Origin: Stegostoma tigrinum | Taxonomy: Eukaryota | Direction of reading: 5' to 3' | Length of the DNA stretch: 64,000 bases | Assembly: GCF_030684315.1 (NCBI RefSeq) | Contig: NC_081387.1 | Span: 5,498,497 to 5,562,496 of the forward strand | In this document: positions 1 to 64,000 of the stretch, in pieces | Position numbering within the stretch: position 1 is the first letter of the stretch | Layout: each line of letters begins with the position of its first letter | The notes under the pieces: model-generated | The model's database searches: none | What the model was told of the DNA's origin: nothing | Seen by the model: the letters and a program-made list of their open reading frames with translations, nothing else | Translations under genes and position numbers: made by a program

Positions 1-1110
1 ACAGTGATCAGGACCAGGGGCGCAAGATGCACTGGGAAATAGATAGGGCATGTCAGAAAGGCAAGGTCACAGTGATCATGGGGGTCTTCAATATGCAGGT
101 GGACTGGGTGAATCATGTTGCCGGTGGATCCAAAGAAAGAGAATTCATGGAATGTTTGCAGGATGGCTTTTTGGAACAGCTTGTGATGGAGCCCACAACG
201 GAGCAGGCTATTCTGGACTTAGTGCTACGTAATGAGCCAGACTTTATAAAGAGACCTTAAAGTAAGGGAACACTTAGGAGGCAGCGATCATAATATGGTA
301 GAGTTCAGTCTGCAGTTTGAAAGAGAGAAGGCAAAATCGGATGTAATGGTGTTACAGTTAAATAAAGGTAATTACAGGGGCATGAGAGAGGAATTGACGA
401 AAATCGGCTGGAAGCAGAGCCTAGTGGGAAGATAGTAGAGCAAAAATGGCAGGAATTTCTGGGTGTAATTGAGGACACAGTACAGAGGTTCAACCCAAAG
501 AAAAGAAAGATTATCCGGGGTGGGATTAGACAGCCATGGCTGACAAAGGAAGTCAGGAAATATATCAAAGAAAAAGAGACAGCCTGTAAAGTGGCCAAGA
601 GCACTGGGAAATCAGAAGATTGGGAAGGCTACAAAAACAAACAGAGGATAACAAAGAGAGCAATAAGGAAAGAGAGGATCAAATATGAAGGTGGGCTAGC
701 TAGTAATATTAGAAATGATAGTAAAAGCTTCTTTCAATACATAAGTAACAAATGAGAGGCAAAAGTAGACATTGGGTCTCTCCAAACTGATGCTGGAAGG
801 CTAGTGACGGGAGATAAGGAAATAGCTGAAGAACTTAATAAGTACTTTGCGTCAGTCTTCACAGTGGAAGACATGAGTAGTATGCCAACAATTAGGGAGA
901 GCCGGGGGCAGAGTTGAGTACGGTAGGCATTACAAAAGAGAAAGTGCTAGAAAAACTAAAAGGCCTAAAATTTGATAAATCTCCTGGTCCCGATGGGCTA
1001 CATCCTAGAGTTCTGAGGGAGGTGGCTGAGGAAATAGCAGAGGCTTTGGTTGTGATCTTTCAAAAGTCACTGCAGTCAGGAAAAGTACCAGATGATTGGA
1101 AAATTGCTGT
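1..1110 (+). mobile_element. CR1-clade LINE ORF2 remnant (endonuclease C-terminus to start of RT)
   Basis: IMGVFN..VDW, FLEQLVMEPT..AILDLVL, KSPGPDGLHPRVLREVAEEIAEAL..IFQKSLQSGKVPDDWKIA; frameshifts and stops. Confidence 0.92.
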
Positions 1111-1314
1111 TGAAGTCAGACGGTCATCCATCCGTTTGTTTCCCATGCTCTGACATTATGTATTATGAGACTATTATGCGGCGCATTTTCAAAGCCGTTT
1201 CAAACATCTGGATAAACCACATCTATTACTTTATTGTTCATTATTTGCAACAGTAGTGGTTCTGCCACCGGTCTGTGTGGAACACTCATTTTCATCATTT
1301 GGCAATCTAAATGT

Positions 1315-1465
1315 GATCAGAGATAATGGGAACTGCAGATGCTGGAGAATCCGAGATAACAAAGTGTGAAGCTAGATGAACACAGCAGGCCGAGCAGCAC
1401 CTAAGGTGTGCTCCTAAGATGCTGCTCGGCCTGCTGTATTCATCCAGCTCCACACTTTGATATCT
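1315..1465. mobile_element. Fold-back (palindromic) Penelope-derived short element
   Basis: Head-to-head copies of the GATAATGGGAACTGCAGATGCTGG.. terminus; TAAATGT direct repeat at 1308-1314 and 1466-1472. Confidence 0.75.
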
Positions 1466-1854
1466 TAAATGTCTACAATTTTTGTTTTCTGGTTTGCAGT
1501 TAGCTTACTACCCATTTAGATATTTGTCTCCCATTTCTATATTATTAACCTATATTCTTAATCTATGTGCTATACGTTATCTGTGACATTTCAAATATAT
1601 TGACTTGATTTTAACTCACTTGAACCTACTGTATAAAGTTAAAATCAGGCCCATTGTCAACTGGTGTGCCCTTACTTCCCCCTTCTATTACTTTCTCAAA
1701 ATTATGGAAGTATGTTAAAGCAAGATCTTCCATTTTGAAATCAGTGCAGAGAACTCTATTATGTTTTCAGTTTCTAGCTGTTTTCCTAATTATTCCATTC
1801 CCCAACAGATCCTGCTTCCACCAGTAGTGAAACGGGCATGGAACGTGGCTCATG

Positions 1855-2478
1855 ATTTTATTCACCCCTCATTCTCCTATGTTCCAAGAAGTCCTACCCT
1901 GGCCAATCTCTCCCTATAACTCAGGCCTACTCATCCTGGCAACATCCTCATAAATCTTCATTGCACACTTTCCAGTTTAACTGTGTCTTTCCTAAAAAAG
2001 GATGACGAAAACTGTACACAATATTCCAAGTGCATCCTCAGCAACAATTTATACAACTAACATAACATCCCAACATGTACTCAATGCTTCAACTGATGAA
2101 GGCCAGCATGCTAAATGCCTTCTTCACCAACCTGTCCACTGTGATGCCCCTTTCACCAATCTATGAACTTTTACTCCTAGGTCCCTCTGTTCCACCACAC
2201 TCCTCAGGATCTTACCATTTACTGTATAAGTCCTACCTTGGTTTAACTTTCCAGAGTGCAACACCTCACACTTATCTGTATTGAATTGCCAATCCTCAGC
2301 CCACTTCGCCATCGGATCAAGATTCCTCTGTAATTTTTGATGATCTTCCTCGCTATCAACGATACTTCCTCACTTCGTATCACCCGCAAACTTACTAATC
2401 AGGCCTTGTACATTTGCATCCAGATCATTTGTGTAAATAACAAATAACAAAGGTCACAGCACCGGTCCATGTGGCACG
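1855..2478 (-). mobile_element. CR1 LINE RT fragment
   Basis: KWAEDWQFNTDKCEVLH, EQRDLGV.VH on the minus strand. Confidence 0.88.
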
Positions 2479-2589
2479 GATGTGTGCATCTACATTCTGA
2501 AGAAGGGTCTAGGCTCGAAACGTCAGCCTTCCTGCTCCTCTGATGCTTCTTGGCCCGCTGTGATCATCCAGCTCTACACCTTGTTATCT

Positions 2590-4000
2590 AAGAGTTTTCC
2601 CCAACTCAGTGATGAAATGCTCATTGGTTTTTTTAGTAGTTTGTAACTATATCCTATATGGGTGTTATAATGACCATAGTTAAGTGACTGGTAATCCCTG
2701 GTAAATGTTGTATTTACCACAGTTTTTTTTAGTGTGTTTACATACACTGCTATTTTACATGTAAAATAATCAGAGGGTTAGATCGGATGGATAGGGAGAG
2801 CCTTTTTCCTAGGATGGTGATGGCGAGCACGAGGGGGCATAGCTTTAAATTGAAGGGTGAAAGACATAGGACAGATGTCAGAGGTAGTTTCTTTACTCAG
2901 AGGAATGGAATGCTTTGCCTGCAACGGTAGTAGATTTGCCAACTTTAGGTACATTTAAGGCGTCATTGGATAAGCATATGGACGTACATGGAATAGTGTA
3001 GGTTAGATGGCCTTGAGATCGGTATGACAGTTTGGCACAACATTGAGGGCCAAAGGGCCTGTACTGTGCTGTAATGTTCTATGGTCAATGTTCTAACTAA
3101 ATTCCACTGACATATTTGCTGTAGTTGAGCAACTGGATCCTCATCATTCAGGTTCATATTGTCAGTGGTTTAGTGACTTGCTGCTTACATTTCTTATAGT
3201 TAATTCACAAAGTCCTCACTATTGTGCTTTATATTTACACTGGTTTAATGATTGGATTCTCATTGTTGTATTGGATTTTTGGTGATTTAATGTTAGATCA
3301 TCATCTGTGACCATAATATTTGAAGAATTAAACCTGCATTTAATGTACTGGTTTTCACAACGTCCTGATGGCTCAAAGTGCTGTACAATCAATTAAAATA
3401 TTTTTCCAAGGGTGGTTAGTATTATAATGAAAGAAATATGAAGCTAATTTGCAATGATCAAAATCTTACATTGCCAGTTAAATAACAAACGGATAATCCA
3501 TCTTTGAGATGTTGATATTTATGGTGATTCATTACTAGATCCTCAACTGGTGTAACTAACATTGTTTATTGACTGAAACCATTCATAAATGTTGTGTTTC
3601 TAATAGTTTACTGATTATACCCTGTCCGGTATATTATGTTTACTTTAGTAACATCATCTTCACCAGAGTGTTTTCCATTTGGTATTATTTATCAATTCTA
3701 TTTAAGGGAATGTTAAATTCGAGACTGAATCATCAGTGATTTGTGTTATTTTTATAGCAGCTTAGTGACACGAGTCTCATTGATATAAGATTCTTTCCTG
3801 TAGTTTAGATGCTGGATCCTCACTGATCGTTGTAATATTACTGCTCTCTAGTGACAAGAATCTGACTGATGAATGTTATATTTACTCGAGTTTTATGACT
3901 GGAGCTTCACTGTGTGTGTTATATGTATAATGGTTTAATGATGGGATTCTCTCTGGGATTACGTTTATTGCTGTTTAAACACTGGATCCTCACAGCTAAT
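2590..4000. repeat. Old degenerate minisatellite, unit about 43 bp, interrupted by LINE/SINE pieces
   Basis: Recurrent ..GTTTA(A/G)TGACTGGATCCTCACTG..TGTTATATTTA..; core at about 3811, 3854, 3898, 3941, 3981. Confidence 0.6.
2772..3095 (+). mobile_element. CR1 LINE 3' end (young subfamily)
   Basis: RGHSFKLKG-coding tail and ATGTTCT terminal repeats; near-identical copy at 32248-32508. Confidence 0.88.
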
Positions 4001-5169
4001 TAAACGTCTAACAGCGGCTTGATGAATGAGCAGAACACAGGCCAATCTTTAATCAGTTTACTTTTATTCACAAAGTGAAACTTTACAGTTCAAATATTTG
4101 TCCTACTCACTATCACAGTGCCAGTAAGTGTCTTTTCATAGTTCATGTCAATCAGAGCCTGAGAAGGTTTCATCCAAAGAATTTCTTAAACAGAGAGAGT
4201 TTGGGAAGTGATGATGGTCAAAGGAATCTGGGTGTCCTTGTTCTGTCTAAACATTAGCATGCAGGTGCCGAAAGCAATTGGGAAGGCAAATTGAATGCTT
4301 GCTTTCATTATGAGGGCATTTGAATACAGGAGAGAACATGTCCTGCTGCAGTTGGGTTGAGCCTTGATGAGATATACCTACAGTGTGTAGTTTGGTTTAC
4401 TAGCAGAGAAGACTTCAATAATCTGATGTGCCCTGATGCCTCTGCAGTAGTCACAGGGGAGAATTCTATGTTCGGCTCATTCTGATATTTGATTTTAAGT
4501 GACCCTTTCAGGCAGAGTATATTGTCATAATTGGCATATTGCTTTTAATTCCTTGTCCCTTTATCTCAAGAAACAGTTTATTTTGGAAAGAGTTATTGCT
4601 GATTATTTCAACCCATGCACAGCTATTCATTTTCAGTATCTCACAGGTTCAGGTCTTACCTGCTCTAGAAGTGTGTAGTAACAACTTCAGTCATGTTGAT
4701 TAGTCAAAATCCATACATGAGGTGCAGACTGATGCAGTGTTTGAGGCAGCAAGAAAAAACATCACCCCAGGAATCTGGTGGTACAATTATATTTAGACGA
4801 AGAAGCACCAGCATTAATACAAACTGAAGGCTCCCAGCTCCTGAATAGTTGGGTAATAGTGAGGCAATTAGTAAAAGATCTCCAAATTGAAAAGAAGAAT
4901 TTCTGAAGAAGGGTCTAGACCCGGAATGTCAGCTTTCCTGTTCCTGTGATGCTGCTTTGCCTGCTGTGTTCATCCAGCTCCACACTTCGTTATCTCAGAC
5001 TCCACCATTGGCAGTTCCTACTATTTCTATATAGAGGATTGCTCCAAACTGTTATTTGTGTGCGATATGAATGCTGACAAGTTACGTTACTAAGAACCTG
5101 TTTAGTTTTTGATATTTCCCGTACAGATTCACTGGGACAATGACCAGTGGATCTAACCACAGCAGGGGT

Positions 5170-7200
5170 CATCATTTCTGTGGTCATGCAATAACAGAAA
5201 CACAGAGATACTGATGAGGAGCTGATGAACCAGCAAGTTCTGCACCAAGATCAAGCCCCAGTGGCTCCTCCATTTGAAGGAGTCTCAGCCAAAGGTCCAT
5301 TCAGGATGCAAAAGAGGGATAGAGCACCCAGTGTGTATCAGCTTTTGAACAAGTTGGTGGCGAGTAGCAGGGTTGTGTGTGGGTCCTGAGCTTGTCCGCT
5401 TCTGTCTGCTTTCTTTCTTTTTTGGCTGTCTTAACATCTGCTCTTTTCCTTTGTTTTCATTTTTTTTGCCTTGTTTACTTTAATGCCTTTTGTGGCAGGT
5501 TAATTGGTGGCGGTGGCATAGCAGCGAGAGTGGGCAGTGTGCAGCATGGCAGAAAGGCGTCCTGGCAGTCAGAGGCTGCAGTGGCTGAAATGGCTCCCCC
5601 TGGCAATTGGAGGGAGCAGCTACAGCAAGGATGTCCCCCCAGCATTTGGGGCCAACGGTGGCAAAAACGCCTCTAGTGATTAGAGGTGGCTTCACCTGGC
5701 TGCCCCTGGTGATCAATACAAGGCTCGCGGGCTGACCAAGTCCTTAGGCTGTGGCTAGGCCTGGGTGCCTGCACTGGCAGTTCCAAACGTCTTAGTGGAG
5801 GTAAGACTTTAATATCTGGATGTTTTTCTTCCCCCTTGGTTTCCTTTTATTTCTGCTGTTGTCTTTTTAATATTCTGGTTTTTTAACCAAGATGGTGTCG
5901 GGGAAGAGTGACTTTGCACACTTTTCACCATACTTGTGTTTTCCTATAGTTGAATACACGTGACAGTGAAAATGTAATTCTAAGTCTAATTTTAAAAAAG
6001 AATTCCTCCAGATGGGCCAGACACCTTACCATCTCAGGCTAAGAATGGCCGAGGACTCAGAAGCAGAACAATGTCATCTGCTGTAGCAGGCCTACAACCA
6101 GAAGGACTGGATGACCACCCAGGTGACCAATATAGTGAATGTTTATTGCAACTGGCTCCTTCCAAGGATCCACTGAAGACTTTAGTTGGATCTATCAATC
6201 ATTAATTACTGTGTGCAATTCTGGTCTTGCTGCTATGGGAAGGATGTTGTGAAACTTGAAAGGGTTCAGAAAAGATTTACAAAGGATGTTGCCAGGGTCG
6301 GAGGGTTTAAGCTGGAGGCTGTTTTCCTTGAAGCATTGGAGGCTGTGGGGTGGCCTTATAGAGGTTTATAAAATCATGAGCGGCATGGATAGGGTAAATA
6401 TACAAGGTCTTTTCCATGGGAGTGGGGGAGTCAAAAACTAGAGATCGTAGTTTTAAGATGAGAGGGAAAAGATTTAAAAGGGACCTAAGGGGCAAAGTTT
6501 TCACACAGAGTGATGTGTGTATGGAATGAGCTGCCAGAGGAAGTGGTGGAGGCTGGTACAGTTACAACATTTAAAAGGCATCAGGATGGGTACATGAATA
6601 GGAAGAGTTTAGAGGGATGTGGGCCAAATGCTGGCAAAAGGGACTGGGTTTATCTAAGATATCTAGTCAGCATGGACGAGTTGGACCGAAGGGTCTGTTT
6701 TTGTACTGTACATCCCTATGACGGTAACATATCAAGGCTGTTGACTTTGTGCCAGATAACACTGTTTTATCTCGTTTCCCTGTGACAAGGTCAGTTTTGT
6801 AGCCCAGGCAGTAGGCTTTGTCAACAGAGCAGGCTTCTCCCAGCTGCAGAGTGTGATAGACTGTACACCTGTTTTGTTAAGAGCGCCCTTTCGAAACACA
6901 ACTAACTCTATCAACAGAAAAGGGCAACGCGCCTGTTGTCTGTGATCATCAGTATTTCAACTCAGTCTGTGCTAACTACCTTGGACGCTTCCAGGATGCC
7001 TTTCTCCTTGAGAATGCTGCTTAAAGGCCAGGTGTATTATGAGGATGATTGCTAGATGCAAGGGTTACTGTCTGCAACAATGCCTGGTGATTCCAAGGGT
7101 AGATACAATGCAGCCCAGGGTTATCAGAGAGTAGACAGTTGGCCTCCTGAGGATGTAGCTCTTGAGCTTCGATGGAGGGAACCTTACAGTCCAGTCCAGA
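5170..7200 (+). mobile_element. PIF/Harbinger DNA transposon transposase remnant, interrupted by insertions at about 5345-5995 and 6203-6722
   Basis: Degenerate motifs ATGSFQG (about 6148), AGFSQLQSVIDCTPVLLRAP..SINRKG (6830-6925) and a GDKGYPL..W-like segment (about 7050), matching HARBI1-type DDE nucleases. Confidence 0.8.
6203..6722 (+). mobile_element. CR1 LINE 3' fragment
   Basis: YCVQFWS..KDVVKLERVQKRFT, WNELPEEVVEAGT. Confidence 0.92.
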
Positions 7201-7374
7201 CAAAATATGTTACATAATCCTAGTATACAGTGCTGTGGAGCAAGCAATAAAGATGTGATGGATGCTGAAGAGCTGGAAAAATGGTATCAGGCTTTCAAAG
7301 AATAAAGTGAGGACATTGTACATAATTAATCACCTTCAGCATGATAGAGTAGTACAACAGTGAGTACAACAGGG

Positions 7375-7680
7375 AAGAGATGGGCTAGTGGTACTATTAC
7401 TTGACTATTAATCCAGAGACCAAGGAAACGTACTGAGGATCGGGGTTTGAATCTTGCTACGACAGCTGATGGCATTTCAATTCAATTTTTAAAAATAATC
7501 TGGAATTAGGAGTTTAATGATGACCACAAATCTATTAGCGATTGTTGGGAAAATCTGCCTTTTATTGAAGGAAACTACCATCCTTACCTGGTCTCATCTG
7601 TATATTACTCCAGACTCTCAGTAATGTGGTAGGCTCTTAACTGCCCTCTGGGCAATTAGGGATAGGCAATAAATAAAAGC
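7375..7680 (+). mobile_element. tRNA-derived SINE (related copies at 32790-33120 + and 57205-57530 -)
   Basis: Box A/B-like head (GGCTAGTGG..GGTTTGAATC), shared body, A-rich tail. Confidence 0.65.
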
Positions 7681-8619
7681 CAATAATAAAAATAAAATGT
7701 CAGATAATATTTAATTTGCACCTGATTCCAATGGATATGAACTGGATGCAGTGATCATTTATTGACTAAATTTTGTAGTTGATTAAAAGGTCAAGCAATC
7801 CCTGTTTGCTCCCACAAGCAGATACAGCTGCTTTTGTTTTTTTTCGGTCACCTTTGTTGTTGTTCAATAAAAGTTAATGTTTTCAACCACTTTGAGGCTT
7901 TCCAGTATGAGATGCTGGTATATTGAACAATAGCAAGATGTTTTGCTGGGCATTAAGGTCAGAGTAGCATTCCCTAATGAAATAGGTGATGCATTGGTTT
8001 TAATTTTTTAAAAAATTTCTTATAGTCAGGAAATGTTCTATCAGATTGCAAAATAGCAAATGGAACTCAGAAATGAAAAGTAGGAGACAACAGGGTTGTA
8101 AGATGGCACGGCACTAAGATTGGGTAACTTGCATAGAACTGACGATGTAAAGGTTAACAATCCATTTATGACTGTGAACTCGTATTTCCAGTGATTTGTC
8201 ACCTGTGCTCTCAGAAGCTTTTCCTCTTATTTCCCTCCCACTAGGGATACGCTGAAGGGCTATTTGTGGCTGGAAGCAATTGAACGATAAATATGGCACT
8301 GGTAGTGGGCATCACAGCAGTGGCATGTACTTCTGCCACTGATGAGCTGTGGCATACACATATTGAGATGAACAGCCTAAATTGCATGAGACAACTCACA
8401 TGAGCTCATGGAGAGAAACTCTCTCTGTAAACTCTACATGAAGCAGCAACTGCAGGAAGGAGTAGAAAAACAGAAAAGTTAATCAAAGAGAATTCTGAAT
8501 TCAAAATTTTAAAGTTTAAACCTTGGATTCAGGCTTTGCTTGGGTGGGTGCTTGTTGCAGCAAACCTAAGTACAGGCTAAACTCAAAGACTTACATTGAT
8601 CCAATGCTGATACACCGTT

Positions 8620-9020
8620 AGAAAGCTCAGAGTTATACAGCACAGCAACAGACATCTGAGCCCAACCAGTCCATGCTGAATATAATCCCAAACTTAACTA
8701 GTCCCATCTACCAACTGCTGGCCCATACCCCTCCTAACATTTCTTATTCATCTACTTACCTAAGTGTCGTTTAAACTTTGTAACTGTGCCTGTATCCACC
8801 ACTTCCTCAGGTAGTTCATTCCACACACGAACCACCTTCTGTGCAGAAAAAACTTGCCCCTCATGTCTCTTTTAAATTTCTCTCCTCTCACCCTGAAAAT
8901 ATGCCCCATAGTCTTGAAAATCTGCCATCCAAGGGAAAGACACCTATTACTAACCCTATCTATACTCATAATTTTATAAACCTCTGTAAGGTCACCTGCT
9001 AAACACCAGTGGAAAAAGTC
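8620..9020 (-). mobile_element. CR1 LINE 3' fragment
   Basis: GHIFRVRGEKFKRDMRGKFF on the minus strand. Confidence 0.88.
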
Positions 9021-11989
9021 TGACAGATTTCAAGTGGCCTGTTGTCTCCTACTTTTCATTTCTGAGTTCCATTTGCTATTTTGCAATCTGATAGAACATT
9101 TCCTGACTATAAGAAATTTAAAAAAATTAAAACCAATGCATCAACTATTTCATTAGCCAACTACCTTATCGAGTCTCTCAGTGCTGCATGCTGTGTCAGA
9201 TGGGAGAAAATGACAGCAGGGCTCAACTCCATTCATTCCACTCAGAAGTGTTGAAGTTTATTTCATCAATACACTTTGACCAAAGTTAGTCAACCTGAAT
9301 CAAGTTGCTGGTCAACTTAGATGGTCAGAGTGTGATGCTAATAATGCCAAGACCACGTGCTCAATCCCTATCCTAGCCAACATCCAGCAGTGGTGATGTT
9401 GATAGACTAACAAACCAGAGTACCAGGTTAACATTTTGACGAATAGGAGTTTGGATCCTACCATGGCAGAAATTGGAATTGAACACGTGAAAAAAAAAAC
9501 TAGTCTATTGATGATCATTGTAAAAAACTTGTATCAGCTCTCTGATGAAGGGTCTAAGCCCGAAACATCAGCTTTTGTGCTCCTGAGATGCTGCTTGGCC
9601 TGCTGTGTTCATCCAGCTTCAGACTTTGTTAGATCAGATTCACTAACGTCCTTTAGTGTCCTAAGGCTGCAGACTGTTATTAAATACATTGAAAATGGTT
9701 TTGAAAAGAACCTGAGCTAAGGCATAGTGTTACTGAACCTTGCAGCTACAATATGGTGTGAAACAGTGGTCTACTCCGAAAACTGTCCAGAGAGTGAATC
9801 CAACCATTGTTGACTTTGTTATTGAAACGCTCCTTCATACTTGAGATGACTTAGGGGAGAAGTTCATATAGGGGAGAGGTGCATGCAGAAGACTGGCCAA
9901 CAGGCTCTGACAAGTCTCACTGAAACCCCAACACAGTTCAACATTTGTAGAAATGTTCTCCCAACAATCACTCCTGCAACAAGTACATCTATGCACCAAT
10001 GGCCTAGTGGTATTATTGCTGGACTTGCTTTGAACAGACTCCTAAAAAAGACATTACAAAGTGACAGACTCATTAGGAACTAATCTGGCAAAACTTTTAT
10101 TTCATTATTTCAATGAGGAAGTCCAAAACTGCAAATAATACTTCAGGCGTGGTATCACAAATCCTCCAGATGATTGCCGTATCGTTACCTCCATATTCAA
10201 ATCTTCTTGTAATATAAGGCAACATGCTTACTGTATCTAGATATTAACTTACACTGACTCAAATCCTTTGATAGATCAACTCATGCCAGCCTCTCTTCTT
10301 TTAAGAAATATTGGTGTTAATGTTTCAGATAAAAGGGACTGACTGTATTGTAACCAAATTTGCTAGTGATACAAAGATAGGGGAAAAAAAACTTCAAAAG
10401 GATAAAGAAAGGTTGAATGTGTGGACAAAGAATGAGATGGGGGAAAAAGAAGCTTTTACAGATGGAGGTTAATGTGGAAGTGTACAGGTTGGTAAGAAGA
10501 ATAGAAATGTAGAATATCATCTAAATGTGGAGAGACCCCAGAATGAGGAATAGAACAACATAGAACAATACAACGCAGAACAGGCCCTTCGGCCCTCAAT
10601 GTTGCGCCAACTTGTGAACTAATCTAAGCCCCTCCCCCTACACTATCCCATCATTGTCCAAGGAATTGTAGCCTGCGTAGAGGAGTATATCGAAGGCAAC
10701 AAGATTAAAAATCACTCAGAGGATCTTGTGAGATGCATACAATGGAGTCTATTAAAGCAATAGCAAAAGCAGCTATTTGTATGGGGTAAAAATTTCAAAG
10801 ATCTAAAACCTTTTGAGTAAAGAAATTTCTCAGCCATCTCTCTTACCTGGAGGCTGTGGCCCTAATTTAAGCCATACTTCAAATTATCTCAACTGCATAT
10901 TTGAACACACTTAGCATCAAGAGTACAATAATCCACTGTCAACCAGCTGTGGGTCACAAAAGACAATGCACAGCAGCCAGAAAAGTGCACTGTATATTCT
11001 TTTATATCACTGCAAGCACAGACTTCAACAAACAAATTATCCACCTATCATTTTTCTCCTAGTTGTAATTCATTTTAAATTTACCATGTGACAGTATCAG
11101 TGAAACTGAATGTTGACGATGTCTACCGGATGATTTCAGTTGTGTAGATAGCCAAAGTAGAATCTCCTTTTAAATGAAGATTAAACACTCATTCTACTGC
11201 TTCAGCAAGCTGTATTAAAATGGCTACTTCTGCTGATTTCATTTTCCGCAATTCCATAAGGGATCTCTGCAATATTCTTGCACCAGCGTAAAGAGAACTG
11301 AGGGGGATCCAGACATAAGACCATAAGACATAGGAGTGGAAGTAAGGCCATTCGGCCCATCAAGTCCACTCCACCATTTAAATCATGGCTGATGGACATT
11401 TCAACTCCACTTCCCTGCACTCTCCCCATAGCCCTTGATTCCTTGTGAGATCAAGAATTTGTCAATCTCTGCCTTGAAGGCATCTAACGTCCCGAACATA
11501 TTTGATGTTACATTTAAAACAGCCAGCAGGAAAATATTCTCAAATTGAGGGGGCCGGAAGGACTAAATATTTCCAAGGCAAGATTTCTCACAATATGTAC
11601 TAATAATATCAGCATGATCTTTTTCCAAACCAACTCAAAAGATTAGAAAACTTTGAAGACAATTGAATTATGCTCAAAGCCATTCACAATGGGGTAACCT
11701 CAATCTTTTACTCAAGGTGAGTTTATAAAGGAAATCAGGCTACATTTACAGATCACTCGGAGTTTCCCGGAAATGTGCTAATAAGGTAAGACCATTTAAA
11801 AAAAAGTTATGCTCATTTGCTTGTCCATGCAACCACACACCTAACATTTTAGGTAGAAAAATACATGTAAATTAGTATGAAACCCATAAATAAAAATCAA
11901 ACATTACTGCACAAAATAAAACATCACAGTGCGAGGAAGTGGGGGGGGGGGGCACTGCACATTGGTTTGGATAGGCTAGCTAGAAAATT

Positions 11990-13320
11990 TAAAAAAAATT
12001 TCAATGCAGACAGACACTGCAGAATGCCATATTGTAGATTGTAGGTATTGAAGTGATTAGGAAGACAAATGGAATGCTGCAATTGTTCCAATCTGTTGGA
12101 ATATAAATAAAAGGAAGTCTTATAACAATTGTGGAGATGTTGGTGAAACCAGACTGGTGGTACTGTACAATTTTGACCACCTTATTTAAAGACAGATACA
12201 CTTGCATTGGTACATTTCAGAAAATGTTGACTGGGTTGATACCGGAGAAGAAGAGCCGATGTATGAGCTAAGGTTTTGAGGTAAACCCATTGAAGTTTAG
12301 AAGAATGACAGATCAACATGTTGAAACATATGAGATCCTGTGGATTTTGGAAGATCATTTGCTCTTGTGAGTGAATATAGAACTAGGGGGCATAGTTTTA
12401 AAATAAGAGGTCAATCATTATAAAGGCAATGGGCGAAAGAATTTTTGATTCAGAATGTTGTTTGTCTGTAGAATTCTCTTTCTCAAAGAGTGCTAAAGGC
12501 AGGGTCATTGAATATTTTTAAGGCTACATTAGATAAATTATTGACTGAAAAGTGAGATCAGCGATTATTTTATCAAAGCACAGAGGGGCACAAATCGCCT
12601 ACTATTGGCCCTAATTTTTGTGCTTGAATGTTCATATTTTAATTTGCATCTGCACTGTGTACATATCCTCTAAGACCATCTGTTCAGAATCTTGCCACTT
12701 AATGTGTATTCCCTTATTTTGTTTGCCTTTCCAAAACACATCATCACACTTCTCCATAGCGAACTCCACTTGTCACAGTACCACCAAATTAAGTATCTTC
12801 CTCAAATCTACACTTATGTACTTCACAAAACATCTGCCACCTTCTTAATCTTAGCGCCTACTTTCATGATCATTGATATACACCAGAAAAGGTGCCTAGT
12901 TCCCAAGCCCTGTGAAGCCCCACAACAAACAGGCTTCACTCATCACCTTCCTGCCACTCAGCCAGATCTGGATCCAATTAGCTAAATTTTCTTGCATCCC
13001 ATGGGCACCTACTTTTGCTATCATTCTTCCATGCAGGAACTTATCCAAAGCCTTTCTGAAGTCTAAGTAGACTATGTCAAATGTATAACACAACTACACA
13101 CCTGGCCAGCTCTTTGAAAAATTTAATCAAGTTCGTCAGACATAACCTCCCCTTGACAAAACCATCCTGACTGTTCTCGATTACTCCCTTCCTCTCCTAT
13201 TGCCGACTAATTCTCTCCCTCAGAATTGCTTCCAATAGTTAACCCAACATTGAAGTTACACTGACAGTCTCTGGTTTCCTTCCTTATCCCTTGGTCCCTT
13301 CTTGAACAGTGGTACCTGTT
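11990..13320. mobile_element. Two degraded CR1 fragments (11990-12630 +, 12700-13320 -)
   Basis: Degenerate CR1 3' coding sequence on +; DIVYLDFRKALDK on -. Confidence 0.8.
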
Positions 13321-13473
13321 TCCCAAACCTTCCACATAATCTCAATACTTTCTCCCTTTTGTTTCCAAATATTCTTCCAACTATACTTGCTGCTGATCAG
13401 ATCAGTGAATCTATTAGTGTGTAGGATAGCTTTGATATGCCCTGTGCCAGCATCAAGGTTACACAGTGAGCAG

Positions 13474-13690
13474 TGATAATGGGAACTGCAGATGCTGGAG
13501 AATCCAAGATAACAAAGTGTGGAGCTGGATGAACACAGCGGCCAAGCAGCATCTCAGGAACACAAAAGCTGATATTTTGGGCTTAGACCCTTCATCAGGG
13601 AGAAGGGTCTAGGCCCGAAACGTCAGCTTTTGTGCTCCTGAGATACTGCTGGGCATGCTGTGTTCATCCAGCTCCACACTTTGTTGTCAT
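13474..13690. mobile_element. Fold-back Penelope-derived element with 11-bp TSD
   Basis: Inverted arms meeting at the hammerhead-like motif; ACAGTGAGCAG at 13463-13473 and 13691-13701. Confidence 0.85.
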
Positions 13691-13729
13691 ACAGTGAGCA
13701 GATGGCTCAAGCTCTATTCATGAAATTGC

Positions 13730-14200
13730 AGACATGGTTGATCTTGCAGTGTGTGGAACTGTAGGAATCCCAACATGTGATTGATAGGAGTAGAAAATCC
13801 ATTGGTGAATTTCTGAATGAACGTTTTGAAGAAAGGGGCCATGTTGGATTGACCCCTGTTAATGGTAAATCCGAGTGCAGTATGGTGTTTGGTAAATTAT
13901 ATCATGAAAACCTACAGGAAAGCGAATGAATACAACTCCTGCCTGTCATTAAATGGTGGTGTTTCACATTCCTGTATGAACCATATGTTTCATCTTTCCT
14001 CATTATATACCTTTAACATATCCAAAAATTTTCATAACGATAAAAATCCTTTTGAAAATCATGGGAAATATGTGAATTGTGTTTACTAGGGGAACATATA
14101 CAAAGTAAATTGTTGCTGTTGATGAAATTACTTCATGATGTATAGTCTGATCTATCATCTGATAGGATATATAACCTAACAGATTTCAAATTCCAGGGTT
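13730..14200 (-). mobile_element. Penelope-like element RT remnant (paralog of 43660-44140)
   Basis: Nucleotide similarity to the better preserved copy at 43290-44140. Confidence 0.65.
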
Positions 14201-15146
14201 GCTTTCCATACTGATGGCCAGGGAAAGTGTTCTGCCTAGAGTGTAGATCAGGTTACATGATCAGATTTTATATATTTCCAGTCACACTCTGATTTGGAGG
14301 GATTCTGAACATAGTGTGTGTGGAAAAAGTGTCAGAGTAAAAGCATATTCAGTCACTTTGTAATAAAATAGTAATATATGGGTTACTTAGTAAGGTGAGA
14401 CATCAATCCTCTAGTAAATTAATTACTGTGCAGTTTTGTGCAGGTATGTAATTGTTGTTAAAGTTGACACTGAGGTTGATTCATTAACATATTTTATTGA
14501 CATGCAAGTGACATTTGATTAAAGTTAATACACTTTTAAAGTAAATTATAGAGTACAGATCTCTCATGGCCTAGAAATAATTGTTGTAAGATTACAGAAA
14601 TTAATTCAATTCAAATAAAGCTGGTGAGCAGAATTCAAGAATATATTTACTGTAGAATTAAACTCCCAAAAGTAAGTTTAGGGTGAATTTTAAACAATAT
14701 TGTTTCAGCAACAAGATAACGTTGCCTGGAATCACATATTGTCTAATAATGGAACATAAGCAACATTATTTGTAATTCCATATTTAAGTACTTGATTGCA
14801 ATCTCTGGAACCATAAAATTATAAATTATAAGAATAATTTAGCAAAAATATTAATGTAAGGCAATATGATGTTTGAAACCTGATGTTAGTTGCTGATTTT
14901 AAGCCAAAAGGCCAAAGTTTTTATGCAGCTATATTCCAGCTTCTGTGTTATTAGTTGGCATTTCTGAAGTTCTTTTAAGAAAATTGTTTCTGGTTGACGT
15001 GTTTATGCTTTAAACACAAATTGCTGTAAACGTCTGTTGTATAGTTCACTGGTTGCAGTTAATTTCTCTGTCCCTTCAGCCCTCTACTCTGGTGAGACAC
15101 AGCACCGTGATGTGAGATGTTCCAGTTTGTACAATTACACAGGACA

Positions 15147-16756
15147 TTGGAATAACTCCATTGAGGCTGGTATCCTGTCATGAAGTCACCCTTTATTTAC
15201 ACATGTAGGGTTGCTTTGTCTCCCTTGAAAGTCCCGAGCCCTTCATGAAATACCTCTGAGTATTTAATTAGGACTTCACTCAGGCAGCCATTTACTAATC
15301 GAAAGATATTGGGCCAATCTAGGTGAATCTTTGTCAATCAATTTCATCCTTTCAGGTTTGAGCCCGAACTTTTTACTGCAATTATTGGTAAATGAACTAG
15401 CTGCTTGTCAGAAGAGACTGGAACCAAAGTTGTTCCTTTAATATGTAAAGGATCACCAGTAGAGGTTCTTCGCCTGGTCGAGGTCATAGTCAAACTTAAG
15501 GGTTGGAGTGCAGAGGGAATTGTGTTAAAGACAGGTTCTGCAGTCACAGGGACAGCCATGCCAGTATCAACCTCCATTAAAACCAGGTGACCATTTAACC
15601 AGATGTCAACTTTGACTGGTTCTGATTTGGATGTTGCTACTCAAGGCAACTGTTCCAACTCAGATATAGGTGGACTTTCCAGGGCGTGTACTCTCGAGTT
15701 ATCTTACTTAATTTAGGCCAAGTGGGAGTCTTTTGCCATCTCATTGCCACATACTCATAGCAGCTACAATGGCCTGCTGGTCCAGATCCTGAAGAAAATT
15801 TTACCCATTTGGCTGAGGCTTTGCTTTGTTTTGGGGTTTTGCTGTGGGCAGACCTTGAGACCCTCTATCAGGGTATGTCCTGAGTGAGGCTATTGAATTA
15901 CCTTCACTCGAGTGGTGTCCCAAGCTCAGTCAGACTAAATGAGGATGTCCACTTCCATCAGGATACCCTGTAACTCATATGCTCCACTTGGCACATTTGC
16001 TAATGACAAAGCCAGTTGTAGTGCCTGTTTGAAGTCCAGTTGGGCTTCAGCTAATAGGCACTTTTGGATGGTTACATCATTAATCCCACAAACCAAATTG
16101 TCTCTCAGCATCTCATTACAGTTTAACAAATAAAAAAAAAAAATCACATGCCTCTGCCAGTCATCTTAACCTTGTCAAAAATCCCAATATGGATTCTCTG
16201 GTTCTCAAACTGCCAAATAAGACTGATAGCTTCTCAGAATTAGAGGAGGATTGGAGTCACAATGTTCCTGAATTAAATCCATCAACTCTTGAAAAGCTTT
16301 AGTATCTGCTGCCTCAGGAAACATTAGGCTCTTAATAACCAAAAAAACTGCAGGTCCACAAGTTGTCAGAAGAATTAATTGTTGCTTTTCACTTGCCCCA
16401 ATGTCATTAGCCTGGAAAATATAATGCATGCTTTCCACATACTACGCCCAGTCCACCACAGCTACATGGAACAAGTCAAGGTTACCAAATAACAGCATCA
16501 TGTCAGAAGTGCTTACCCAAACTCAAAGATGACTGTTGTAAGTTTCTTCAGGGGCAATTTTTCCTCTCATCATCACTGATTATAACTCCAAATAGACTGG
16601 TATCCCATCACCAAATCACCCTTTACTTACTGATCCTCCAACACTCCTGTTCTTATCTGTCAGTGACAGCTTCCGGATTGGACTAGGTTAACAGCCCCAA
16701 TCAGGGAAGTCATATTTTACGAGGTCCACTTGGCTGATCTTATTACAATCACTACA
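15147..16756 (-). mobile_element. Internally deleted Gypsy LTR retrotransposon (5' LTR about 16756-16577, PBS, gag, protease, partial 3' LTR)
   Basis: Minus-strand TG start; gag motifs YVESMHYIFQANDI..LILLTTCG and MLRDNLVCGIND..IQKCLLAE; protease MEVDTG; LTR-end similarity 15147-15205 vs 16577-16630; GACA TSD at 15143-15146 and 16757-16760; empty site in the paralog at about 45837. Confidence 0.88.
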
Positions 16757-17700
16757 GACATCGCAACACAAAAAACAAGATTGTCAATAAGTTATTGGAT
16801 GGATCTACAGTACAGATATTCACAGCAATATCATTCCCCCCAACTGTTAACTCTTTAAGTAAAATAATTTGTCATGATAGAACTTTCAAGTTGTTATTTA
16901 AAGTACTGCTTGTTAATCTTTTCATTCTGAAAAGTAAGTTCCCAACTCCTCCGTGGTACGTGTCGCCCAGTTTCTCCTTAAACACCCTAATAATTCCAAG
17001 CAGAGAATACTCACTACTTGCAAGTGTGAATTCCTTCAGAGCTTCCTTTACCCAAATGATAACTCCCTGCAGAATATTCAGTGCATGGGAGCACAGCACG
17101 TTCATCACTTGTGCTACACACATCAGTAACACTCATCGAAACTGCCTTTGTCCTTTGCATGGAGCATCAGAGACATTCCCCAATTTCGATGTGGGACCTC
17201 CCATGCTGCACAATTTCCAATCAAGGTCTCTTTGTGAAGAACCTCTCCTCTCACTGTTTGCAAACCTTAACAAATATGTTTTCCAGTTCAGTATTTGTGA
17301 ATAGCTTCTCCTGAAATACAATTGTAAATGTGATCAAACCTTCCTTTCCCTTGTGAACACAGCTCGCCATCCTCATCGATTTCAATTTCTATGTCTCATG
17401 CAATTACTGTCAGTCCCTCCAAATTCTGGGGAGGGGTGGGGCACAGACTAGTCTTGTGTGAGTCAGTTAGAAGAGGGACCTTTCTCAACGTAGATTGTGC
17501 TGTTTCAACAAACTCTGTATTGACTCTTGTTCCTCATTGGTGGTTAAGAACTCTGTAACATTGCTATCTAGATGATGTTGCACTGTGTTTACATCAGAAA
17601 CATTGCCTGCAGGATTTAATGTGTCTGTTTCTGATGGACTCTCTTTTTCATTTGTGGCATTACTTCCTTGCTCCAGGTCATGTGGACCATTTGACTCTCT

Positions 17701-17816
17701 CTACAAGGGTTGTATTTGGAGCTCGGACTCAGATATGCTCATCAGTTTCAGTTCCACATTATTGTCCATGACTTCCTGCTGAAGGCGAGTGGGCCTTGTC
17801 TCCAGAATGGGATGAG
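17701..17816 (-). CDS. Gene A exon 6, cytoplasmic tail (AHPILETRPTRLQQEVMDNNVELKLMSISESELQIQPL*)
   Basis: Acceptor ttttcatttatttcag, phase 1; strongly conserved with 47170-46944 while flanks diverge. Small extra exons in the 9.4-kb intron cannot be excluded. Confidence 0.75.
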
Positions 17817-20800
17817 CTGAAATAAATGAAAATATTAAACATATCAATTGAATTATAACTGAGAAAAGTATAATTGTGGCCATCAACTGGTCAGTAACAG
17901 CAATATGGAACCAGAACTTTTTAATTCCTTTTCCAGGATTTGTGTAGAACAGCTGCTGTGGATTTCCTGTTTAATCTGTCCATTGATTTTTGTCATTTAT
18001 AGAAATGATTTGGATGTGAGTACAGGAGGTGTGGTTAGTAAGTTTGCAGATAACACTAAAATTAAGTGGTTGAGTGGACAGTGAAGGTTACGTCAGAGTA
18101 CAATGGGACCTTGATCAGATGGGACAAGGGGCCAGGGAGTGGCAGATGGAGTTTAATTTAGATAAATGTGCTGAGGCAAACCACTGTAAGACTTATATAG
18201 TAAACGGTAGGGCCGTGGGGAATGTTGCAGCACAAAAAGGGGGAGCAGGTATGTATTTCCTTGAAATGATGTTGCTAAATTTGACACAGTGCACAAAAGA
18301 TTTCCCAGGATGCTGCCAGGGTTGGAGGATTTGATCTACAGGGAGAGGCTGAGGCTTTTTTCCCCTCGAGCGTTGGAGTCTGAAGGGTGACCTTACGGAC
18401 GTTTATAAAATCATGAGGGGAATTGATAGGGTGAATAGCCAAGGTATTTTCCCTAGGCTGGGGGAGTCCAAAACTAGAGGGCATAGACTTAAGGTGAGAG
18501 GGGAAGGATTTAATTAGGACCTAAGGGGCAATGATCTCATGCAGAGGCTGGTGCGTGTATGGAATGAGCTGCCAAAAGAAGTGGTGGAGGCCGGTACAAC
18601 ATAATTACAATAATTAACAATATTTAAAAGGCATCTGGATGGGTATATGAAAAGGAAGGGTTTACAGGGATATGGGCCAAGTACTGGCAAATGGGACTGG
18701 ATCAGATTGGGATGTTTGGTTGGTGCACACGGGTTGGACCGAAGGGTCTGATTCCGTGCATTATGACTCTATGATTCTATCGACAAGGACATGGAGCTTT
18801 GATTACAAACCATTCTGAACTACATGTTACCCCTGAGGGAGGGGATTGGGTCAGAAAGAAAGTGGATAAAACAAAATAAAGCAGCAAGACAGGGAGACTC
18901 AGTCTGTGTGTTGACTATGCCGGAAGGCAAGTCAAAAGTGAAGTCACAGTGAAGTAAGGTTGTTCGGTGAGGATTTTGTTCATTTGCTTCTCAAATCTGT
19001 GTCATTTATTAGTAATCATAAGGTTTTATTAATATTGGCAGCATTCATTTGTGGTAATAAAGCTCACAGGGAGTAGTAGACTTCATCAATTTCAAATGAA
19101 TGAAAAAAGATTAATTAACACACAAGAAAGATAGCAGTTCAGTTTTGGTCACTTTGACATAGGAAAGATTTTAATAAACTGGAAAGAGCGCAGAAGAAAT
19201 TTACAAGGACATTGCCAGGACTCAAGGGACTGAGTTATAGGGAGAGGTTGGACAAGCTAGGACTTTTTTCTTTAGAGTGTAGGACACTGAGGGGGGGAAA
19301 TCTTATAGAAGTGTGTAAGATCATGAGAGGTATCGATAGTGTTGAATGTACTCAGTCTTTTTCCCAGGGGTGAGGAATCAAGGACTACAGGGCATCAATT
19401 TGAGATAAGAGGGGAAAGAATACATGGGAACTTGAGGGACAACCTTTTTTTACACAGAAGGTCGTACATGTATGGAAGGAGATGCCAGTGGAAGTGGTTG
19501 AGACGGGTATATTAAGAGCATTTAAAAGGAATTTGGACGAATACATGGATAGGAAAGGTTTAGAAGGATATGGGTCAAGTGCAGGGAAATGCGGTTTGCG
19601 TGATGGACATTTTTGGTTGGCATGGACCAATTTGGGCTGTAAAACCGATGTGACTGCAGAATTACTGCTGTCAGTGTGATCCAGCACAAACATGTTTCAG
19701 TAAGTGTTTGCGCCATGAAGAGCTTCAGCTCAGAATCAATGAGCTGGAGACTGAGCCGCTAACTCAGCAAAACAGGGAGGGAGATAGACACTTCATTCCA
19801 GCAGACAGTCACACCCTTTTGGATAGGTTCTTCAATTTTGTCAGTGGTCAGGGCTAGCAGTAAGTGACTACGAGTGAGATGGGTAGAGGACTCTGAAGAG
19901 GAGCATCAGCCTTCGTAACTGTCCATCAGGATCAGGGTTTTTACAAACTGTATGGATGGAAACATGGGTTAGAGGGTCGATAAGCAAACTGACTAGGATG
20001 CCACTCAGGTGTGGAGAGTTAATGGGAATACAGTTGTGGTAGGGAACAGTATTTTCAGTGAAGTAAGAGTCCAGGGCATTATGTTGCCTGCAGATACTTA
20101 GTGTTCGGAACAACGACACAGGATTGAAAAGGAACGTGCAGTGGGAGGAGACTAATCACAGTCATGCTCCACATTGGCACCAACAGTACAGACAGGAGAG
20201 AGAGCTGTTTTTGAGGGACAATGAACATTTTGTGGGAGCTGAATATTTGGTGCACCCTCACCTAAACTGCTGTCTTCATGTTCTGGTGAGTGCTATAAAC
20301 GAGAGACCCTGCTGTTTAGTTTAAGGCTAAGGGAAAAAGTTTAGAAAGATGTGAAAAATTAAGGCTGTGTTTGCTGACACCATACATCTGTATTAATTCG
20401 GAAACACACTTACACACAATTCCAGACATGTTATATCATGTCAAAATTACATGTGATGTCATACATGAAGCCTGCAATGAGAATGTGCAGAAAAGAAGTT
20501 TGTGCGACTTTGAAACAGGGATCAGTAAGGAGGGAGGACACAGGACCAGGATGTGGTGGAAGTGAGGACATGATGGAGAGTGGGAGGGAAACAGGACAGG
20601 GGACATTGGTTAATGAGCTAGTGTTGGGGGGCACTGGGGAAGAGGAAGGAGTGAGTAAGCAGGCTGCAGGAAGCCTCCAGCCCTCCTTCCATTTCTCCTC
20701 CTTCTATCCCTCCATTCACCTTTCCCTTACCTCACTCCTTCCACCTCTCCCCATTTCCTGAGAATTGTGCTACCTTTGGCCCCCTCTACCGAGCATACCC

Positions 20801-23800
20801 AAAGCTTCTTTGTAATGTTATCACCTCAGGTCCTGCTACCACTCCCACCAGATCCCGTGACCACGCCCCCCTCCGCCAACTCTCCCATCTACCAGCTTCC
20901 TAGGACTCATTCCTCCCGCAGGAAGGTCCCAGCACCACCCCTGTCCCAAACCCTCTCCCCACTCCCCTCTCTTGGGTATTGGGCCTTGTTTTCCCCCTCC
21001 ATCCCCTAAAACTGTTTACATAGACACATGTGAATTAAAAGTAGCACCTAGCCTGCATGCTTTTGCTGACACCAATGCAATCATACATTAAATGGAGAAT
21101 ATAAAGTAGAGACCAAGATACCAATAATGGAAATTGTGATCTGGAAGGGATGCAGCATACAAATTAGGTGTCCACAAGCAGATAAAACTAGAAGTTACAA
21201 GTATAGTAGGAAGAACTAAAAGCTCCCTTTCTGAATTCATTAAGTGTTTGTAACAGATTGAATGAATTGACAGCACAAGTAGACATGATCTGACAGCTAT
21301 TACAGAGACATGGTTGCAAGACGAAGAAGACTGGGACCTGAATATTCAAATCTGTAAAACGTACAACGGAGTGTCTAACAGTAGAAGTGATTCTGTAATT
21401 GGACAGCATTTGTTAGATAATGCTGATTGTGCGTGGAGCTATGAGACAACTAATTTAGGATTGTCAGTCAGACTCGCACACGTTCCTAGTTTGAAATTGA
21501 AATGAAGTCTGTAAATTAACAGTCAATCATCATTAATTGCTGCATTCTCCAAGCAATGCCTCTACCAATCAGAGACACTTGCCATCAATCAGCACTGTTC
21601 TCTCATATATTGTAAACATTTTCAGTAGTACTCAACTCTGTATTACCAAATGTCTATTTGTACGGCTGAGACAGCAACAATTGCAATGTCAACATAGCTC
21701 AACTTACACGTAAATTTAGACAAAGTAAACTTTCTACTGAAATTCTTCAAAACATAAGGTTGTGCCAGGTTTCGTTTTCAAATGTATTGATGATGAGACA
21801 GAGCCCCATGACTGAATGAACATTTATGCAAGATAAGAATGAACATTTGGTAATAGACTTACCATTTCTCAAATGGTAAGAAGATGGCAAGCGTTGAACT
21901 TCATCGAGACTTTGTTGTCCTTTTCATGACTAATTGAAAGTTAACATGCAGGTATAGCAAGCAATTAAAGCAAATGACAAATTGTTCTTCAGTATAAGAG
22001 GATTTGAATATAGGTGTAAAGATGCTTTACTGCAATTCTATTGAACCTTGGTGAGATGTCACTGGACTATCGTGTGCATTTTAGGTCTCTGTCCCAATGG
22101 AAAAATATACTTGTTGTAGATGTAAATCCAACAAAACTTTGCCAAATTAATACCTGAAATGGAACGATTGCTCTAGGGAGTAAAGTTAAGGAGGCTGGGC
22201 CTTCATTGTCTTGATAAAAACCGAAAGAACTGCTGATGCTGTAAATCAGGAACAGAAACAAAGTTGCTGGAAAAACGAGTGGGTCTGAGGAAGGATCACC
22301 AGACCCAAAATGTTAACTGATTTTTTCTTCACAGCTGCTGCTAGACCTGCTGAGCTTTTCTAGCAACTTTGTTTTTGTTCCTTTATTCTCTTCAGTTTGG
22401 AAGAATGTGAGATGACCTCATTCAGACGTAACACATTCTTCCAGGGCTCAACCAATGATAAAAGGAAGACAGCTGGGAGTTAGAAATTTAGACTGTGGGA
22501 CTCGGTCTCAGAATACGGGGCAACTCATCGAAGACTGAGGTGGATAAGAATTATTTCACTCAGATCCTGGTGATTCACTGCAATTCACTATGCAAGAAGC
22601 TTGGGAAATGCTCAGTTGTTGAGTATCTTAAGACTGAGATCAATAATTTTTGGCATATTAAAGAACACCAAGGGATATGGGGAGAGTGTAGGAAAATGGG
22701 ATGGCCTATCGGCCAACGAATGATGGAGTGAGCCTGAAGCACTGCCTCCCCTCATATTGTGCCTATTTTTCATGTTCTTAATCATTGGTCATCTAGAGAC
22801 TGAGTTTATACAATGCTCACTTTCCTTAATTTTTTCCTTTTTAAATATCTGTAAATGCCCTTACTATTTGTTTATTTCTAACTAGAATACCCTATTTTCC
22901 ATCCTTATTAAGATGTTAGTTATTCTTTGCAGTACTTTGAAATCTATCCAATCTTCTGACTCACATTTCTGAACCTGGGCACATTTTGTTTCAATTTTAG
23001 ACTATACTTAACTTCCTTTAGTTGGCCACGATGGTAGATTCCACTGTTAGAATCTTACCTTCAAATGAGGAAAATATCTTAGTATTCTGAAATATCTCCA
23101 TAAATGGTTGACACTGCATCTTCATTGACCTATTCCTGAACCTAATTTCTCTGTCTTCATGCCCCCAGTTCTATCCTTATTTAAGTTTAAAACACTAGTC
23201 TTAGATCCACACTTCTCCTCAGATTGAATGGGATATATGAATATATGAGGATAACTGCTCCCTCTCTGTGATTATTAATTAAACCTGTCTCATTGCACAT
23301 TAGCAGATTTAACCAAACTGCTCCCTGGTATTCTTTGTGATACATATCTCCATGAAACTGTTCCAAAAAATGTTTTATGAACTCCTCATTCATGCAATTT
23401 ACCAATCTTAAATCTATGTTTACTGCTTTACCTGTCTCACAAGTCCAAAATATTTCTTCCTGAGTACCTCATCCTACAACATGGTTGGTCTTGGGGAAAA
23501 TCTAAACAATACCCAACTCTAAGCTGTCAATCAAGCTCTGATGAAGGGTCTAGGCCCGAAACGTCAGCTTTTGTGCTCCTGAGATGCTGCTTGGCCTGCT
23601 GTGTTCATCCAGCCTCACATTTTATTATCTTGGATTCTCCAGCATCTGCAGTTCCCATTGACAGCTTAGAGATGAGTGATAATCATTTACTGCTAAATTC
23701 TCCTTTGCAGCATGTCTGTCAGAGTTTCCTTGTCAACCAATGAGCACTCTTCTCTCATAAATGTTGTTTTCCCTTTAAGTTGATTTCAGATAGTTGATGA

Positions 23801-26800
23801 GTGCAAATGAAAGTCTTCTTAAAATGTGTCATTCTCTTCAGCAATACTCAAGTTCTGAACTACCAAATGGCTACTTTCAAACCTAAGACAGAAATCATAA
23901 CAAAGACCACACAGTGGGATATCAAAAACATAGTTCAACTTACAGGTAAGCTATGAACAGATAAGTTTTAAATGTCTTTCTCAGGCTGTATTAAACACCA
24001 AGTGTGTGCCAGTTTTCATTTCCAAATGTATTGCTAAGCTGAAGGTGAGACCCAGTCCCAAGGCTGATGGATCTTTATGATAGATCAGATTCAAGAAACA
24101 CACCGTATTTCCGATCTTCCACCAATGTGGATAACCTTACATTTCTCCACATTGTTTTTGTCCACTTACTTAGCCTTTGCAAATCACCTTGGAGCATCTT
24201 GCACCCTTCTTATTGTGCCATTTGCAAAATTGGAAATATTAAATTTAATCTCACATCCTAATAATAATATATACAGATTGTGCATAGCTAGGTCTCCAGC
24301 ACAGATTCCCGCAGGCTCTCACTAATCACAGCCTAATAACCTGAATATGACCCTATTTACCCCTATTATTATGTATTTTCTGTCTGTAAACCAGTTCTTA
24401 ACCCTTTCCAATACATTTCCCCAAATCCCATTAATAAAGCCAAATACTGAAAAGTTGGATGAATTGAGCAGATACTTTGTTTCTGTCTTTAATGTAGGGG
24501 ATAAACAAAATCACCAAAATAATTGTGATTCAGGAGGTGAAAGGAGAAACTTAAAACAAGTTATCAGAACAGACACTGACAAGCTCCCAGGTCATACAGT
24601 CATGTACAGCACAGAAACAGACCCTTCTAGCCAACTCACCCATGCCAACCAGATATCCTAAATTAATCTGTCCCATTTGCTAGCACTGGCCCATAAACCT
24701 CTACACCCTTCCTATTCATATACCCATCAGATGCCTTTTAAATGTTGTAATTGTACCAGCATCCATGACATCCTCTGCCAGATCATTCCATACATGCACC
24801 ACCCTTTGCTTGAAAAAGTTTCCCCTTAGGTCCCTTTTAAATTTTTCTCTTCTCACCTTAAACCCATGCCCTCTAGTTTTGAACTCCCCTAACCTCCTCA
24901 TCCTAGGCTCTTAAAATAAGTCATGCGAGATAAAATTGCATTAGTTTTAACTTCCCAAATTTCCTGAATGCTGTAAAGATCTCATCAGGTTATAAATAGT
25001 CAATATGACTCCTCCCTTCAAGAAGTGAGGGAGACAGATGGAAGGAAACTACAGGTCAGTAAGCCTAAATCTGTCACAGGGAAAGTGCATTTTGAAAATC
25101 TCAGTGCAATCAGGTCGAGTAAATGTGCTTTTGTGAAAAGGCAATCATGTTTGACTAATATATTTCTTTGAATTATTTAAGAAAGTAATAAGCAACTAGT
25201 TGAAGGGAAAGTTGTGGGTGTTGTGTCCTAAGGTTCCCAGAAGGCATTTCACAAGGCACCACATCACAGATTACTATGGTCATGGTGTAGATGGTAACAT
25301 GGCAGTTACCACAGATAGAGGATTGATTACCTAATGGGAAAATTAGTTATTGCAAAAATCTGTCATTTTCAGATCAGCAACATGTAATGAACACAGTGCC
25401 ACAGTGATTCGTGCTGGGGCCTCAATTATTTACAATATATATCAATGATTTTGTTTAAGGAACTAAATTTACATTTACTAAATTTACCCATAATTCAAAG
25501 AAAGGCAGGAAAATTAGCAGTAAACAGACAGATACAAATAGAAATGGGCAAACAAATGACAGCTGGTTTATAATATGGGAAAAATATGACCTGTCCACTT
25601 TGTTTGGAAGAATAGGAAGCACCATTTTATTTATATGGAGAGAGATGGTGGAACTCTGAAAGTGCAGAGAGTTCTGTTACATGACTCACAGAAAGTTAGG
25701 GTGCAAGTGCAGCAAGCGATTAGGAAACCTAATTAAATGTTGTAGTTTATTCCAAGAATTGAAACATAAATGAATGTTGTGCTACAGTCTGTAAGGCATT
25801 GGTTCTACAGCATCTGAAGTACCACGCACAGGTATGATGCCCTCAGTGTAAGAAAAGATGTGGATGTGTTCAAAGCAGTTCCGAGAAAGGGTTGGACAGG
25901 TTGGGCCTGTACTCATTACAGTATAAAAGAAGAGAGATGTTCTTATTGGAACACACAAGGTCCTGAGGGATTTGATAATGTGGACGCTGAAAGAACGTCT
26001 CCTCTTGCGGGTGAGACTAGAATCACCGGACACAGTTTAAAATGAGGGACCTTCCATTTCAATAGACTGAATTATTTTTTCTCTTAGATGGTCGCGAGTC
26101 TTTAGAACTCTCTTCCCCAGAAAGCAATGAAGGCAGGGTCATTGAAAACGTTTCAGGGTGAGTTGATCTATTTTTGACTAACAGGGGAGTCAAAAGGTTA
26201 TTGGTGGTAGGATTGGAATTAAGGACACAGTCAGATTATCCCTGTGGGCATAGTGACCTAAACCTTTTCCTGAGTCGTTTGTTTATAAAATGCAGGCAAG
26301 AACAATGCGCTATTCAGATTTACTAAAGGCCTTCAATAATTTATCACATGGAAGTCTCATGACTAAGGCCAGTACACATGAAGTGAAAGGACAAGTAGCA
26401 GAGTTATTGTGTACAGTTCTGGCTGCTGCACCAGCAAAATGATGTGGATGCTTTGGAGAGGGTATGTAAGTGGTTTGCCGGGTCATTGCCTGGTTTACAG
26501 GGTTTGAATTGTGGTGAGGGATTGGACAAACTTGGCTTGTTTTCACTTGAATGGAGGCTGAGGTAGTGGTGTGTGGTGGGGGGGGAGGGGGTGACTTGAT
26601 AGATGTTTATTAAATTATGAGAGGCATGGATAGAACGAATACTCTGAGTCTTTTTTCCCCACCGTAGAAATGTCAAATATTAGGGAATGCAAGTTTAAAG
26701 TAAAAGGGAGAATGTTTTTTAGGAGATGTGAGAGGCAAGGATTATTTTTAAACAGAACATGGAATATTGGAATATTGGAATACAGTGGTAGAAACAGATA

Positions 26801-29800
26801 CAGTAGCAATTTAAAGGCATCTTGACAGATATATGAATAGGTGAGGAATAGAGGTGTGCAGATCACACAAAGATAAAAGGTTTTTACTTGACAAAGGAGA
26901 CGTGTCAGTGCAGGCTTTGTGGGCCAAGGCCCTAGGAGATAAAGAAACCAGAACTGCACACAATGCTCCAGCACCGAGGCTCTCCAAATGCAGTAAAATT
27001 TCTTTACTTCTATGGTCAAATCCTCTTGCAATAAAGGCCAACATACCATTCACCATTGGTTAAATGACACATTCTGCATTGCCATATTAAACATGGTTAA
27101 TTCACACACTATCCCCTCACTTCTACATTGCCCTCTCTCTCACTCTCCCTTCTGATTTTCCTTTATTCCCAATACTGGAGATCGCCTCACACTCACTGTT
27201 TCCCTAAGTTCTACATTCCGCTCTGTCTGATTCTTACCTCTCCATGGCCTTTTCCAGATGATTATCCCAAATGTAACAGCCAGTCCAGTGACTAATCCAA
27301 TTATTATTGAAAACTGGGACCATGCTCTGTTTATTTCTGGGATTTCTGAAACACATTGAGTAATATCAGTATTAGTTATGTTCCTGTATCCACACCCAGT
27401 GCACTGGGGACAATTTTAACTGATCCCACCCATTGGAAATTGATGGAATTGGTTGATACACTGCATTAAGCTGAGAGTGAAATTTCCCTGGAATTGGGTA
27501 TCTGCAGAAAGAATAGTCTCAGGAAACGCAATTGAACTTTTTCTGTTCATGTTAACATCTTTCTAGTCTTCGACAAGTAATGTTGTTACGCCTTCTTTTC
27601 GGTAATAAACCTGTGCTTGGTGTTTGAAGACCATCTGCAGGCTCTTGTGAATATTCAGAAATTTCAGTGTCTATCCAGCACCATAAGTAACAAAAAGTTA
27701 AGCAAATGATCCATCAAGCCAGACTTTTTAAACAGCCTTAAGGCTGGGACAAGGTGGTTTTTTTGGTCTCGCAAGGAATTAGGGCATCTGGGAAGCAGAG
27801 AGGCAAGAAGAATTAATGACAATGGCAGCAATAGTCATGAGTATGCTCAGTGGTGTACTTTACATTTTTTAAAGTGTTAAATTAAATTGTGGTGAAAATC
27901 ATCCAAAACCTCACTGAATGGTGGAACAGAGTTAAAAGGTAAACATAAGCACAAGCTTGCATGCACATGCACACATTGTATCAGCTCCTTACCCCACTGA
28001 TATAGCTTGGCCTCTGCCAGGCTGCTGTGTTCAATTTGGCAGGAATATTGATCCTCATCCCCAGCACTGATTTCAATCTCTTTCTGGATCTGATGGGTCC
28101 CATCATGGTTCGGTCGAATCCCCGAGGATTGTGTCTCAGACAGGACTTCTCCATTCCTTAGCCAGGTCACCTCGATGTCTACAGGATAAAATCCAGTGAC
28201 CAGGCAGGAGAGAGTGAGCGGCTTGTCCTGATGATTGGGCTCATTTCTGGAGATGAACACTTCAGGCTGAACTGTGATGGGAAAGGGTGAGAACACAAAC
28301 AATAGACAGACATTGAATAGACTAGGACAGCAGTTACATAGATCAGTGAGGTTAGATCTGAACATGGGGCCAAAACTAAAACACATACCTCTCCTTCCAA
28401 AATATTGTCTTCCAAAGTGTAAGCGTGACTTTAAACGCTCAACAAGTTCCTCTTCCAAGTGCCATTTCCAGTGCTTGTTCCATGCTTTATCAGAATCCCA
28501 TTCCTCCTTGATCTTCACTGCAAAGTGATTAGATGCAACCCATCTCATTCTGTCTGATTCTAAACTAATAAAGTCCTTTCCATCAAATCCAACATTCATC
28601 GATCTCTTAATGAAGCCATCAGCAGTGATCTCAACAGTCCTTATGAATTGCAAAATATGCACTCCTGCCAAAGATTAAAAGAGCAACAAAAATTAATTGT
28701 TCATGTAAAAGTCCCTTTAAGATATAATTGGAACTCTACGCAACAAGTTTTAAAATCAGAGATCCTCCTGCTGGCTGAGTGTTATCCTGATAGATTGTTT
28801 TGAGGGTTCTGCTACAGTAACAAGATCTTTTAGTGGAATCAGTTTTAAATGAATAGATCCATCGCCATGTGAACTAATAAGACATTTGTAACTCATTTGA
28901 CTTTGAGCCTGCTTTGCTACTCATTGCTGACTTAATTGTGGCCTTAATTTCACTTTCTTTCTTTTGCCACGAACAACCCATCACTCTTTTGTATATCAAA
29001 AATCTGTCTAACTCAGCCCAGCCTACATTCAATTACCCAGTGCATTGGAGATGACAATCAATGTATCCATCATCTCTGTACCTGTTTATTTTAAGACTCG
29101 AAGGAGGTAACATTTGGGCTTATTAGTTGATCTCTTTTTTTGCTGTGGTGACTATGATTAGTTTAGGTTCATTTTTGTCTCAGGATTTTTATTTTTGAGA
29201 TTTGGTGTCTTCTATTTCGAAGATTATAACAATTGTTCAAAACCACTTCCATTTCTTTACTTGCCATTATTAATTCCCCAGTTTTATCTCCTACATTTTT
29301 TCTGACTCTCTTCACACAGAATCCTGAGGTAGACCTGGGTATTGTGCATTCACATGCCAATGTACTAAGTGCTGTGCTCTTTTATGATTCCACTGATGGG
29401 CAGCATATGGATGAGTAATGGAAAGGGACCAAGAATTGATTCATGGCAAACACCAGAAGTAACACTGAGGGAACAGGAAGAAAAGCTGTATATGCTGACT
29501 GTAAGGCACTTTGAATAGATCGGAAAGGACCTAGGTAAGTTATCTTCCAACCAGTTGGATGACATAGAAGCTTGAGGGGAATGCTATGGCCAATCACTTC
29601 TCACTGCCACTTAAAATCCTTCAAGCTAGCACTTAGACCTTTCAAGTGGTTTGGTTATCCCACAGCTTCTCAAATTTTCACTAAACAAGTGGCCTTGCAC
29701 AGATGCAGACAAGATTGGATATTTTAAAATTGACCTTGATAAACCACTTTCTGGCCCGTGGACTTGCCCTCTTTCCCTAGTTAAAAAAAAATGCTTTTGT

Positions 29801-32800
29801 AGTTGAGTCAGCAACAGCCCACTCTTTCCCTGGCACTTAGTCTGCCTACTGACAGCTCCATCTTGAACAGAATTTTAAGGCAAGTTGCAGGTAACTTTAT
29901 CCACACCTTACAGAAAAGTAATGAGGAAAGAGTTGATGGAGGAATGAGAAAGATTTGCTCAAGGGAATAACCACTCCAGAAAGCAGGAAAGCTAGGAAAT
30001 TTGTAGCAGTCAGTTTATGTAATAAATATGTGCAGACATTTAGAACAATACATTATTAAGCTCTTATAATGACAGCTCACAAGAAAGACAAGTGAGATCT
30101 TTCATTTAGGTGCAGTTACAACATTTAAGAAACATTTGGATAGGGACATGAATAGGGAAAGTTCAGAAAGCTGTGGGCCAAGCACAGGTAAATGGGACTA
30201 ATTTAATTTGGGGAACCTGGTTGGCATGGTTGAAGCATCTGTTTCTGTGCTGTATGACTCTAGGCTGCAGACACGTTGAGAAAAGGTGAAAAGCGAATTT
30301 TTTTTTTACGTGGTCAAGCAAGTCAAGGGATAAGAGCTGTTCTGGGGTGAAAACTTGATTGGTGGGATGTAAATATGAAGTTCCAATAAAATATATTCAG
30401 GAGATGATCATGTATTTAAAGCTTCTTCTTTTACAGAAAAATGATGCTAATAGAAGATTTGAAGGAGAGAGGGACAGAATCTGAGGACTGAGAAATGACA
30501 ATGACAACCAAGACAAAGACAACGAGGCAGTCTACAACTGTACTGCACCAGCAAAAGCTTGTTCTGATGAAAGGTCGCTGGACAAAAAAGTGAACTTTTT
30601 TTCTTTCCACGGCTGTTGCTTGACCTGCTGAACATTTCCCATGGCTTCTGTTCTTATAGTAGTAGAAACTCTTATAGACACACAGTCAGAAAGTAAGCCT
30701 GAAATAGCCAAGAGTTTAACCAACAGCCTGAAGTGAGAAACCATTAAGTTGCACAAAGTAGTAAAATAAACACATTATTCACACCAGGAGCTGCATGAGG
30801 AGTCAGTTGCCAGGGTGGATCCACATGGAGGTTTGACAACTAGCACAGGGCCATGACTGAAATATTTGAATTGTTGTTTTACATATTTCTGACTGCAGCT
30901 TCACTGCTGTGCAGAAGCCAATTCCATAAGATAGCACGTATCCAGCGAAAGTTTTCTTGCCTGTTGTGTGACCAGGTACCCATTCCACAGTTGCCTAATA
31001 TAGCTGTGGTCAGAGTAACCCAAACAGTGTGTGTCTCAGCCTCACATATTGCAGTCTAACTGTGGTTGTATTCTGATCTGCTTTAAACAGGGCAGTTTGT
31101 AACAGAATCCATATCAGCGATCTTACCAGATGTTTGGTTTGTACTTTTCATTACCATTCTCAGATTCTCCCTTGCCTTGGCAGAATGTTCGTTCCCTTGC
31201 TTTGTGAGAATTTTCCAGTAATTAGCATCATACGAGTCTGTCATCCACTGCTGTAAGGAGACTGTCTGACAGGTATTACTGTCATAATGGGTCACAGGAA
31301 CTCCATTGATCATTGTTACACCAAAATACTCAGGTAGGTCAGTTGAGCCAGAGACAGCTATAAAAGCTGCAGTAAAGATTTTGTTCTCTGTAGATTTAAA
31401 CAAAAGTGAAAGGGTCAGGTTTGTTTACTTGATCAAGCAGAGCCTATACCCAATAACCCCACATCAGTGACAGGAGTCATTAAAACAGTCAAATCCACTG
31501 TCTCAATAGGCAGCTGCAATCGGTAATGGAGTCATTTGGATTTTCTAATAATAACACTCAGATTGCCACTCCACCCTTGTTTAACATAAAGCTCCATATT
31601 TCTGGCAGGAGGTTCTGATTCGGCTCCTTCCGAAATGTGGAGCCATACTTGCATCATGACAAGTCAGTACGGTGACTTCAGTGGATACCTCACAGCACGA
31701 GGAAGCCAGGTTTGATCCCACCCTTGGGTGACTGTCTAGTGGAATTTGAACATTCTCTCTACGTCTGTGCGGGTTTCCGCTGGGGGCTCTGGTGTCCTCC
31801 CATGGTCCAAAGATCTGCAGGCGAGGTGGATTGGCCATGCTAAATTGTCTGTAGTGTCCAGGGATGTGCAGGTTGGGTAGGTTAGCCATAGGATATGCAG
31901 GGTTAGGGTGTGGGTGGGATTGTCTTCAGTGTCAGTGTGGATGTGATAGGCTGAATGGCCAGCTTCCATACTGTAGGGATTCTATAACATTTAAAAAAAA
32001 GGTCTTTGGCAGTGCAGGACAGTCTTCACACAGTAGAAGCAGCCAAGGAGACGTCAATGCAAATTGAACATTGAATTCTATTTTTATCTGGAGGGGGAAA
32101 AAATGATTAGCAATCCACTTTCCCTGTTCCAATCAGAAACTGAGAATCAACTACTGTTTATATTCTGGAATAAAAGTACATTAGATTATCAAGGCTCCAT
32201 TTTACTGCAAACATGAAAGTTGATCATTTCTTGAATTCAAATTGCAAACCATAGCTTTAAATTGAGGGGTGAAAGATATAGGACGGATGTCAGAGGTAGT
32301 TTCTTTACTCAGACAGTAGTAAGGGAATGGAATGCTTTGCCTGCAACGGTAGTAGATTTGCCAACTTTAGGTACGTAAGTCGTCATTGGACAAGCATATG
32401 GATGTACATGGAATAGTGTAGGTTAGATGGGCTTGAGATCGGTATGACAGGTCGGCACAACATCGAGGGCCGAAGGGCCTGTACTGTGCTGTAATGTTCT
32501 ATGTTCTAACCAGAGGTTAAATGATTGGCTAGTCTCAGAAAAACTAAACTAAGCAATGACAGTCTGAATCGTCTGTGACCAGTAACCAGGACATTGAAAC
32601 TCACACAGGGTAATGCTTTAAGAACCAAGGACAGCATTTAATTATTATTAGTGTGATGGCCCCCCTACCCCATCACTGTCAGCCAATCACATGGTGGGAA
32701 TGAGGAAGATGGACATGTCACAAGAGATTGAGAATGGAGGCAATCTTACTCTCTTGCCTTTTGGAGGCCATCACAATTCTGTGCTGCAAGTTACTAAACT

Positions 32801-35800
32801 GTTAATCCAGAGACTTAGATAATGTCCTGGGACCTCATGTATAAATCCTATTATGGTAGATGGTGGAATTTTAAGTCAATACAATCTGAAATTTAAAAGG
32901 TCTAATGATGACCATGAAACTATTACTGATGGTCAAAAAAAACCCCATCTGGTTCACTAATTTCCTTTGGGGAAGGAAGCTGCCATCCTTATCTGGGCTG
33001 GCCTATGTGTGACTCCAGACTCAAAGCAATATGGCTGACACGTAACAGTCCTCTGAGCAATTAGCAGCGGGCAATAAATGCTAGCCTATCCGGGCAGTGC
33101 TCACATCCCATGAATGAATACTTTTTTTGAAAGTAATGTCTCATTTGTGTTTTTTCCTGCCAGGCATACACAAGAGAAGGGGTTATAAAACCAGCTGCAA
33201 TGTGTGTGTACGTGGTAGTCTGCTCTTTAATGAAACTGGCCAACAGTGTACCGGGGAGGTGATAGCCGAAGAAAACTACTTGGCTATGTAGCCACAACTA
33301 TAACTACCATGGTGACAAGAATACTTACAAGTTACTCATTAAACTCCTTTGGATACACAAAACCTATACGTCACTAGCTAAAATTCAAAAACTCAAAATA
33401 TAAAAAAATTGTACATTTCTAAACAATAATGACAGTTCACATCACACCCACAAAGTCAAAGATATTCCTGTTGTTCTGCATATTGAAAATGTTTTCAACT
33501 TGTTCTGGAACATCAATGATGAACTGGTACACTGTGGCCAGAGCCAGGATGCAAAGTAGCAATTGGCAAGTTCCGTAAAGAGACCATTATTTGGGAATGG
33601 CCTGACAATATGTGGATAGTCATTCATTTTGGCCACACAGGGACTAGCTTTGTGTATCATGACAAATCAAAAAGCATTAAGCCATGATGTCATGTGCATG
33701 CTACCTCGGGCACACATAGGGTACAAAAGTGTACCTGCCGCTGAACCCACGGACCTGGGTTTAATCCCATCTGCTCCAGAGATGTGTCATAACATTTCTG
33801 AACAGGTTAGTTAAAGAATATCAGATATATCATTTCCTCTAATTTTCTTACCACCTGCATGGGCCTCCAAGGCCCATGCGTGGCAGTGATTTCTGGAGCC
33901 AGAGATCAATGCCACGATTAGTGTGCCAACACTGACCTTGGAACATCAGTGCAGCTGTATGTGGCACAGTTATATAGCTTACTGATTGAATGCCCAAGAA
34001 CTGCTGCACTGCCCAGCAATGGAATCAGGGAAGTCAGTGCATCATAAATGCACACAAGGTACACCAGAAAGACCTCAATAGCAGAAGGAGCCTCTAAATC
34101 TACACAATGATCCATCCCACCCTCAGAAAATAGCAGAGGACCTATTATAGAGTAATACAGTGCAGAAATAGACCCTTTGGTCCAATCTGTCCATGGCAAC
34201 TATAATCCCAAACTAAACTAGTCCCTCCTGCCTGCGCTTGGCCCATTTCCCTCCAACCGTTCCTATTCATGTACTTATCTAATACCTTTAAACATCGTAA
34301 CTGCACTCGCATCCACCACTTCCCTCAGAAGTTCATTCCATACACGAACCACTCTGTGTAAAAATGTTGCCCCTCATGTCTTTTACAAATCTTTCTCCCC
34401 TGACCTTAAAAATGCCCCCAGTCTTGAAATCCTCCAAGCTAGGGAAAAGACACTAACCATTAACCTTATCTGTACCCCTCATTTCATGAATCTCAAAAAG
34501 ATCACCTCTCACCTTCCTATGCTCCAGTGAAAAAGTCCCAGCCTGTCCAGTGTATGCTTATAACTCAAACCTTCCATTCCCAGCAACATCATGGTAAATC
34601 TCTTCTGAACGGTCTCCAAATTAATAATAACTTTCCTATGGCATGGTGACCAGAATTTGACACTGTATTCCAGAAGAGGCCTCACCAACGTATTGTACAG
34701 CCTCAACATGACACCCCACCTCCATATTCAAAGGTCTCAGCGATGAGGGCAAACATGCGAAACACCTTCTTAACCATCTGTCTACACGTGACACAAACTT
34801 CAAAGAATTATATCCCTGAACTACTGGGCCTGTCTGTTCAACAACACCACTCAAGGCCCTGCTATTAACTGTTTCAGTCCTGCCCTTGTTTATTTTGCCA
34901 AAATGCAACAACTCATATTTATCCAAACTGAATTCCATCCGCCAACTCTTCAGCCCATTGACCCAATTGATCAAGACCTATTTCTAATCTGAGATAGCCT
35001 TCTTCACTGTCCACTATCCTACCAATTTTGGTGGCTTCCACAAACTTACGAACAATGCTTTCTATTTTCTCTTGTGAATCATTTATATAAGTGACAAACA
35101 AAAGTGGATCCTGTGGAACACTGCTGGTCACAGACCTCCAGTCTGAAAAACAACCCTTCACCACCACTATAATAAAATATGACGCTGGATGAACACAGCA
35201 GGCCAAGCAGCATCTCAGGAGCACAAAAGCTGACGTGTCGGGCCTAGACCCTTCATCAGAGAGGGGGATGGGGTGAGGGTTCTGGAATAAATAGGGAGAG
35301 AGGGGGAGGCGGACCGAAGATGGAGATCTTGTCTCCTGCTGTTAAGCCAGTTTTGCATCCAATTCAGTGCGCACAAGGAAGATTACAGCCTTACAATGGA
35401 TTACTTTCCAAATTTCCCATTGTTTGATAACTGAGCAACTCAACAAGCTCAATCATTGCTGACATGATGCATGTAATTTTCAGTTTTGGAGTACTTAGCC
35501 AGTACACAAAATGTCCATGGGCTATGTGCAAGTGGGCAATGTGACATCATTATTGGCTACTAGATCTCTCCAATCCAAACTGCATCTTGTTTTTGTTTTA
35601 AATTCACTTGTGGGATGTGGGCGTCGTTGGCTAGGCCAGCATTTTATTGCCCATCCATAGTTGCCCTTGAGAAGGAGGTGGTGAGCTGCTTTTTGTACTG
35701 CTACGGTCCATGTGCGGTAGGTACAGCCAGACGCCTGTTAGGAAGAGAGTTCCAGGATTTTAGCCTAATGATATATTTCCAAGTCGGGATGGTGATTAGA

Positions 35801-37769
35801 TGGGAATCTTGCAGGTGGTGGTGTTCCTATGTATCTGTTTCCCTTGTCCTTTGAGGTGGAAGTGGTCTTGTGTTTGGAAGGTGATGCCTAAGGATCATTG
35901 GCAAATTTATGCAACGAATCTTGAGGTTGGTACACACTGCTACTACCGAGTATCAGTGGTGGATGAAATGCATAAGGTGCTAATTAAGGGGGCTGTTCTG
36001 TCCTGGATAGTGTCAAGTTTCTTGAGTGTTGTTGGAGCTGCACCCATCCAGGTAAGTGGGGAGTATTCCATGACTCTCCTGATGTGTGCCTTACAGATGA
36101 AACTTTGCGGAGACGGGGGCAAGTTACTTGTCACGGTATTCCTAGCCGCTGACCTGCTGTTGTAGTCACCTGGTATTTACATAGAGAGTCCACTTCAGTT
36201 TCTGGTCAATGGTAACTTCCGAGATGTTGATAGTGGAACATTTAGTGATGGTAACACCAATGAATATCTGATTAGAATAAATGTTATTGGAGTTGGTCAT
36301 TGCCTGGCATTTGTGCGGTGCAAATGTTACTTGCCATTTGTCAGCCCAAGCCTTGATAATGACCAGATCTTGTTGCATCTGAACATGGATAATGTGAACT
36401 GCAGATACTGGAGAATCCAAGATAACAAAGTGCGAAGCTAGATGAACACAGCAGGCCAAGCAGCATCGCAGGAGCACAAAAGCTGACGTTTCGGGGATGA
36501 AGGGTCTAGGCCCGACACGTCAGCTTTTGTGCTCCTGAGATGCTGCTTGGCCTGCTGTGTTCATCCAGCTCCACACTCTGCATCTGAACATGGACTGCTT
36601 CAGCATCTCTGCAGTCACAAATGGTATTGAACACTGGGTATGTTCACTAATGATGCACACTTCTGACCTTACGATGGAGGGAAATTAATTGATGAAACAG
36701 TTGAAGATGGTTTGGCCTAGGACACCACCCTGGGGACCTCCTGCAGAGATGTTCTGGAGCTGAGATGACTGACCTCCATCAACTACAACCAGCTACCCTC
36801 ATGCCAGGTGTGACTCCAACCAGCACCAAATTTGCTCCCCTGATATGCATTGTTTGCAGTCATCTGCTCCTTTGCCTTTAGGTACCTCATTTCCCTTCAC
36901 CCTTCTCATTTTCTCTTCATCTCTCTCTCCACCTTCTTCCAAAACCATTAAATTTTTGACCCATGATTCTGTAACTTCCACCCTACGTTCATTTTCCTGC
37001 AGCACTCTGACTGTAGCCTTCACTCCAAAGTAGCTGGTGTAAAGGGCAAAAGACTGCTGCTTCCTTCAGGAGGATGAATTGGTAGTGAGTTTAACCTGAA
37101 GGTCACCACGGCCCAGGCAAAGGGCGAGATTGAGAAGGTAGATCTGTGGCGGTAACCATGGCTGATGCATGAATGAACCCAAACCGTCCAGCCATTGAGC
37201 TACCCAACAACCCGCCCCGCCCAGTTCAGCGTAAACCTCTATTTAATACCCACCATTGACGCATTCGTTTTACTTTGCAGTCAGATACATCGCAATCCCG
37301 GCGAATGAAACCTCTCCTGGCAACGCGCCTATCTACATGTAGTCCTTCCACCCTCCTCCTCCCCCCCCCACCCGTGCCCGGACTAGCCTCTGCCACTCGG
37401 TCATCCTCCAGGGCCCCATACAACTCAGATTCAATTAGTTTTGCCTGTGCTTCTTTCATCAGGGCACCAGGATATTGTATCCATGGGAACAGGATGGAGA
37501 AGGACACACACGCAGATATAAAAAAAGGGAAAGAAAACTGTCAGACACATCTAAATATTATCGCTCGGTACAGACACAAAGACAGTCTCTACAAGTTACT
37601 GCAGTATTTTGACACACGTTTCCTGCAGGCACTGACGATCCCATTCCTTATAAAATCCCAGGGATTTCCCAAACTGGAGAATGGGAGTGAGAATGAAAAG
37701 CTGACTTCTGAACTCACCAGCAGATGCCCAGGAAAAACACAGGGAGATGGAAAAAAGGATCAGCAACAT
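17701..37769 (-). CDS. Gene A: non-classical MHC class I heavy chain, 6 coding exons join(37769-37718,31387-31127,28664-28389,28271-27993,27345-27238,17816-17701), 363 aa; candidate member of a shark non-classical lineage such as UEA (lineage not confirmed)
   Basis: Exons of 52+261+276+279+108+116 = 1092 nt join in frame through phase-1 GT-AG introns. Domain order is signal peptide, alpha1, alpha2, Ig-C1 alpha3, TM, cytoplasmic tail, as in class I genes. Confidence 0.9.
17980..18780 (+). mobile_element. CR1 LINE 3' fragment
   Basis: SKFADNTK, WQMEFNLDKC, terminal ACTCTATG/ATTCTAT repeats. Confidence 0.9.
19135..19650 (+). mobile_element. CR1 LINE 3' fragment (specific to copy A)
   Basis: LERAQKKFTR, EVVETGILRAFKRNLDEYMDRKG; absent at the paralogous site near 47535. 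Confidence 0.88.
21360..21660 (+). mobile_element. Penelope-like GIY-YIG C-terminal remnant
   Basis: DSVIGQHLLDNADCAWSY motif typical of PLE endonuclease tails. Confidence 0.55.
23533..23570 (+). ncRNA. Minimal type-I hammerhead ribozyme motif in a Penelope-derived element (element about 23533-23660)
   Basis: AAGCU | CUGAUGA | A-GGGUCUAGGCCC (stem II) | GAAA-C-GUC (cleavage triplet) | AGCUU; stem I AAGCU/AGCUU is fully complementary. Confidence 0.7.
24590..24900 (-). mobile_element. CR1 LINE 3' fragment
   Basis: TRGHGFKVRREKFKRDLRGNFFKQRVVHVWN. Confidence 0.9.
24900..26920 (+). mobile_element. Old CR1 LINE RT remnants, partly shared with the gene B intron
   Basis: Degenerate GNYRSVSL, GFVKRQSCLTN, FQKAF, VPQ.SVLGP motifs; collinear with about 49900-51080. 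Confidence 0.8.
27238..27345 (-). CDS. Gene A exon 5, connecting peptide and TM (EIPEINRAWSQFSIIIGLVTGLAVTFGIIIWKRPWR)
   Basis: Acceptor gtttcag and donor G|GTAAGA; hydrophobic stretch followed by a basic stop-transfer; paralogous to 53678-53797. Confidence 0.9.
27993..28271 (-). CDS. Gene A exon 4, alpha3 Ig-C1 domain
   Basis: Acceptor tcacag and donor G|GTAAGG; 279 nt; LSCLVTGFYP, VTWLRNG, PNHDGT, YSCQIEHSSL. Confidence 0.96.
28389..28664 (-). CDS. Gene A exon 3, alpha2 domain lacking both cysteines
   Basis: Acceptor tggcag and donor G|GTATGT; 276 nt (canonical alpha2 length); motifs HILQ, GFDGKDFISL, W147. Confidence 0.95.
31127..31387 (-). CDS. Gene A exon 2, alpha1 domain (ENKIFTAAF...YDSN...YW...NQTSG)
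   Basis: Acceptor tacag at 31388 and donor G|GTAAGA at 31126; 261 nt; class I alpha1 motifs LPEY, YDS, QWM, YW and the N86 glycan site NQT. Confidence 0.93.
31665..31985 (+). mobile_element. HE1/V-SINE
   Basis: tRNA-like head and V-domain core GTGGAATTTG..TCTGTGCGGGTTTCC..CCAAAGAT.TGCAGG..GGATTGGCCATGCTAAATTG. Confidence 0.85.
32248..32508 (+). mobile_element. CR1 LINE 3' end (same young subfamily as 2772-3095)
   Basis: Near identity with 2838-3085. Confidence 0.88.
34145..35170 (-). mobile_element. CR1 LINE RT-to-3' fragment
   Basis: FSDWRSVTSSVPQ, MLRLYNTLVRPLLEYSVKFWSP. Confidence 0.92.
35170..35330 (-). mobile_element. Penelope-derived terminal fragment with a hammerhead-like motif (GACAC variant)
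   Basis: Reverse complement reads ..CCCCCTCTCTGATGAAGGGTCTAGGCCCGACACGTCAGC.. Confidence 0.7.
35600..36840 (-). mobile_element. L2/CR1-group LINE 3' portion (related copy at 56140-57000 +)
   Basis: WADKWQVTFAPHKCQAM, KAHIRRVMEYSPLTWMGAAPTTLKKLDTIQ. Confidence 0.85.
36390..36578. mobile_element. Fold-back Penelope-derived element with 16-bp TSD
   Basis: TGCATCTGAACATGGA at 36374-36389 and 36579-36594; inverted arms. Confidence 0.88.
37661..37670. promoter_or_regulatory. NF-kB consensus site in intron 1 of gene A
   Basis: GGGATTTCCC matches GGGRNNYYCC; 47 bp into intron 1. Confidence 0.45.
37718..37769 (-). CDS. Gene A exon 1, signal peptide MLLILFSISLCFSWASA
   Basis: ATG at 37769; hydrophobic core ending in an A-x-A cleavage motif; donor G|GTGAGT at 37717; phase 1 joins alpha1 as G|AG (Glu); MHC-type promoter boxes lie just upstream. 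Confidence 0.88.
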
Positions 37770-37944
37770 TCTGGGAATCCACTATTCCATCAGAGACAGG
37801 GAATGAAAGATCCTGAGGAGCGGGAACAACTGGCGCTTATAGACTGGAAGTGAAAATTTAACAAAACGCAGCAAGTTTATCGAGCCTCCATTTTATTGTT
37901 GACATCGAAACGTATTCATTTCCTGATTTCAAGCTGCAGAACGA

Positions 37945-38016
37945 GGGGGCGGCGGATTGGTTGTTAATATAAAAGTGCCCAATGAGGGATAAGCAGGTCT
38001 GTCACCAGTTACCAGG
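37945..38016 (-). promoter_or_regulatory. MHC-type promoter module of gene A: X1/X2 box, Y box, CCAAT box, GC box
   Basis: On the minus strand: CCTGGTAACTGGTGACA (38016-38000, RFX X1-like plus TGACA X2), ATTGG at 37983-37979, CCAAT at 37960-37956, CCGCCGCCCCC at 37955-37945. Order and spacing match the MHC X-Y enhanceosome, about 180-250 bp upstream of the ATG. Confidence 0.7.
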
Positions 38017-38100
38017 AGGATTAACCACAGGGAGATGGTGTAAAATATAAATAGACAGTGTAACTTTCCGGTTAGGGATGGGGTAATGGTTGCAGATCGG

Positions 38101-38119
38101 GAGAGAGAGAGAGAGAGAG

Positions 38120-38154
<35 letters not shown>

Positions 38155-38160
38155 AGAAAA
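38101..38160. repeat. (GA)n(GAAA)n microsatellite upstream of gene A
   Basis: Direct reading of the sequence. Confidence 0.95.
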
Positions 38161-38964
38161 AACTGCAGATTTTTGTCTGCAGATAAACTTTCTCGATGAA
38201 ATTTCTGGACGTTAAAATCGTGTGGCCTTTCCTATTGAAGGTAACAGGTTGCCGGTCAGCACCTTATTGAAAAACACAAATCACTGGAATAAAGTGTTCC
38301 TGCTGAATTCAGATCGCCCCAGTTTGCTGTCTGCGTTTAACAGGCGTATACCCATCTCCAAAAATCCATGAAGACCAGTATGAATCCAGAAGGTGATTCC
38401 GATCTGGTCAGCTCTGGGTTTGTACTGGGGCGAACCTTAGCCTGAATTATTCTGCGGGTCTGAAATCTGACACCAGCTTGTACAGAAAATCCAAAGCGTT
38501 ATGTTCTTGTTCTCATTTGTCGTTTATTTAAAGAAAAGCCCTGGACCCCGACTCTCACCCTCACCCCCCGACCCCACCCACCCTCACAGCTCCATCTATC
38601 CTTTCTGCCCCGGTGTCATGATAATAATTACTACCCTTTACTCGCTACGACCAATTCTGAAGAGGAGCCAGACCGGAATCGAAACGTTAACTATTTTCTC
38701 TCCACAGACCTGCTGTGTTTCTCTACCATTTTATGTTTTTGTTTCGCTTTAAATACTCCTGGCCTGAATTTACATGCATGGCTTGATGGAGGTTTGGTCG
38801 TTTTAGAGAAGTTGGATCCGTGGGTCAGAAATCCGCAATGCCACATGCCTGGCTTGGAGCCCCATGATTAGGCAAAGGGACAATGTCGCATATACCCAGG
38901 AGTTCCATTTCGATGGAGGGGGCCACTCCTTTCTCAGAATGCAGTGCCTTGATGTCCGGAGAGA

Positions 38965-39258
38965 TTAATAGAATCCCTACAGTATAGAAGCAGGCTGTTC
39001 AGCCCATCGAGTCCACACCCACCAAAGACCCCTGCATTTCCCATGGCCAATCCCAACCTGCCTGCCTATCCGTGAACACTAAACGCAATTTGGCATAACC
39101 CGCTAATCTCTGGACTGTGGGAGGGAACTGGGGCAAACCCACACAGACATGGGGAGAATGTCCAGACCCCACACAGACAGTGACCTGAAGCTGGAATTGA
39201 ACCCTGATGCCGGACACTGTGAGATAGCAGTGTTAACCACTGAGCCACCATGTCGCCC
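38965..39258 (-). mobile_element. HE1/V-SINE
   Basis: Reverse complement of GGTGGCTCAGTGGTTAACACTGCT..GGTTCAATTCC plus the V core. Confidence 0.85.
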
Positions 39259-39654
39259 TTCCTGTGAAGGCTGTGAAATGTGCAACAATGTACTGTGCCC
39301 ATCCTGTGCTGCCATTTGCAACAAGCTTGTAGTGCTGCTGCACTTGGTTCCAGGTGGCAGCTTCAACCTGAGTGCTTCATGTCACTGTCCACTTCCATCT
39401 CCAACCTCTACTAGTGTTCAGTGTGTGTCCAGACCTGTCATTTCCAACCTGTTGAATGTGGAACTGGGTATTCAAACCTGGGTTCGAGGTAAAGCCTGTC
39501 CCTGCGTGCACCTTGTTTTGGGGCTGATTACATGTTCGGTCAATGAAATGTTTCGGGGATTTGTGAGAATGTGCTGAAGAAAAAGCAGGAAAAGGTTAAT
39601 AACTGGATTTCTTCAGCTTTGAGACACCAAGAATAGTGAAGTATTAGGCTTCAG

Positions 39655-40400
39655 TGGGGTAGTGTGCTGGAAATCAAAAATAGAAACAAAACTAGCTGCA
39701 GAAACTCAGCAGATCTGGCTGCATCTGTGGAGAGAGAAACCGAATTAACTTTTCGGGTACAGTGACCCTTCTTCAGGGAGGAAACATTTTGTATATTTTC
39801 TGAAGGTGGAGTGGGAGAAGGTGTAAACAAGAGGTGGAGATAGAGCCCAGAGGGAGAGAGCGCGGCAATAGGACACACAAATGACTAGGCAGTGGTCAGT
39901 CTGGGAGAATGAATGGGAACTATTAGCTGACAATGCTTGTTTGTGGTAACAGCCCATGTGATGTCAAGGCCTGGAGGTAGGAGGTTCTGAGGAAGGGTCA
40001 CCGGACCTGAAACATTAACTCTGTTTTCTCCTGCACGGATGTTGCCAAACCTGCTGAGGTTTTCCAGCAACTTTGTTTTTGTTCAGGACAGGGGTAGGGG
40101 TTGGAACATGGGGGAAAGTGCTCAGGCCCTAAAATCATTGAATTTCGTACTAGGTCCTGAAGGCTGCAGGATCCCCACGTGGAAAATGAGGTGCTGTTCT
40201 TCCAACTTGCACTGACCTTCACTGGAGCACCGCAGCAAGCCTGCTGACAGAGATGTTGGCCAGAGAACACAGTGGTGTATTGAAGTGGCAGGCAACTGAA
40301 ACTCAGGGTCAGGTAAATGTTCCGCAAAACAATCACTTGGTCTGCGTTTTGTAGAATGTGGAAATCAAGGTATTTCTTCTTGGAGTCGTCACTGAAGTTA
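39655..40400. mobile_element. Penelope-like terminal repeats and GIY-YIG tail of a second family
   Basis: CTGA(A/G)GAAGGGTCAC..GAAA..TTAAC motifs in inverted arrangement (about 39745-39776 -, about 39986 +); EEQHLIF..LQP..EF-like coding on the minus strand at about 40135-40210. Confidence 0.6.
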
Positions 40401-40929
40401 AACATTTTCAAAAGTTTGCAAAACACCCTAATTGACTGAAGTTTAGACCCAAGGTCTCAGAAAGCATGGACATGTTCCTATACTGAATAGGTACTCCTAT
40501 TTATTATAATTAAATAAAGTCTAGCTCGAGATAACAATTATGAGCCATTGGCATTTATTGGTTTGTTAAAACTCTTACAAAACTTCTCCTGTGTACCCTT
40601 GTACACAAAAATACATGGGTGTTAAAGTAGGAGGGAAAAAAACCAAGAAGACAGATCAATGGTATCTGTCCACAGGGTTCACTGAGAGAATCCTTTTGGC
40701 TTGTCAGGACTTGCTATTCATCAATCTTCCTCTTCTCCAGGTAGATTTTCTGATTTGTAAGAGGCACAGAGCGACTGGTACACAACTTATAAAGTCTCTG
40801 ACTTACTGGTTAAAGAAAAAAGTTGCCACAGTTTGGTCAGGGGAAAATAAGTTTACTTTCATGTTTTAAGTTTTTTTTATTATTGCAGAGACAATAGTAG
40901 CACCATCTTCTCCAGAGATCCAAAGGCTT

Positions 40930-41395
40930 AAGACCATGAGGCCACAAGACATAGGAGTGGAAGTAAGGCCATTCGGCCCATTGGGTCCACTCTGCCATTT
41001 AACCATGGTTGATGGGCATTTCAACTCCACTCTCCCTGTAGCCCTTAATTCCTTGCGAGATCAAGAATTTTTCAATCTCTGCGTTGAAGACATTTAACGT
41101 CCTGGCCTCCACTGCGCTCCATGGCAATGAATTCCACAGGCCCACCACTCTCTGGCTGACGAAATATCTCATTTACGTTCTAAATTCACCACCTCTAATT
41201 CTAAGGCTGTGCCCACGCGTCCTAATCTCCCTGCCTAACGGAAACAACTTCCTAGCGTCCACCCCTTCTAAACCATACATTATCTTGTAAGTTTCTATTA
41301 GATCTCCTCTCAACCTTCTAAACTCTAATGAGTACAATCCCAGGATCCTCAGCCATTCATCATATGTTAGGTCTTCCATTCCAGGGATCTGGCTG
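40930..41395 (-). mobile_element. CR1 LINE 3' end (same family as 11330-11495)
   Basis: LGLYSLEFRRLRGDLIETYKI..TRGHSLRIRG; CCATAAGA-type terminal repeats. Confidence 0.92.
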
Positions 41396-43289
41396 ATTCT
41401 TCGCACCCACAAGTAACGCAGTTACCTACGAGCCATTCACACAGTTGTTGGCAGGACGAAGGCCTTTGTCATCAATCACTGGTGACCACAGGCCAATCAC
41501 CTACTTACAATGAGTGTCAGTAACTTGCTTTTAAGTATTGCAGTTAGCTTTTCCACAATGCTTGGTTTTTAAAATAGCCCTTTGGCGGGGTGGGGGGAGG
41601 GGGCGGTTGGCGATGGTCTCGTGGTATCGTTGCTGGACTGACAGCAGAGAGGGTGTCCTGAACCAAGACCCCGCCAAAATCCAGGAGCAGGAAGAAAAGC
41701 CAAAGAGATCATTTGATAAAAAGACAACTGGATTAAACATCAAAGCTTTTGCTTTTAAATAGTTTGCTGTTTAAGCAGAGATCCGAGATGGCACTGGAGA
41801 GTGGCAGCTCTTTGTGAATGCACACAAAATAATACTTACCACTGTACGTTTGTACGTGTGACAATAAATCTAACCTAACCCAATCTGTTAATCCAGAGAT
41901 TCAGGTAATGTTCTGAAACAGTCCCTTTTTTTCGATTTCGCTCCTCATTCAAACAGTGGAGAAAAGTGAGAAGATGTTGCCCTTTACAGAAGGGCAACTG
42001 ATCTTCAGAGCAAGTGCTTTGACCTTTGCCCTTTTCATGGTGTATTAAGAAGGAACTTGCAATGTTATTGATTGTTGGCATTGTGGTAGTGTCCCCACCT
42101 CTTGGCTAGAATCTCTAGGTTCAAGTCCTACTCTGGAATGTTCAGTGAATGGAATCCAATAGAAAGTGGTCAGAATATTAAGCCAATTTGACACGAGCCT
42201 TATCCCGCCCACAACAGCATGACCCTTCAGCAACATGACTCTTAACACTATAGGCTTCAGCAATTTCTTATCCAGTCCCATACTTTGCTCTGAATCCATG
42301 CCACTGTGATTTGCTGTATTCTGTTTGCCATGTCAATTTCAGAAGCCGGTGCAAATCAGAATCACTTGTGAATTTCATATATAAACATGGAAAAACAATG
42401 TCCCCCTGTTTACCTCATGAGAATCTCATCCTGCTGCTTAACAAACCTTGAACCCGAGATTACTCTGAAAGCCAATCAGGGGAGAACGTGGAATGTATGT
42501 GACTGTTCCCCTCCAAAGACATCACTCACAGTTTGATTTCTTGTTAGGTCCTTTCATCACAGGAACCATTGTGAAGCTCCCGACAGGTTTCAGTTATGTC
42601 CTGAGTGCGATCAAGTCTTAGTATCCCAAAAAGGCTGAGACCAAAAAAGCACTGCAATTTGAGGGAAGCTAAGATAGAAACTGCCAAAGTGAATAAGGTC
42701 AAGAGCGAGAGCCCAGAGAAAATGAAGAAGGCACAAAGGGACACATCCAGTAAAAAGGAGTTTCTGCCTGGGTACTAGGGACTGGCAGAGTGTGCCTGGG
42801 TTTAATCCACTTCAGAAGGGTTCTGCAAAGGTGCAGCAAGCTACACAATGTTCAGTGGCTGTGTAAGGAGCAGTGGCTCCAAATAGGTTTGGAAAAGCCA
42901 GATGAAACTTTTAGAAATTAAAAAGGCCAAAGTCACTGAGAAATGGAGGAAGGATCGATAGAAACTAAAGACGAAAGGGAGTAAGTCTGAAATTGAACTG
43001 GCAGTCCCCTTCAGAGGTGAGTTACACGGGAGTCTGAAGGATTTCCACAGATAGGCAGACAGAGAGTGGGATGCCTCACCCAGTTAAAAATTCAAAACGA
43101 GTCAGAGCTTAGAATGATTACAGTTTGGAAAGAGGCCATTTGGCCTGTCAAGTCAGCATTAACCCTCTGAAGAGCTTCTGACCTGGACCCACACCCTTTA
43201 ACCCTTTGTTTCCCATGGGTAATCCACCTAGCCTGAATATCCTGGACATGACAGGGCAATTCACCTTGGCCCATCCACCTAATCTGCAC

Positions 43290-44140
43290 ATCATTGGACT
43301 GAGGGAGCCACTGCTTCAATTTGTGTGGCAGGCAAGATATTTTCCTGGCTTGGCAGCAGCATCTGGTTTGTGGAGAATTCCATTTGTGTCCTAACTGCGA
43401 AGTAGTGCTGAGAGATGCTGATTTCACCTGCTCCGAATTTTGAAAATTTTTCTCTTTCCAGGGTACGCTGAGAATATATGAGATATCTTTCAGGGTAAAA
43501 CCTGTTAGCAATAGTCCCTTTCATGAGTTTGTACAAAACACAGCAAGTGTTGATTTGATCAGGGTATCTATGATTGTGTATGTTAGCTTTGATGTGCCCT
43601 CTCTCAGCATCAAGCTCATAGAGTGAGCAGCTGGCTAGAACTCTATTCACAGGTTGCAGACAAGATTGATCTTGTAATGTGTGGAGCTGTAGGAATCCCA
43701 ACATGTAATCGATAGGAGTAGAGAATCCATTAGCAAATTTCTCAACAAACACTTCGAAGAAAGGGATCTTGTTTGAATGATGCATTTAATAGTAAATCCG
43801 AGTGCAGGATGGTGTTTGGTAAATTGTTTCATGTGAGCATGCAGGAATGCAAATGACTACAGCTCCTGTCAATCACTAGATGTGGTGTTCCACTTTCCTG
43901 TACGAATATGTTTCATCATTCCTCATCAGATACCTTCAACATAGCCAAAAAATTCATTACAGTCAAAGTCCTTCTTAAAATCATAGGAAAAGTGTTTACT
44001 GGCTGAGGAGGGGGGAAAGAATGAGAAGTAGGTTGTTCGTGTTGATGAGAATGCATCATGATGTATAGTCTGAATTATCATCTGATAGTTTATATATTCA
44101 AACAAATTTTAAATCTAGGGTTTGCTGTACATAATGATTT
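43290..44140 (-). mobile_element. Penelope-like element RT/linker remnant
   Basis: HPALGFT, IPFFEVFVEK..GFST, WDSYSSTHYKINL, NHRYPDQI motifs typical of the PLE RT C-terminus. Confidence 0.75.
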
Positions 44141-46387
44141 TTAGAAAAAGTATTCTGTTTGGTATCTGTATCAGGCAACTGGTAGTGAGCATGGAGAAAG
44201 TATCAGAGTAAAAGTGTTTTCAGTCACTTAGTAACAAAATAGTTATATATATGATACTTAATAAGATGAGAAATCCATCCTCTAGTGAACTACTCTCGAC
44301 ACAGATTTGTACAGGTATTGAATTGTTGTTAAAAATGACACCGAGGTGGATTAAATAATATATTTATTGATATGCAGGTGATTGTTGATTAAAGTTAATA
44401 TAATTTCGAAGTAAATCACTTAATGAAGTGCAGATGACTAATGGAATAGAAACAATTGTTCCAAGGTTATAAAAAATAAATTCAAATCAAACAAAGTTGG
44501 TCAGCAGAAATTCAAGAATCTGTTTTTTGTTGAATTAAACTCCCAAATGGTTGTTATAGAAATTTGGTGTACATTTTATACAACTTGTTTTATTCAATAA
44601 TTTTTAAATTTTAGCAAGAGTAGCATTGCCAGGAATCATATTTGTTGAACACAAATAACGTCATTTGTAATCTTTTTTAAGTATTTGATGAAAACATCTA
44701 AGTCTGTAAAATTGTAACATACAAATAAAAGATTAATCTGGTATAAAAGTTAACTTTATGCATTATGATATGAGAAACCCATTGCAGTTTCTTTTGGTTT
44801 CTGATGTTAGTTGCTGATATCTTTACATATTGATATTGAATGACCATAAGCAATATCTCCAACTTTCAAATACAACAGAGTTAAAAATAGAAAGCATTGC
44901 AAATACATGACTTTCCATTCAGCATTTGAAAAGAGAACACAAATGAATCTTTCAGATTGAAATCCCCCACAGTCAAAAATGAAAAGTTTTCTGGTTTTCT
45001 ACATTTTCTGCTTTAGATTCTGATTGCCTTCTTGCCTATTTAGATTGTTTTATTCTGGATTTACAATTACCCTTTCTTTACAGATTCTGAGCAGTTACTT
45101 CCCACTCATACAGAGCTTACAAAGGCAATTGGATAAACAGTTGAAATGGATCATTTGCAGGGACTGGAACTAAATGAATAACTCCTCAAAGAGCCAGCAG
45201 GATTGAATAGGCTGAACAGCTTCCTCTTTTGTTAGATCAGCATATAATAACATGCGTTTGAGGAATATATCTTTTTTCCCCTTAAACCTCTCAGACGATG
45301 TAACTGTCTGGTTCTCTCTACGTATTCAATACTTGTTTCAAATTTAAGCAGTCCATGATCTTACTGTAATCATTTGCTGATCTAGAGTCACTCCTTAATA
45401 GAGAGAGAAATTGCTGGATGAAAATAACAGCAAGTTTAATTATTAACTTGAAAAGCTAATAGGAAATTGAGGATTGAGAGGCAAATATAACAAATCTGTG
45501 CCTTTCATATACTTACTGGGGAAATGTTCTTTTTCCACAGATGTTGCCAAATCTGGTGAGTATTTCCAGAATTGTCTATTTTTATGCCAAAGGCCAATGT
45601 TTTGATGCTGGTATGAACAGGAATATTCTAGTTTCTGTGTTGTTAATTGAAATTTCTGAAGTCCATTTAAAAAAAAGTTTCCAGTTGAAGTGTCTATACC
45701 ATAAACTCAAATTGCTTGAAAATTCTGTTGTATAGTTCACTGGATGCAGTTAATTTAATTTGTGTCCCTTCAGCCCTCTACTCCGGTCACGTACAGCACT
45801 GCGATGTGAGATGTTCCAGTTTGTACAATTACACAGGATATCACAGCACAAAACAAAAATATTGCAAACAATTCATTGGATGGATCTGCAGTCCAGATTT
45901 TCTCAGCAATATCCCTCCCGCTGATCTTTCACTCTTTCTGTCAATAACTTGGACTGTCAAAACTTCCAATTGTTGTTTAAATAACTGTTTGTTAATCTTT
46001 ACAGACTGAAATGTAACAGTTCTCAACCTCTGTGGCATCTGTCACCCAGATTCTTCCTAAACACCCAATAATTCCAGGCACGGAATTCTCATTATTTGGA
46101 AGTGTTAATTCCTTCAGAGCTTCCATCACCTAATAACTCCCTGCAGAATATCCAGTGCATGGGAGCACAGCAGAGGAACTTATTCATCATTTCTGCTACA
46201 CACATCAAAACTGTCTTTGTCCTTGACATACAGCATCAGAGTCACTTCCCCAAATTGATGTGGTACCTCCTATGCTGCACAATTTCCAATTGAGATCTTA
46301 TTCTGATGATCTTTCCTCTCCCTGTTTCAAACCCTTGAAACAATTTGCTTTCCAATTCAATATTGGCGAATAGCTTTGCTTAAAAAA

Positions 46388-46720
46388 GGGCTGCACGGTG
46401 GCTCAGTGATTAGCACTGCTGCCTCACAGCACCAAGGACCTGGGTTTGATTCCACCCTCAGGTGACTGTTTGTGTGGAGTTGCACTTTTTCCCTGTGTTT
46501 GTGCGGGTCTCCTCCAGGTGCTCTGGTTTCCTCCCACAGCCCAAAGATGTGCAGGTTAGATAGATTGTCCATGCCAAATTGTTCATAGTGTCAGGCTAGG
46601 TGGATTAGCCATGAGAAATGCAGAATCACAGGGATAGGGTGGGGTGTGGATACAGATGGGATGCTCCTCCGAGCAATGGTATGGGTTGAATGGTCTGCTT
46701 CATAGTGTAGGGGTTCTATG
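46388..46720 (+). mobile_element. HE1/V-SINE (specific to copy B)
   Basis: GGTGGCTCAGTGATTAGCACTGCTGCCTCACAGC..GGTTTGATTCC plus the V core; absent at the paralogous site near 17310. Confidence 0.9.
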
Positions 46721-46943
46721 AAATGCAATCACTTCCCCTGTGAAGTCAGCTTGCCACCCATATCAATTTAAATTTTTATGTCCTGGCAATTAGTTTCAGT
46801 TCGTCCAAACTCTGGACGGCACTGACTCGTATTGGGTTGTAATAGTGACCATTCTCAGTTTGGATTATATTGTCTCAATAATCTCTGCATTGACTCTTGT
46901 TCCTCATTGGTGGTTAATAATTCCGAAACATTGCTACCTCGAT

Positions 46944-47170
46944 TTACATTGGAACACTGCCTGCAGGGTTTAATTTGTCTGCTTCTGATGGATGCTCTTC
47001 TTCATTTGTGGCATTACTCCCTTGCTCCAGGTCATGTGGACCATTTGACTCTCTCTGCAAGGGTTGTATTTGGAGCTCGAGCTCAGATATGCTCATCAGT
47101 TTCAGTTCCACATTATTGTCCATGACTTCCTGTTGATGGAGCGTGGGCCTGGTTCCTAGAGAGGGTTGAG
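46944..47170 (-). CDS. Gene B cytoplasmic exon (AQPSLGTRPT...NPAGSVPM*)
   Basis: Acceptor ttttcattcatttcag, phase 1; paralogous to gene A 17816 downward. Confidence 0.75.
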
Positions 47171-50100
47171 CTGAAATGAATGAAAATATTAAACCAATCA
47201 ATCACATCATAATTGAGAAAAGTATAATTGTGGCCATTAACAGTAAATATGGAATTGTAACATTTTAAGAGATAGTAAGAACTGCAGATACTGGAGTCAG
47301 AAATAATGCAGCGTGGAGCTGGAGGAACACAGCAGGCCAGGCAGATTCAGAGGAGCAGGAAAGCTGATGTTTTAGGTCAGGATCTTTCTTCAGAAAGCAT
47401 CAGTTAGCGTAAGGTTTTATTGTCATTGGTAACATTTACTAGCAGTAAGAAAATTACAGGGAGTAGTAGACTTGACTAATTTCAAATGAATGAAAGGAAA
47501 ATAAGAAATGAATTAACACTGAAGAAAGATGGCAGGGCAGATGATGTGACTGCAGATTTTCTCATGCGCGATAGTGTGATCTGGCACAAAGATGTCTAAG
47601 TAATTATCTGTGCTTTAGAAGCACTGAACCATGAAAATGATACAGCACAGAAGGAAGCCATTCAGCCCATTAACCCACACTGACCCAAAGATACCCTAAT
47701 GCCCTTTCTAATCCCATATTCCTGCGCATGACCTATAGTCCTGCAGCTTACAGCAATTAAGGAGCAAATCCAGATACGTTTCAAAACAGTTAAGGGTTTC
47801 TGCCTCACCAACTCAGGCAGAAAATTCAAGATACACACCATCCTCTGCGTAAAAAAGGTTTTTCCTCATGTCCCCTCTGACTTTTCTGCCACTTAGCTTG
47901 GATCTGTGACCCCCTTTGAACTTTCTGCCAAGGGAAACAGGTTCCTTCTGTCTGGTCTATCTCTACCCCTCACAATTTTGTAAACACGTCACCCCTCAGC
48001 CTTCTCTATTCCGAGGAAAACCACTCCCCATCTCTCCTCATAGCAACATTTCTCCAGCCCTGGCAACATTCTAGTAAATCTTCTCTGCACTCTGTCTACA
48101 GCAATTACTTCCTTCCTCTAATATGGTGACCAGAACTGCACACAGTATTCAAGATGTCGTCTCACCAGTGTCTTATACAATTTCATCATGTATCCCTACT
48201 TTTTATTCTGTACCTCTGCCAGTGAAGGAGAACATTCCATATGCCTTCTTTACAACCTTATCTACTTGCATGCCAATATCTCTCACTTCATCTACCCCCT
48301 CAGTATATTCCCATTTATTTTGTATTCCCTTTTACCATTTGATCCGCTTCAAAGTATTACCTCACACTTATCAGTGTTGAACACCATTTGTCATTTTCCT
48401 GCCCACTCCACCAACTCATCTATATTAATTTGAAGCTTACAGCTGACTTCTACACTATCCACCATGGCCAATTTTTGTGCTGTCTTCAAATTTCCCAGCT
48501 GTACCCACAACCCACATTCAAGTCCATTGTTAATGTATAAGTCCAATGGCAGGGATCCCAACACCGAGCCCCGTGGAATACCACTTGAAACAGCTTTCTA
48601 TCTGCAAGGGTAGCCATTAACCATTACTCTTTGTTTCCTGCTACTAGGCCAACTTTGAATCCAATTTAACACGTTACCACGTATCCAGAGGGCTTTTACT
48701 TTTTTGACCTATCTACGGTGTGGGACCTTGTCAAATGCCTTACTAAAAGCCATTGAGACAGCATCATCTGCAGTACTCTCAATCATCCTTGTCACTTCCT
48801 CAAACAATTCAATCAAATTTGTCAGGAATGACCTTCCCTTAACAAAGCCATACTGACTGTGCCTGACTAGTCCATGTCTTTCTAAGTAACAGTTTACGTG
48901 ATCTCACGATTAATTCTAACAAGTCGCCCACAACTGAAGTAAGTCCAACTGGCCTATAATTGTTTGGCATTTCCTTTTTAAACAATGGAGCTACATTTGC
49001 ATTCCTCCAGTCACAGAGGCATATAGTTCAACTCATCCAAGTCAAGCAAATTTCGCAAAATGTACAAATAACAGATGTAATGCAATAAAACTTCACTAGG
49101 CTAATTCCTGGGAGTGGAAGGATTGCTTTAGGAAGTAAAGTAAAGCAGATTTGGCCTTAATTCTCTTGAGTTTAGAAGAATGTGAGTTGACCTCTTTAAA
49201 AAAAAGCACATTGACGGGGTAAATGAGGTTAGAAATTAAGGATTGTGGGATTCAGTCTCAGAATGAAAGGTAAATCATTGAAGACTGAGATAGGGAAGAC
49301 TTATTTCATCTGGAGCCCAGTGATTCATTGAAATTCACAGTCCTAGATGGCTGGGGATGCTCAATGGTTGAGTTTGTTGAGACTGACATTGATAATTTTT
49401 AGAATATTAAAGAGCATCAAGGGACATGGGGATAAGTGCAGGAAAATGGTGTAGGTAATCATCCCCCGTATAATGGAGTGGGTCGATTGTTCCTTTTTGT
49501 TATGTTCTTATTCATTGTCCAGACTACCAATGCATAAGTTTACTTTTCCGCTTTTCCTCATTAAATAGCCTTACTGTTTCTTTATTTATAGCCAGAAAAC
49601 TTTTATTTTCCCTCCTGTTAGTGATTCTTTGCAGTCTTTTATGATCTACCCAATCTTCCGAGTAACCACCCACATTTATGGAACTGGGCACATTTTGTTT
49701 CAGTTTTACACCACACTTCTTCCTTGAGTCGTCCATAAGTGGCACAACCTTCCCTTAAATCCTACTTTCCACTGAGAAAGAATCCTAGTATTCTGAAATA
49801 TCTCCATGAATTGTTGCCACTGCATCTTCATCGACCTACTCTTGAAACTAATTTCTCTGTTTTTGTGTCCTCATAATTGTCCTTATTTAAGTTTATTTCA
49901 GTCATGGTGTAGACGGTAACATGTTATTAAGCATGAATAGGGGATTGATTACCTACCAGGAAGACAGATTTTTCACAAATGTGTTATTTTTAGGTTGGCA
50001 AGAATGTGATGTATGAAGTGCCACAGTGATTACTGCTGGGCCCTCAATAATTTACAATTTATATCAATGATTTGGTTTAAGAAACTAAATATATGGTTAC

Positions 50101-53100
50101 TATCTTTGGTGATGATAAAAGAAAGGCAGGAAGCAGTATTTTATTTAAGTGGAAAGAGATTGAAGTACTCTGAAGTGCAGAGCGTTCTCGGGGTTCTGAT
50201 TAATGATTCACAGAAACTTAGGATGCAGGTACAGCATGTGATTAGAAAGATAAGTGAAATGTAGTCTAGTGCAAAGAAAATTAAATACAAGAGTAGGAAT
50301 GCTGTGCTACAGTATAGATGTCATTGGTTTGGGCAGCATTGTAGACAACAGCATTAAATTACAGCAATATATTGATAGTGAATGGGCAAAAGCAATGGCA
50401 GATGTATTTTAATAAAGACGAGTGTAAGTTATCCATTCCATACCAAAAAATGATTTAACCAACCAGAACATTTTTTGTTTAATGAGATGAGAGGAATCAT
50501 CTGCAGGAACCATGCAAAGGTATGATCCTCTCATGTAAGATAAAGCTATAGGTGTATGATAAGACATGACAAAAAAGGGTTGCAAGGTTATCTTCTGAGG
50601 AATGTTGGACATGTTGGGCCTTTATTCATTATAGCTTAGAAGAAGGAGAGATGTTCCTATTTGGTCCTGAGGGGATTTGGAAATGTAGATGCTGAAAGAA
50701 TGTTTTCTGTTGTGGAGAGATTAGAATCTTTGAACACAGTTTAAGAGTAAGGAATCTTCCATTTTAATGAAGTGGAAGAGAATTTCTTTTACCTCAGAGA
50801 ATTGAGAGTCTTTAGAATGCTGTTCCCCAGAAAGCAGTGAATGCAGGGTCATTGAAAACATTTAAGATAGAGTTTATCTATTTTTGACCAACAAGGGAGT
50901 CAAAAGGTTATTGTGGGTAGGTTTAGAGTTGTGAACAGATTAGCCGTCTGGGCTTAGTGACCTAACCCTGTTCTGTAGTATTTTGTTCTGCACAATTCAG
51001 ATTTGCTAAAGACCTTCAATATTTTACCACATAGAAACTTCATGGTTATGGCCAGTACATGTGAAGTGAAGGACAAGTAGCATAGTTGATGATAATAAGT
51101 TGACTATAGAACCACAATCAGCATAAATGTTGACAGTGTCAAGAACACTTGGCTTACACGTCATATGTTTTAGATTTTAACTTGTCATTTTAGGCATATA
51201 ATATTTTGGTTAGAGATTATAAGTTTTAGTTGTAGAATCAAGGTAGCAAAGTAAAAGAAGTAAATATAATTTAAACAAACTTGAAGTAAATTATACTGGA
51301 TGTTAACTGGAACCTTTCTTGCAAAGTCACAGCAAAAGGTGTCAATGAGAAATTGAAGAACCCATTGTTATGCTTTAGGTGAAGGTTTCCACTTAGGTAA
51401 CATGGCTGAAGGATGTAACTGATGTGTGAATTTTTCAGACAAAGTGAAGCTGCGAGATGTTTTGCAAGCACTGGTTGACGTCTGCTACTCCTCCTCAAGT
51501 CAATCAAGGCCCATGGCTGCTCCTTCCTCCCTGATTACTCACTGACCTCCACCAGCAGCCTCCATGCTCAGCAGCTTCACACTGTCCATAGGTACCCTCC
51601 CTCCTTTAAGATAGTTAGAGACTTGGTCAGGTTAATTAAACAATAATCACTGTGCAGAAGGTCATACAGTCCAGATAAGGCAGCTTACGCCTCTCATCTC
51701 ATTAAAAAAAAACATGTTCTGGTTGGTTAAATCATTTTTTGGTATGGAATGGATAACTTACGCTTATCTTTATTAAAATACATCTGCCATTGCTTTTGCC
51801 CATTCACTGTCAATATACTGCTGTAACTTTATGCTGTTGTCTACAATGCTGCCCAAATTTGCATACCCTACAAATTTGCATATTTGACTTTTTACGCCAC
51901 TATCCAAGTTGTTAGTTAATATTGAGGCTCCAACACAGACCCTTGCAGGACATCACTGGTCACGTCCTGCCATTTTGAGCACTAACCATTATTGCAACTG
52001 TCTGTTTCCTGCCACTCAACTAATTTCTTATCCATGGCAGTAATTTACCCTGACTTCAATGGGTTTCTACCTCAGGTAACAAACCTTTCCATAGGACCTA
52101 ACATATGCTCTCCCTCTCTTTGGAGTATTTTAGCTATTTGTATTCTGAATGGACCTGTCAAATTTCAAATCTAATGATGATCTTGCTTTTTCTGTGCATC
52201 TTCTTTGCAGTTATAACTTTGTATTTCTCACTCTTTGTATGGATCATAAACAGCAAAGAACACCCTATGACCTTTGTATGTTATGATCTGCCTGTATTGC
52301 ATGCAAAACAAACTTTTCACTGTACTTGGGTACACATGACAAGAATAAATCAAATCAAAGTAAGCAGGTGCCCCTTCTTTGATTAATCACCTGTAATCAT
52401 GTCTTCCCAGGGTTTTGAGGGCTTTTGGAGGCAAAAGACACATTATACATGACACTCACTTAGAGGAAATAGTTAAAACTGACAGAGGTAAAAACCATGA
52501 GTAGTTTATAAACTTGAGGAATGTGAACTTAATTGGAAAATGGATTTCAACATAGATATGTGTAAGATAGCATAACTAAGACAATTTGCAGTTTCGATAA
52601 TAAAGTCTAAATAGGGTTGAGGAACAAAAGGATAGAAATGTACTCATTCATAAATTATTATATGTTGCTGCACAGTCAAGTTCATTTCAAAAGAACAGAA
52701 TTAAAACCTCTTTCCGTATTCTATTTATTAAGCTTGAAATCCATATGTGCACGTCAGTAGAACCAAGGAAACCTAAAATCTATCTAGAAAACACCAAGGA
52801 CCACTCAAACAGCTATCAAAGTGAAAAATGCCCATTGCTTTACAGTGAGCAGTGTCTGGTCAATGCTATTATTAACAATCAAAAGGATCTCTAAGAGACA
52901 CACAAACCCATTTTGAAATCTGTACATGTTGCAGATGTTTAACCTGTGTATGTTCCTTTCCACCCATAATATGTGTCAAACACTTTGTTTTAGTCTGCAT
53001 TAATCCCAAATGGATGTGTATATATTTAGGGATTTTACAGGAGCAAAGTCTAAGTCAAATAGTACCAAATTATAATTTCTTTCTTTTTCTTGCCTTTCTT

Positions 53101-56100
53101 TAAAGTTGTTACAATAAATTTAGGTATTTTACTTTTTATGATTAAAACTGTTGAAAATTTTTATCTTGTGTCGCAGTCACATTGGCAAATTGATAACCTA
53201 AGTGGTCCATTTGGGATTCTATATGGTTTCTGATGGCTTGTGGCACATGGGGCGTGATAATCAATGCAGCCACACCCCCACGCCATTAGATCTTAAAATA
53301 ATCACAGGAATCAAAATTCAGTAGGATGCTGAATCTTCATTGTACTTGCTTTTTGGCAAGTTTATTCTTTCATAGGTAAGGAGTCCAAAACTGCACACAA
53401 TACTCCAGGATTGAGGCTCTCCAATTTTTTTTAAGACTTCTTTACTCCGATGGTCAAATTCTCCTGCAATAATGGCCAACATTCAGTTGATCTTTGGTTT
53501 GATCATACATTCCACATCACCATATTAAAACGCAGTCAATTCACTGACCATCCCCACAGTTCCAAATACCCTTCTCTCTCACTCTCCCCACTCACTGTTC
53601 TGTACTCCCAGTACAGGAGATTCCCCCACACTCACTCTGTCCCTTCAGTTCTACATTCCCCACTCTCTGATTCTTACCTCTCCATGGCTGAATCCAGAAG
53701 AGTATTCCCATTATCCCGACAATAACAGCCAGTGCACTGATCATTGATGCAGTTACGGTTCCAAGATGAAGGTATCCCACACTATTTTCTGGAATTTCTG
53801 AAACATATTTGCATAATATCAGGATTTTTTTCTCTGATCCTCAATATATTTGCAGTGTTCTGTCAGTCTAGTTTTATGCTCTTTTATCTTCCTGGAAGAA
53901 ATTACACAACATTGGGATCAATATTGCCGATATTTCCGCATGTATATTGATAGAAAGCATCCCATTTTGATTGAAGGCTAGCTCTTTGTATAAACAAAAT
54001 GTTAAAAATCCATCCCCTTATTTTTTTTCACAGAGTGATAATGTGATTCAGGGGCAGAGAGAGGTCATGGAAATGTTGCAATGAACACATTTGAGACTTG
54101 AGCAGCTAGGCTGTCACTCCATTACAGTTCCGAGAGAATGCTGCTCTGCCGAATGTTGGTGGAAACAATGCTGTGGCACAGCTGCATGGTGAGAAGGACA
54201 CTACTCATGTGTACTTTTAGAAGGACAGTATTGGGAGAAGGCCAGGCAGCAATGAAGATGCATTGAACTGTTCAATGAACAATGTTGAGAGTCAGTGAGG
54301 GTCAGTACTGAGCAAGTGCTCTACTCTCAGAGAGTGTTAGTACTGAGGGAGTGCCACTGTGTCGGGGGCAGGGAGCAGGGGGAGAGGGTGGGTGGTGGGG
54401 GTCAGAACTGAGAGAGTACCACACCGTCGAAGGGTCAGTGCTGAGGGAGCGGCGCACCGTCAGACGGTCAGTGCTGAGGGAGTGGCGCACCGTCAGACGG
54501 TCAGTGCTGAGGGAGCGGCACACCGTCAGAGGATCAGTTCGAGGGAGTGCCGCACTGTCGGAGGGTCAGTACGGAGGGAGTGCTGCACCATCACAGGGTC
54601 AGTACTGATGGAGTGCTGCACTGTCAGAGGGTCAGTACTGATGGAGTGCTGCACTGTCAGAGGGTCAGTACTGACAGTGTCACACTGTCAGTGGATCAGA
54701 ACTGAGTAAATGCTACACTATTGGAGGGTTGGTACGGGGGAATGCTGCAATGTTTGAGGGGCAGTACTAAAGTAGTTAGGGGGTCAGTTAGCACAGTTGG
54801 TTGGACAGCTGGTTTGTAATGCAGAGTAATGGCAACGTCATGAATTCAATTCCCATACCAGGAAGAATAGAGGAATCGAATATTATTTAAATGGTGAAAG
54901 GCTGCAGAAAGCTACAGCAAAGAGGGATTTGGCAGTCCTTGTTATATAAATCATAAATAAAAACTAGCATCCAAGTTCAGTGGGTAATAGGGAAGGCACA
55001 TGGGCTGTTGGTTTCAAATGTTGCATGTTGTTCAAAGAGAATAGAGTGGAAAGGTTCTGAAGAAGGGTCTAGGCCCGAAACGTCACCTTTCCTGCTCCTA
55101 CGATGCTGCTTGGCCTCCTGTGTTCATCTAGTTCTACACCTTGTTATCTCAGAGTGGAAAGGTAGGGGGGGGTTTGCTAAAACTCTCCAAGGCAGAAGTC
55201 AGACCACAATTGGAATACTGTGAACAGTTTTGTGCTCCTTATTTAGGGAAAGATATAAGACAGGCCAAAGAAAGTTGACTAGCTGATACCGGGTAAGGAG
55301 GCACTGTTTAGGAGGAAACATTGAGTATGTTGGGCTTGTACTCATTAGAATTTAGAAAAATGAGAGGTGACCTTACGGAAAAATGCAAGATTTTTCAGGG
55401 CTTGATCAGGTAGGTAGAGAAAGATTGTTTTCTCCTTGGTGAAAAGCCTTAGACCAGATTTTTTTAAATTTCAGAATTGGTTCTGCATTTAAAATAGAGA
55501 TGAGAAAGATTTTCTTCTCCCACAGGGTAGAAAATCTGTGCAATTCTTTATCACAGAGATCTGACAAGGCTACAGGAGAGCAAGTGAGGAGCAACACCAG
55601 TTAAGTCCAAAACAGGTGTCAACCTATTGAAAGTACAACCCAAGACTATTTATCCATCAAACAGAGTAATCAGCAATGTGACAGATGGGACTAAATGTTC
55701 CTGTAATAAGTAGATCAGATCTGCAGTCCTAACGTACACAATATGAAAGTTCATCACAAGCAGCTAAATAGTGATAGAAGATGCTCCACAAATACCCCTA
55801 CCTTAATGATAAGGAGGTCAGTTGATCAGGTTTTGGTCTTGTAAAGCAAAAATTGTGTGTTCAAATTCTACCTGCACTTACAAATGACTGCCTGAAGCAA
55901 GCTCCACCTGTTCTACATCGCTCAGAATTAGACTGAAAGCAACCTCTTTGTCCTGCCATATACATGGTTTTCAATCTCAATTAGAAGTCATATAGGCAAA
56001 GGTAGCCTAGATGAGGAGTTTATAGAATGTTTTCAGGTTAGAATATCATGTTCTCAAGCTGAGCAGTGGGCAGACTGTATTAGGCTTGATATTGTGCTAA

Positions 56101-59100
56101 GGTATAAGATTAATTAGTGAAAACGCTCCACAACAAGCGTTCCTTAAAGATAGTGTCCTGTGTTTGACCATCTTCAATTGCTTCATCAATGACCTTCCCT
56201 CCAATTTAAGGTCAAGATCATTGATGAATATGTAATGTTCAGTTTCATTGCTAACTCCCCAGGTGCTGAAGCAATCTGCGACCAAATACAACAAGACCTG
56301 GCCAATATTTAGGTTTTAGGTGGGGAGTGATAAGTAATATTCATGCCATACAAGCATTACGCATTGCCAACAAGAATCTAATCATTCTCTTTGATGTTCA
56401 ATGACATGACCATCATTCACCGTCAATATCCTGGGGTTACAATTTACCAGAAACTTTGCTGGACCAGTCATATAAATGCTGTGGCAGGGCACAGGTTGGG
56501 AATTCTGTGATGAGTAACTCTCACATTCTGTTTCCCCAGTGCTTGCCCCGCAAGTCACAAGTCAGCACTGTGGTAGCATACTCTCCATTTGCCTGATGAG
56601 TTCAGCATCAAAAACACTGAGGCACATCAACATCATTCTGGACAGAGTGGTCAGCTTGACTGGCATCCCATCCATCCCCTTCAACTTTCACTCCAAAACC
56701 TATACAGCATATTTGCAGTGTGTACAAATAAATATTATGCAATGCAGCAACTTGACAACAATACATGACTTCTACTAGTTAGAAGGACAGAAGCAGCAGA
56801 CTCAATGTGAACAAAACCACTTACAAGTTTGCCCTCTAAGTCACACATGCTCACTATGGCTCAACCAAGCTCCTGGAACTCCTTTTCTAACTGGACTGTG
56901 GCTGTCCCTAAACCACATGGACAACAGCAGTTCAATGAGGAAGTTCACTGCCACCTTCTAAAGGCAATCAGGGATGGCTAATAAATGTCCGTGCTGCCAA
57001 AATCGTTATGAAAGAATTTTATAAAAAAGCAGGTGGTGTGGAGGCAGGATAACATTGGGACAATAGGAAGCAATGTTATGACATTGGGAGTGAGGGGGTG
57101 GTTGGAGTGATAAGAGGCTGGTGAAAGTGTTCGTGGTATGGAGGGTGATAAAGAAATGAATGTGATGATAGGATAATGGGGTTCATGAAGGGATGGTAGG
57201 GAGTTTTTGTTTGTTCATTCACATGATGAGGGCGTCGCTGGCTAGGCCAGCATTTATTGCCCATCCCAGACGGTGTTTAAATTCAACTATATTGCTGTGG
57301 GTCTGGAGTCACATGTAGTTCAGACCAGGTAAGGATGTCAGTTTCCTTCCCAAAACAGCATTCGTGAACCAGATGAGTTTTTCCTGATAATTGACAACAG
57401 GTTAATGGTCATCAACAGTCTCCTCGAATTCTATATTCTGCCGTGGTAGGATTCAAAGCCGGCTCCCCAGAACATTACTTGGGTCTCTGAGGTAACAGTC
57501 CGGTGATAACAATAGGCAGTCACCTCTCCATGATGAGGGGATAGGTGCGTGACATATATGGGTTGAAAGACACAGAACGAGTAAGGAGGATGAGGCAGTG
57601 AGTGTTCGAAAACCTGCTGATATCATGTACAAACTGTCACCATTGATAATTCAGTTCCCTACTGCATCATACCTCACCAGCAGCATCTCGCTTCCAAAAA
57701 GATTTAAGGGGATAAGAGAGCAGGAGAAGTAAAAGAAGTTACAAAAAGAGAAATAAACAGTAGCAAAGAAAAAATAACAAAGGGAAATGGCAACATGAAG
57801 TCATCAGTCGAATGAGGGACACCATACACTCTGACTTACTATCTGGAGCCTCGGGAGAGGTTGATGAGTAGGAGAACTGCACGTAGAAAATACACTTTCC
57901 CTGTACTCCTGTTATGATATAAATGAGTCTGGTCTAGAAGTTTGCTGGGGCATATTTATAAATATCAGTATTTACTGCACCAACTAGATCCATCTTTCAG
58001 AATGCAACTTTCGTTTCTTGTTGGATTGTTTGGAAAATCCAAACTCTCAAGGATTTCATTTCTAGTTCAGCAATATGTCAAAGACTTAACTTCAGGCTCT
58101 CCCCAACCTCACGTTCATGTTGCCTTATCAGGAGAAGTAGAAGCAGGAGTAGCCATATTTGCCTATTCTACCTTTCAATACGAACCTGGCTCATTTTGTG
58201 CCTTACTGCCACTTTCCTGCTTATCCTCCAGATCCCTTGGTTACCTGAGACAACAAACTCTGTCTATTTCAGACTAAAATATATTCAGCAACAGAATATT
58301 CACATTCGCGTAGGGGACACAATTCATAATTCTTAAAGGGTGGCCATTTCTAAAGGGCAGTTCAGAGTAAGAACACCTCAGTATCTGGGGATCGAAAATT
58401 GTGGCAGTATCTCATTCATCTTCCCTTCTCAGCCATGCATGTTCTCCCGCACTCCTTCTCCCTTGCTGTCCCACACTTTCAGTTCAGTTCCTTACCCCAC
58501 TGATGCAGCTTAGCCTCTGTCATGCTGCTGTGTTCAACCTGACAGGAATATTGATCCTCATCCCCATCACTGATTTCAATCTCTTTATGGATCTGATGAG
58601 TCCCATCGTGGTTCGGTCGAATCCCTGAGGATTGTGTCTCGGACATGACCTCTCCATTCCTTAGCCAGGTCACCTCGATGTCTACAGGATAAAATCCAGT
58701 GACCAGGCAGGAGAGAGTGAGCGGCTTGTCCTGACGATTGGGCTCACTCCTGGAGATGAACACTTCAGGCTGAACTGTGATGGGAAAGGGTGAGAACACA
58801 AACAATAGACAGACACCGAGTGGAATAGGAGAACGGTTTCATTGATCAGTGAGGTTAGATCTGAACATGGGATCAAAAATTCAAACACACACCTTTCCTT
58901 TTGAGATGCTCCTTTCCAATGTTTAAACGTGATTTTAAGCGTTCAACAAGCTCCACTTCCATCAGCCATTTCCAAAACTTGTTCCAGGATTCGTCAGAAT
59001 CCCATTTCTCTTTTGTTTTCACTGCATTGTGATGCGATGCGACCCATCTCATTCTGTTCGACTCCAAACTAATGTAGTCCTTTCCGTCAAAGGCAACATT

Positions 59101-59168
59101 CATTGTTCTCTTAACGGAGCCATCTTCAGACACCTCAACATTCCTTATCCATTGCAAAATATGCTTTC
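46944..59168 (-). CDS. Gene B: second non-classical MHC class I heavy chain, 5'-partial, join(59168-58893,58774-58496,53797-53678,47170-46944)
   Basis: Same exon phases as gene A, same alpha2/alpha3 exon sizes, GT-AG junctions. No alpha1 or leader exon recognised in 59170-64000, so these are presumably outside the window. Confidence 0.88.
47625..49010 (-). mobile_element. CR1 LINE RT-to-3' fragment
   Basis: Continuous reverse-strand CR1 RT motifs and 3' tail. Confidence 0.9.
51260..51640 (-). mobile_element. Probable Harbinger transposase N-terminal remnant
   Basis: Weak similarity to the 6000-6200 Harbinger segment; heavily degraded. Confidence 0.4.
53678..53797 (-). CDS. Gene B TM exon (EIPENSVGYLHLGTVTASMISALAVIVGIMGILFWIQPWR)
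   Basis: Acceptor gtttcag and donor G|GTAAGA; 120 nt; shares the EIPE...PWR frame with gene A. Confidence 0.9.
54296..54770. repeat. 33-bp minisatellite derived from a Deu-type SINE core
   Basis: Unit GGTCAGT(G/A)CTGAGGGAG(C/T)G(G/C)(C/T)GCAC(C/T)GTCAGA(C/G) at 54433, 54466, 54499 and onward; roughly 12 units. Confidence 0.9.
54860..55570 (+). mobile_element. CR1 LINE fragment containing a Penelope-derived insert (55056-55150, 13-bp TSD)
   Basis: LEYCEQF, RGDL motifs; AGAGTGGAAAGGT at 55043-55055 and 55151-55163. Confidence 0.85.
58496..58774 (-). CDS. Gene B alpha3 Ig-C1 exon
   Basis: 279 nt; 9/93 aa differences from gene A; donor G|GTAAGG. Confidence 0.96.
58893..59168 (-). CDS. Gene B alpha2 exon, no cysteines
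   Basis: Acceptor tgacag and donor G|GTGTGT; 276 nt; about 67% aa identical to gene A alpha2 (30/92 differences by manual count). Confidence 0.95.
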
Positions 59169-61209
59169 CTGTCAAAGGTAAACAGTGAAATATATCAAAT
59201 TTTCATGGAAAAAAGGTATTCAACGGGCTTAGCATTATCATAAATTGCTCTGATGTGTCAGTTTTACAGTATCTGTAGTTCTACAATTGCACCCATCATT
59301 ACATTAATAACATCCCTGTGAACTTGGTATTACAGTCTTAGAGCCCCCAGTGGGCACTGTATTGTACTCTGCAGGCTCAGGTTGACAACTGCAAGTCTCC
59401 ATATGCTCAGGTTCTGAAGGTTCAGTATTATATTAATAAATACCTGTGTGTTCTGTCTTGCATTAACAGATGCACTATGTATTCATACATTAGTAAAATC
59501 TTGTGTCCGTGCCATCTTTTAAAGGCCACTGTGCATCTGTATGAGTGCTGGCAATCTGCTGTTGACCATCACTGGAAACAATGGCACAGTCGCCACAAAA
59601 CCATGCTCCCTCCCCACAGCACATACCAACAGTACTTACGTTATACGCACAATCCTATTCTCTCATCCTAGTCACTGTTTATTTACCACACTTGACCTGT
59701 CCTTAGCTGAGTACTGTCTGAACACCCTGTAAGTCAAGGCTACATTGACCCTATTACACTAAAAGTCAAGAGGGTAAATCAGGGAGTGGTGTGTGCTGCC
59801 TGATCCTCGCATGCTGCACCCTGAGCAGACAAAGAAGGGGTGTGACAGACACTGAACAGTTGTGACGGCTTCAGCAATCTTCCCAGGAGGAAGGTGAAGT
59901 CATTGAGCAGGAAGAACATCATCTTCTGCAAGATAGAGGGCCGCAGCAGCGTCAGACATAACGAGCAAAAGGTTAACAGGCAGCCACTTCCAAAAGTTGG
60001 ACTAAGTTTTCATTCACTGACTGTCACTTTGTTGCTGCCACAACATAGCCCTTTGTTTAGTCCCAAAAGCAACTGCAGCTTTATGTTGGATAATAAGGTG
60101 TAGAGCTGGATGAACACAGCAGGCCAAGCAGCAGAGGAGCAGGAAAGCTGATGTTTCGGGCCGAGACCCTCTGTCAGAAAAGCAGTTCCTACTATCTCTG
60201 CAGCTTTGTGTTGGTTTTTTTTGCTTTTCCTGTTGTTTATTAGAAGTTGATAGGAGTGACTATTTCATGGATGTGGAGTGCAGATTTAATATATGAGCAA
60301 GGTAAAACTGCATGAGAAAATGCTTTGGAGGGGTTTCAGAAGAGGTCTACTCAATAGGTACCAGAAATCAATGCGTTATTACAGGAGAATAAGTTGGACA
60401 TTCTGGGCTTGTTTTGACTGGAGTTTAGAAAAGTGAGGAGTTACTTGATTGAAGTGTATAAGATCCAGAATAGTCTTGAGGAAGTTGATGTGGAAAGGAT
60501 TTTCTCTTATGGGCGAGTCCAGAATTAAGAGCACTGCTTTAAAATGAGGTGCCTTTCTTTCAGGAGAGAGATGGTGAGAATTTTATTTCTCTTGAGGATG
60601 GGAAACTTTGGATCTCCTGGCCTCAGAAGGTGGTGGAAGCAGGGTGATTGAATATCTTTAAGTCAGAAGTGAATAGATTTCTATTGGGCAAGGGAAGGGA
60701 GAGGTAGTGGGAGTAATTTAAAATGTAGAATTAGAAACGCAAACAAAAGGAAAGAAAATAAACAAATCAGTTTCACATTTTAAAGCTGCTAGGGCTCATG
60801 GAGGTAAAAACCTCATAATGCCTCCAAAAATGTGACAAGTTATGAGAACATGCAGCCTGCTCTGTTCCTGCCATTCCCATTACTCCTCCTGGAAGTGCCG
60901 TTCACAATTAACATGGCCAAAGGAATCACACTGAACCAGCCAGAACAGGTTTCCCTCCACACACAGTATTATCAAACACAGAATTTGCAGTTTTCTAAAG
61001 TTAAAGTGTATCATTCCAAATTATGACAATAAAATATACCGCCATAGCAGGTTTGATGAGGGTAATGAGATGTACATGGCCTTCCAGATGATACTTGATG
61101 AAATGCCAATAACAGACTTGTAAGCAAAGTCAAAGCTTATGAAATAAAAAGGACAGTAGCAGCATTGATAGGAATTTGCTGAGAGTCAAGAAACAGAGTA
61201 GTGCCTAAC

Positions 61210-61411
61210 AGAGATATTGGGAACTGCAGATGCTGGAGAATCCAAGATAACAAAGTGTGGAGCTGGATGAACGCAGCAGGCCAAGCAGCATCTTAGGAGC
61301 ACAAAAGCTGAGGTTTCGGGCCTAGAAGGGTCTAGGCCCAAAACATCAGCTTTTGTGCTCCTAAGATGCTGCTTGGCCTGCTGCGTTCATCCAGCCCCAC
61401 ACTTTGTTATC
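61210..61411. mobile_element. Fold-back Penelope-derived element with about 12-bp TSD
   Basis: Long near-perfect palindrome; GTAGTGC(C/T)TAAC at 61198-61209 and 61412-61423. Confidence 0.88.
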
Positions 61412-62056
61412 GTAGTGCTTAACTGTTGTTTTTTCAGAACAGACCAAACTCCCCAGGGAATGGAGCATTGCTTTTGCTGATCTGTAACCATAATTTAGCC
61501 ATCGATAGATGGCACAATCTCAAAATATGCAGGTGAACTAAAATGTCGATTTAATGTGATTTGCAGAACTAATATTGTTAAACTTCAAGAGGTCATAGAC
61601 TAATGTATGGTCAGATGGGTAGCAGATGACATTCAGCAAAGAGAGGCTCAGACTAAAGCTCTGTGTTCAGAAGAATAAGGGGCAGGCAATATAAAGTAAA
61701 GGTTATAAATCTAAAGGGATGCAAGAACAGAGTAACCCAATGTCATAAATCCATAAGTTGTCAAAGGTGGTAGGGCAGGTTAAAAAATTGCAAACATGCA
61801 AATAAGATCATGGGATTTACATATAGCGGCATAGTGTATAATAACAAGGAGGTTATGATGAACTTTTACAAAAGAAATATAGTTCAGTGTCAACTGCAGC
61901 ACTATATACAATTCTGAGCACCACATTTAGGAAGGTTATGAAGGTTTTAGAGAAGACTTAAATATTTATGAAATAATATTTTTCTGTCACATAGGGATTA
62001 TTGGCCTTAGGCAAAGAGAAAGATGACAGAAAGTTTAGTGGAGGTTTGATCAAGGT

Positions 62057-62989
62057 TGTAAAGACCATTTTTATTTTTTCCACCTGTGAACTAAGAGTGG
62101 GGAAAGGAATTGCTTCAAACAAGGAAGCTATGTACGAAGGTATTAGTAGCAGGTTACTAGAACACGTTCTGATTTGTATTTACAATGTTGCTTTTCCCAG
62201 CGGTATGGTAGAATTCTAAAAACATCAGTGTGTGTGGTGTGTGGTGTCATACGGTATGTGTTCAGGACAATTCTGCTCAGAGACAATCATTTGATTGCTT
62301 TTTCTCAGTTGACTGGTTGTGTGGGTTCAGAAGAGCTCAGCATAGCAACAACTTCTTGATTAGTTCCTGTATAGGCTCTAGCCTTGTACATAGACAATGA
62401 AGAAGCTTCCAGCCTGCAAAGAGAAAACACCTAAATCTTTCCTTCTCTGTCTCATATTCTCACTTATAATTTCCCCGCAAATTGTTCTCTCTGCAGATTC
62501 TCTTGTGGAAAAGAAGAGAAAAAAAAACACCTCCAGATGCACAGAATTCTGAAAGCGTGAATGAAAGGTAGAGTCAATTTACCCACAACCTTATGTCATT
62601 AGCACAGAATTGGAAGGATATCATTTAGGATCCAGACTGATGCCTGGATTGTGCTTCTCCGACAGTTTTTTTTTGTCTCCACCTATGATATTTGTGACTT
62701 GTTTCTTTGTGTATCTGTATGTGTATGGGAATTTTAAAAGGGGGTAGAGTTTAAGTTATAGAATTATAAGTTAGCAATTGATATTTCTTTCTTGCTATTG
62801 GTCAAAAAAAGTTTGATTATAATAAATAATTATTTTCTTGTTAATGAAAAACCTGATGTGCATAATCTTTTAACCTGTGTTACATGGTTAATCTGGGCAA
62901 TTTGTGGTTTACTCAAATTTTCACGTTTGTGATGACTCTGGGAATATTGAGGCTTGGTTTCCAGCACGATACCCCTGTGACTCATGACA
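62057..62989 (+). mobile_element. Probable solo LTR inserted into a CR1 fragment
   Basis: TG...CA ends, AATAAA at 62821, imperfect 4-bp TSD AGGT/AGTT; the CR1 sequence (GGLIKV|FKI) resumes after it. Confidence 0.55.
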
Positions 62990-63114
62990 AGTTGTTCAAA
63001 ATCTGGAGGGGCATAGGTAGAGTGCATAGGGAGAAACTGTTTCCCATTCATGGAAAGATGAAAAACCAGGGGTCACCCATTTATTGGGACTGGCAAAGTG
63101 AGTGAAAATTGTGC

Positions 63115-63540
63115 CCATAATGGCTCAGTTGGTAGCAAATCTTGCATCTTAGTCGCCCGGGGTTTGGCTTCAAGTTGCACTGTGGGCCTCAAACACAAAA
63201 CTCAGAGCTGATTGATGCTCCAGTAGAGTATTGAGAAAGTTTTGCTGCTGGCTGAAGGTGTCATCTTTTGAATAACATGTGAAACTAAAACCCCACCTGC
63301 CTATATGGATTTTTAGGCTCAATTTTGAAGAAAAATGGGGATATTTGTCCTAATATCCTGCCAAAATATATCCCTTATCTAGCATGACAGAAACAGATGA
63401 TCTGATATGGTCAAATTTCTGTCTGGGGAAGTTAGTTGGCTGCCACATTTTCCGCATTGCAACAGTTCTGCAATTCATAAGCACTTGTGCTTTTAGACAT
63501 TTGCTGGTTGCGAAAATCCCTATAAAAATGCAAATTTTTA
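63115..63540 (+). mobile_element. Deu/SacSINE-type SINE remnant
   Basis: TGGCTCAGTTGGTAGC head, conserved core, CTATAAAAATGCAA tail. Confidence 0.7.
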
Positions 63541-63609
63541 CTTTTAAAATTGGTGAGTAGTTATATTCTGGAAAGCGCTTCCAGAGGGTGTAGTGGAGAC
63601 AGATTTAGC

Positions 63610-63985
63610 TAAGGCACATCCACCACTTCCTCCGGATGTTCATTCCTCTGTGTAAAAAAACTTGTTCCCCCATCTTCTTTAAATTTCTCTTCTCACCTTA
63701 AAAACATGCTTCCAGTCATGAAATCTGCCGTCCTTGCAAAAAGACACCTACTATCAACCCTATCTATACCTTTTGTGACTTGTAAACCTCTAATAACATC
63801 ACTTCTCAATCTCCTACGTGCCTGTAAAAAAAGGTCCCAACTTATCCAGCTTTTCTTTATAACTCAAACCCGGCATCATCATCTCTTCTGAATTCTCAGG
63901 AGCTTAATAATTTCCTTCTTAGGCCAGGAAAATTAAAACTGGACGCAGAATTCCAGAAGAGGCCTCACCAATTTCCACTACATGG
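63610..63985 (-). mobile_element. CR1 LINE 3' fragment
   Basis: Reverse-strand LVRPLLEFCVQF..RGDVIRG. Confidence 0.85.
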
Positions 63986-64000
63986 CTTCCTTCTGTGTTG

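Follow-up and report, generated by a model that had tools for sequence, protein, structure and literature searches.

Genes A and B of the zebra shark Stegostoma tigrinum are interpreted as intact, conserved nonclassical MHC class I genes that lack the Cys101-Cys164 disulfide bond of the alpha2 domain, very likely belong to the UEA family, and are likely both to bind beta2m and to carry a fixed non-classical ligand (probability of the overall reading, approximately 0.88). Their exons were located in the window, which is the whole stretch of 64,000 nucleotides of contig NC_081387.1 that was analyzed. Because the lineage is already described and Cys-less sequences are present in the accessible part of the published alignment, the finding is confirmatory, and it means that a class I platform lacking the alpha2 disulfide can be maintained across shark orders. 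A possible novelty is an old subclade in which Arg99, Arg167 and Arg171 are invariant within a tryptophan-lined groove.

Alpha2 domains without Cys101 and Cys164

The features, in window positions, are as follows.

37718..37769, (-) strand: gene A leader exon (coding part)
31127..31387, (-) strand: gene A alpha1 exon; N86 glycan site and Y59 kept, one unpaired Cys near position 43
28389..28664, (-) strand: gene A alpha2 exon; 92 codons, without Cys
28633..28635, (-) strand: gene A codon 101; GTT, Val replaces Cys
28444..28446, (-) strand: gene A codon 164; CTT, Leu replaces Cys
27993..28271, (-) strand: gene A alpha3 exon; C1-set, both Cys retained
27238..27345, (-) strand: gene A transmembrane exon
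17701..17816, (-) strand: gene A predicted last coding exon; ends at TAG, no contig joins the transmembrane exon to it
58893..59168, (-) strand: gene B alpha2 exon; without Cys, Val101 at 59139-59137 and Leu164 at 58950-58948
58496..58774, (-) strand: gene B alpha3 exon
53678..53797, (-) strand: gene B transmembrane exon
46944..47170, (-) strand: gene B predicted last coding exon

The leader and alpha1 exons of gene B are located 160-790 bases past the window end (in locus L029), and a third gene, C, is present further along the contig than gene B.

The alpha2 exon of gene A comprises 276 nt with AG/GT ends and phase 1-1, its bounds 28664-28389 are exact, and Pfam MHC_I matches it as a class I alpha2 domain. 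Translation of the exact exons of genes A and B yields no Cys, as the initial annotation had read. For gene A, independent phmmer (HMMER) alignments with solved class I chains give Val at the C101 position and Leu at the C164 position, the same residues that had been assigned there by hand. Gene B has the identical GTT (101) and CTT (164) codons, each of which is two base changes away from a Cys codon. A recount of the alpha2 differences between the two genes returns the same 30 of 92 residues, and the beta2m-contact motifs Q96, D119-G120 and D122 that had been listed as retained are present in both.

As described in the accessible part of a structural review (PMC8236899), the alpha2 disulfide is well conserved and stabilizes the part of the groove that is unsupported by an Ig domain, and the raised C101-C164 pair is linked to the strand being irregular at Gly100. 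The annotation had called this bond almost invariant. In a sample biased toward relatives of the query, the absence of both cysteines is rare beyond the A/B family, and the observation exceeds chance: among 173 full alpha2 domains from 150 library representatives (15 partial domains set aside), 160 contain the Cys pair, nine lack C164 alone and four lack both residues. Gly100 is found in 150 of the 160 Cys-pair domains of these representatives. Three of the four domains without both Cys belong to the A/B family, and the fourth is a teleost gene model. In the class I gene model P0147 of Caranx melampygus, both alpha2 Cys are missing apparently independently of the shark family. Mouse CD1d2 may be a precedent.

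Two other sources of a disulfide were considered. A replacement bond within alpha1 is rejected, as alpha1 contains one Cys in A, none in B, and none or one in most family members; in the ectodomains spliced by script, the only Cys of A and B are the alpha3 pair plus the single unpaired alpha1 Cys of A. Read-through of the alpha2-alpha3 intron is set aside as a Cys source, since this intron has an open frame in A but is closed in B and C, and the contigs show it removed by splicing. In gene A the intron (window 28272-28388) is 117 nt long, in frame and stop-free and would add several Cys if retained; the short intron is open in six of the 12 paralogs examined, and some intronic cover exists in runs X5 and X11. 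Elsewhere in the family, 30/61 members other than A/B/C carry an unpaired alpha1 Cys at HLA position 45, and 8/74 rows carry one near position 71, each a possible site for a dimer or a covalent ligand.

The family set contains 82 shark proteins, of which two are two-domain proteins; with three partial domains dropped, 81 alpha2 domains from 13 shark species and six orders were compared, two isoform pairs included. Position 101 is occupied by Val (75), Ala (3), Ile (2) or Leu (1) and never by Cys, and Gly100 is likewise absent from all 81. Loss of Cys101 is common to the whole family and is not special to genes A and B. The residue at 164 is variable (Leu 28, Phe 20, Tyr 8, Ser 7, Cys 6, Gly 5 and others), and the carriers of C164 are scattered over the family tree. 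From the absence of Cys101 throughout, the variation at 164 and this scatter, we infer that Cys101 was lost once and that 164 then varied. In this scenario Cys101 would have disappeared together with Gly100 before the split of the shark orders, and position 164, its partner gone, would have become free to vary. The description of the two cysteines as replaced together is true of A and B, but it is overstated for the family, in which 164 varies and is still Cys in 6/81 domains whereas 101 is Cys in 0/81. A special sublineage defined by the loss is not supported, as the loss at 101 is family-wide and is also found in dogfish UCA in the accessible part of an alignment published in 2023 (PMC10751288). 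The contact residues remain nearly fixed across the 81 domains (Q96 in 80, D119 in 79, G120 in 81 and D122 in 81).

Intact and conserved genes in a cluster with broken copies

Splicing by script yields open frames of 363 aa for A and 404 aa for B with AG/GT ends, and the leader, alpha1, alpha2, alpha3 (C1-set) and transmembrane exons and the class I fold are present, the features of an MHC class I heavy chain. The NG86 dN/dS values of A versus B are 0.42 for alpha1, 0.24 for alpha2 and 0.22 for alpha3; in this comparison of paralogs, which had been suggested as a check, the values indicate purifying selection. Over all three domains of A, B and C, dN/dS ranges from 0.22 to 0.47, and the alpha2 median is 0.30 (0.23-0.60) for 36 pairs among the nine paralogs with open alpha2 exons (excluding L005, L011, L014 and all broken copies).

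Contigs of 4/4 runs examined for gene A (22 listed) cover the exons, skip the introns and join at the predicted sites. The alpha1-alpha2 joint is seen in runs X1, X2 and X3, the alpha2-alpha3 joint in X1, X2 and X5 (with short sides of 25-27 letters) and the alpha3-transmembrane joint in X1, X3 and X5; for gene B, the alpha3-transmembrane joint is seen in X4 and X6 (2/4 runs). No run is recorded as RNA, so that their RNA origin is a guess, and the contigs differ by a few letters and come from related sequences, so the joints indicate splicing of relatives and not expression in this genome.

In X1 and X2, the contigs run from the transmembrane exon of gene A into sequence absent from the window, and other tail exons may exist; a motif from the loose end of a contig has no match within the window. 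A 33-bp tandem array of 9.4 copies (window 54399-54706) lies in the alpha3-transmembrane intron of gene B; it attracts heavy contig cover in several runs and is a common repeat.

A search of the shark's own genome returns 28 alpha2 matches, all on the contig of the window. Nine are Cys-bearing class I genes and 19 are close paralogs at 5.5-7.1 Mb, seven of which (L012, L013, L015-L019) are broken by stops or frameshifts, and further paralogs are broken in alpha1 or alpha3. Such copies, and the last exon of gene A, which a TAG at window 17701-17703 shortens at a point past which the whale shark protein extends, are what would be expected if A and B were decaying pseudogenes whose cysteines were lost through drift. 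That explanation is hardly credible, however, given that A and B have frames without interruption from the ectodomain to the transmembrane segment, that dN/dS stays low in all three domains of A, B and C, and that the gene A alpha2 domain and a Heptranchias protein are 76% identical. The open spliced frames, the alpha2 dN/dS of 0.24 and the spliced contigs of relatives argue that the genes are not decaying, in line with the functional lineage first proposed, and genes A and B are almost certainly functional. The corresponding last exon of gene C also has an early TAG. Within the cluster, L014 (~5.799 Mb) is a paralog with a five-residue alpha2 insertion, Cys164, Val101 and a stop in alpha1, and L015-L017 have an insertion similar to that of L014 plus a frameshift.

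The alpha2 domain of gene A is 99% identical to that of whale shark, 91% to epaulette shark, 89% to bamboo shark and 76% to Heptranchias, and its named relatives are all sharks. Orthologue-like partners are found across orders for A (Heptranchias and carpet sharks), B (Mustelus) and C (white shark and others). An alpha2-only profile matches 100 proteins, of which 99 are from named sharks and one is unnamed; the lack of a ray or chimaera match is a weak absence because only 8000 candidates were scored.

Alpha3 appears homogenized among the paralogs, both in genes A and B (window 27993-28271 and 58496-58774) and family-wide, with dS values among A, B and C of 0.07-0.19 versus 0.48-0.89 for alpha1 and alpha2. 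On trees of 60 proteins, the shark order changes five times for alpha3, which is the minimum for six orders, versus 17 times for alpha2. Gene conversion of alpha3 with retention of old groove exons is likely.

The groove and its putative ligand

The AlphaFold2 model of the whale shark orthologue displays an eight-strand floor and two helices (alpha1-alpha2 pLDDT ~82-93); its alpha3 is poor (pLDDT ~54-82), and residue contacts cannot be read from it. Foldseek with this model retrieves class I chains at 28-35% identity, and no family structure is found among the PDB sequence matches, which makes gene A or C a conserved target for the first structure of the family and for ligand elution.

The loss of the Cys pair and of Gly100 points to a regular strand and to a helix that has changed its position; the groove is probably remodeled. 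Packing of the alpha2 helix on the floor would then fall to Val101 and Leu164, aided by Trp133, Trp147, Trp152, Trp156 and Met114. Since the contact residues are near invariant, A and B probably pair with beta2m. The product would be a membrane-bound class I heavy chain, likely paired with beta2m and likely holding a fixed non-classical ligand and not ordinary peptides. Of the nine peptide anchors (HLA numbering), A keeps three, B five and C four, whereas the UAA-2-like control keeps all nine.

Genes A, B and C fall in a 16-row clade (SH-aLRT 99 in a quick tree) that spans five shark orders. In 13/13 database proteins of this clade, picked on R171 and L164, residues R99, R167, R171 and L164 are fixed. 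Tyrosines 7, 159 and 171, which hold the peptide N-terminus, are gone in the A/B/C subclade. The disappearance of these tyrosines together with the fixed Arg99, Arg167 and Arg171 favors an anionic ligand. An anionic, partly hydrophobic molecule (lipid, acylated peptide or metabolite) may be shown to innate-like receptors, and the assignment of an anionic non-peptide ligand to A/B/C is tentative, at somewhat under even odds. At the positions that we take to face the groove from HLA structures, the mean KD value is -0.38 for the A/B/C clade (13 rows), +0.18 for the other family members (61 rows) and -0.53 for the single classical-type control; the A/B/C groove is less hydrophobic than that of the other members and near the control, which weakens a lipid reading. 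Genes B and C keep T143, K146 and W147, which are compatible with binding of a peptide C-terminus, and binding of unusual peptides by the A/B/C groove is judged somewhat less likely than an anionic non-peptide ligand.

The same residues admit a groove that holds no ligand. FcRn, HFE and MICA are models for class I molecules that work as receptors or without ligand, and in a molecule of this kind the tryptophans of the groove itself would occupy it and Arg-Glu salt bridges would seal it, with conservation reflecting a protein partner; only the ligand step of the proposed mechanism would be affected. W133, W147, W156 and M114 are present in 74/74 family rows and W152 in 73/74, E163 lies beside R167 in 12/13 A/B/C rows, and the helix segment ~163-172 is nearly fixed in the clade, all of which such a molecule would explain. 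It is judged somewhat less likely than an anionic non-peptide ligand. Against it, G24, G67 and A74 (13/13) leave room on the alpha1 side, and R99 on the floor, also fixed in 13/13, would be buried without a counter-ion.

Returning to a groove with a fixed ligand, its most specific form would be an ancient and slowly evolving three-gene UEA subclade on the beta2m side of the cluster, present in at least five orders, whose disulfide-free groove, with Arg99/Arg167/Arg171 as a fixed triad inside a tryptophan cage, would make it an MR1/CD1-like presenter of one conserved anionic non-peptide ligand. This form is improbable as a whole; if it holds, the presenter is built on an alpha2 architecture for which no structure has been solved.

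Identity and comparison with known systems

Gene A lies at 5.516-5.536 Mb on its contig, with paralogs on to ~7.1 Mb. A beta2m gene (Pfam search) is located at 5.449 Mb, ~67 kb from gene A, a BET-family gene, called brd2 by position only, at 5.34 Mb, and two C1-set exons, class II by position only, at 5.05/5.09 Mb; a UDA-like gene, labeled by eye against the PMC10751288 supplement, is located within the cluster at 6.41 Mb. UEA is described as a multicopy shark nonclassical class I family in the available parts of PMC10751288 and PMC12562908. The former gives, in its accessible sections, the white shark table order MHC-II, BRD2, B2M, MHC-Ib and, in section 9, assigns single-copy UDA together with multicopy UEA to a cluster that brd2 and beta2m flank. 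This same gene order supports the UEA identity, and the earlier guess at UEA is backed by both synteny and the published sequences in these sections.

Of the far-flank genes hsd17b8, rxrb, slc39a7 and col11a2, only rxrb was sought, and the RXR AF1 search gave four matches, none on this contig. Two near-identical UGA-like genes (L027/L054 and L028/L052, at 6.78 and 6.25-6.27 Mb) also occur within the cluster; UGA is called single-copy in a review, and the pair represents either a recent duplication or an assembly duplication.

In an alpha1+alpha2 tree of 33 rows, which contained no UCA, UFA or UHA, the family forms one side (28 rows) of a 99/97 branch that separates it from the UDA-like, UGA-like and UAA-2-like genes (labels given by eye from the accessible part of Supplemental File 10 of PMC10751288) and a teleost row, and long branches meet there; a one-clade test of the family root gives a p-AU of 0.53. 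Two database proteins of Stegostoma tigrinum match cluster genes at zero branch length. Supplemental File 10, in its accessible part, lists queries for previously reported lineages, among them the nurse shark query "UCA_NODE_26056", which has Val101/Leu164 and a Cys-less alpha2 domain, and differs by eye from paralog L004 at six of 92 alpha2 residues. The counterpart gene of this query groups with A/B/C in the 28-row clade (99/97), and the query is presumably UEA under a working label. The white shark gene LOC121291255, listed as MHC-Ib in the accessible table of PMC10751288, has a Val101/Leu164 domain identical to gene A at 57/91 residues.

An undescribed Cys-less class I lineage separate from UEA would account for the absence of UEA-named proteins among those retrieved and of UEA-labeled sequences in the accessible PMC10751288 supplement, and for the lack of a statement that UEA lacks the disulfide in the literature searched, passages of PMC4364491, PMC6769792, PMC9133507, PMC2948036 and PMC9586880 included, which did not extend to the original UEA description. 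It is very unlikely, because the A/B family is the dominant multicopy family where the available text of PMC10751288 places multicopy UEA, and the query set of previously reported lineages in that source includes a near-identical sequence. Genes A and B very probably belong to the described UEA lineage, and the question of novelty raised at the outset is largely settled against it, as the genes nest in this lineage with a Cys-less representative in the accessible published set. Our guess is that the Cys loss is probably already stated in the UEA papers of Almeida et al. or in the original UCA description.

Among the known systems, classical class I (shark UAA PDB 6LUP, chicken BF2, HLA-A2) has the same exon layout, fold, N86 glycan site, beta2m-contact residues and alpha3 disulfide, whereas the family lacks C101-C164 and G100, keeps 3-5/9 anchors and is ~30-35% identical. 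Classical class I (UAA) is rejected for A and B, which have neither the nine anchors nor C101-C164. UCA is not known outside Squaliformes. In the accessible part of Supplemental File 10 (PMC10751288), spiny dogfish UCA (AF515705) resembles the family in its Cys-less alpha2 domain with Val at both 101 and 164 and no Gly100; its alpha1 and alpha3, however, are clearly different by eye, and it was not retrieved in searches. UCA in the strict sense is rejected for A and B, as the Cys loss is shared but alpha1 and alpha3 differ widely by eye. UDA, UGA, UBA and UFA are MHC-linked nonclassical class I genes like the family but keep both alpha2 Cys in the sequences available; the UDA-like and UGA-like genes sit within the cluster yet outside the family in the tree, and UFA and UHA are not in the trees. 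The stingray "UHA" query is an MHC-linked nonclassical class I sequence with a Cys-less alpha2 domain like the family (PMC10751288 supplement, accessible part).

The published nurse shark query has Val101/Leu164 like gene A and differs from it by eye at 7/93 alpha3 and 33/92 alpha2 residues in the accessible supplement. Within the family, A/B/C group in a separate clade that carries R167/R171, while Y171 is retained in 54/61 of the remaining members. Almeida et al. 2021 are said to have found that UEA lost nine peptide-anchoring residues, occurs in sharks and not in rays or chimaeras, has a relatively hydrophobic groove and reportedly comprises three sublineages. UEA and the A/B family have in common that they are multicopy, shark-only (in the alpha2 search), located with UDA in an MHC-Ib cluster flanked by brd2 and beta2m, and deprived of peptide anchors.

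Follow-up and report, generated by a model that had tools for sequence, protein, structure and literature searches.

A single-base deletion in the last coding exon of gene B, one of two tandem MHC class I genes, cuts short a long cytoplasmic tail and takes with it an old dileucine motif that may once have served as an endocytic sorting signal. The deletion in gene B is real and not an assembly slip. As to why the two leucines were lost, the evidence leans towards drift in a weakly constrained and redundant tandem family, a change tolerated rather than chosen, with slower endocytosis as a possible side effect. That a class Ib gene can be truncated in its tail and so lose an endocytic motif is already known. 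The literature searched lists no paper on a long tail or a dileucine motif in class Ib genes of sharks; the principal UEA paper and its supplements lay outside that search and may cover the subject.

Two tandem class I genes

The window, the whole 64,000-nucleotide stretch of DNA that was analysed, carries the two MHC class I genes, A and B, on its minus strand, about 29-30 kb apart. A Pfam scan finds MHC_I and C1-set domains in both, and the locus has what defines a class I heavy chain: alpha1/alpha2 (PF00129), an alpha3 C1-set domain, a transmembrane exon and phase-1 introns, the alpha1 and leader exons of gene B being outside the window or missing. Every exon of A and B is in phase 1 and has a length of 3n. 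Gene A is complete, with its leader starting at 37769 and its last exon at 17816-17485, and gene B has its alpha2, alpha3, transmembrane and last exons within the window. No alpha1 or leader exon of gene B was found in 59169-64000, the 4.8 kb up to the end of the window; in gene A, alpha1 lies 2.5 kb upstream of alpha2. Neither genes flanking the MHC genes nor the short-tail exons of the family were found in the window. The features are these:

46855..47170, minus strand: last coding exon of gene B in its ancestral extent, encoding the cytoplasmic tail; phase 1, acceptor AG at 47172-47171, spliced to the transmembrane exon in a run X2 contig
46952..46954, minus strand: one base deleted from a run of T in gene B, which has TT; gene A has TTT, and the whale shark frame implies three T there too
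46944..46946, minus strand: gene B premature stop TAA, leaving the last exon 75 residues that end in GSVPM
46855..46953, minus strand: gene B untranslated ghost frame, 32 codons plus TGA, 30/32 residues as in the whale shark orthologue's real tail
46876..46905, minus strand: gene B ghost motif EEQESMQRLL, with E at -5, S at -4 and LL at 46881-46876
53678..53797, minus strand: gene B transmembrane exon
58496..58774, minus strand: gene B alpha3 exon (C1-set)
58893..59168, minus strand: gene B alpha2 exon (MHC_I; without the cysteine pair)
17485..17816, minus strand: gene A last coding exon, with a premature TAG at 17703-17701 (codon 38) and a distal TGA at 17487-17485
27238..27345, minus strand: gene A transmembrane exon, skipped in one run X5 contig
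27993..28271, minus strand: gene A alpha3 exon
28389..28664, minus strand: gene A alpha2 exon
31127..31387, minus strand: gene A alpha1 exon
37718..37769, minus strand: gene A leader exon, ATG at 37769

The tail and alpha3 exons of A and B differ at a pS of 0.15-0.17 (17599-17887 vs 46953-47241; 27981-28280 vs 58484-58783) and the alpha2 exons at 0.49, and in the epaulette and bamboo sharks too the A and B tails are alike within a species. Together the closeness of tails and alpha3 relative to alpha2 and this within-species likeness suggest gene conversion between the tail and alpha3 exons of A and B.

Several other elements lie around the exons. The interval 17926-17975 holds what is left of a small cytoplasmic exon of the TGNPQQ.. 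type, which other long-tailed relatives use; an in-frame TAA interrupts it, no GT donor stands where one is expected, and a repeat has seemingly replaced its 5' side. Gene B shows no trace of an exon of this type, and a repeat stands at 47263-47396. The alpha3-transmembrane intron of gene B contains a 33-bp tandem repeat of about 9.4 copies (54399-54706). Inverted repeat arms at 50328-50480 and 51705-51857 (153 nt, 94% complementary, 1.2 kb apart) are possibly the ends of a DNA transposon. Duplicated sequence downstream of both genes includes a 164-codon ORF without a Pfam match (43291-43785 and 13687-14670), which resembles a retroelement remnant.

Lineage assignment

Gene B is a shark non-classical class I gene, probably of the UEA lineage. 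The proteins nearest to A and B come from whale shark, which suggests that the window's organism is a carpet shark close to it. The paper on that lineage reportedly places it in sharks and not in rays or chimaeras; UEA is MHC-linked and clustered with UDA. Many paralogues per species appear among the 120 of 149 matches listed in a word-limited search, and the named close matches among them (P0004-P0102) are all sharks. A multicopy family with named close matches in sharks throughout fits UEA, described as the multicopy class Ib lineage in PMC10751288 and PMC12562908, and the lineage name is drawn from that fit. In the supplement of PMC10751288, alpha2 is nearest, by eye, to the nurse shark query labelled Gcirratum_UCA (about 65%, 60/92 by hand count; supplement file 10) and far closer to it than to the UAA, UBA, UDA, UFA and UGA queries; that supplement gave no match for a sequence labelled UEA. 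A quick tree sets the family apart from five outgroup rows with support 100, on 90 columns and with 40 of its 85 branches open. Read by eye, the alpha2 domain of gene B departs from classical class Ia (UAA) in that both cysteines are absent and L, R and R stand for Y159, W167 and Y171, a numbering that we assume here; T143, K146 and W147 are kept. Alpha2 is without cysteine in 66 of 83 family rows, a trait common to A (28389-28664), B (58893-59168) and the dogfish UCA query.

The deletion and its reality

A preliminary description of the sequence had read GTT CCA ATG TAA in gene B against GTT TCT GAT GTA in gene A and proposed a 1-bp deletion. The letters are GGC AGT GTT CCA ATG TAA and GGC AAT GTT TCT GAT GTA, and the three-T run of gene A is two T in gene B (46954-46953), with the stop at 46946-46944 behind it. 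The restored frame ends, as had been said, at TGA 46857-46855, in register with gene A's distal stop TGA 17487-17485 and homologous to it, and both ghost tails, the former coding stretches beyond the premature stops, do keep TTNEEQES(I/M)Q(S/R)LL with E at -5 and S at -4. Gene B also lacks 15 in-frame bases relative to A, which that description left unremarked; this gap is older than the deletion, since it is common to the whale shark orthologue and to the orthologue of gene B in organism B. An extra letter behind 46952 is present in A-type contigs and in contigs of organism B, whose gene B orthologue has the base that B lacks and a TAA of its own at codon 33. A contig of run X11 was considered as an intact gene B orthologue and ruled out, codon analysis having found a stop of its own.

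Could the deletion be a sequencing or assembly error? It does sit in a short homopolymer, and its support comes from contigs; yet in three of three runs of the window's organism (X1, X2 and X5; three samples, two studies, depth up to 163) the contigs across 46640-47049 are identical, with no other letters and no gaps, which leaves an error with next to no probability. Run X1 possibly comes from the sample that was assembled, and rare alleles are lost from contigs. The contig comparison took in 4 of the 23 runs listed, its variants were taken from the rows listed (6 further variant rows) in a list that excludes changes near contig ends, and X2 and X5 are taken as RNA solely on their spliced junctions. 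A contig of run X2 joins the gene B transmembrane exon (contig end placed at 53680) to 47170, so the assumed phase of the last exon is right. Among the joints listed in contigs, none lies inside the last exon of gene B so as to restore the ghost frame. The TAG of gene A is seen only in a run X1 contig; X2 and X5 contigs carry B's letters there, probably because near-identical copies were merged, and gene A's TAG is therefore without independent confirmation.

Ancestry of the lost tail

The whale shark model (second half of P0142; 85/90 or 94% identical to gene B in alpha2) runs in frame through the deletion site and ends in ...EEQESMQRLLRQCNPN, and the whale shark orthologue of A, 89/90 identical in alpha2, has Q at the position of gene A's TAG. 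With Q at the one site and an open frame at the other, both lesions are derived, which bears out the earlier claim that they arose independently. The ghost frame is thus ancestral coding sequence, and its openness is more than chance. The tail of gene B and that of whale shark B are 85% alike, the similarity being 30/32 in the ghost part and 58/72 in the translated part (p 0.14). The public gene models P0124, P0126, P0142, P0006 and P0007 appear to fuse neighbouring class Ib genes, and such fused models hide intact B orthologues from length-limited searches.

A putative sorting signal

The motif EExE[STA]xQxL[LF] is old and makes a plausible endocytic sorting signal. It is carried by two horn shark genes, by the small-spotted catshark and by the B-type genes of the whale, epaulette and brownbanded bamboo sharks; one epaulette A-type gene carries it with LF, the sole direct change of the LL seen. 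Three of the motif-bearing sequences are halves of fused gene models. Across gene A, horn shark and catshark, 7 of 10 columns of the motif are invariant as against 27 of 113 overall, with p 0.002 for that stretch and 0.08 for any stretch, a second one scoring equally high. In intact orthologues the motif follows the transmembrane exon and is cytosolic, which does not hold for the isoform that skips this exon. None of six tails scanned matches the canonical [DE]xxxL[LI], the acid being at -5 and not at -4, and a motif scan finds neither LL nor YxxPhi in the translated tails of A and B.

The preliminary description called the signal non-canonical. As a matter of pattern this stands, but as an objection it is weak, for CD8 chimeras with a glutamate at -5 (a four-residue spacer) were internalised nearly as well as those with one at -4, according to PMC2882754, where dileucines are also reported to bind the sigma subunit of AP-2. 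The suggestion of a putative sorting signal accordingly stays plausible, the motif being ancestral and conserved and an acid at -5 functional in CD8 reporters.

Survey of long-tailed genes

Of 25 long-tailed genes seen, 23 were scored: 7 keep the motif and 16 have lost it through 13 events, while a fourteenth lesion, at catshark codon 106, spares it. Most family members have a different, short tail and never had the long one; the idea of retuning "across the family" was accordingly overstated. The gene count excludes isoform duplicates, P0129 and P0131 (models leaving the exon early), the first half of P0142 and an A-type contig of organism B. End points near codon 52 in Carcharodon and Cetorhinus count as one event, as do three hemiscylliid end points; the latter, common to three species, imply that a truncated gene persisted through speciation. 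Three lesion positions come from DNA (A, B and the organism B orthologue) and 11 from predicted proteins mapped by hand. Tail-only protein searches matched 2 of 66 and 3 of 23 candidates, and most long tails came from the family search and from cluster members (10 clusters).

The LL occupies codons 102-103 of a 109-codon exon, 7 codons from its end. One lesion thus has a chance of 0.945 of removing it and two a chance of 0.89 of both doing so; 13 of the 14 lesions do, against 13.2 expected. Since the LL is almost terminal, two lesions that both remove it are no more than chance. The 14 positions, from codon 11 to codon 106, are uniform (KS p 0.81).

Drift or selection?

Any upstream stop removes the LL, so uniform positions are expected under drift and under favoured loss alike, and only the rate discriminates. 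The rate of truncation shows no excess over neutral. Over A, B and the organism B orthologue, with 42 changed sites, 2 stops are seen where 2.3-2.9 are expected (slightly fewer with transition-weighted rates), and nine carpet-shark tail rows have 4 where 3.1-4.5 are expected. Tail pN/pS is 0.55 (A vs B, codons 1-71) and 0.59 (B vs organism B), with neutral at 0.60-0.61; alpha2 has 0.33 and alpha3 0.24, and sub-regions of the tail give 0.45, 0.81 and 0.45 on few changes each. The tail exon keeps pace with its 3' UTR in divergence (34/337 sites and 12/153, p 0.51). Deep branches have 2 stops against 5-10 expected (p 0.004-0.12), which speaks against pure drift in a sample biased by the picking of intact rows. 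The conserved columns of the motif and the closer likeness of the ghost part to whale shark (p 0.14) point the same way. All lesion, stop and retention counts are small. Two lesions on the same segment had been taken to suggest that trafficking is being retuned; with 94.5% of lesions removing the LL, uniform positions, and stops and pN/pS at neutral values, that reading is unsupported.

Gene B is one of a small group of long-tailed genes within a multicopy class Ib lineage of sharks. Comparison shows that the ancestral heavy chain had an acidic tail, some 110 residues long, with EExE[STA]xQxLL at its end. Reporter work on other proteins suggests that the two leucines most likely docked in the sigma subunit of the clathrin adaptor AP-2 and the glutamate at -5 on its basic patch, and that the ancestral protein would have been drawn into endosomes. 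One T was lost in gene B after the split from the whale shark, and the transmembrane-to-last-exon junction shows that transcription and splicing of the gene continue. Nonsense-mediated decay is expected to spare a transcript whose stop lies in the last exon. The expected product would have a shorter tail with neither LL nor YxxPhi, and by analogy with HLA-G the protein may dwell longer at the surface. On the drift account, the change would be tolerated because the family is redundant; stops and frameshifts are scattered over the exon about as often as neutral change predicts, and almost every one of them removes a near-terminal motif.

Could the loss have been favoured instead? It is possible, though on the unlikely side, that the motif was a working endocytic signal and that, after duplication, surface-resident copies without it were selected beside copies cycling through endosomes. 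Horn shark and carpet sharks have the motif in common, reporters with an acid at -5 are internalised (PMC2882754), and HLA-G offers a precedent (PMC3021195). The whale, epaulette and brownbanded bamboo sharks keep the LL in B and have lost it in an A copy, while organism B has lost it in B and has an A-type contig whose covered part, the end segment, is intact. Carpet-shark B orthologues keep the LL in 3 of 5 cases and A orthologues in 1 of 5, which hints at a division of labour; the asymmetry is, however, non-significant (p 0.52). Against favoured loss, stops are not in excess of neutral, the LL itself has changed directly only once (to LF), the window's species has lost the motif in both copies, and no motif-bearing copy is found among the listed proteins, a non-exhaustive set, of Mustelus, Carcharodon, Cetorhinus and S. 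torazame.

A broader proposal, which we regard as unlikely, is that of an old long-tailed class Ib subfamily whose E-x4-LL signal worked in endocytosis. After duplication, species would have kept it on different paralogues (organism B apparently on A; the whale, epaulette and bamboo sharks on B), so dividing endosome-sampling from surface-resident or secreted copies, and the window's species would only recently have lost it from both. If this were true, that species would be a natural knockout of an endosomal route of antigen presentation.

Is the frameshift an early sign of decay of the whole gene? Birth and death are usual in class Ib clusters, and no alpha1 or leader turns up in 59169-64000 although gene A's alpha1 is only 2.5 kb from its alpha2; a gene B turning into a pseudogene, or lacking alpha1, is nevertheless improbable, as its alpha2, alpha3 and transmembrane exons keep unbroken reading frames and intact splice sites, alpha2 is 85/90 identical to whale shark, a spliced junction is present, and the window may end before the 5' exons. 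Very improbable is the view that the last exon serves mainly as the extracellular end of a soluble, transmembrane-skipping form, which would make a cytosolic motif irrelevant: a run X5 contig (record 18) does join gene A alpha3 (27993) straight to the last exon (17816), isoforms without the transmembrane exon are predicted in whale shark, horn shark and S. torazame, and the tail has 1-3 N-glycosylation sequons, but gene B shows only the membrane junction (X2; also X11), such sequons are expected by chance in an N/S/T-rich stretch (estimate about two), and LL conservation fits a cytosolic role better.

If drift is the cause, the likelier case, the tail is one more instance of the erosion that is ordinary where genes are born and die, and it warns that the loss of a motif at the very end of a protein is easily mistaken for convergence. 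Shark class Ib lineages are described as having no known function in PMC10751288. A conserved endocytic-type motif would imply that the subfamily cycled through endosomes, like CD1 and certain other class Ib proteins. Natural pairs in which one member has the motif and the other lacks it, such as whale shark B and gene B of the window, would make a ready assay.

Comparison with known systems

Like A and B, the shark UEA lineage, related to dogfish UCA, consists of multicopy tandem class I genes with an alpha2 domain devoid of the cysteine pair; most UEA-like family members have a short tail of the DSPSGTYTTAP type, whereas A and B have the rare long one. Teleost class I molecules (cod MHC I, trout UGA) have dileucine-like tail motifs proposed to route them to endosomes (PMC6523485, PMC3760826). 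In cod MHC I, mutating or deleting predicted tail motifs left trafficking unaltered (PMC9905690), a warning for the shark case. The ghost tail resembles the [DE]xxxL[LI] signals of the invariant chain and others in having acidic residues upstream of an LL near the end of a type I tail, and differs from them in its acid at -5 and S/T/A at -4.

HLA-G, like gene B, is a class Ib gene with a tail cut short by a premature stop, so that part of its 3' UTR was once coding. Without an endocytosis motif HLA-G has a longer surface half-life, and it has soluble splice forms, as reported in PMC3021195. The two genes belong to unrelated lineages, and the likeness has its bounds: HLA-G has lost nearly its whole tail, with an effect that was measured, whereas gene B keeps 75 exon residues and its motif is a dileucine known from sequence.

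Follow-up and report, generated by a model that had tools for sequence, protein, structure and literature searches.

The window analysed here is a stretch of 64,000 nucleotides of the Stegostoma tigrinum contig NC_081387.1 (hereafter C44). It contains gene B and, 30 kb downstream, its tandem paralog, gene A (Table 1). The leader, alpha1, alpha2, alpha3, transmembrane (TM) and cytoplasmic-tail exons have the features of an MHC class I heavy chain, the platform fold is found in the model of an ortholog, and all ectodomain exons of both genes have open frames and canonical splice sites. The leader exon of gene B, like its alpha1 exon, lies just beyond the window end. The in-frame stop in the tail of gene A is absent from gene B and from the Chiloscyllium copies. 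RefSeq isoform models exist for orthologs of the window genes and bear on expression only indirectly. Genes A and B are predicted to encode membrane-bound, non-classical MHC class I chains belonging to a conserved shark sublineage.

Table 1. Exons and diagnostic codons of genes A and B (window positions unless contig coordinates are given)
Gene	Feature	Position	Strand	Remarks
B	alpha1 exon	C44:5562657-5562917 (contig coordinates)		just beyond window end
B	alpha2 exon	58893..59168	(-)	276 nt, AG/GT splice sites; R99, V101, M114, V116, Y123, T143, K146, W147, W152, W156, W158, L159, E163, L164, R167, R171
B	Arg99 codon	59143..59145	(-)	groove floor
B	Glu163 codon	58951..58953	(-)	acid invariant in branch, one helix turn from R167
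B	Arg167 codon	58939..58941	(-)	CpG-containing
B	Arg171 codon	58927..58929	(-)	CpG-containing; diagnostic of branch
B	alpha3 exon	58496..58774	(-)	Ig C1 domain, frame open
B	transmembrane exon	53678..53797	(-)	
B	cytoplasmic-tail exon	46945..47170	(-)	end approximate; cut short by a frame change relative to the gene A copy
A	leader (signal peptide) exon	37718..37769	(-)	
A	alpha1 exon	31127..31387	(-)	A7, Y59, L63, Q66, N77, S84
A	alpha2 exon	28389..28664	(-)	R99, F123, I143, E146, W147, H159, E163, L164, R167, R171
A	Arg codons	R99 28641-28639, R167 28437-28435, R171 28425-28423	(-)	
A	alpha3 exon	27993..28271	(-)	
A	transmembrane exon	27238..27345	(-)	
A	cytoplasmic-tail exon	17701..17816	(-)	runs to in-frame stop

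Genomic cluster and lineage

An alpha2 query gave 26 matches in the S. tigrinum genome, all on C44; 19 of them (51-100% identity) lie at C44:5.53-7.07 Mb and the remaining seven are distant matches. The genes having arginine at positions 99, 167 and 171 (HLA numbering) are three tandem paralogs, A, B and C (C44:5.60 Mb), which sit side by side at one end of the cluster. A Chiloscyllium read-through model carries orthologs of B and A in an order matching that in Stegostoma. The family forms a birth-and-death cluster with several broken copies. The cluster interval also includes UDA-like (L021/L048) and UGA-like (L022/L024/L049/L050) loci, matched by eye to published nurse shark queries, and in the same genome the UBA query matches L026, again by eye. 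Loci matching UDA, UGA and UBA fall outside the family in the tree (support 99/96). L004, L005 and L043 match the nurse shark query Gcirratum_UCA_NODE_26056, not dogfish UCA (PMC10751288, Supplemental File 10), and L004 differs from this query at 6 of 92 alpha2 residues, counted by eye. We infer that the 'UCA' label of the nurse shark query is an earlier name for UEA, a label with no occurrence in the PMC10751288 supplement.

The class Ib cluster was described as containing single-copy UDA and multicopy UEA and UFA (PMC10751288), and UBA and UEA as the expanded shark families (PMC12562908). The family of genes A and B has the arrangement expected of UEA, being multicopy and in the same cluster as UDA. 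Moreover, 44/45 and 68/69 matches in homolog searches, which were word-based and of limited reach, are named shark proteins. The cluster arrangement, the locus matches to published queries and the restriction of named homologs to sharks make it very likely that the family is UEA. UEA is reportedly present in sharks and absent from rays and chimaeras; it is said to have a hydrophobic groove, to have lost most peptide-terminus anchors and to comprise three sublineages with distinct grooves. In the present family, the N-terminal anchors are gone, T143/K146/W147 are mostly kept, the groove is aromatic and the A end is basic in the branch carrying the three arginines (hereafter the triple-Arg branch). 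The latter may correspond to one of the three UEA sublineages, possibly one already published.

Other assignments were considered. Classical class Ia (UAA), taken as having the anchors Y7, Y59, R/Y84, T143, K146, W147, Y159, W167 and Y171 together with the C101-C164 disulfide, is rejected, since gene B retains only Y59/T143/K146/W147 and gene A only Y59/W147, both lacking C101 and C164. Membership in UDA, UGA, UFA or UBA is rejected as well: the queries of all four lineages keep both alpha2 cysteines, and those of UDA, UGA and UBA match other loci.

Distribution and conservation of the arginines

Alignment to solved class I chains and the published HLA-A2/shark alignment place arginine at the positions of Y99, W167 and Y171, and, in gene B, leucine at that of Y159. 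Because this alignment is gap-free from 152 to 181 against classical chains, the numbering is secure and an artefact of numbering is rejected. The residues read in the initial annotation are confirmed: the three arginines in both genes, H159 in gene A and L159 in gene B, A7 and S84 in gene A, and W152/156/158, M114 and V116 in both. The same holds for the contrast between Y123/T143/K146/W147 in gene B and F123/I143/E146/W147 in gene A. This difference at the F end is not a peculiarity of one gene, the type F123/I143/E or N146 being common to gene A orthologs in three other carpet sharks.

The triple-Arg branch comprises 17 genes, three from S. tigrinum and 14 from 11 named shark species of five orders, which we take to be Orectolobiformes, Carcharhiniformes, Lamniformes, Heterodontiformes and Hexanchiformes. 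Before this count, the isoforms P0007, P0011 and P0067, P0069 (whose alpha2 is identical to Stegostoma type C) and the second half of P0061 (same cluster as P0015) were dropped. A further 35 family genes lie outside the branch; P0001, P0002, P0022, P0044, P0045 and own-genome copies without a paired alpha1 were excluded from them. R99, R167 and R171 occur together in 17/17 branch genes, so that a recent, species-specific change is rejected. Outside the branch, R99 is found in 16/35 genes, R167 in 2/35 and R171 in none, and the triple is thus not a family-wide feature. The conservation of the arginines anticipated by the initial annotation therefore holds for one sublineage but not for the family.

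Several traits extend beyond the branch, a point that the initial annotation had missed, namely R99, M114, W147/152/156 and the loss of the disulfide. Among 46 family genes with paired domains, M114, W147 and W156 are present in all and W152 in 45, C101 is present in none and C164 in two. V116 is confined to the A and B types. Like the family, spiny dogfish UCA (AF515705) is without C101 and C164 and is basic at 99 (K), but it is distant in all three domains and lacks R167, R171, K146 and W147. The missing disulfide and the basic residue at 99, being common to dogfish UCA, are accordingly old traits. The nurse shark sequence Gcirratum_UCA_NODE_26056 (PMC10751288) resembles the family in R99, W152/156/158 and the absence of C101/C164, but has D167/Y171, unlike the triple-Arg branch.

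A hold-out set agrees with this distribution. Among 29 proteins new in a second search, the seven with the alpha1 markers Y22 and W51 all have R99/E163/R167/R171; R171 occurs in none of the other 22 (one unaligned at 171). Neither of two sawshark proteins found in the homolog search has the Arg triple. In the alpha2 tree, 11 triple-Arg sequences form one side of a branch with support 88/92, just under the threshold marked as firm, and 10 of these 11 group independently in a quick alpha1 tree (SH-aLRT 97). The exception is Mustelus P0004, which combines a triple-Arg alpha2 with a different alpha1 and has a net charge of +1.

Among the three Stegostoma paralogs A, B and C, alpha2 dN/dS is 0.24-0.32 at dS 0.53-0.78. 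R167 and R171 are encoded by CGY codons in all three, with changed third positions. By comparison, of the 82 CpG sites counted in their duplicated flanks, genes A and B share only 14; the sites were chosen post hoc, and the flanking sequence takes in parts of the TM and tail exons. The low dN/dS and the retention of CpG codons for R167 and R171, while flank CpGs were mostly not kept, indicate that the Arg signature is under purifying selection.

Pocket charge and fold

In classical molecules, Y7, Y59, Y159 and Y171 bind the peptide N-terminus and form the A pocket, residues 99 and 167 bordering the A and B pockets (PMC1174912), and position 63 is acidic or Gln (PMC8236899). In the triple-Arg branch, the A pocket has T/A/V at 7, L at 63, L/H/Q/N at 159 and R at 99, 167 and 171. 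Y59, kept in 16/17 genes, is the sole A-pocket Tyr remaining, and classical E63 is replaced by Leu in 17/17, a change that the initial annotation had not noted. No branch gene has an acid at 7, 9, 24, 45, 63 or 66, and one has D34. Acids are nevertheless found nearby, E/D163 in 17/17 genes and D/E58 in 13/17, while type C (7/17) adds R66. With charges counted by sequence position alone, the net charge over 13 A-end positions is +2 in types A and B and +3 in type C; it ranges from -1 to +2 in the other 35 genes. The basic A end proposed at the outset is thus borne out, the N-terminus pocket being charge-reversed. E/D163 can neutralise one Arg, a point missing from the initial annotation. Since E/D163 stands one turn from R167 in 17/17 genes and D/E58 is present in 13/17, one Arg is probably paired with an acid. 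Neutralisation by acidic residues, which had been named as an argument against a basic pocket, thus applies in part, with the net A-end charge still +2 to +3.

On an ideal helix, residues 156, 163, 167 and 171 lie on the same face and 158 on the opposite one, 180 degrees from R167. W158 points outward and is rejected as a groove residue. The outer face of the helix is invariant, with K157, W158, E161 and K169 each in 17/17 branch genes. Position 170 is S/L/V in 17/17 branch genes and R/K in 26/35 others. Since Arg/Lys is lost at 170 exactly where 171 gains Arg, R171 could have a structural role in the disulfide-less helix.

At the F end, W147 and N/D77 are present in 17/17 branch genes and T143 and K146 in 13/17, the four genes without the latter being the carpet-shark type A genes; position 84 is G/S/N/C. 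Outside the branch, K146 is kept in 33/35 family genes and T143 in 30/35. T143/K146/W147 together with N/D77 make up, in the B and C types, a predicted peptide C-terminus site. Given this retention, and the fact that R167 simply plugs the pocket in FcRn, the 'non-peptide' ligand of the initial annotation is not supported. The groove is lined by bulky aromatics. A CD1-type tunnel is lined by small aliphatic residues. Because the branch groove differs from it in this respect, a long-chain phospholipid would be the weaker part of the ligand list first proposed.

Class I chains pair with beta2m. The alpha1-alpha2 platform of the Mustelus ortholog of gene B (83% identity in alpha1, 86% in alpha2) was modelled with AlphaFold and adopts a normal class I platform (pLDDT 92.4). 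This model was used instead of the full-length P0003 model, in which alpha3 is misplaced (rmsd >7 A, pTM 0.56). Foldseek gives TM 0.86-0.90 to class I chains, MR1 chains (0.86-0.89) ranking alongside classical ones. A BF2*0401 chain is the top row for both models, a rank that reflects backbone and sequence, not charge. Structural matching gives Z 22.3 for UGA (rmsd 2.3, 178 aligned), Z 22.3 for HFE, whose groove is closed (rmsd 2.7, 177 aligned), Z 21.9 for ZAG (rmsd 2.6, 177 aligned) and Z 21.7-21.8 for classical chains (rmsd 2.0-2.4, 170-176 aligned). FcRn (Z 20.6, rmsd 2.8, 172 aligned), CD1 (Z 19.2-20.2, rmsd 3.1-3.2) and UFA (Z 18.1, rmsd 2.9, 172 aligned) are weaker matches, CD1 and UFA resembling the branch model less than classical chains do. 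With HFE tying with UGA, ZAG and classical chains, fold searches fail to separate open from closed grooves. FcRn, HFE and CD1 are absent among the Foldseek matches listed, which excludes nothing. No solved structure of the family is found among the best 60 rows of the structure listings.

Possible ligands of the A pocket

The A pocket of the branch lacks the Tyr network for a free peptide N-terminus, and the most probable of the readings considered here, at about even odds, is that it binds a phosphate or carboxylate of the ligand instead. R167 would pair with E163 (and D/E58) and act as a lid, leaving R171 and R99 uncompensated in the cavity opened by the loss of Y7 and Y159. These unpaired arginines would repel an ammonium N-terminus and require a buried anion, while W97/W152/W156/Y59/Y62 could stack on the rest of the ligand in an MR1-like manner, two arginines sitting in an aromatic cradle. 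In types B and C, the F pocket might in addition hold the carboxylate of a C-terminus, and the ligand of these types may then resemble a peptide whose N-terminal end is modified and anionic. Carpet-shark type A has lost this C-terminal anchor. A conserved receptor could read the invariant outer face K157, W158, E161 and K169. We see about even chances for a modified peptide and for a small anion that is not a peptide.

MR1 offers the closest parallel in design, its R9 and R94 binding the PLP phosphate (PMC12058573). As proposed for the branch, arginines and an aromatic cradle hold small anionic groups in the A' pocket. However, the MR1 arginines are at 9 and 94 (HLA 97) and are accompanied by the Schiff-base Lys43, whereas the branch has F/Y at 9, W/F/L at 97 and T/I/M at 45. 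With the equivalents of Lys43, R9 and R94 absent, an MR1-type presenter or ortholog is rejected, although the branch may still work like MR1.

Shark UFA and UGA, CD1 and chicken YF1*7.1 are lipid binders, non-classical like the branch, and UGA is in the same cluster. YF1 also uses arginines for an anionic head group, but its hydrophobic A pocket takes the tail and its arginines are at the F end, the reverse of the branch (PMC2998441). For this reason, a CD1- or YF1-type lipid would be a less likely ligand.

Several observations count against an anion site. The acid at 163 shows the same invariance as the arginines, R167 is also present in FcRn and mouse M10.5, neither of which had a groove ligand in the account given in PMC1174912, and HFE ties with UGA and classical chains in structural rank. 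The possible structural role of R171, the different alpha1 of Mustelus P0004 and the alpha2 clade support just under the firm threshold weigh on the same side. The strongest alternative, a minority possibility in our estimate, is that R167 and R171 themselves fill the A pocket, where their guanidiniums would take the place of the amine of the peptide N-terminus and form pairs with E163 and D/E58. The arginines would stabilise the disulfide-less alpha2, and the molecule, empty or almost so, would serve a conserved receptor as its ligand, in the manner of FcRn, HFE or M10. Arg167 of FcRn blocks part of the A-B pocket, and M10.5, in which T7 and R167 are present and R167 is bridged to E63, released no peptides on elution (PMC1174912). 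Like the branch, both carry R167 at the mouth of pocket A, and T7 of M10.5 has its counterpart there. The invariant E/D163, the absence of C101 and C164 from genes A and B (and of C101 from the whole paired set), the invariant outward residues, the HFE tie and the swap from R/K170-Y171 to S/L/V170-R171 all fit this explanation. However, the basic residues, three or four in number, exceed the one or two acids opposite them, and Leu occupies position 63 throughout the branch, where M10.5 has the Glu that partners R167. Residue 171 is H in FcRn and C in M10.5, not R, and FcRn keeps its alpha2 cysteines. Moreover, the 35 other family genes without C101 manage with Y/F/T171, so that the arginines are not needed as a disulfide replacement. 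The F-pocket residues retained in types B and C also argue against a plugged groove, as does the backbone rmsd, lowest against classical open grooves, though AlphaFold is biased that way.

It is rather improbable that the branch presents peptides with acidic anchors, the C-terminus lying in the F pocket, an Asp or Glu near P1-P3 on the arginines and the free N-terminus lifted out. The retention of W147 and N/D77 throughout the branch, and of T143 and K146 in most genes inside and outside it, is consistent with such a mode. A precedent is chicken BF2*0401, the top Foldseek chain for both models (in backbone and sequence, not charge), in which R9/R80/R111 bind x-D/E-x-x-D/E-x-x-E peptides (PMC8926493). 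It should, however, be noted that BF2*0401 is classical and that its arginines are outside pocket A, which is called uncharged (PMC8926493), whereas the branch lacks four of five A-pocket anchors and residue 84. Carpet-shark type A, moreover, keeps the arginines without T143/K146, which argues for an Arg role independent of the C-terminal anchor.

Finally, neutral substitution or misnumbering in drifting non-classical genes, which would fit the birth-and-death cluster with its broken copies and the free variability of 163-171 in other family members, is very improbable and largely refuted by the gap-free alignment, the invariance in 17 genes of five orders, the retained CpG codons and dN/dS <0.35.

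Returning to the anion-binding pocket, a wider and more tentative proposal, which we regard as unlikely, is that an ancient, shark-wide class Ib trio (A, B and C) presents to an invariant receptor a conserved ligand of microbial or stress origin that bears a phosphate or carboxylate, as an independent MR1-like system without the alpha2 disulfide. Phospho-metabolites and fragments of cell wall would be candidate ligands, as would a peptide that is reversed or that is held at both ends through an anion.

The function of shark class Ib lineages was described as unknown as of 2023 (PMC10751288), and lipid binding as reported for UFA and UGA only, by a personal communication in a review (PMC12562908). 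In the open-access literature, we found no paper on this arginine pocket. The lineage is a known one; the pocket signature of the branch is real, strongly conserved and directly testable. Within a fast-turnover cluster, the branch is exceptional: its orthologs span five orders, and neither its pocket signature nor the outer face of its helix varies. This makes it the obvious cluster member for expression and elution. If the arginines plug the pocket, the branch would have reached an FcRn-like solution independently. If, instead, an anion is bound there, the branch would bring a new ligand-binding design to the class I fold and provide evidence that metabolites are sensed in an MR1-like way in the oldest group of living animals to possess an MHC.

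Substitution of the alpha2 disulfide and the shared branch

In genes A and B, Val and Leu stand in place of C101 and C164, the cysteines of the alpha2 disulfide (see the table). C101 is absent from all 46 paired genes of the family and likewise from dogfish UCA. The third paralog carrying R99, R167 and R171, type C, has R66 as an extra residue and is the type of widest occurrence among the shark orders sampled.

The L006 gene (with L036) has Y171 alongside R99 and R167. In the Mustelus protein P0004, an alpha1 domain of the L036 type with D34 is joined to a triple-Arg alpha2; this pairing suggests exon shuffling or gene conversion, or else a faulty gene model.

Positions of the features (window coordinates unless C44, the contig, is given)
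Feature	Position	Remark
Gene A, codons at C101/C164	28633-28635, 28444-28446	now Val and Leu
Gene B, codons at C101/C164	59137-59139, 58948-58950	now Val and Leu
Gene A, alpha2-alpha3 intron	28272-28388	117 nt, in frame, without stops
Gene A, tail exon	17701-17816	early in-frame stop
Gene B, tail exon	46945-47170	frame change
Type C alpha2 (L002)	G000:C44:5600474-5600743	outside window; paired alpha1 is L035
Class I genes L025, L020, L023, L026	G000:C44:1.10, 1.74, 10.69, 11.11 Mb	away from cluster

Copies and repeats on the contig

UGA is described as single- or low-copy. Here, it is present in two copies of opposite orientations (L022/L024 at C44:6.25 Mb and L049/L050 at C44:6.78 Mb), and several family members form near-identical pairs (L004/L005; L015-L019), some of them broken. 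Together, these observations point to recent segmental duplication or to assembly duplication. The four class I genes away from the cluster have intact cysteines and, by eye, match published UAA-like, UAA-2-like and UBA-like queries.

Short repeats recur throughout the window. A tandem repeat with units of roughly 30-35 bp is seen by eye at 54300-54700, between the alpha3 and TM exons of gene B. ORF fragments of retroelement look, presumably LINE/CR1-type, occur at 1-1150 and scattered elsewhere (e.g. 34600-35350).

Cytoplasmic tails and the alpha2-alpha3 intron

In other sharks, members of the branch have long acidic cytoplasmic tails. The early stop in gene A and the frame change in gene B shorten the tails of both. 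The alpha2-alpha3 intron of gene B measures 118 nt and is closed, and in five further stop-free copies long open frames (166-258 aa) span alpha2. Because the gene A intron is in frame and stop-free, its retention would add 39 residues, several cysteines among them.
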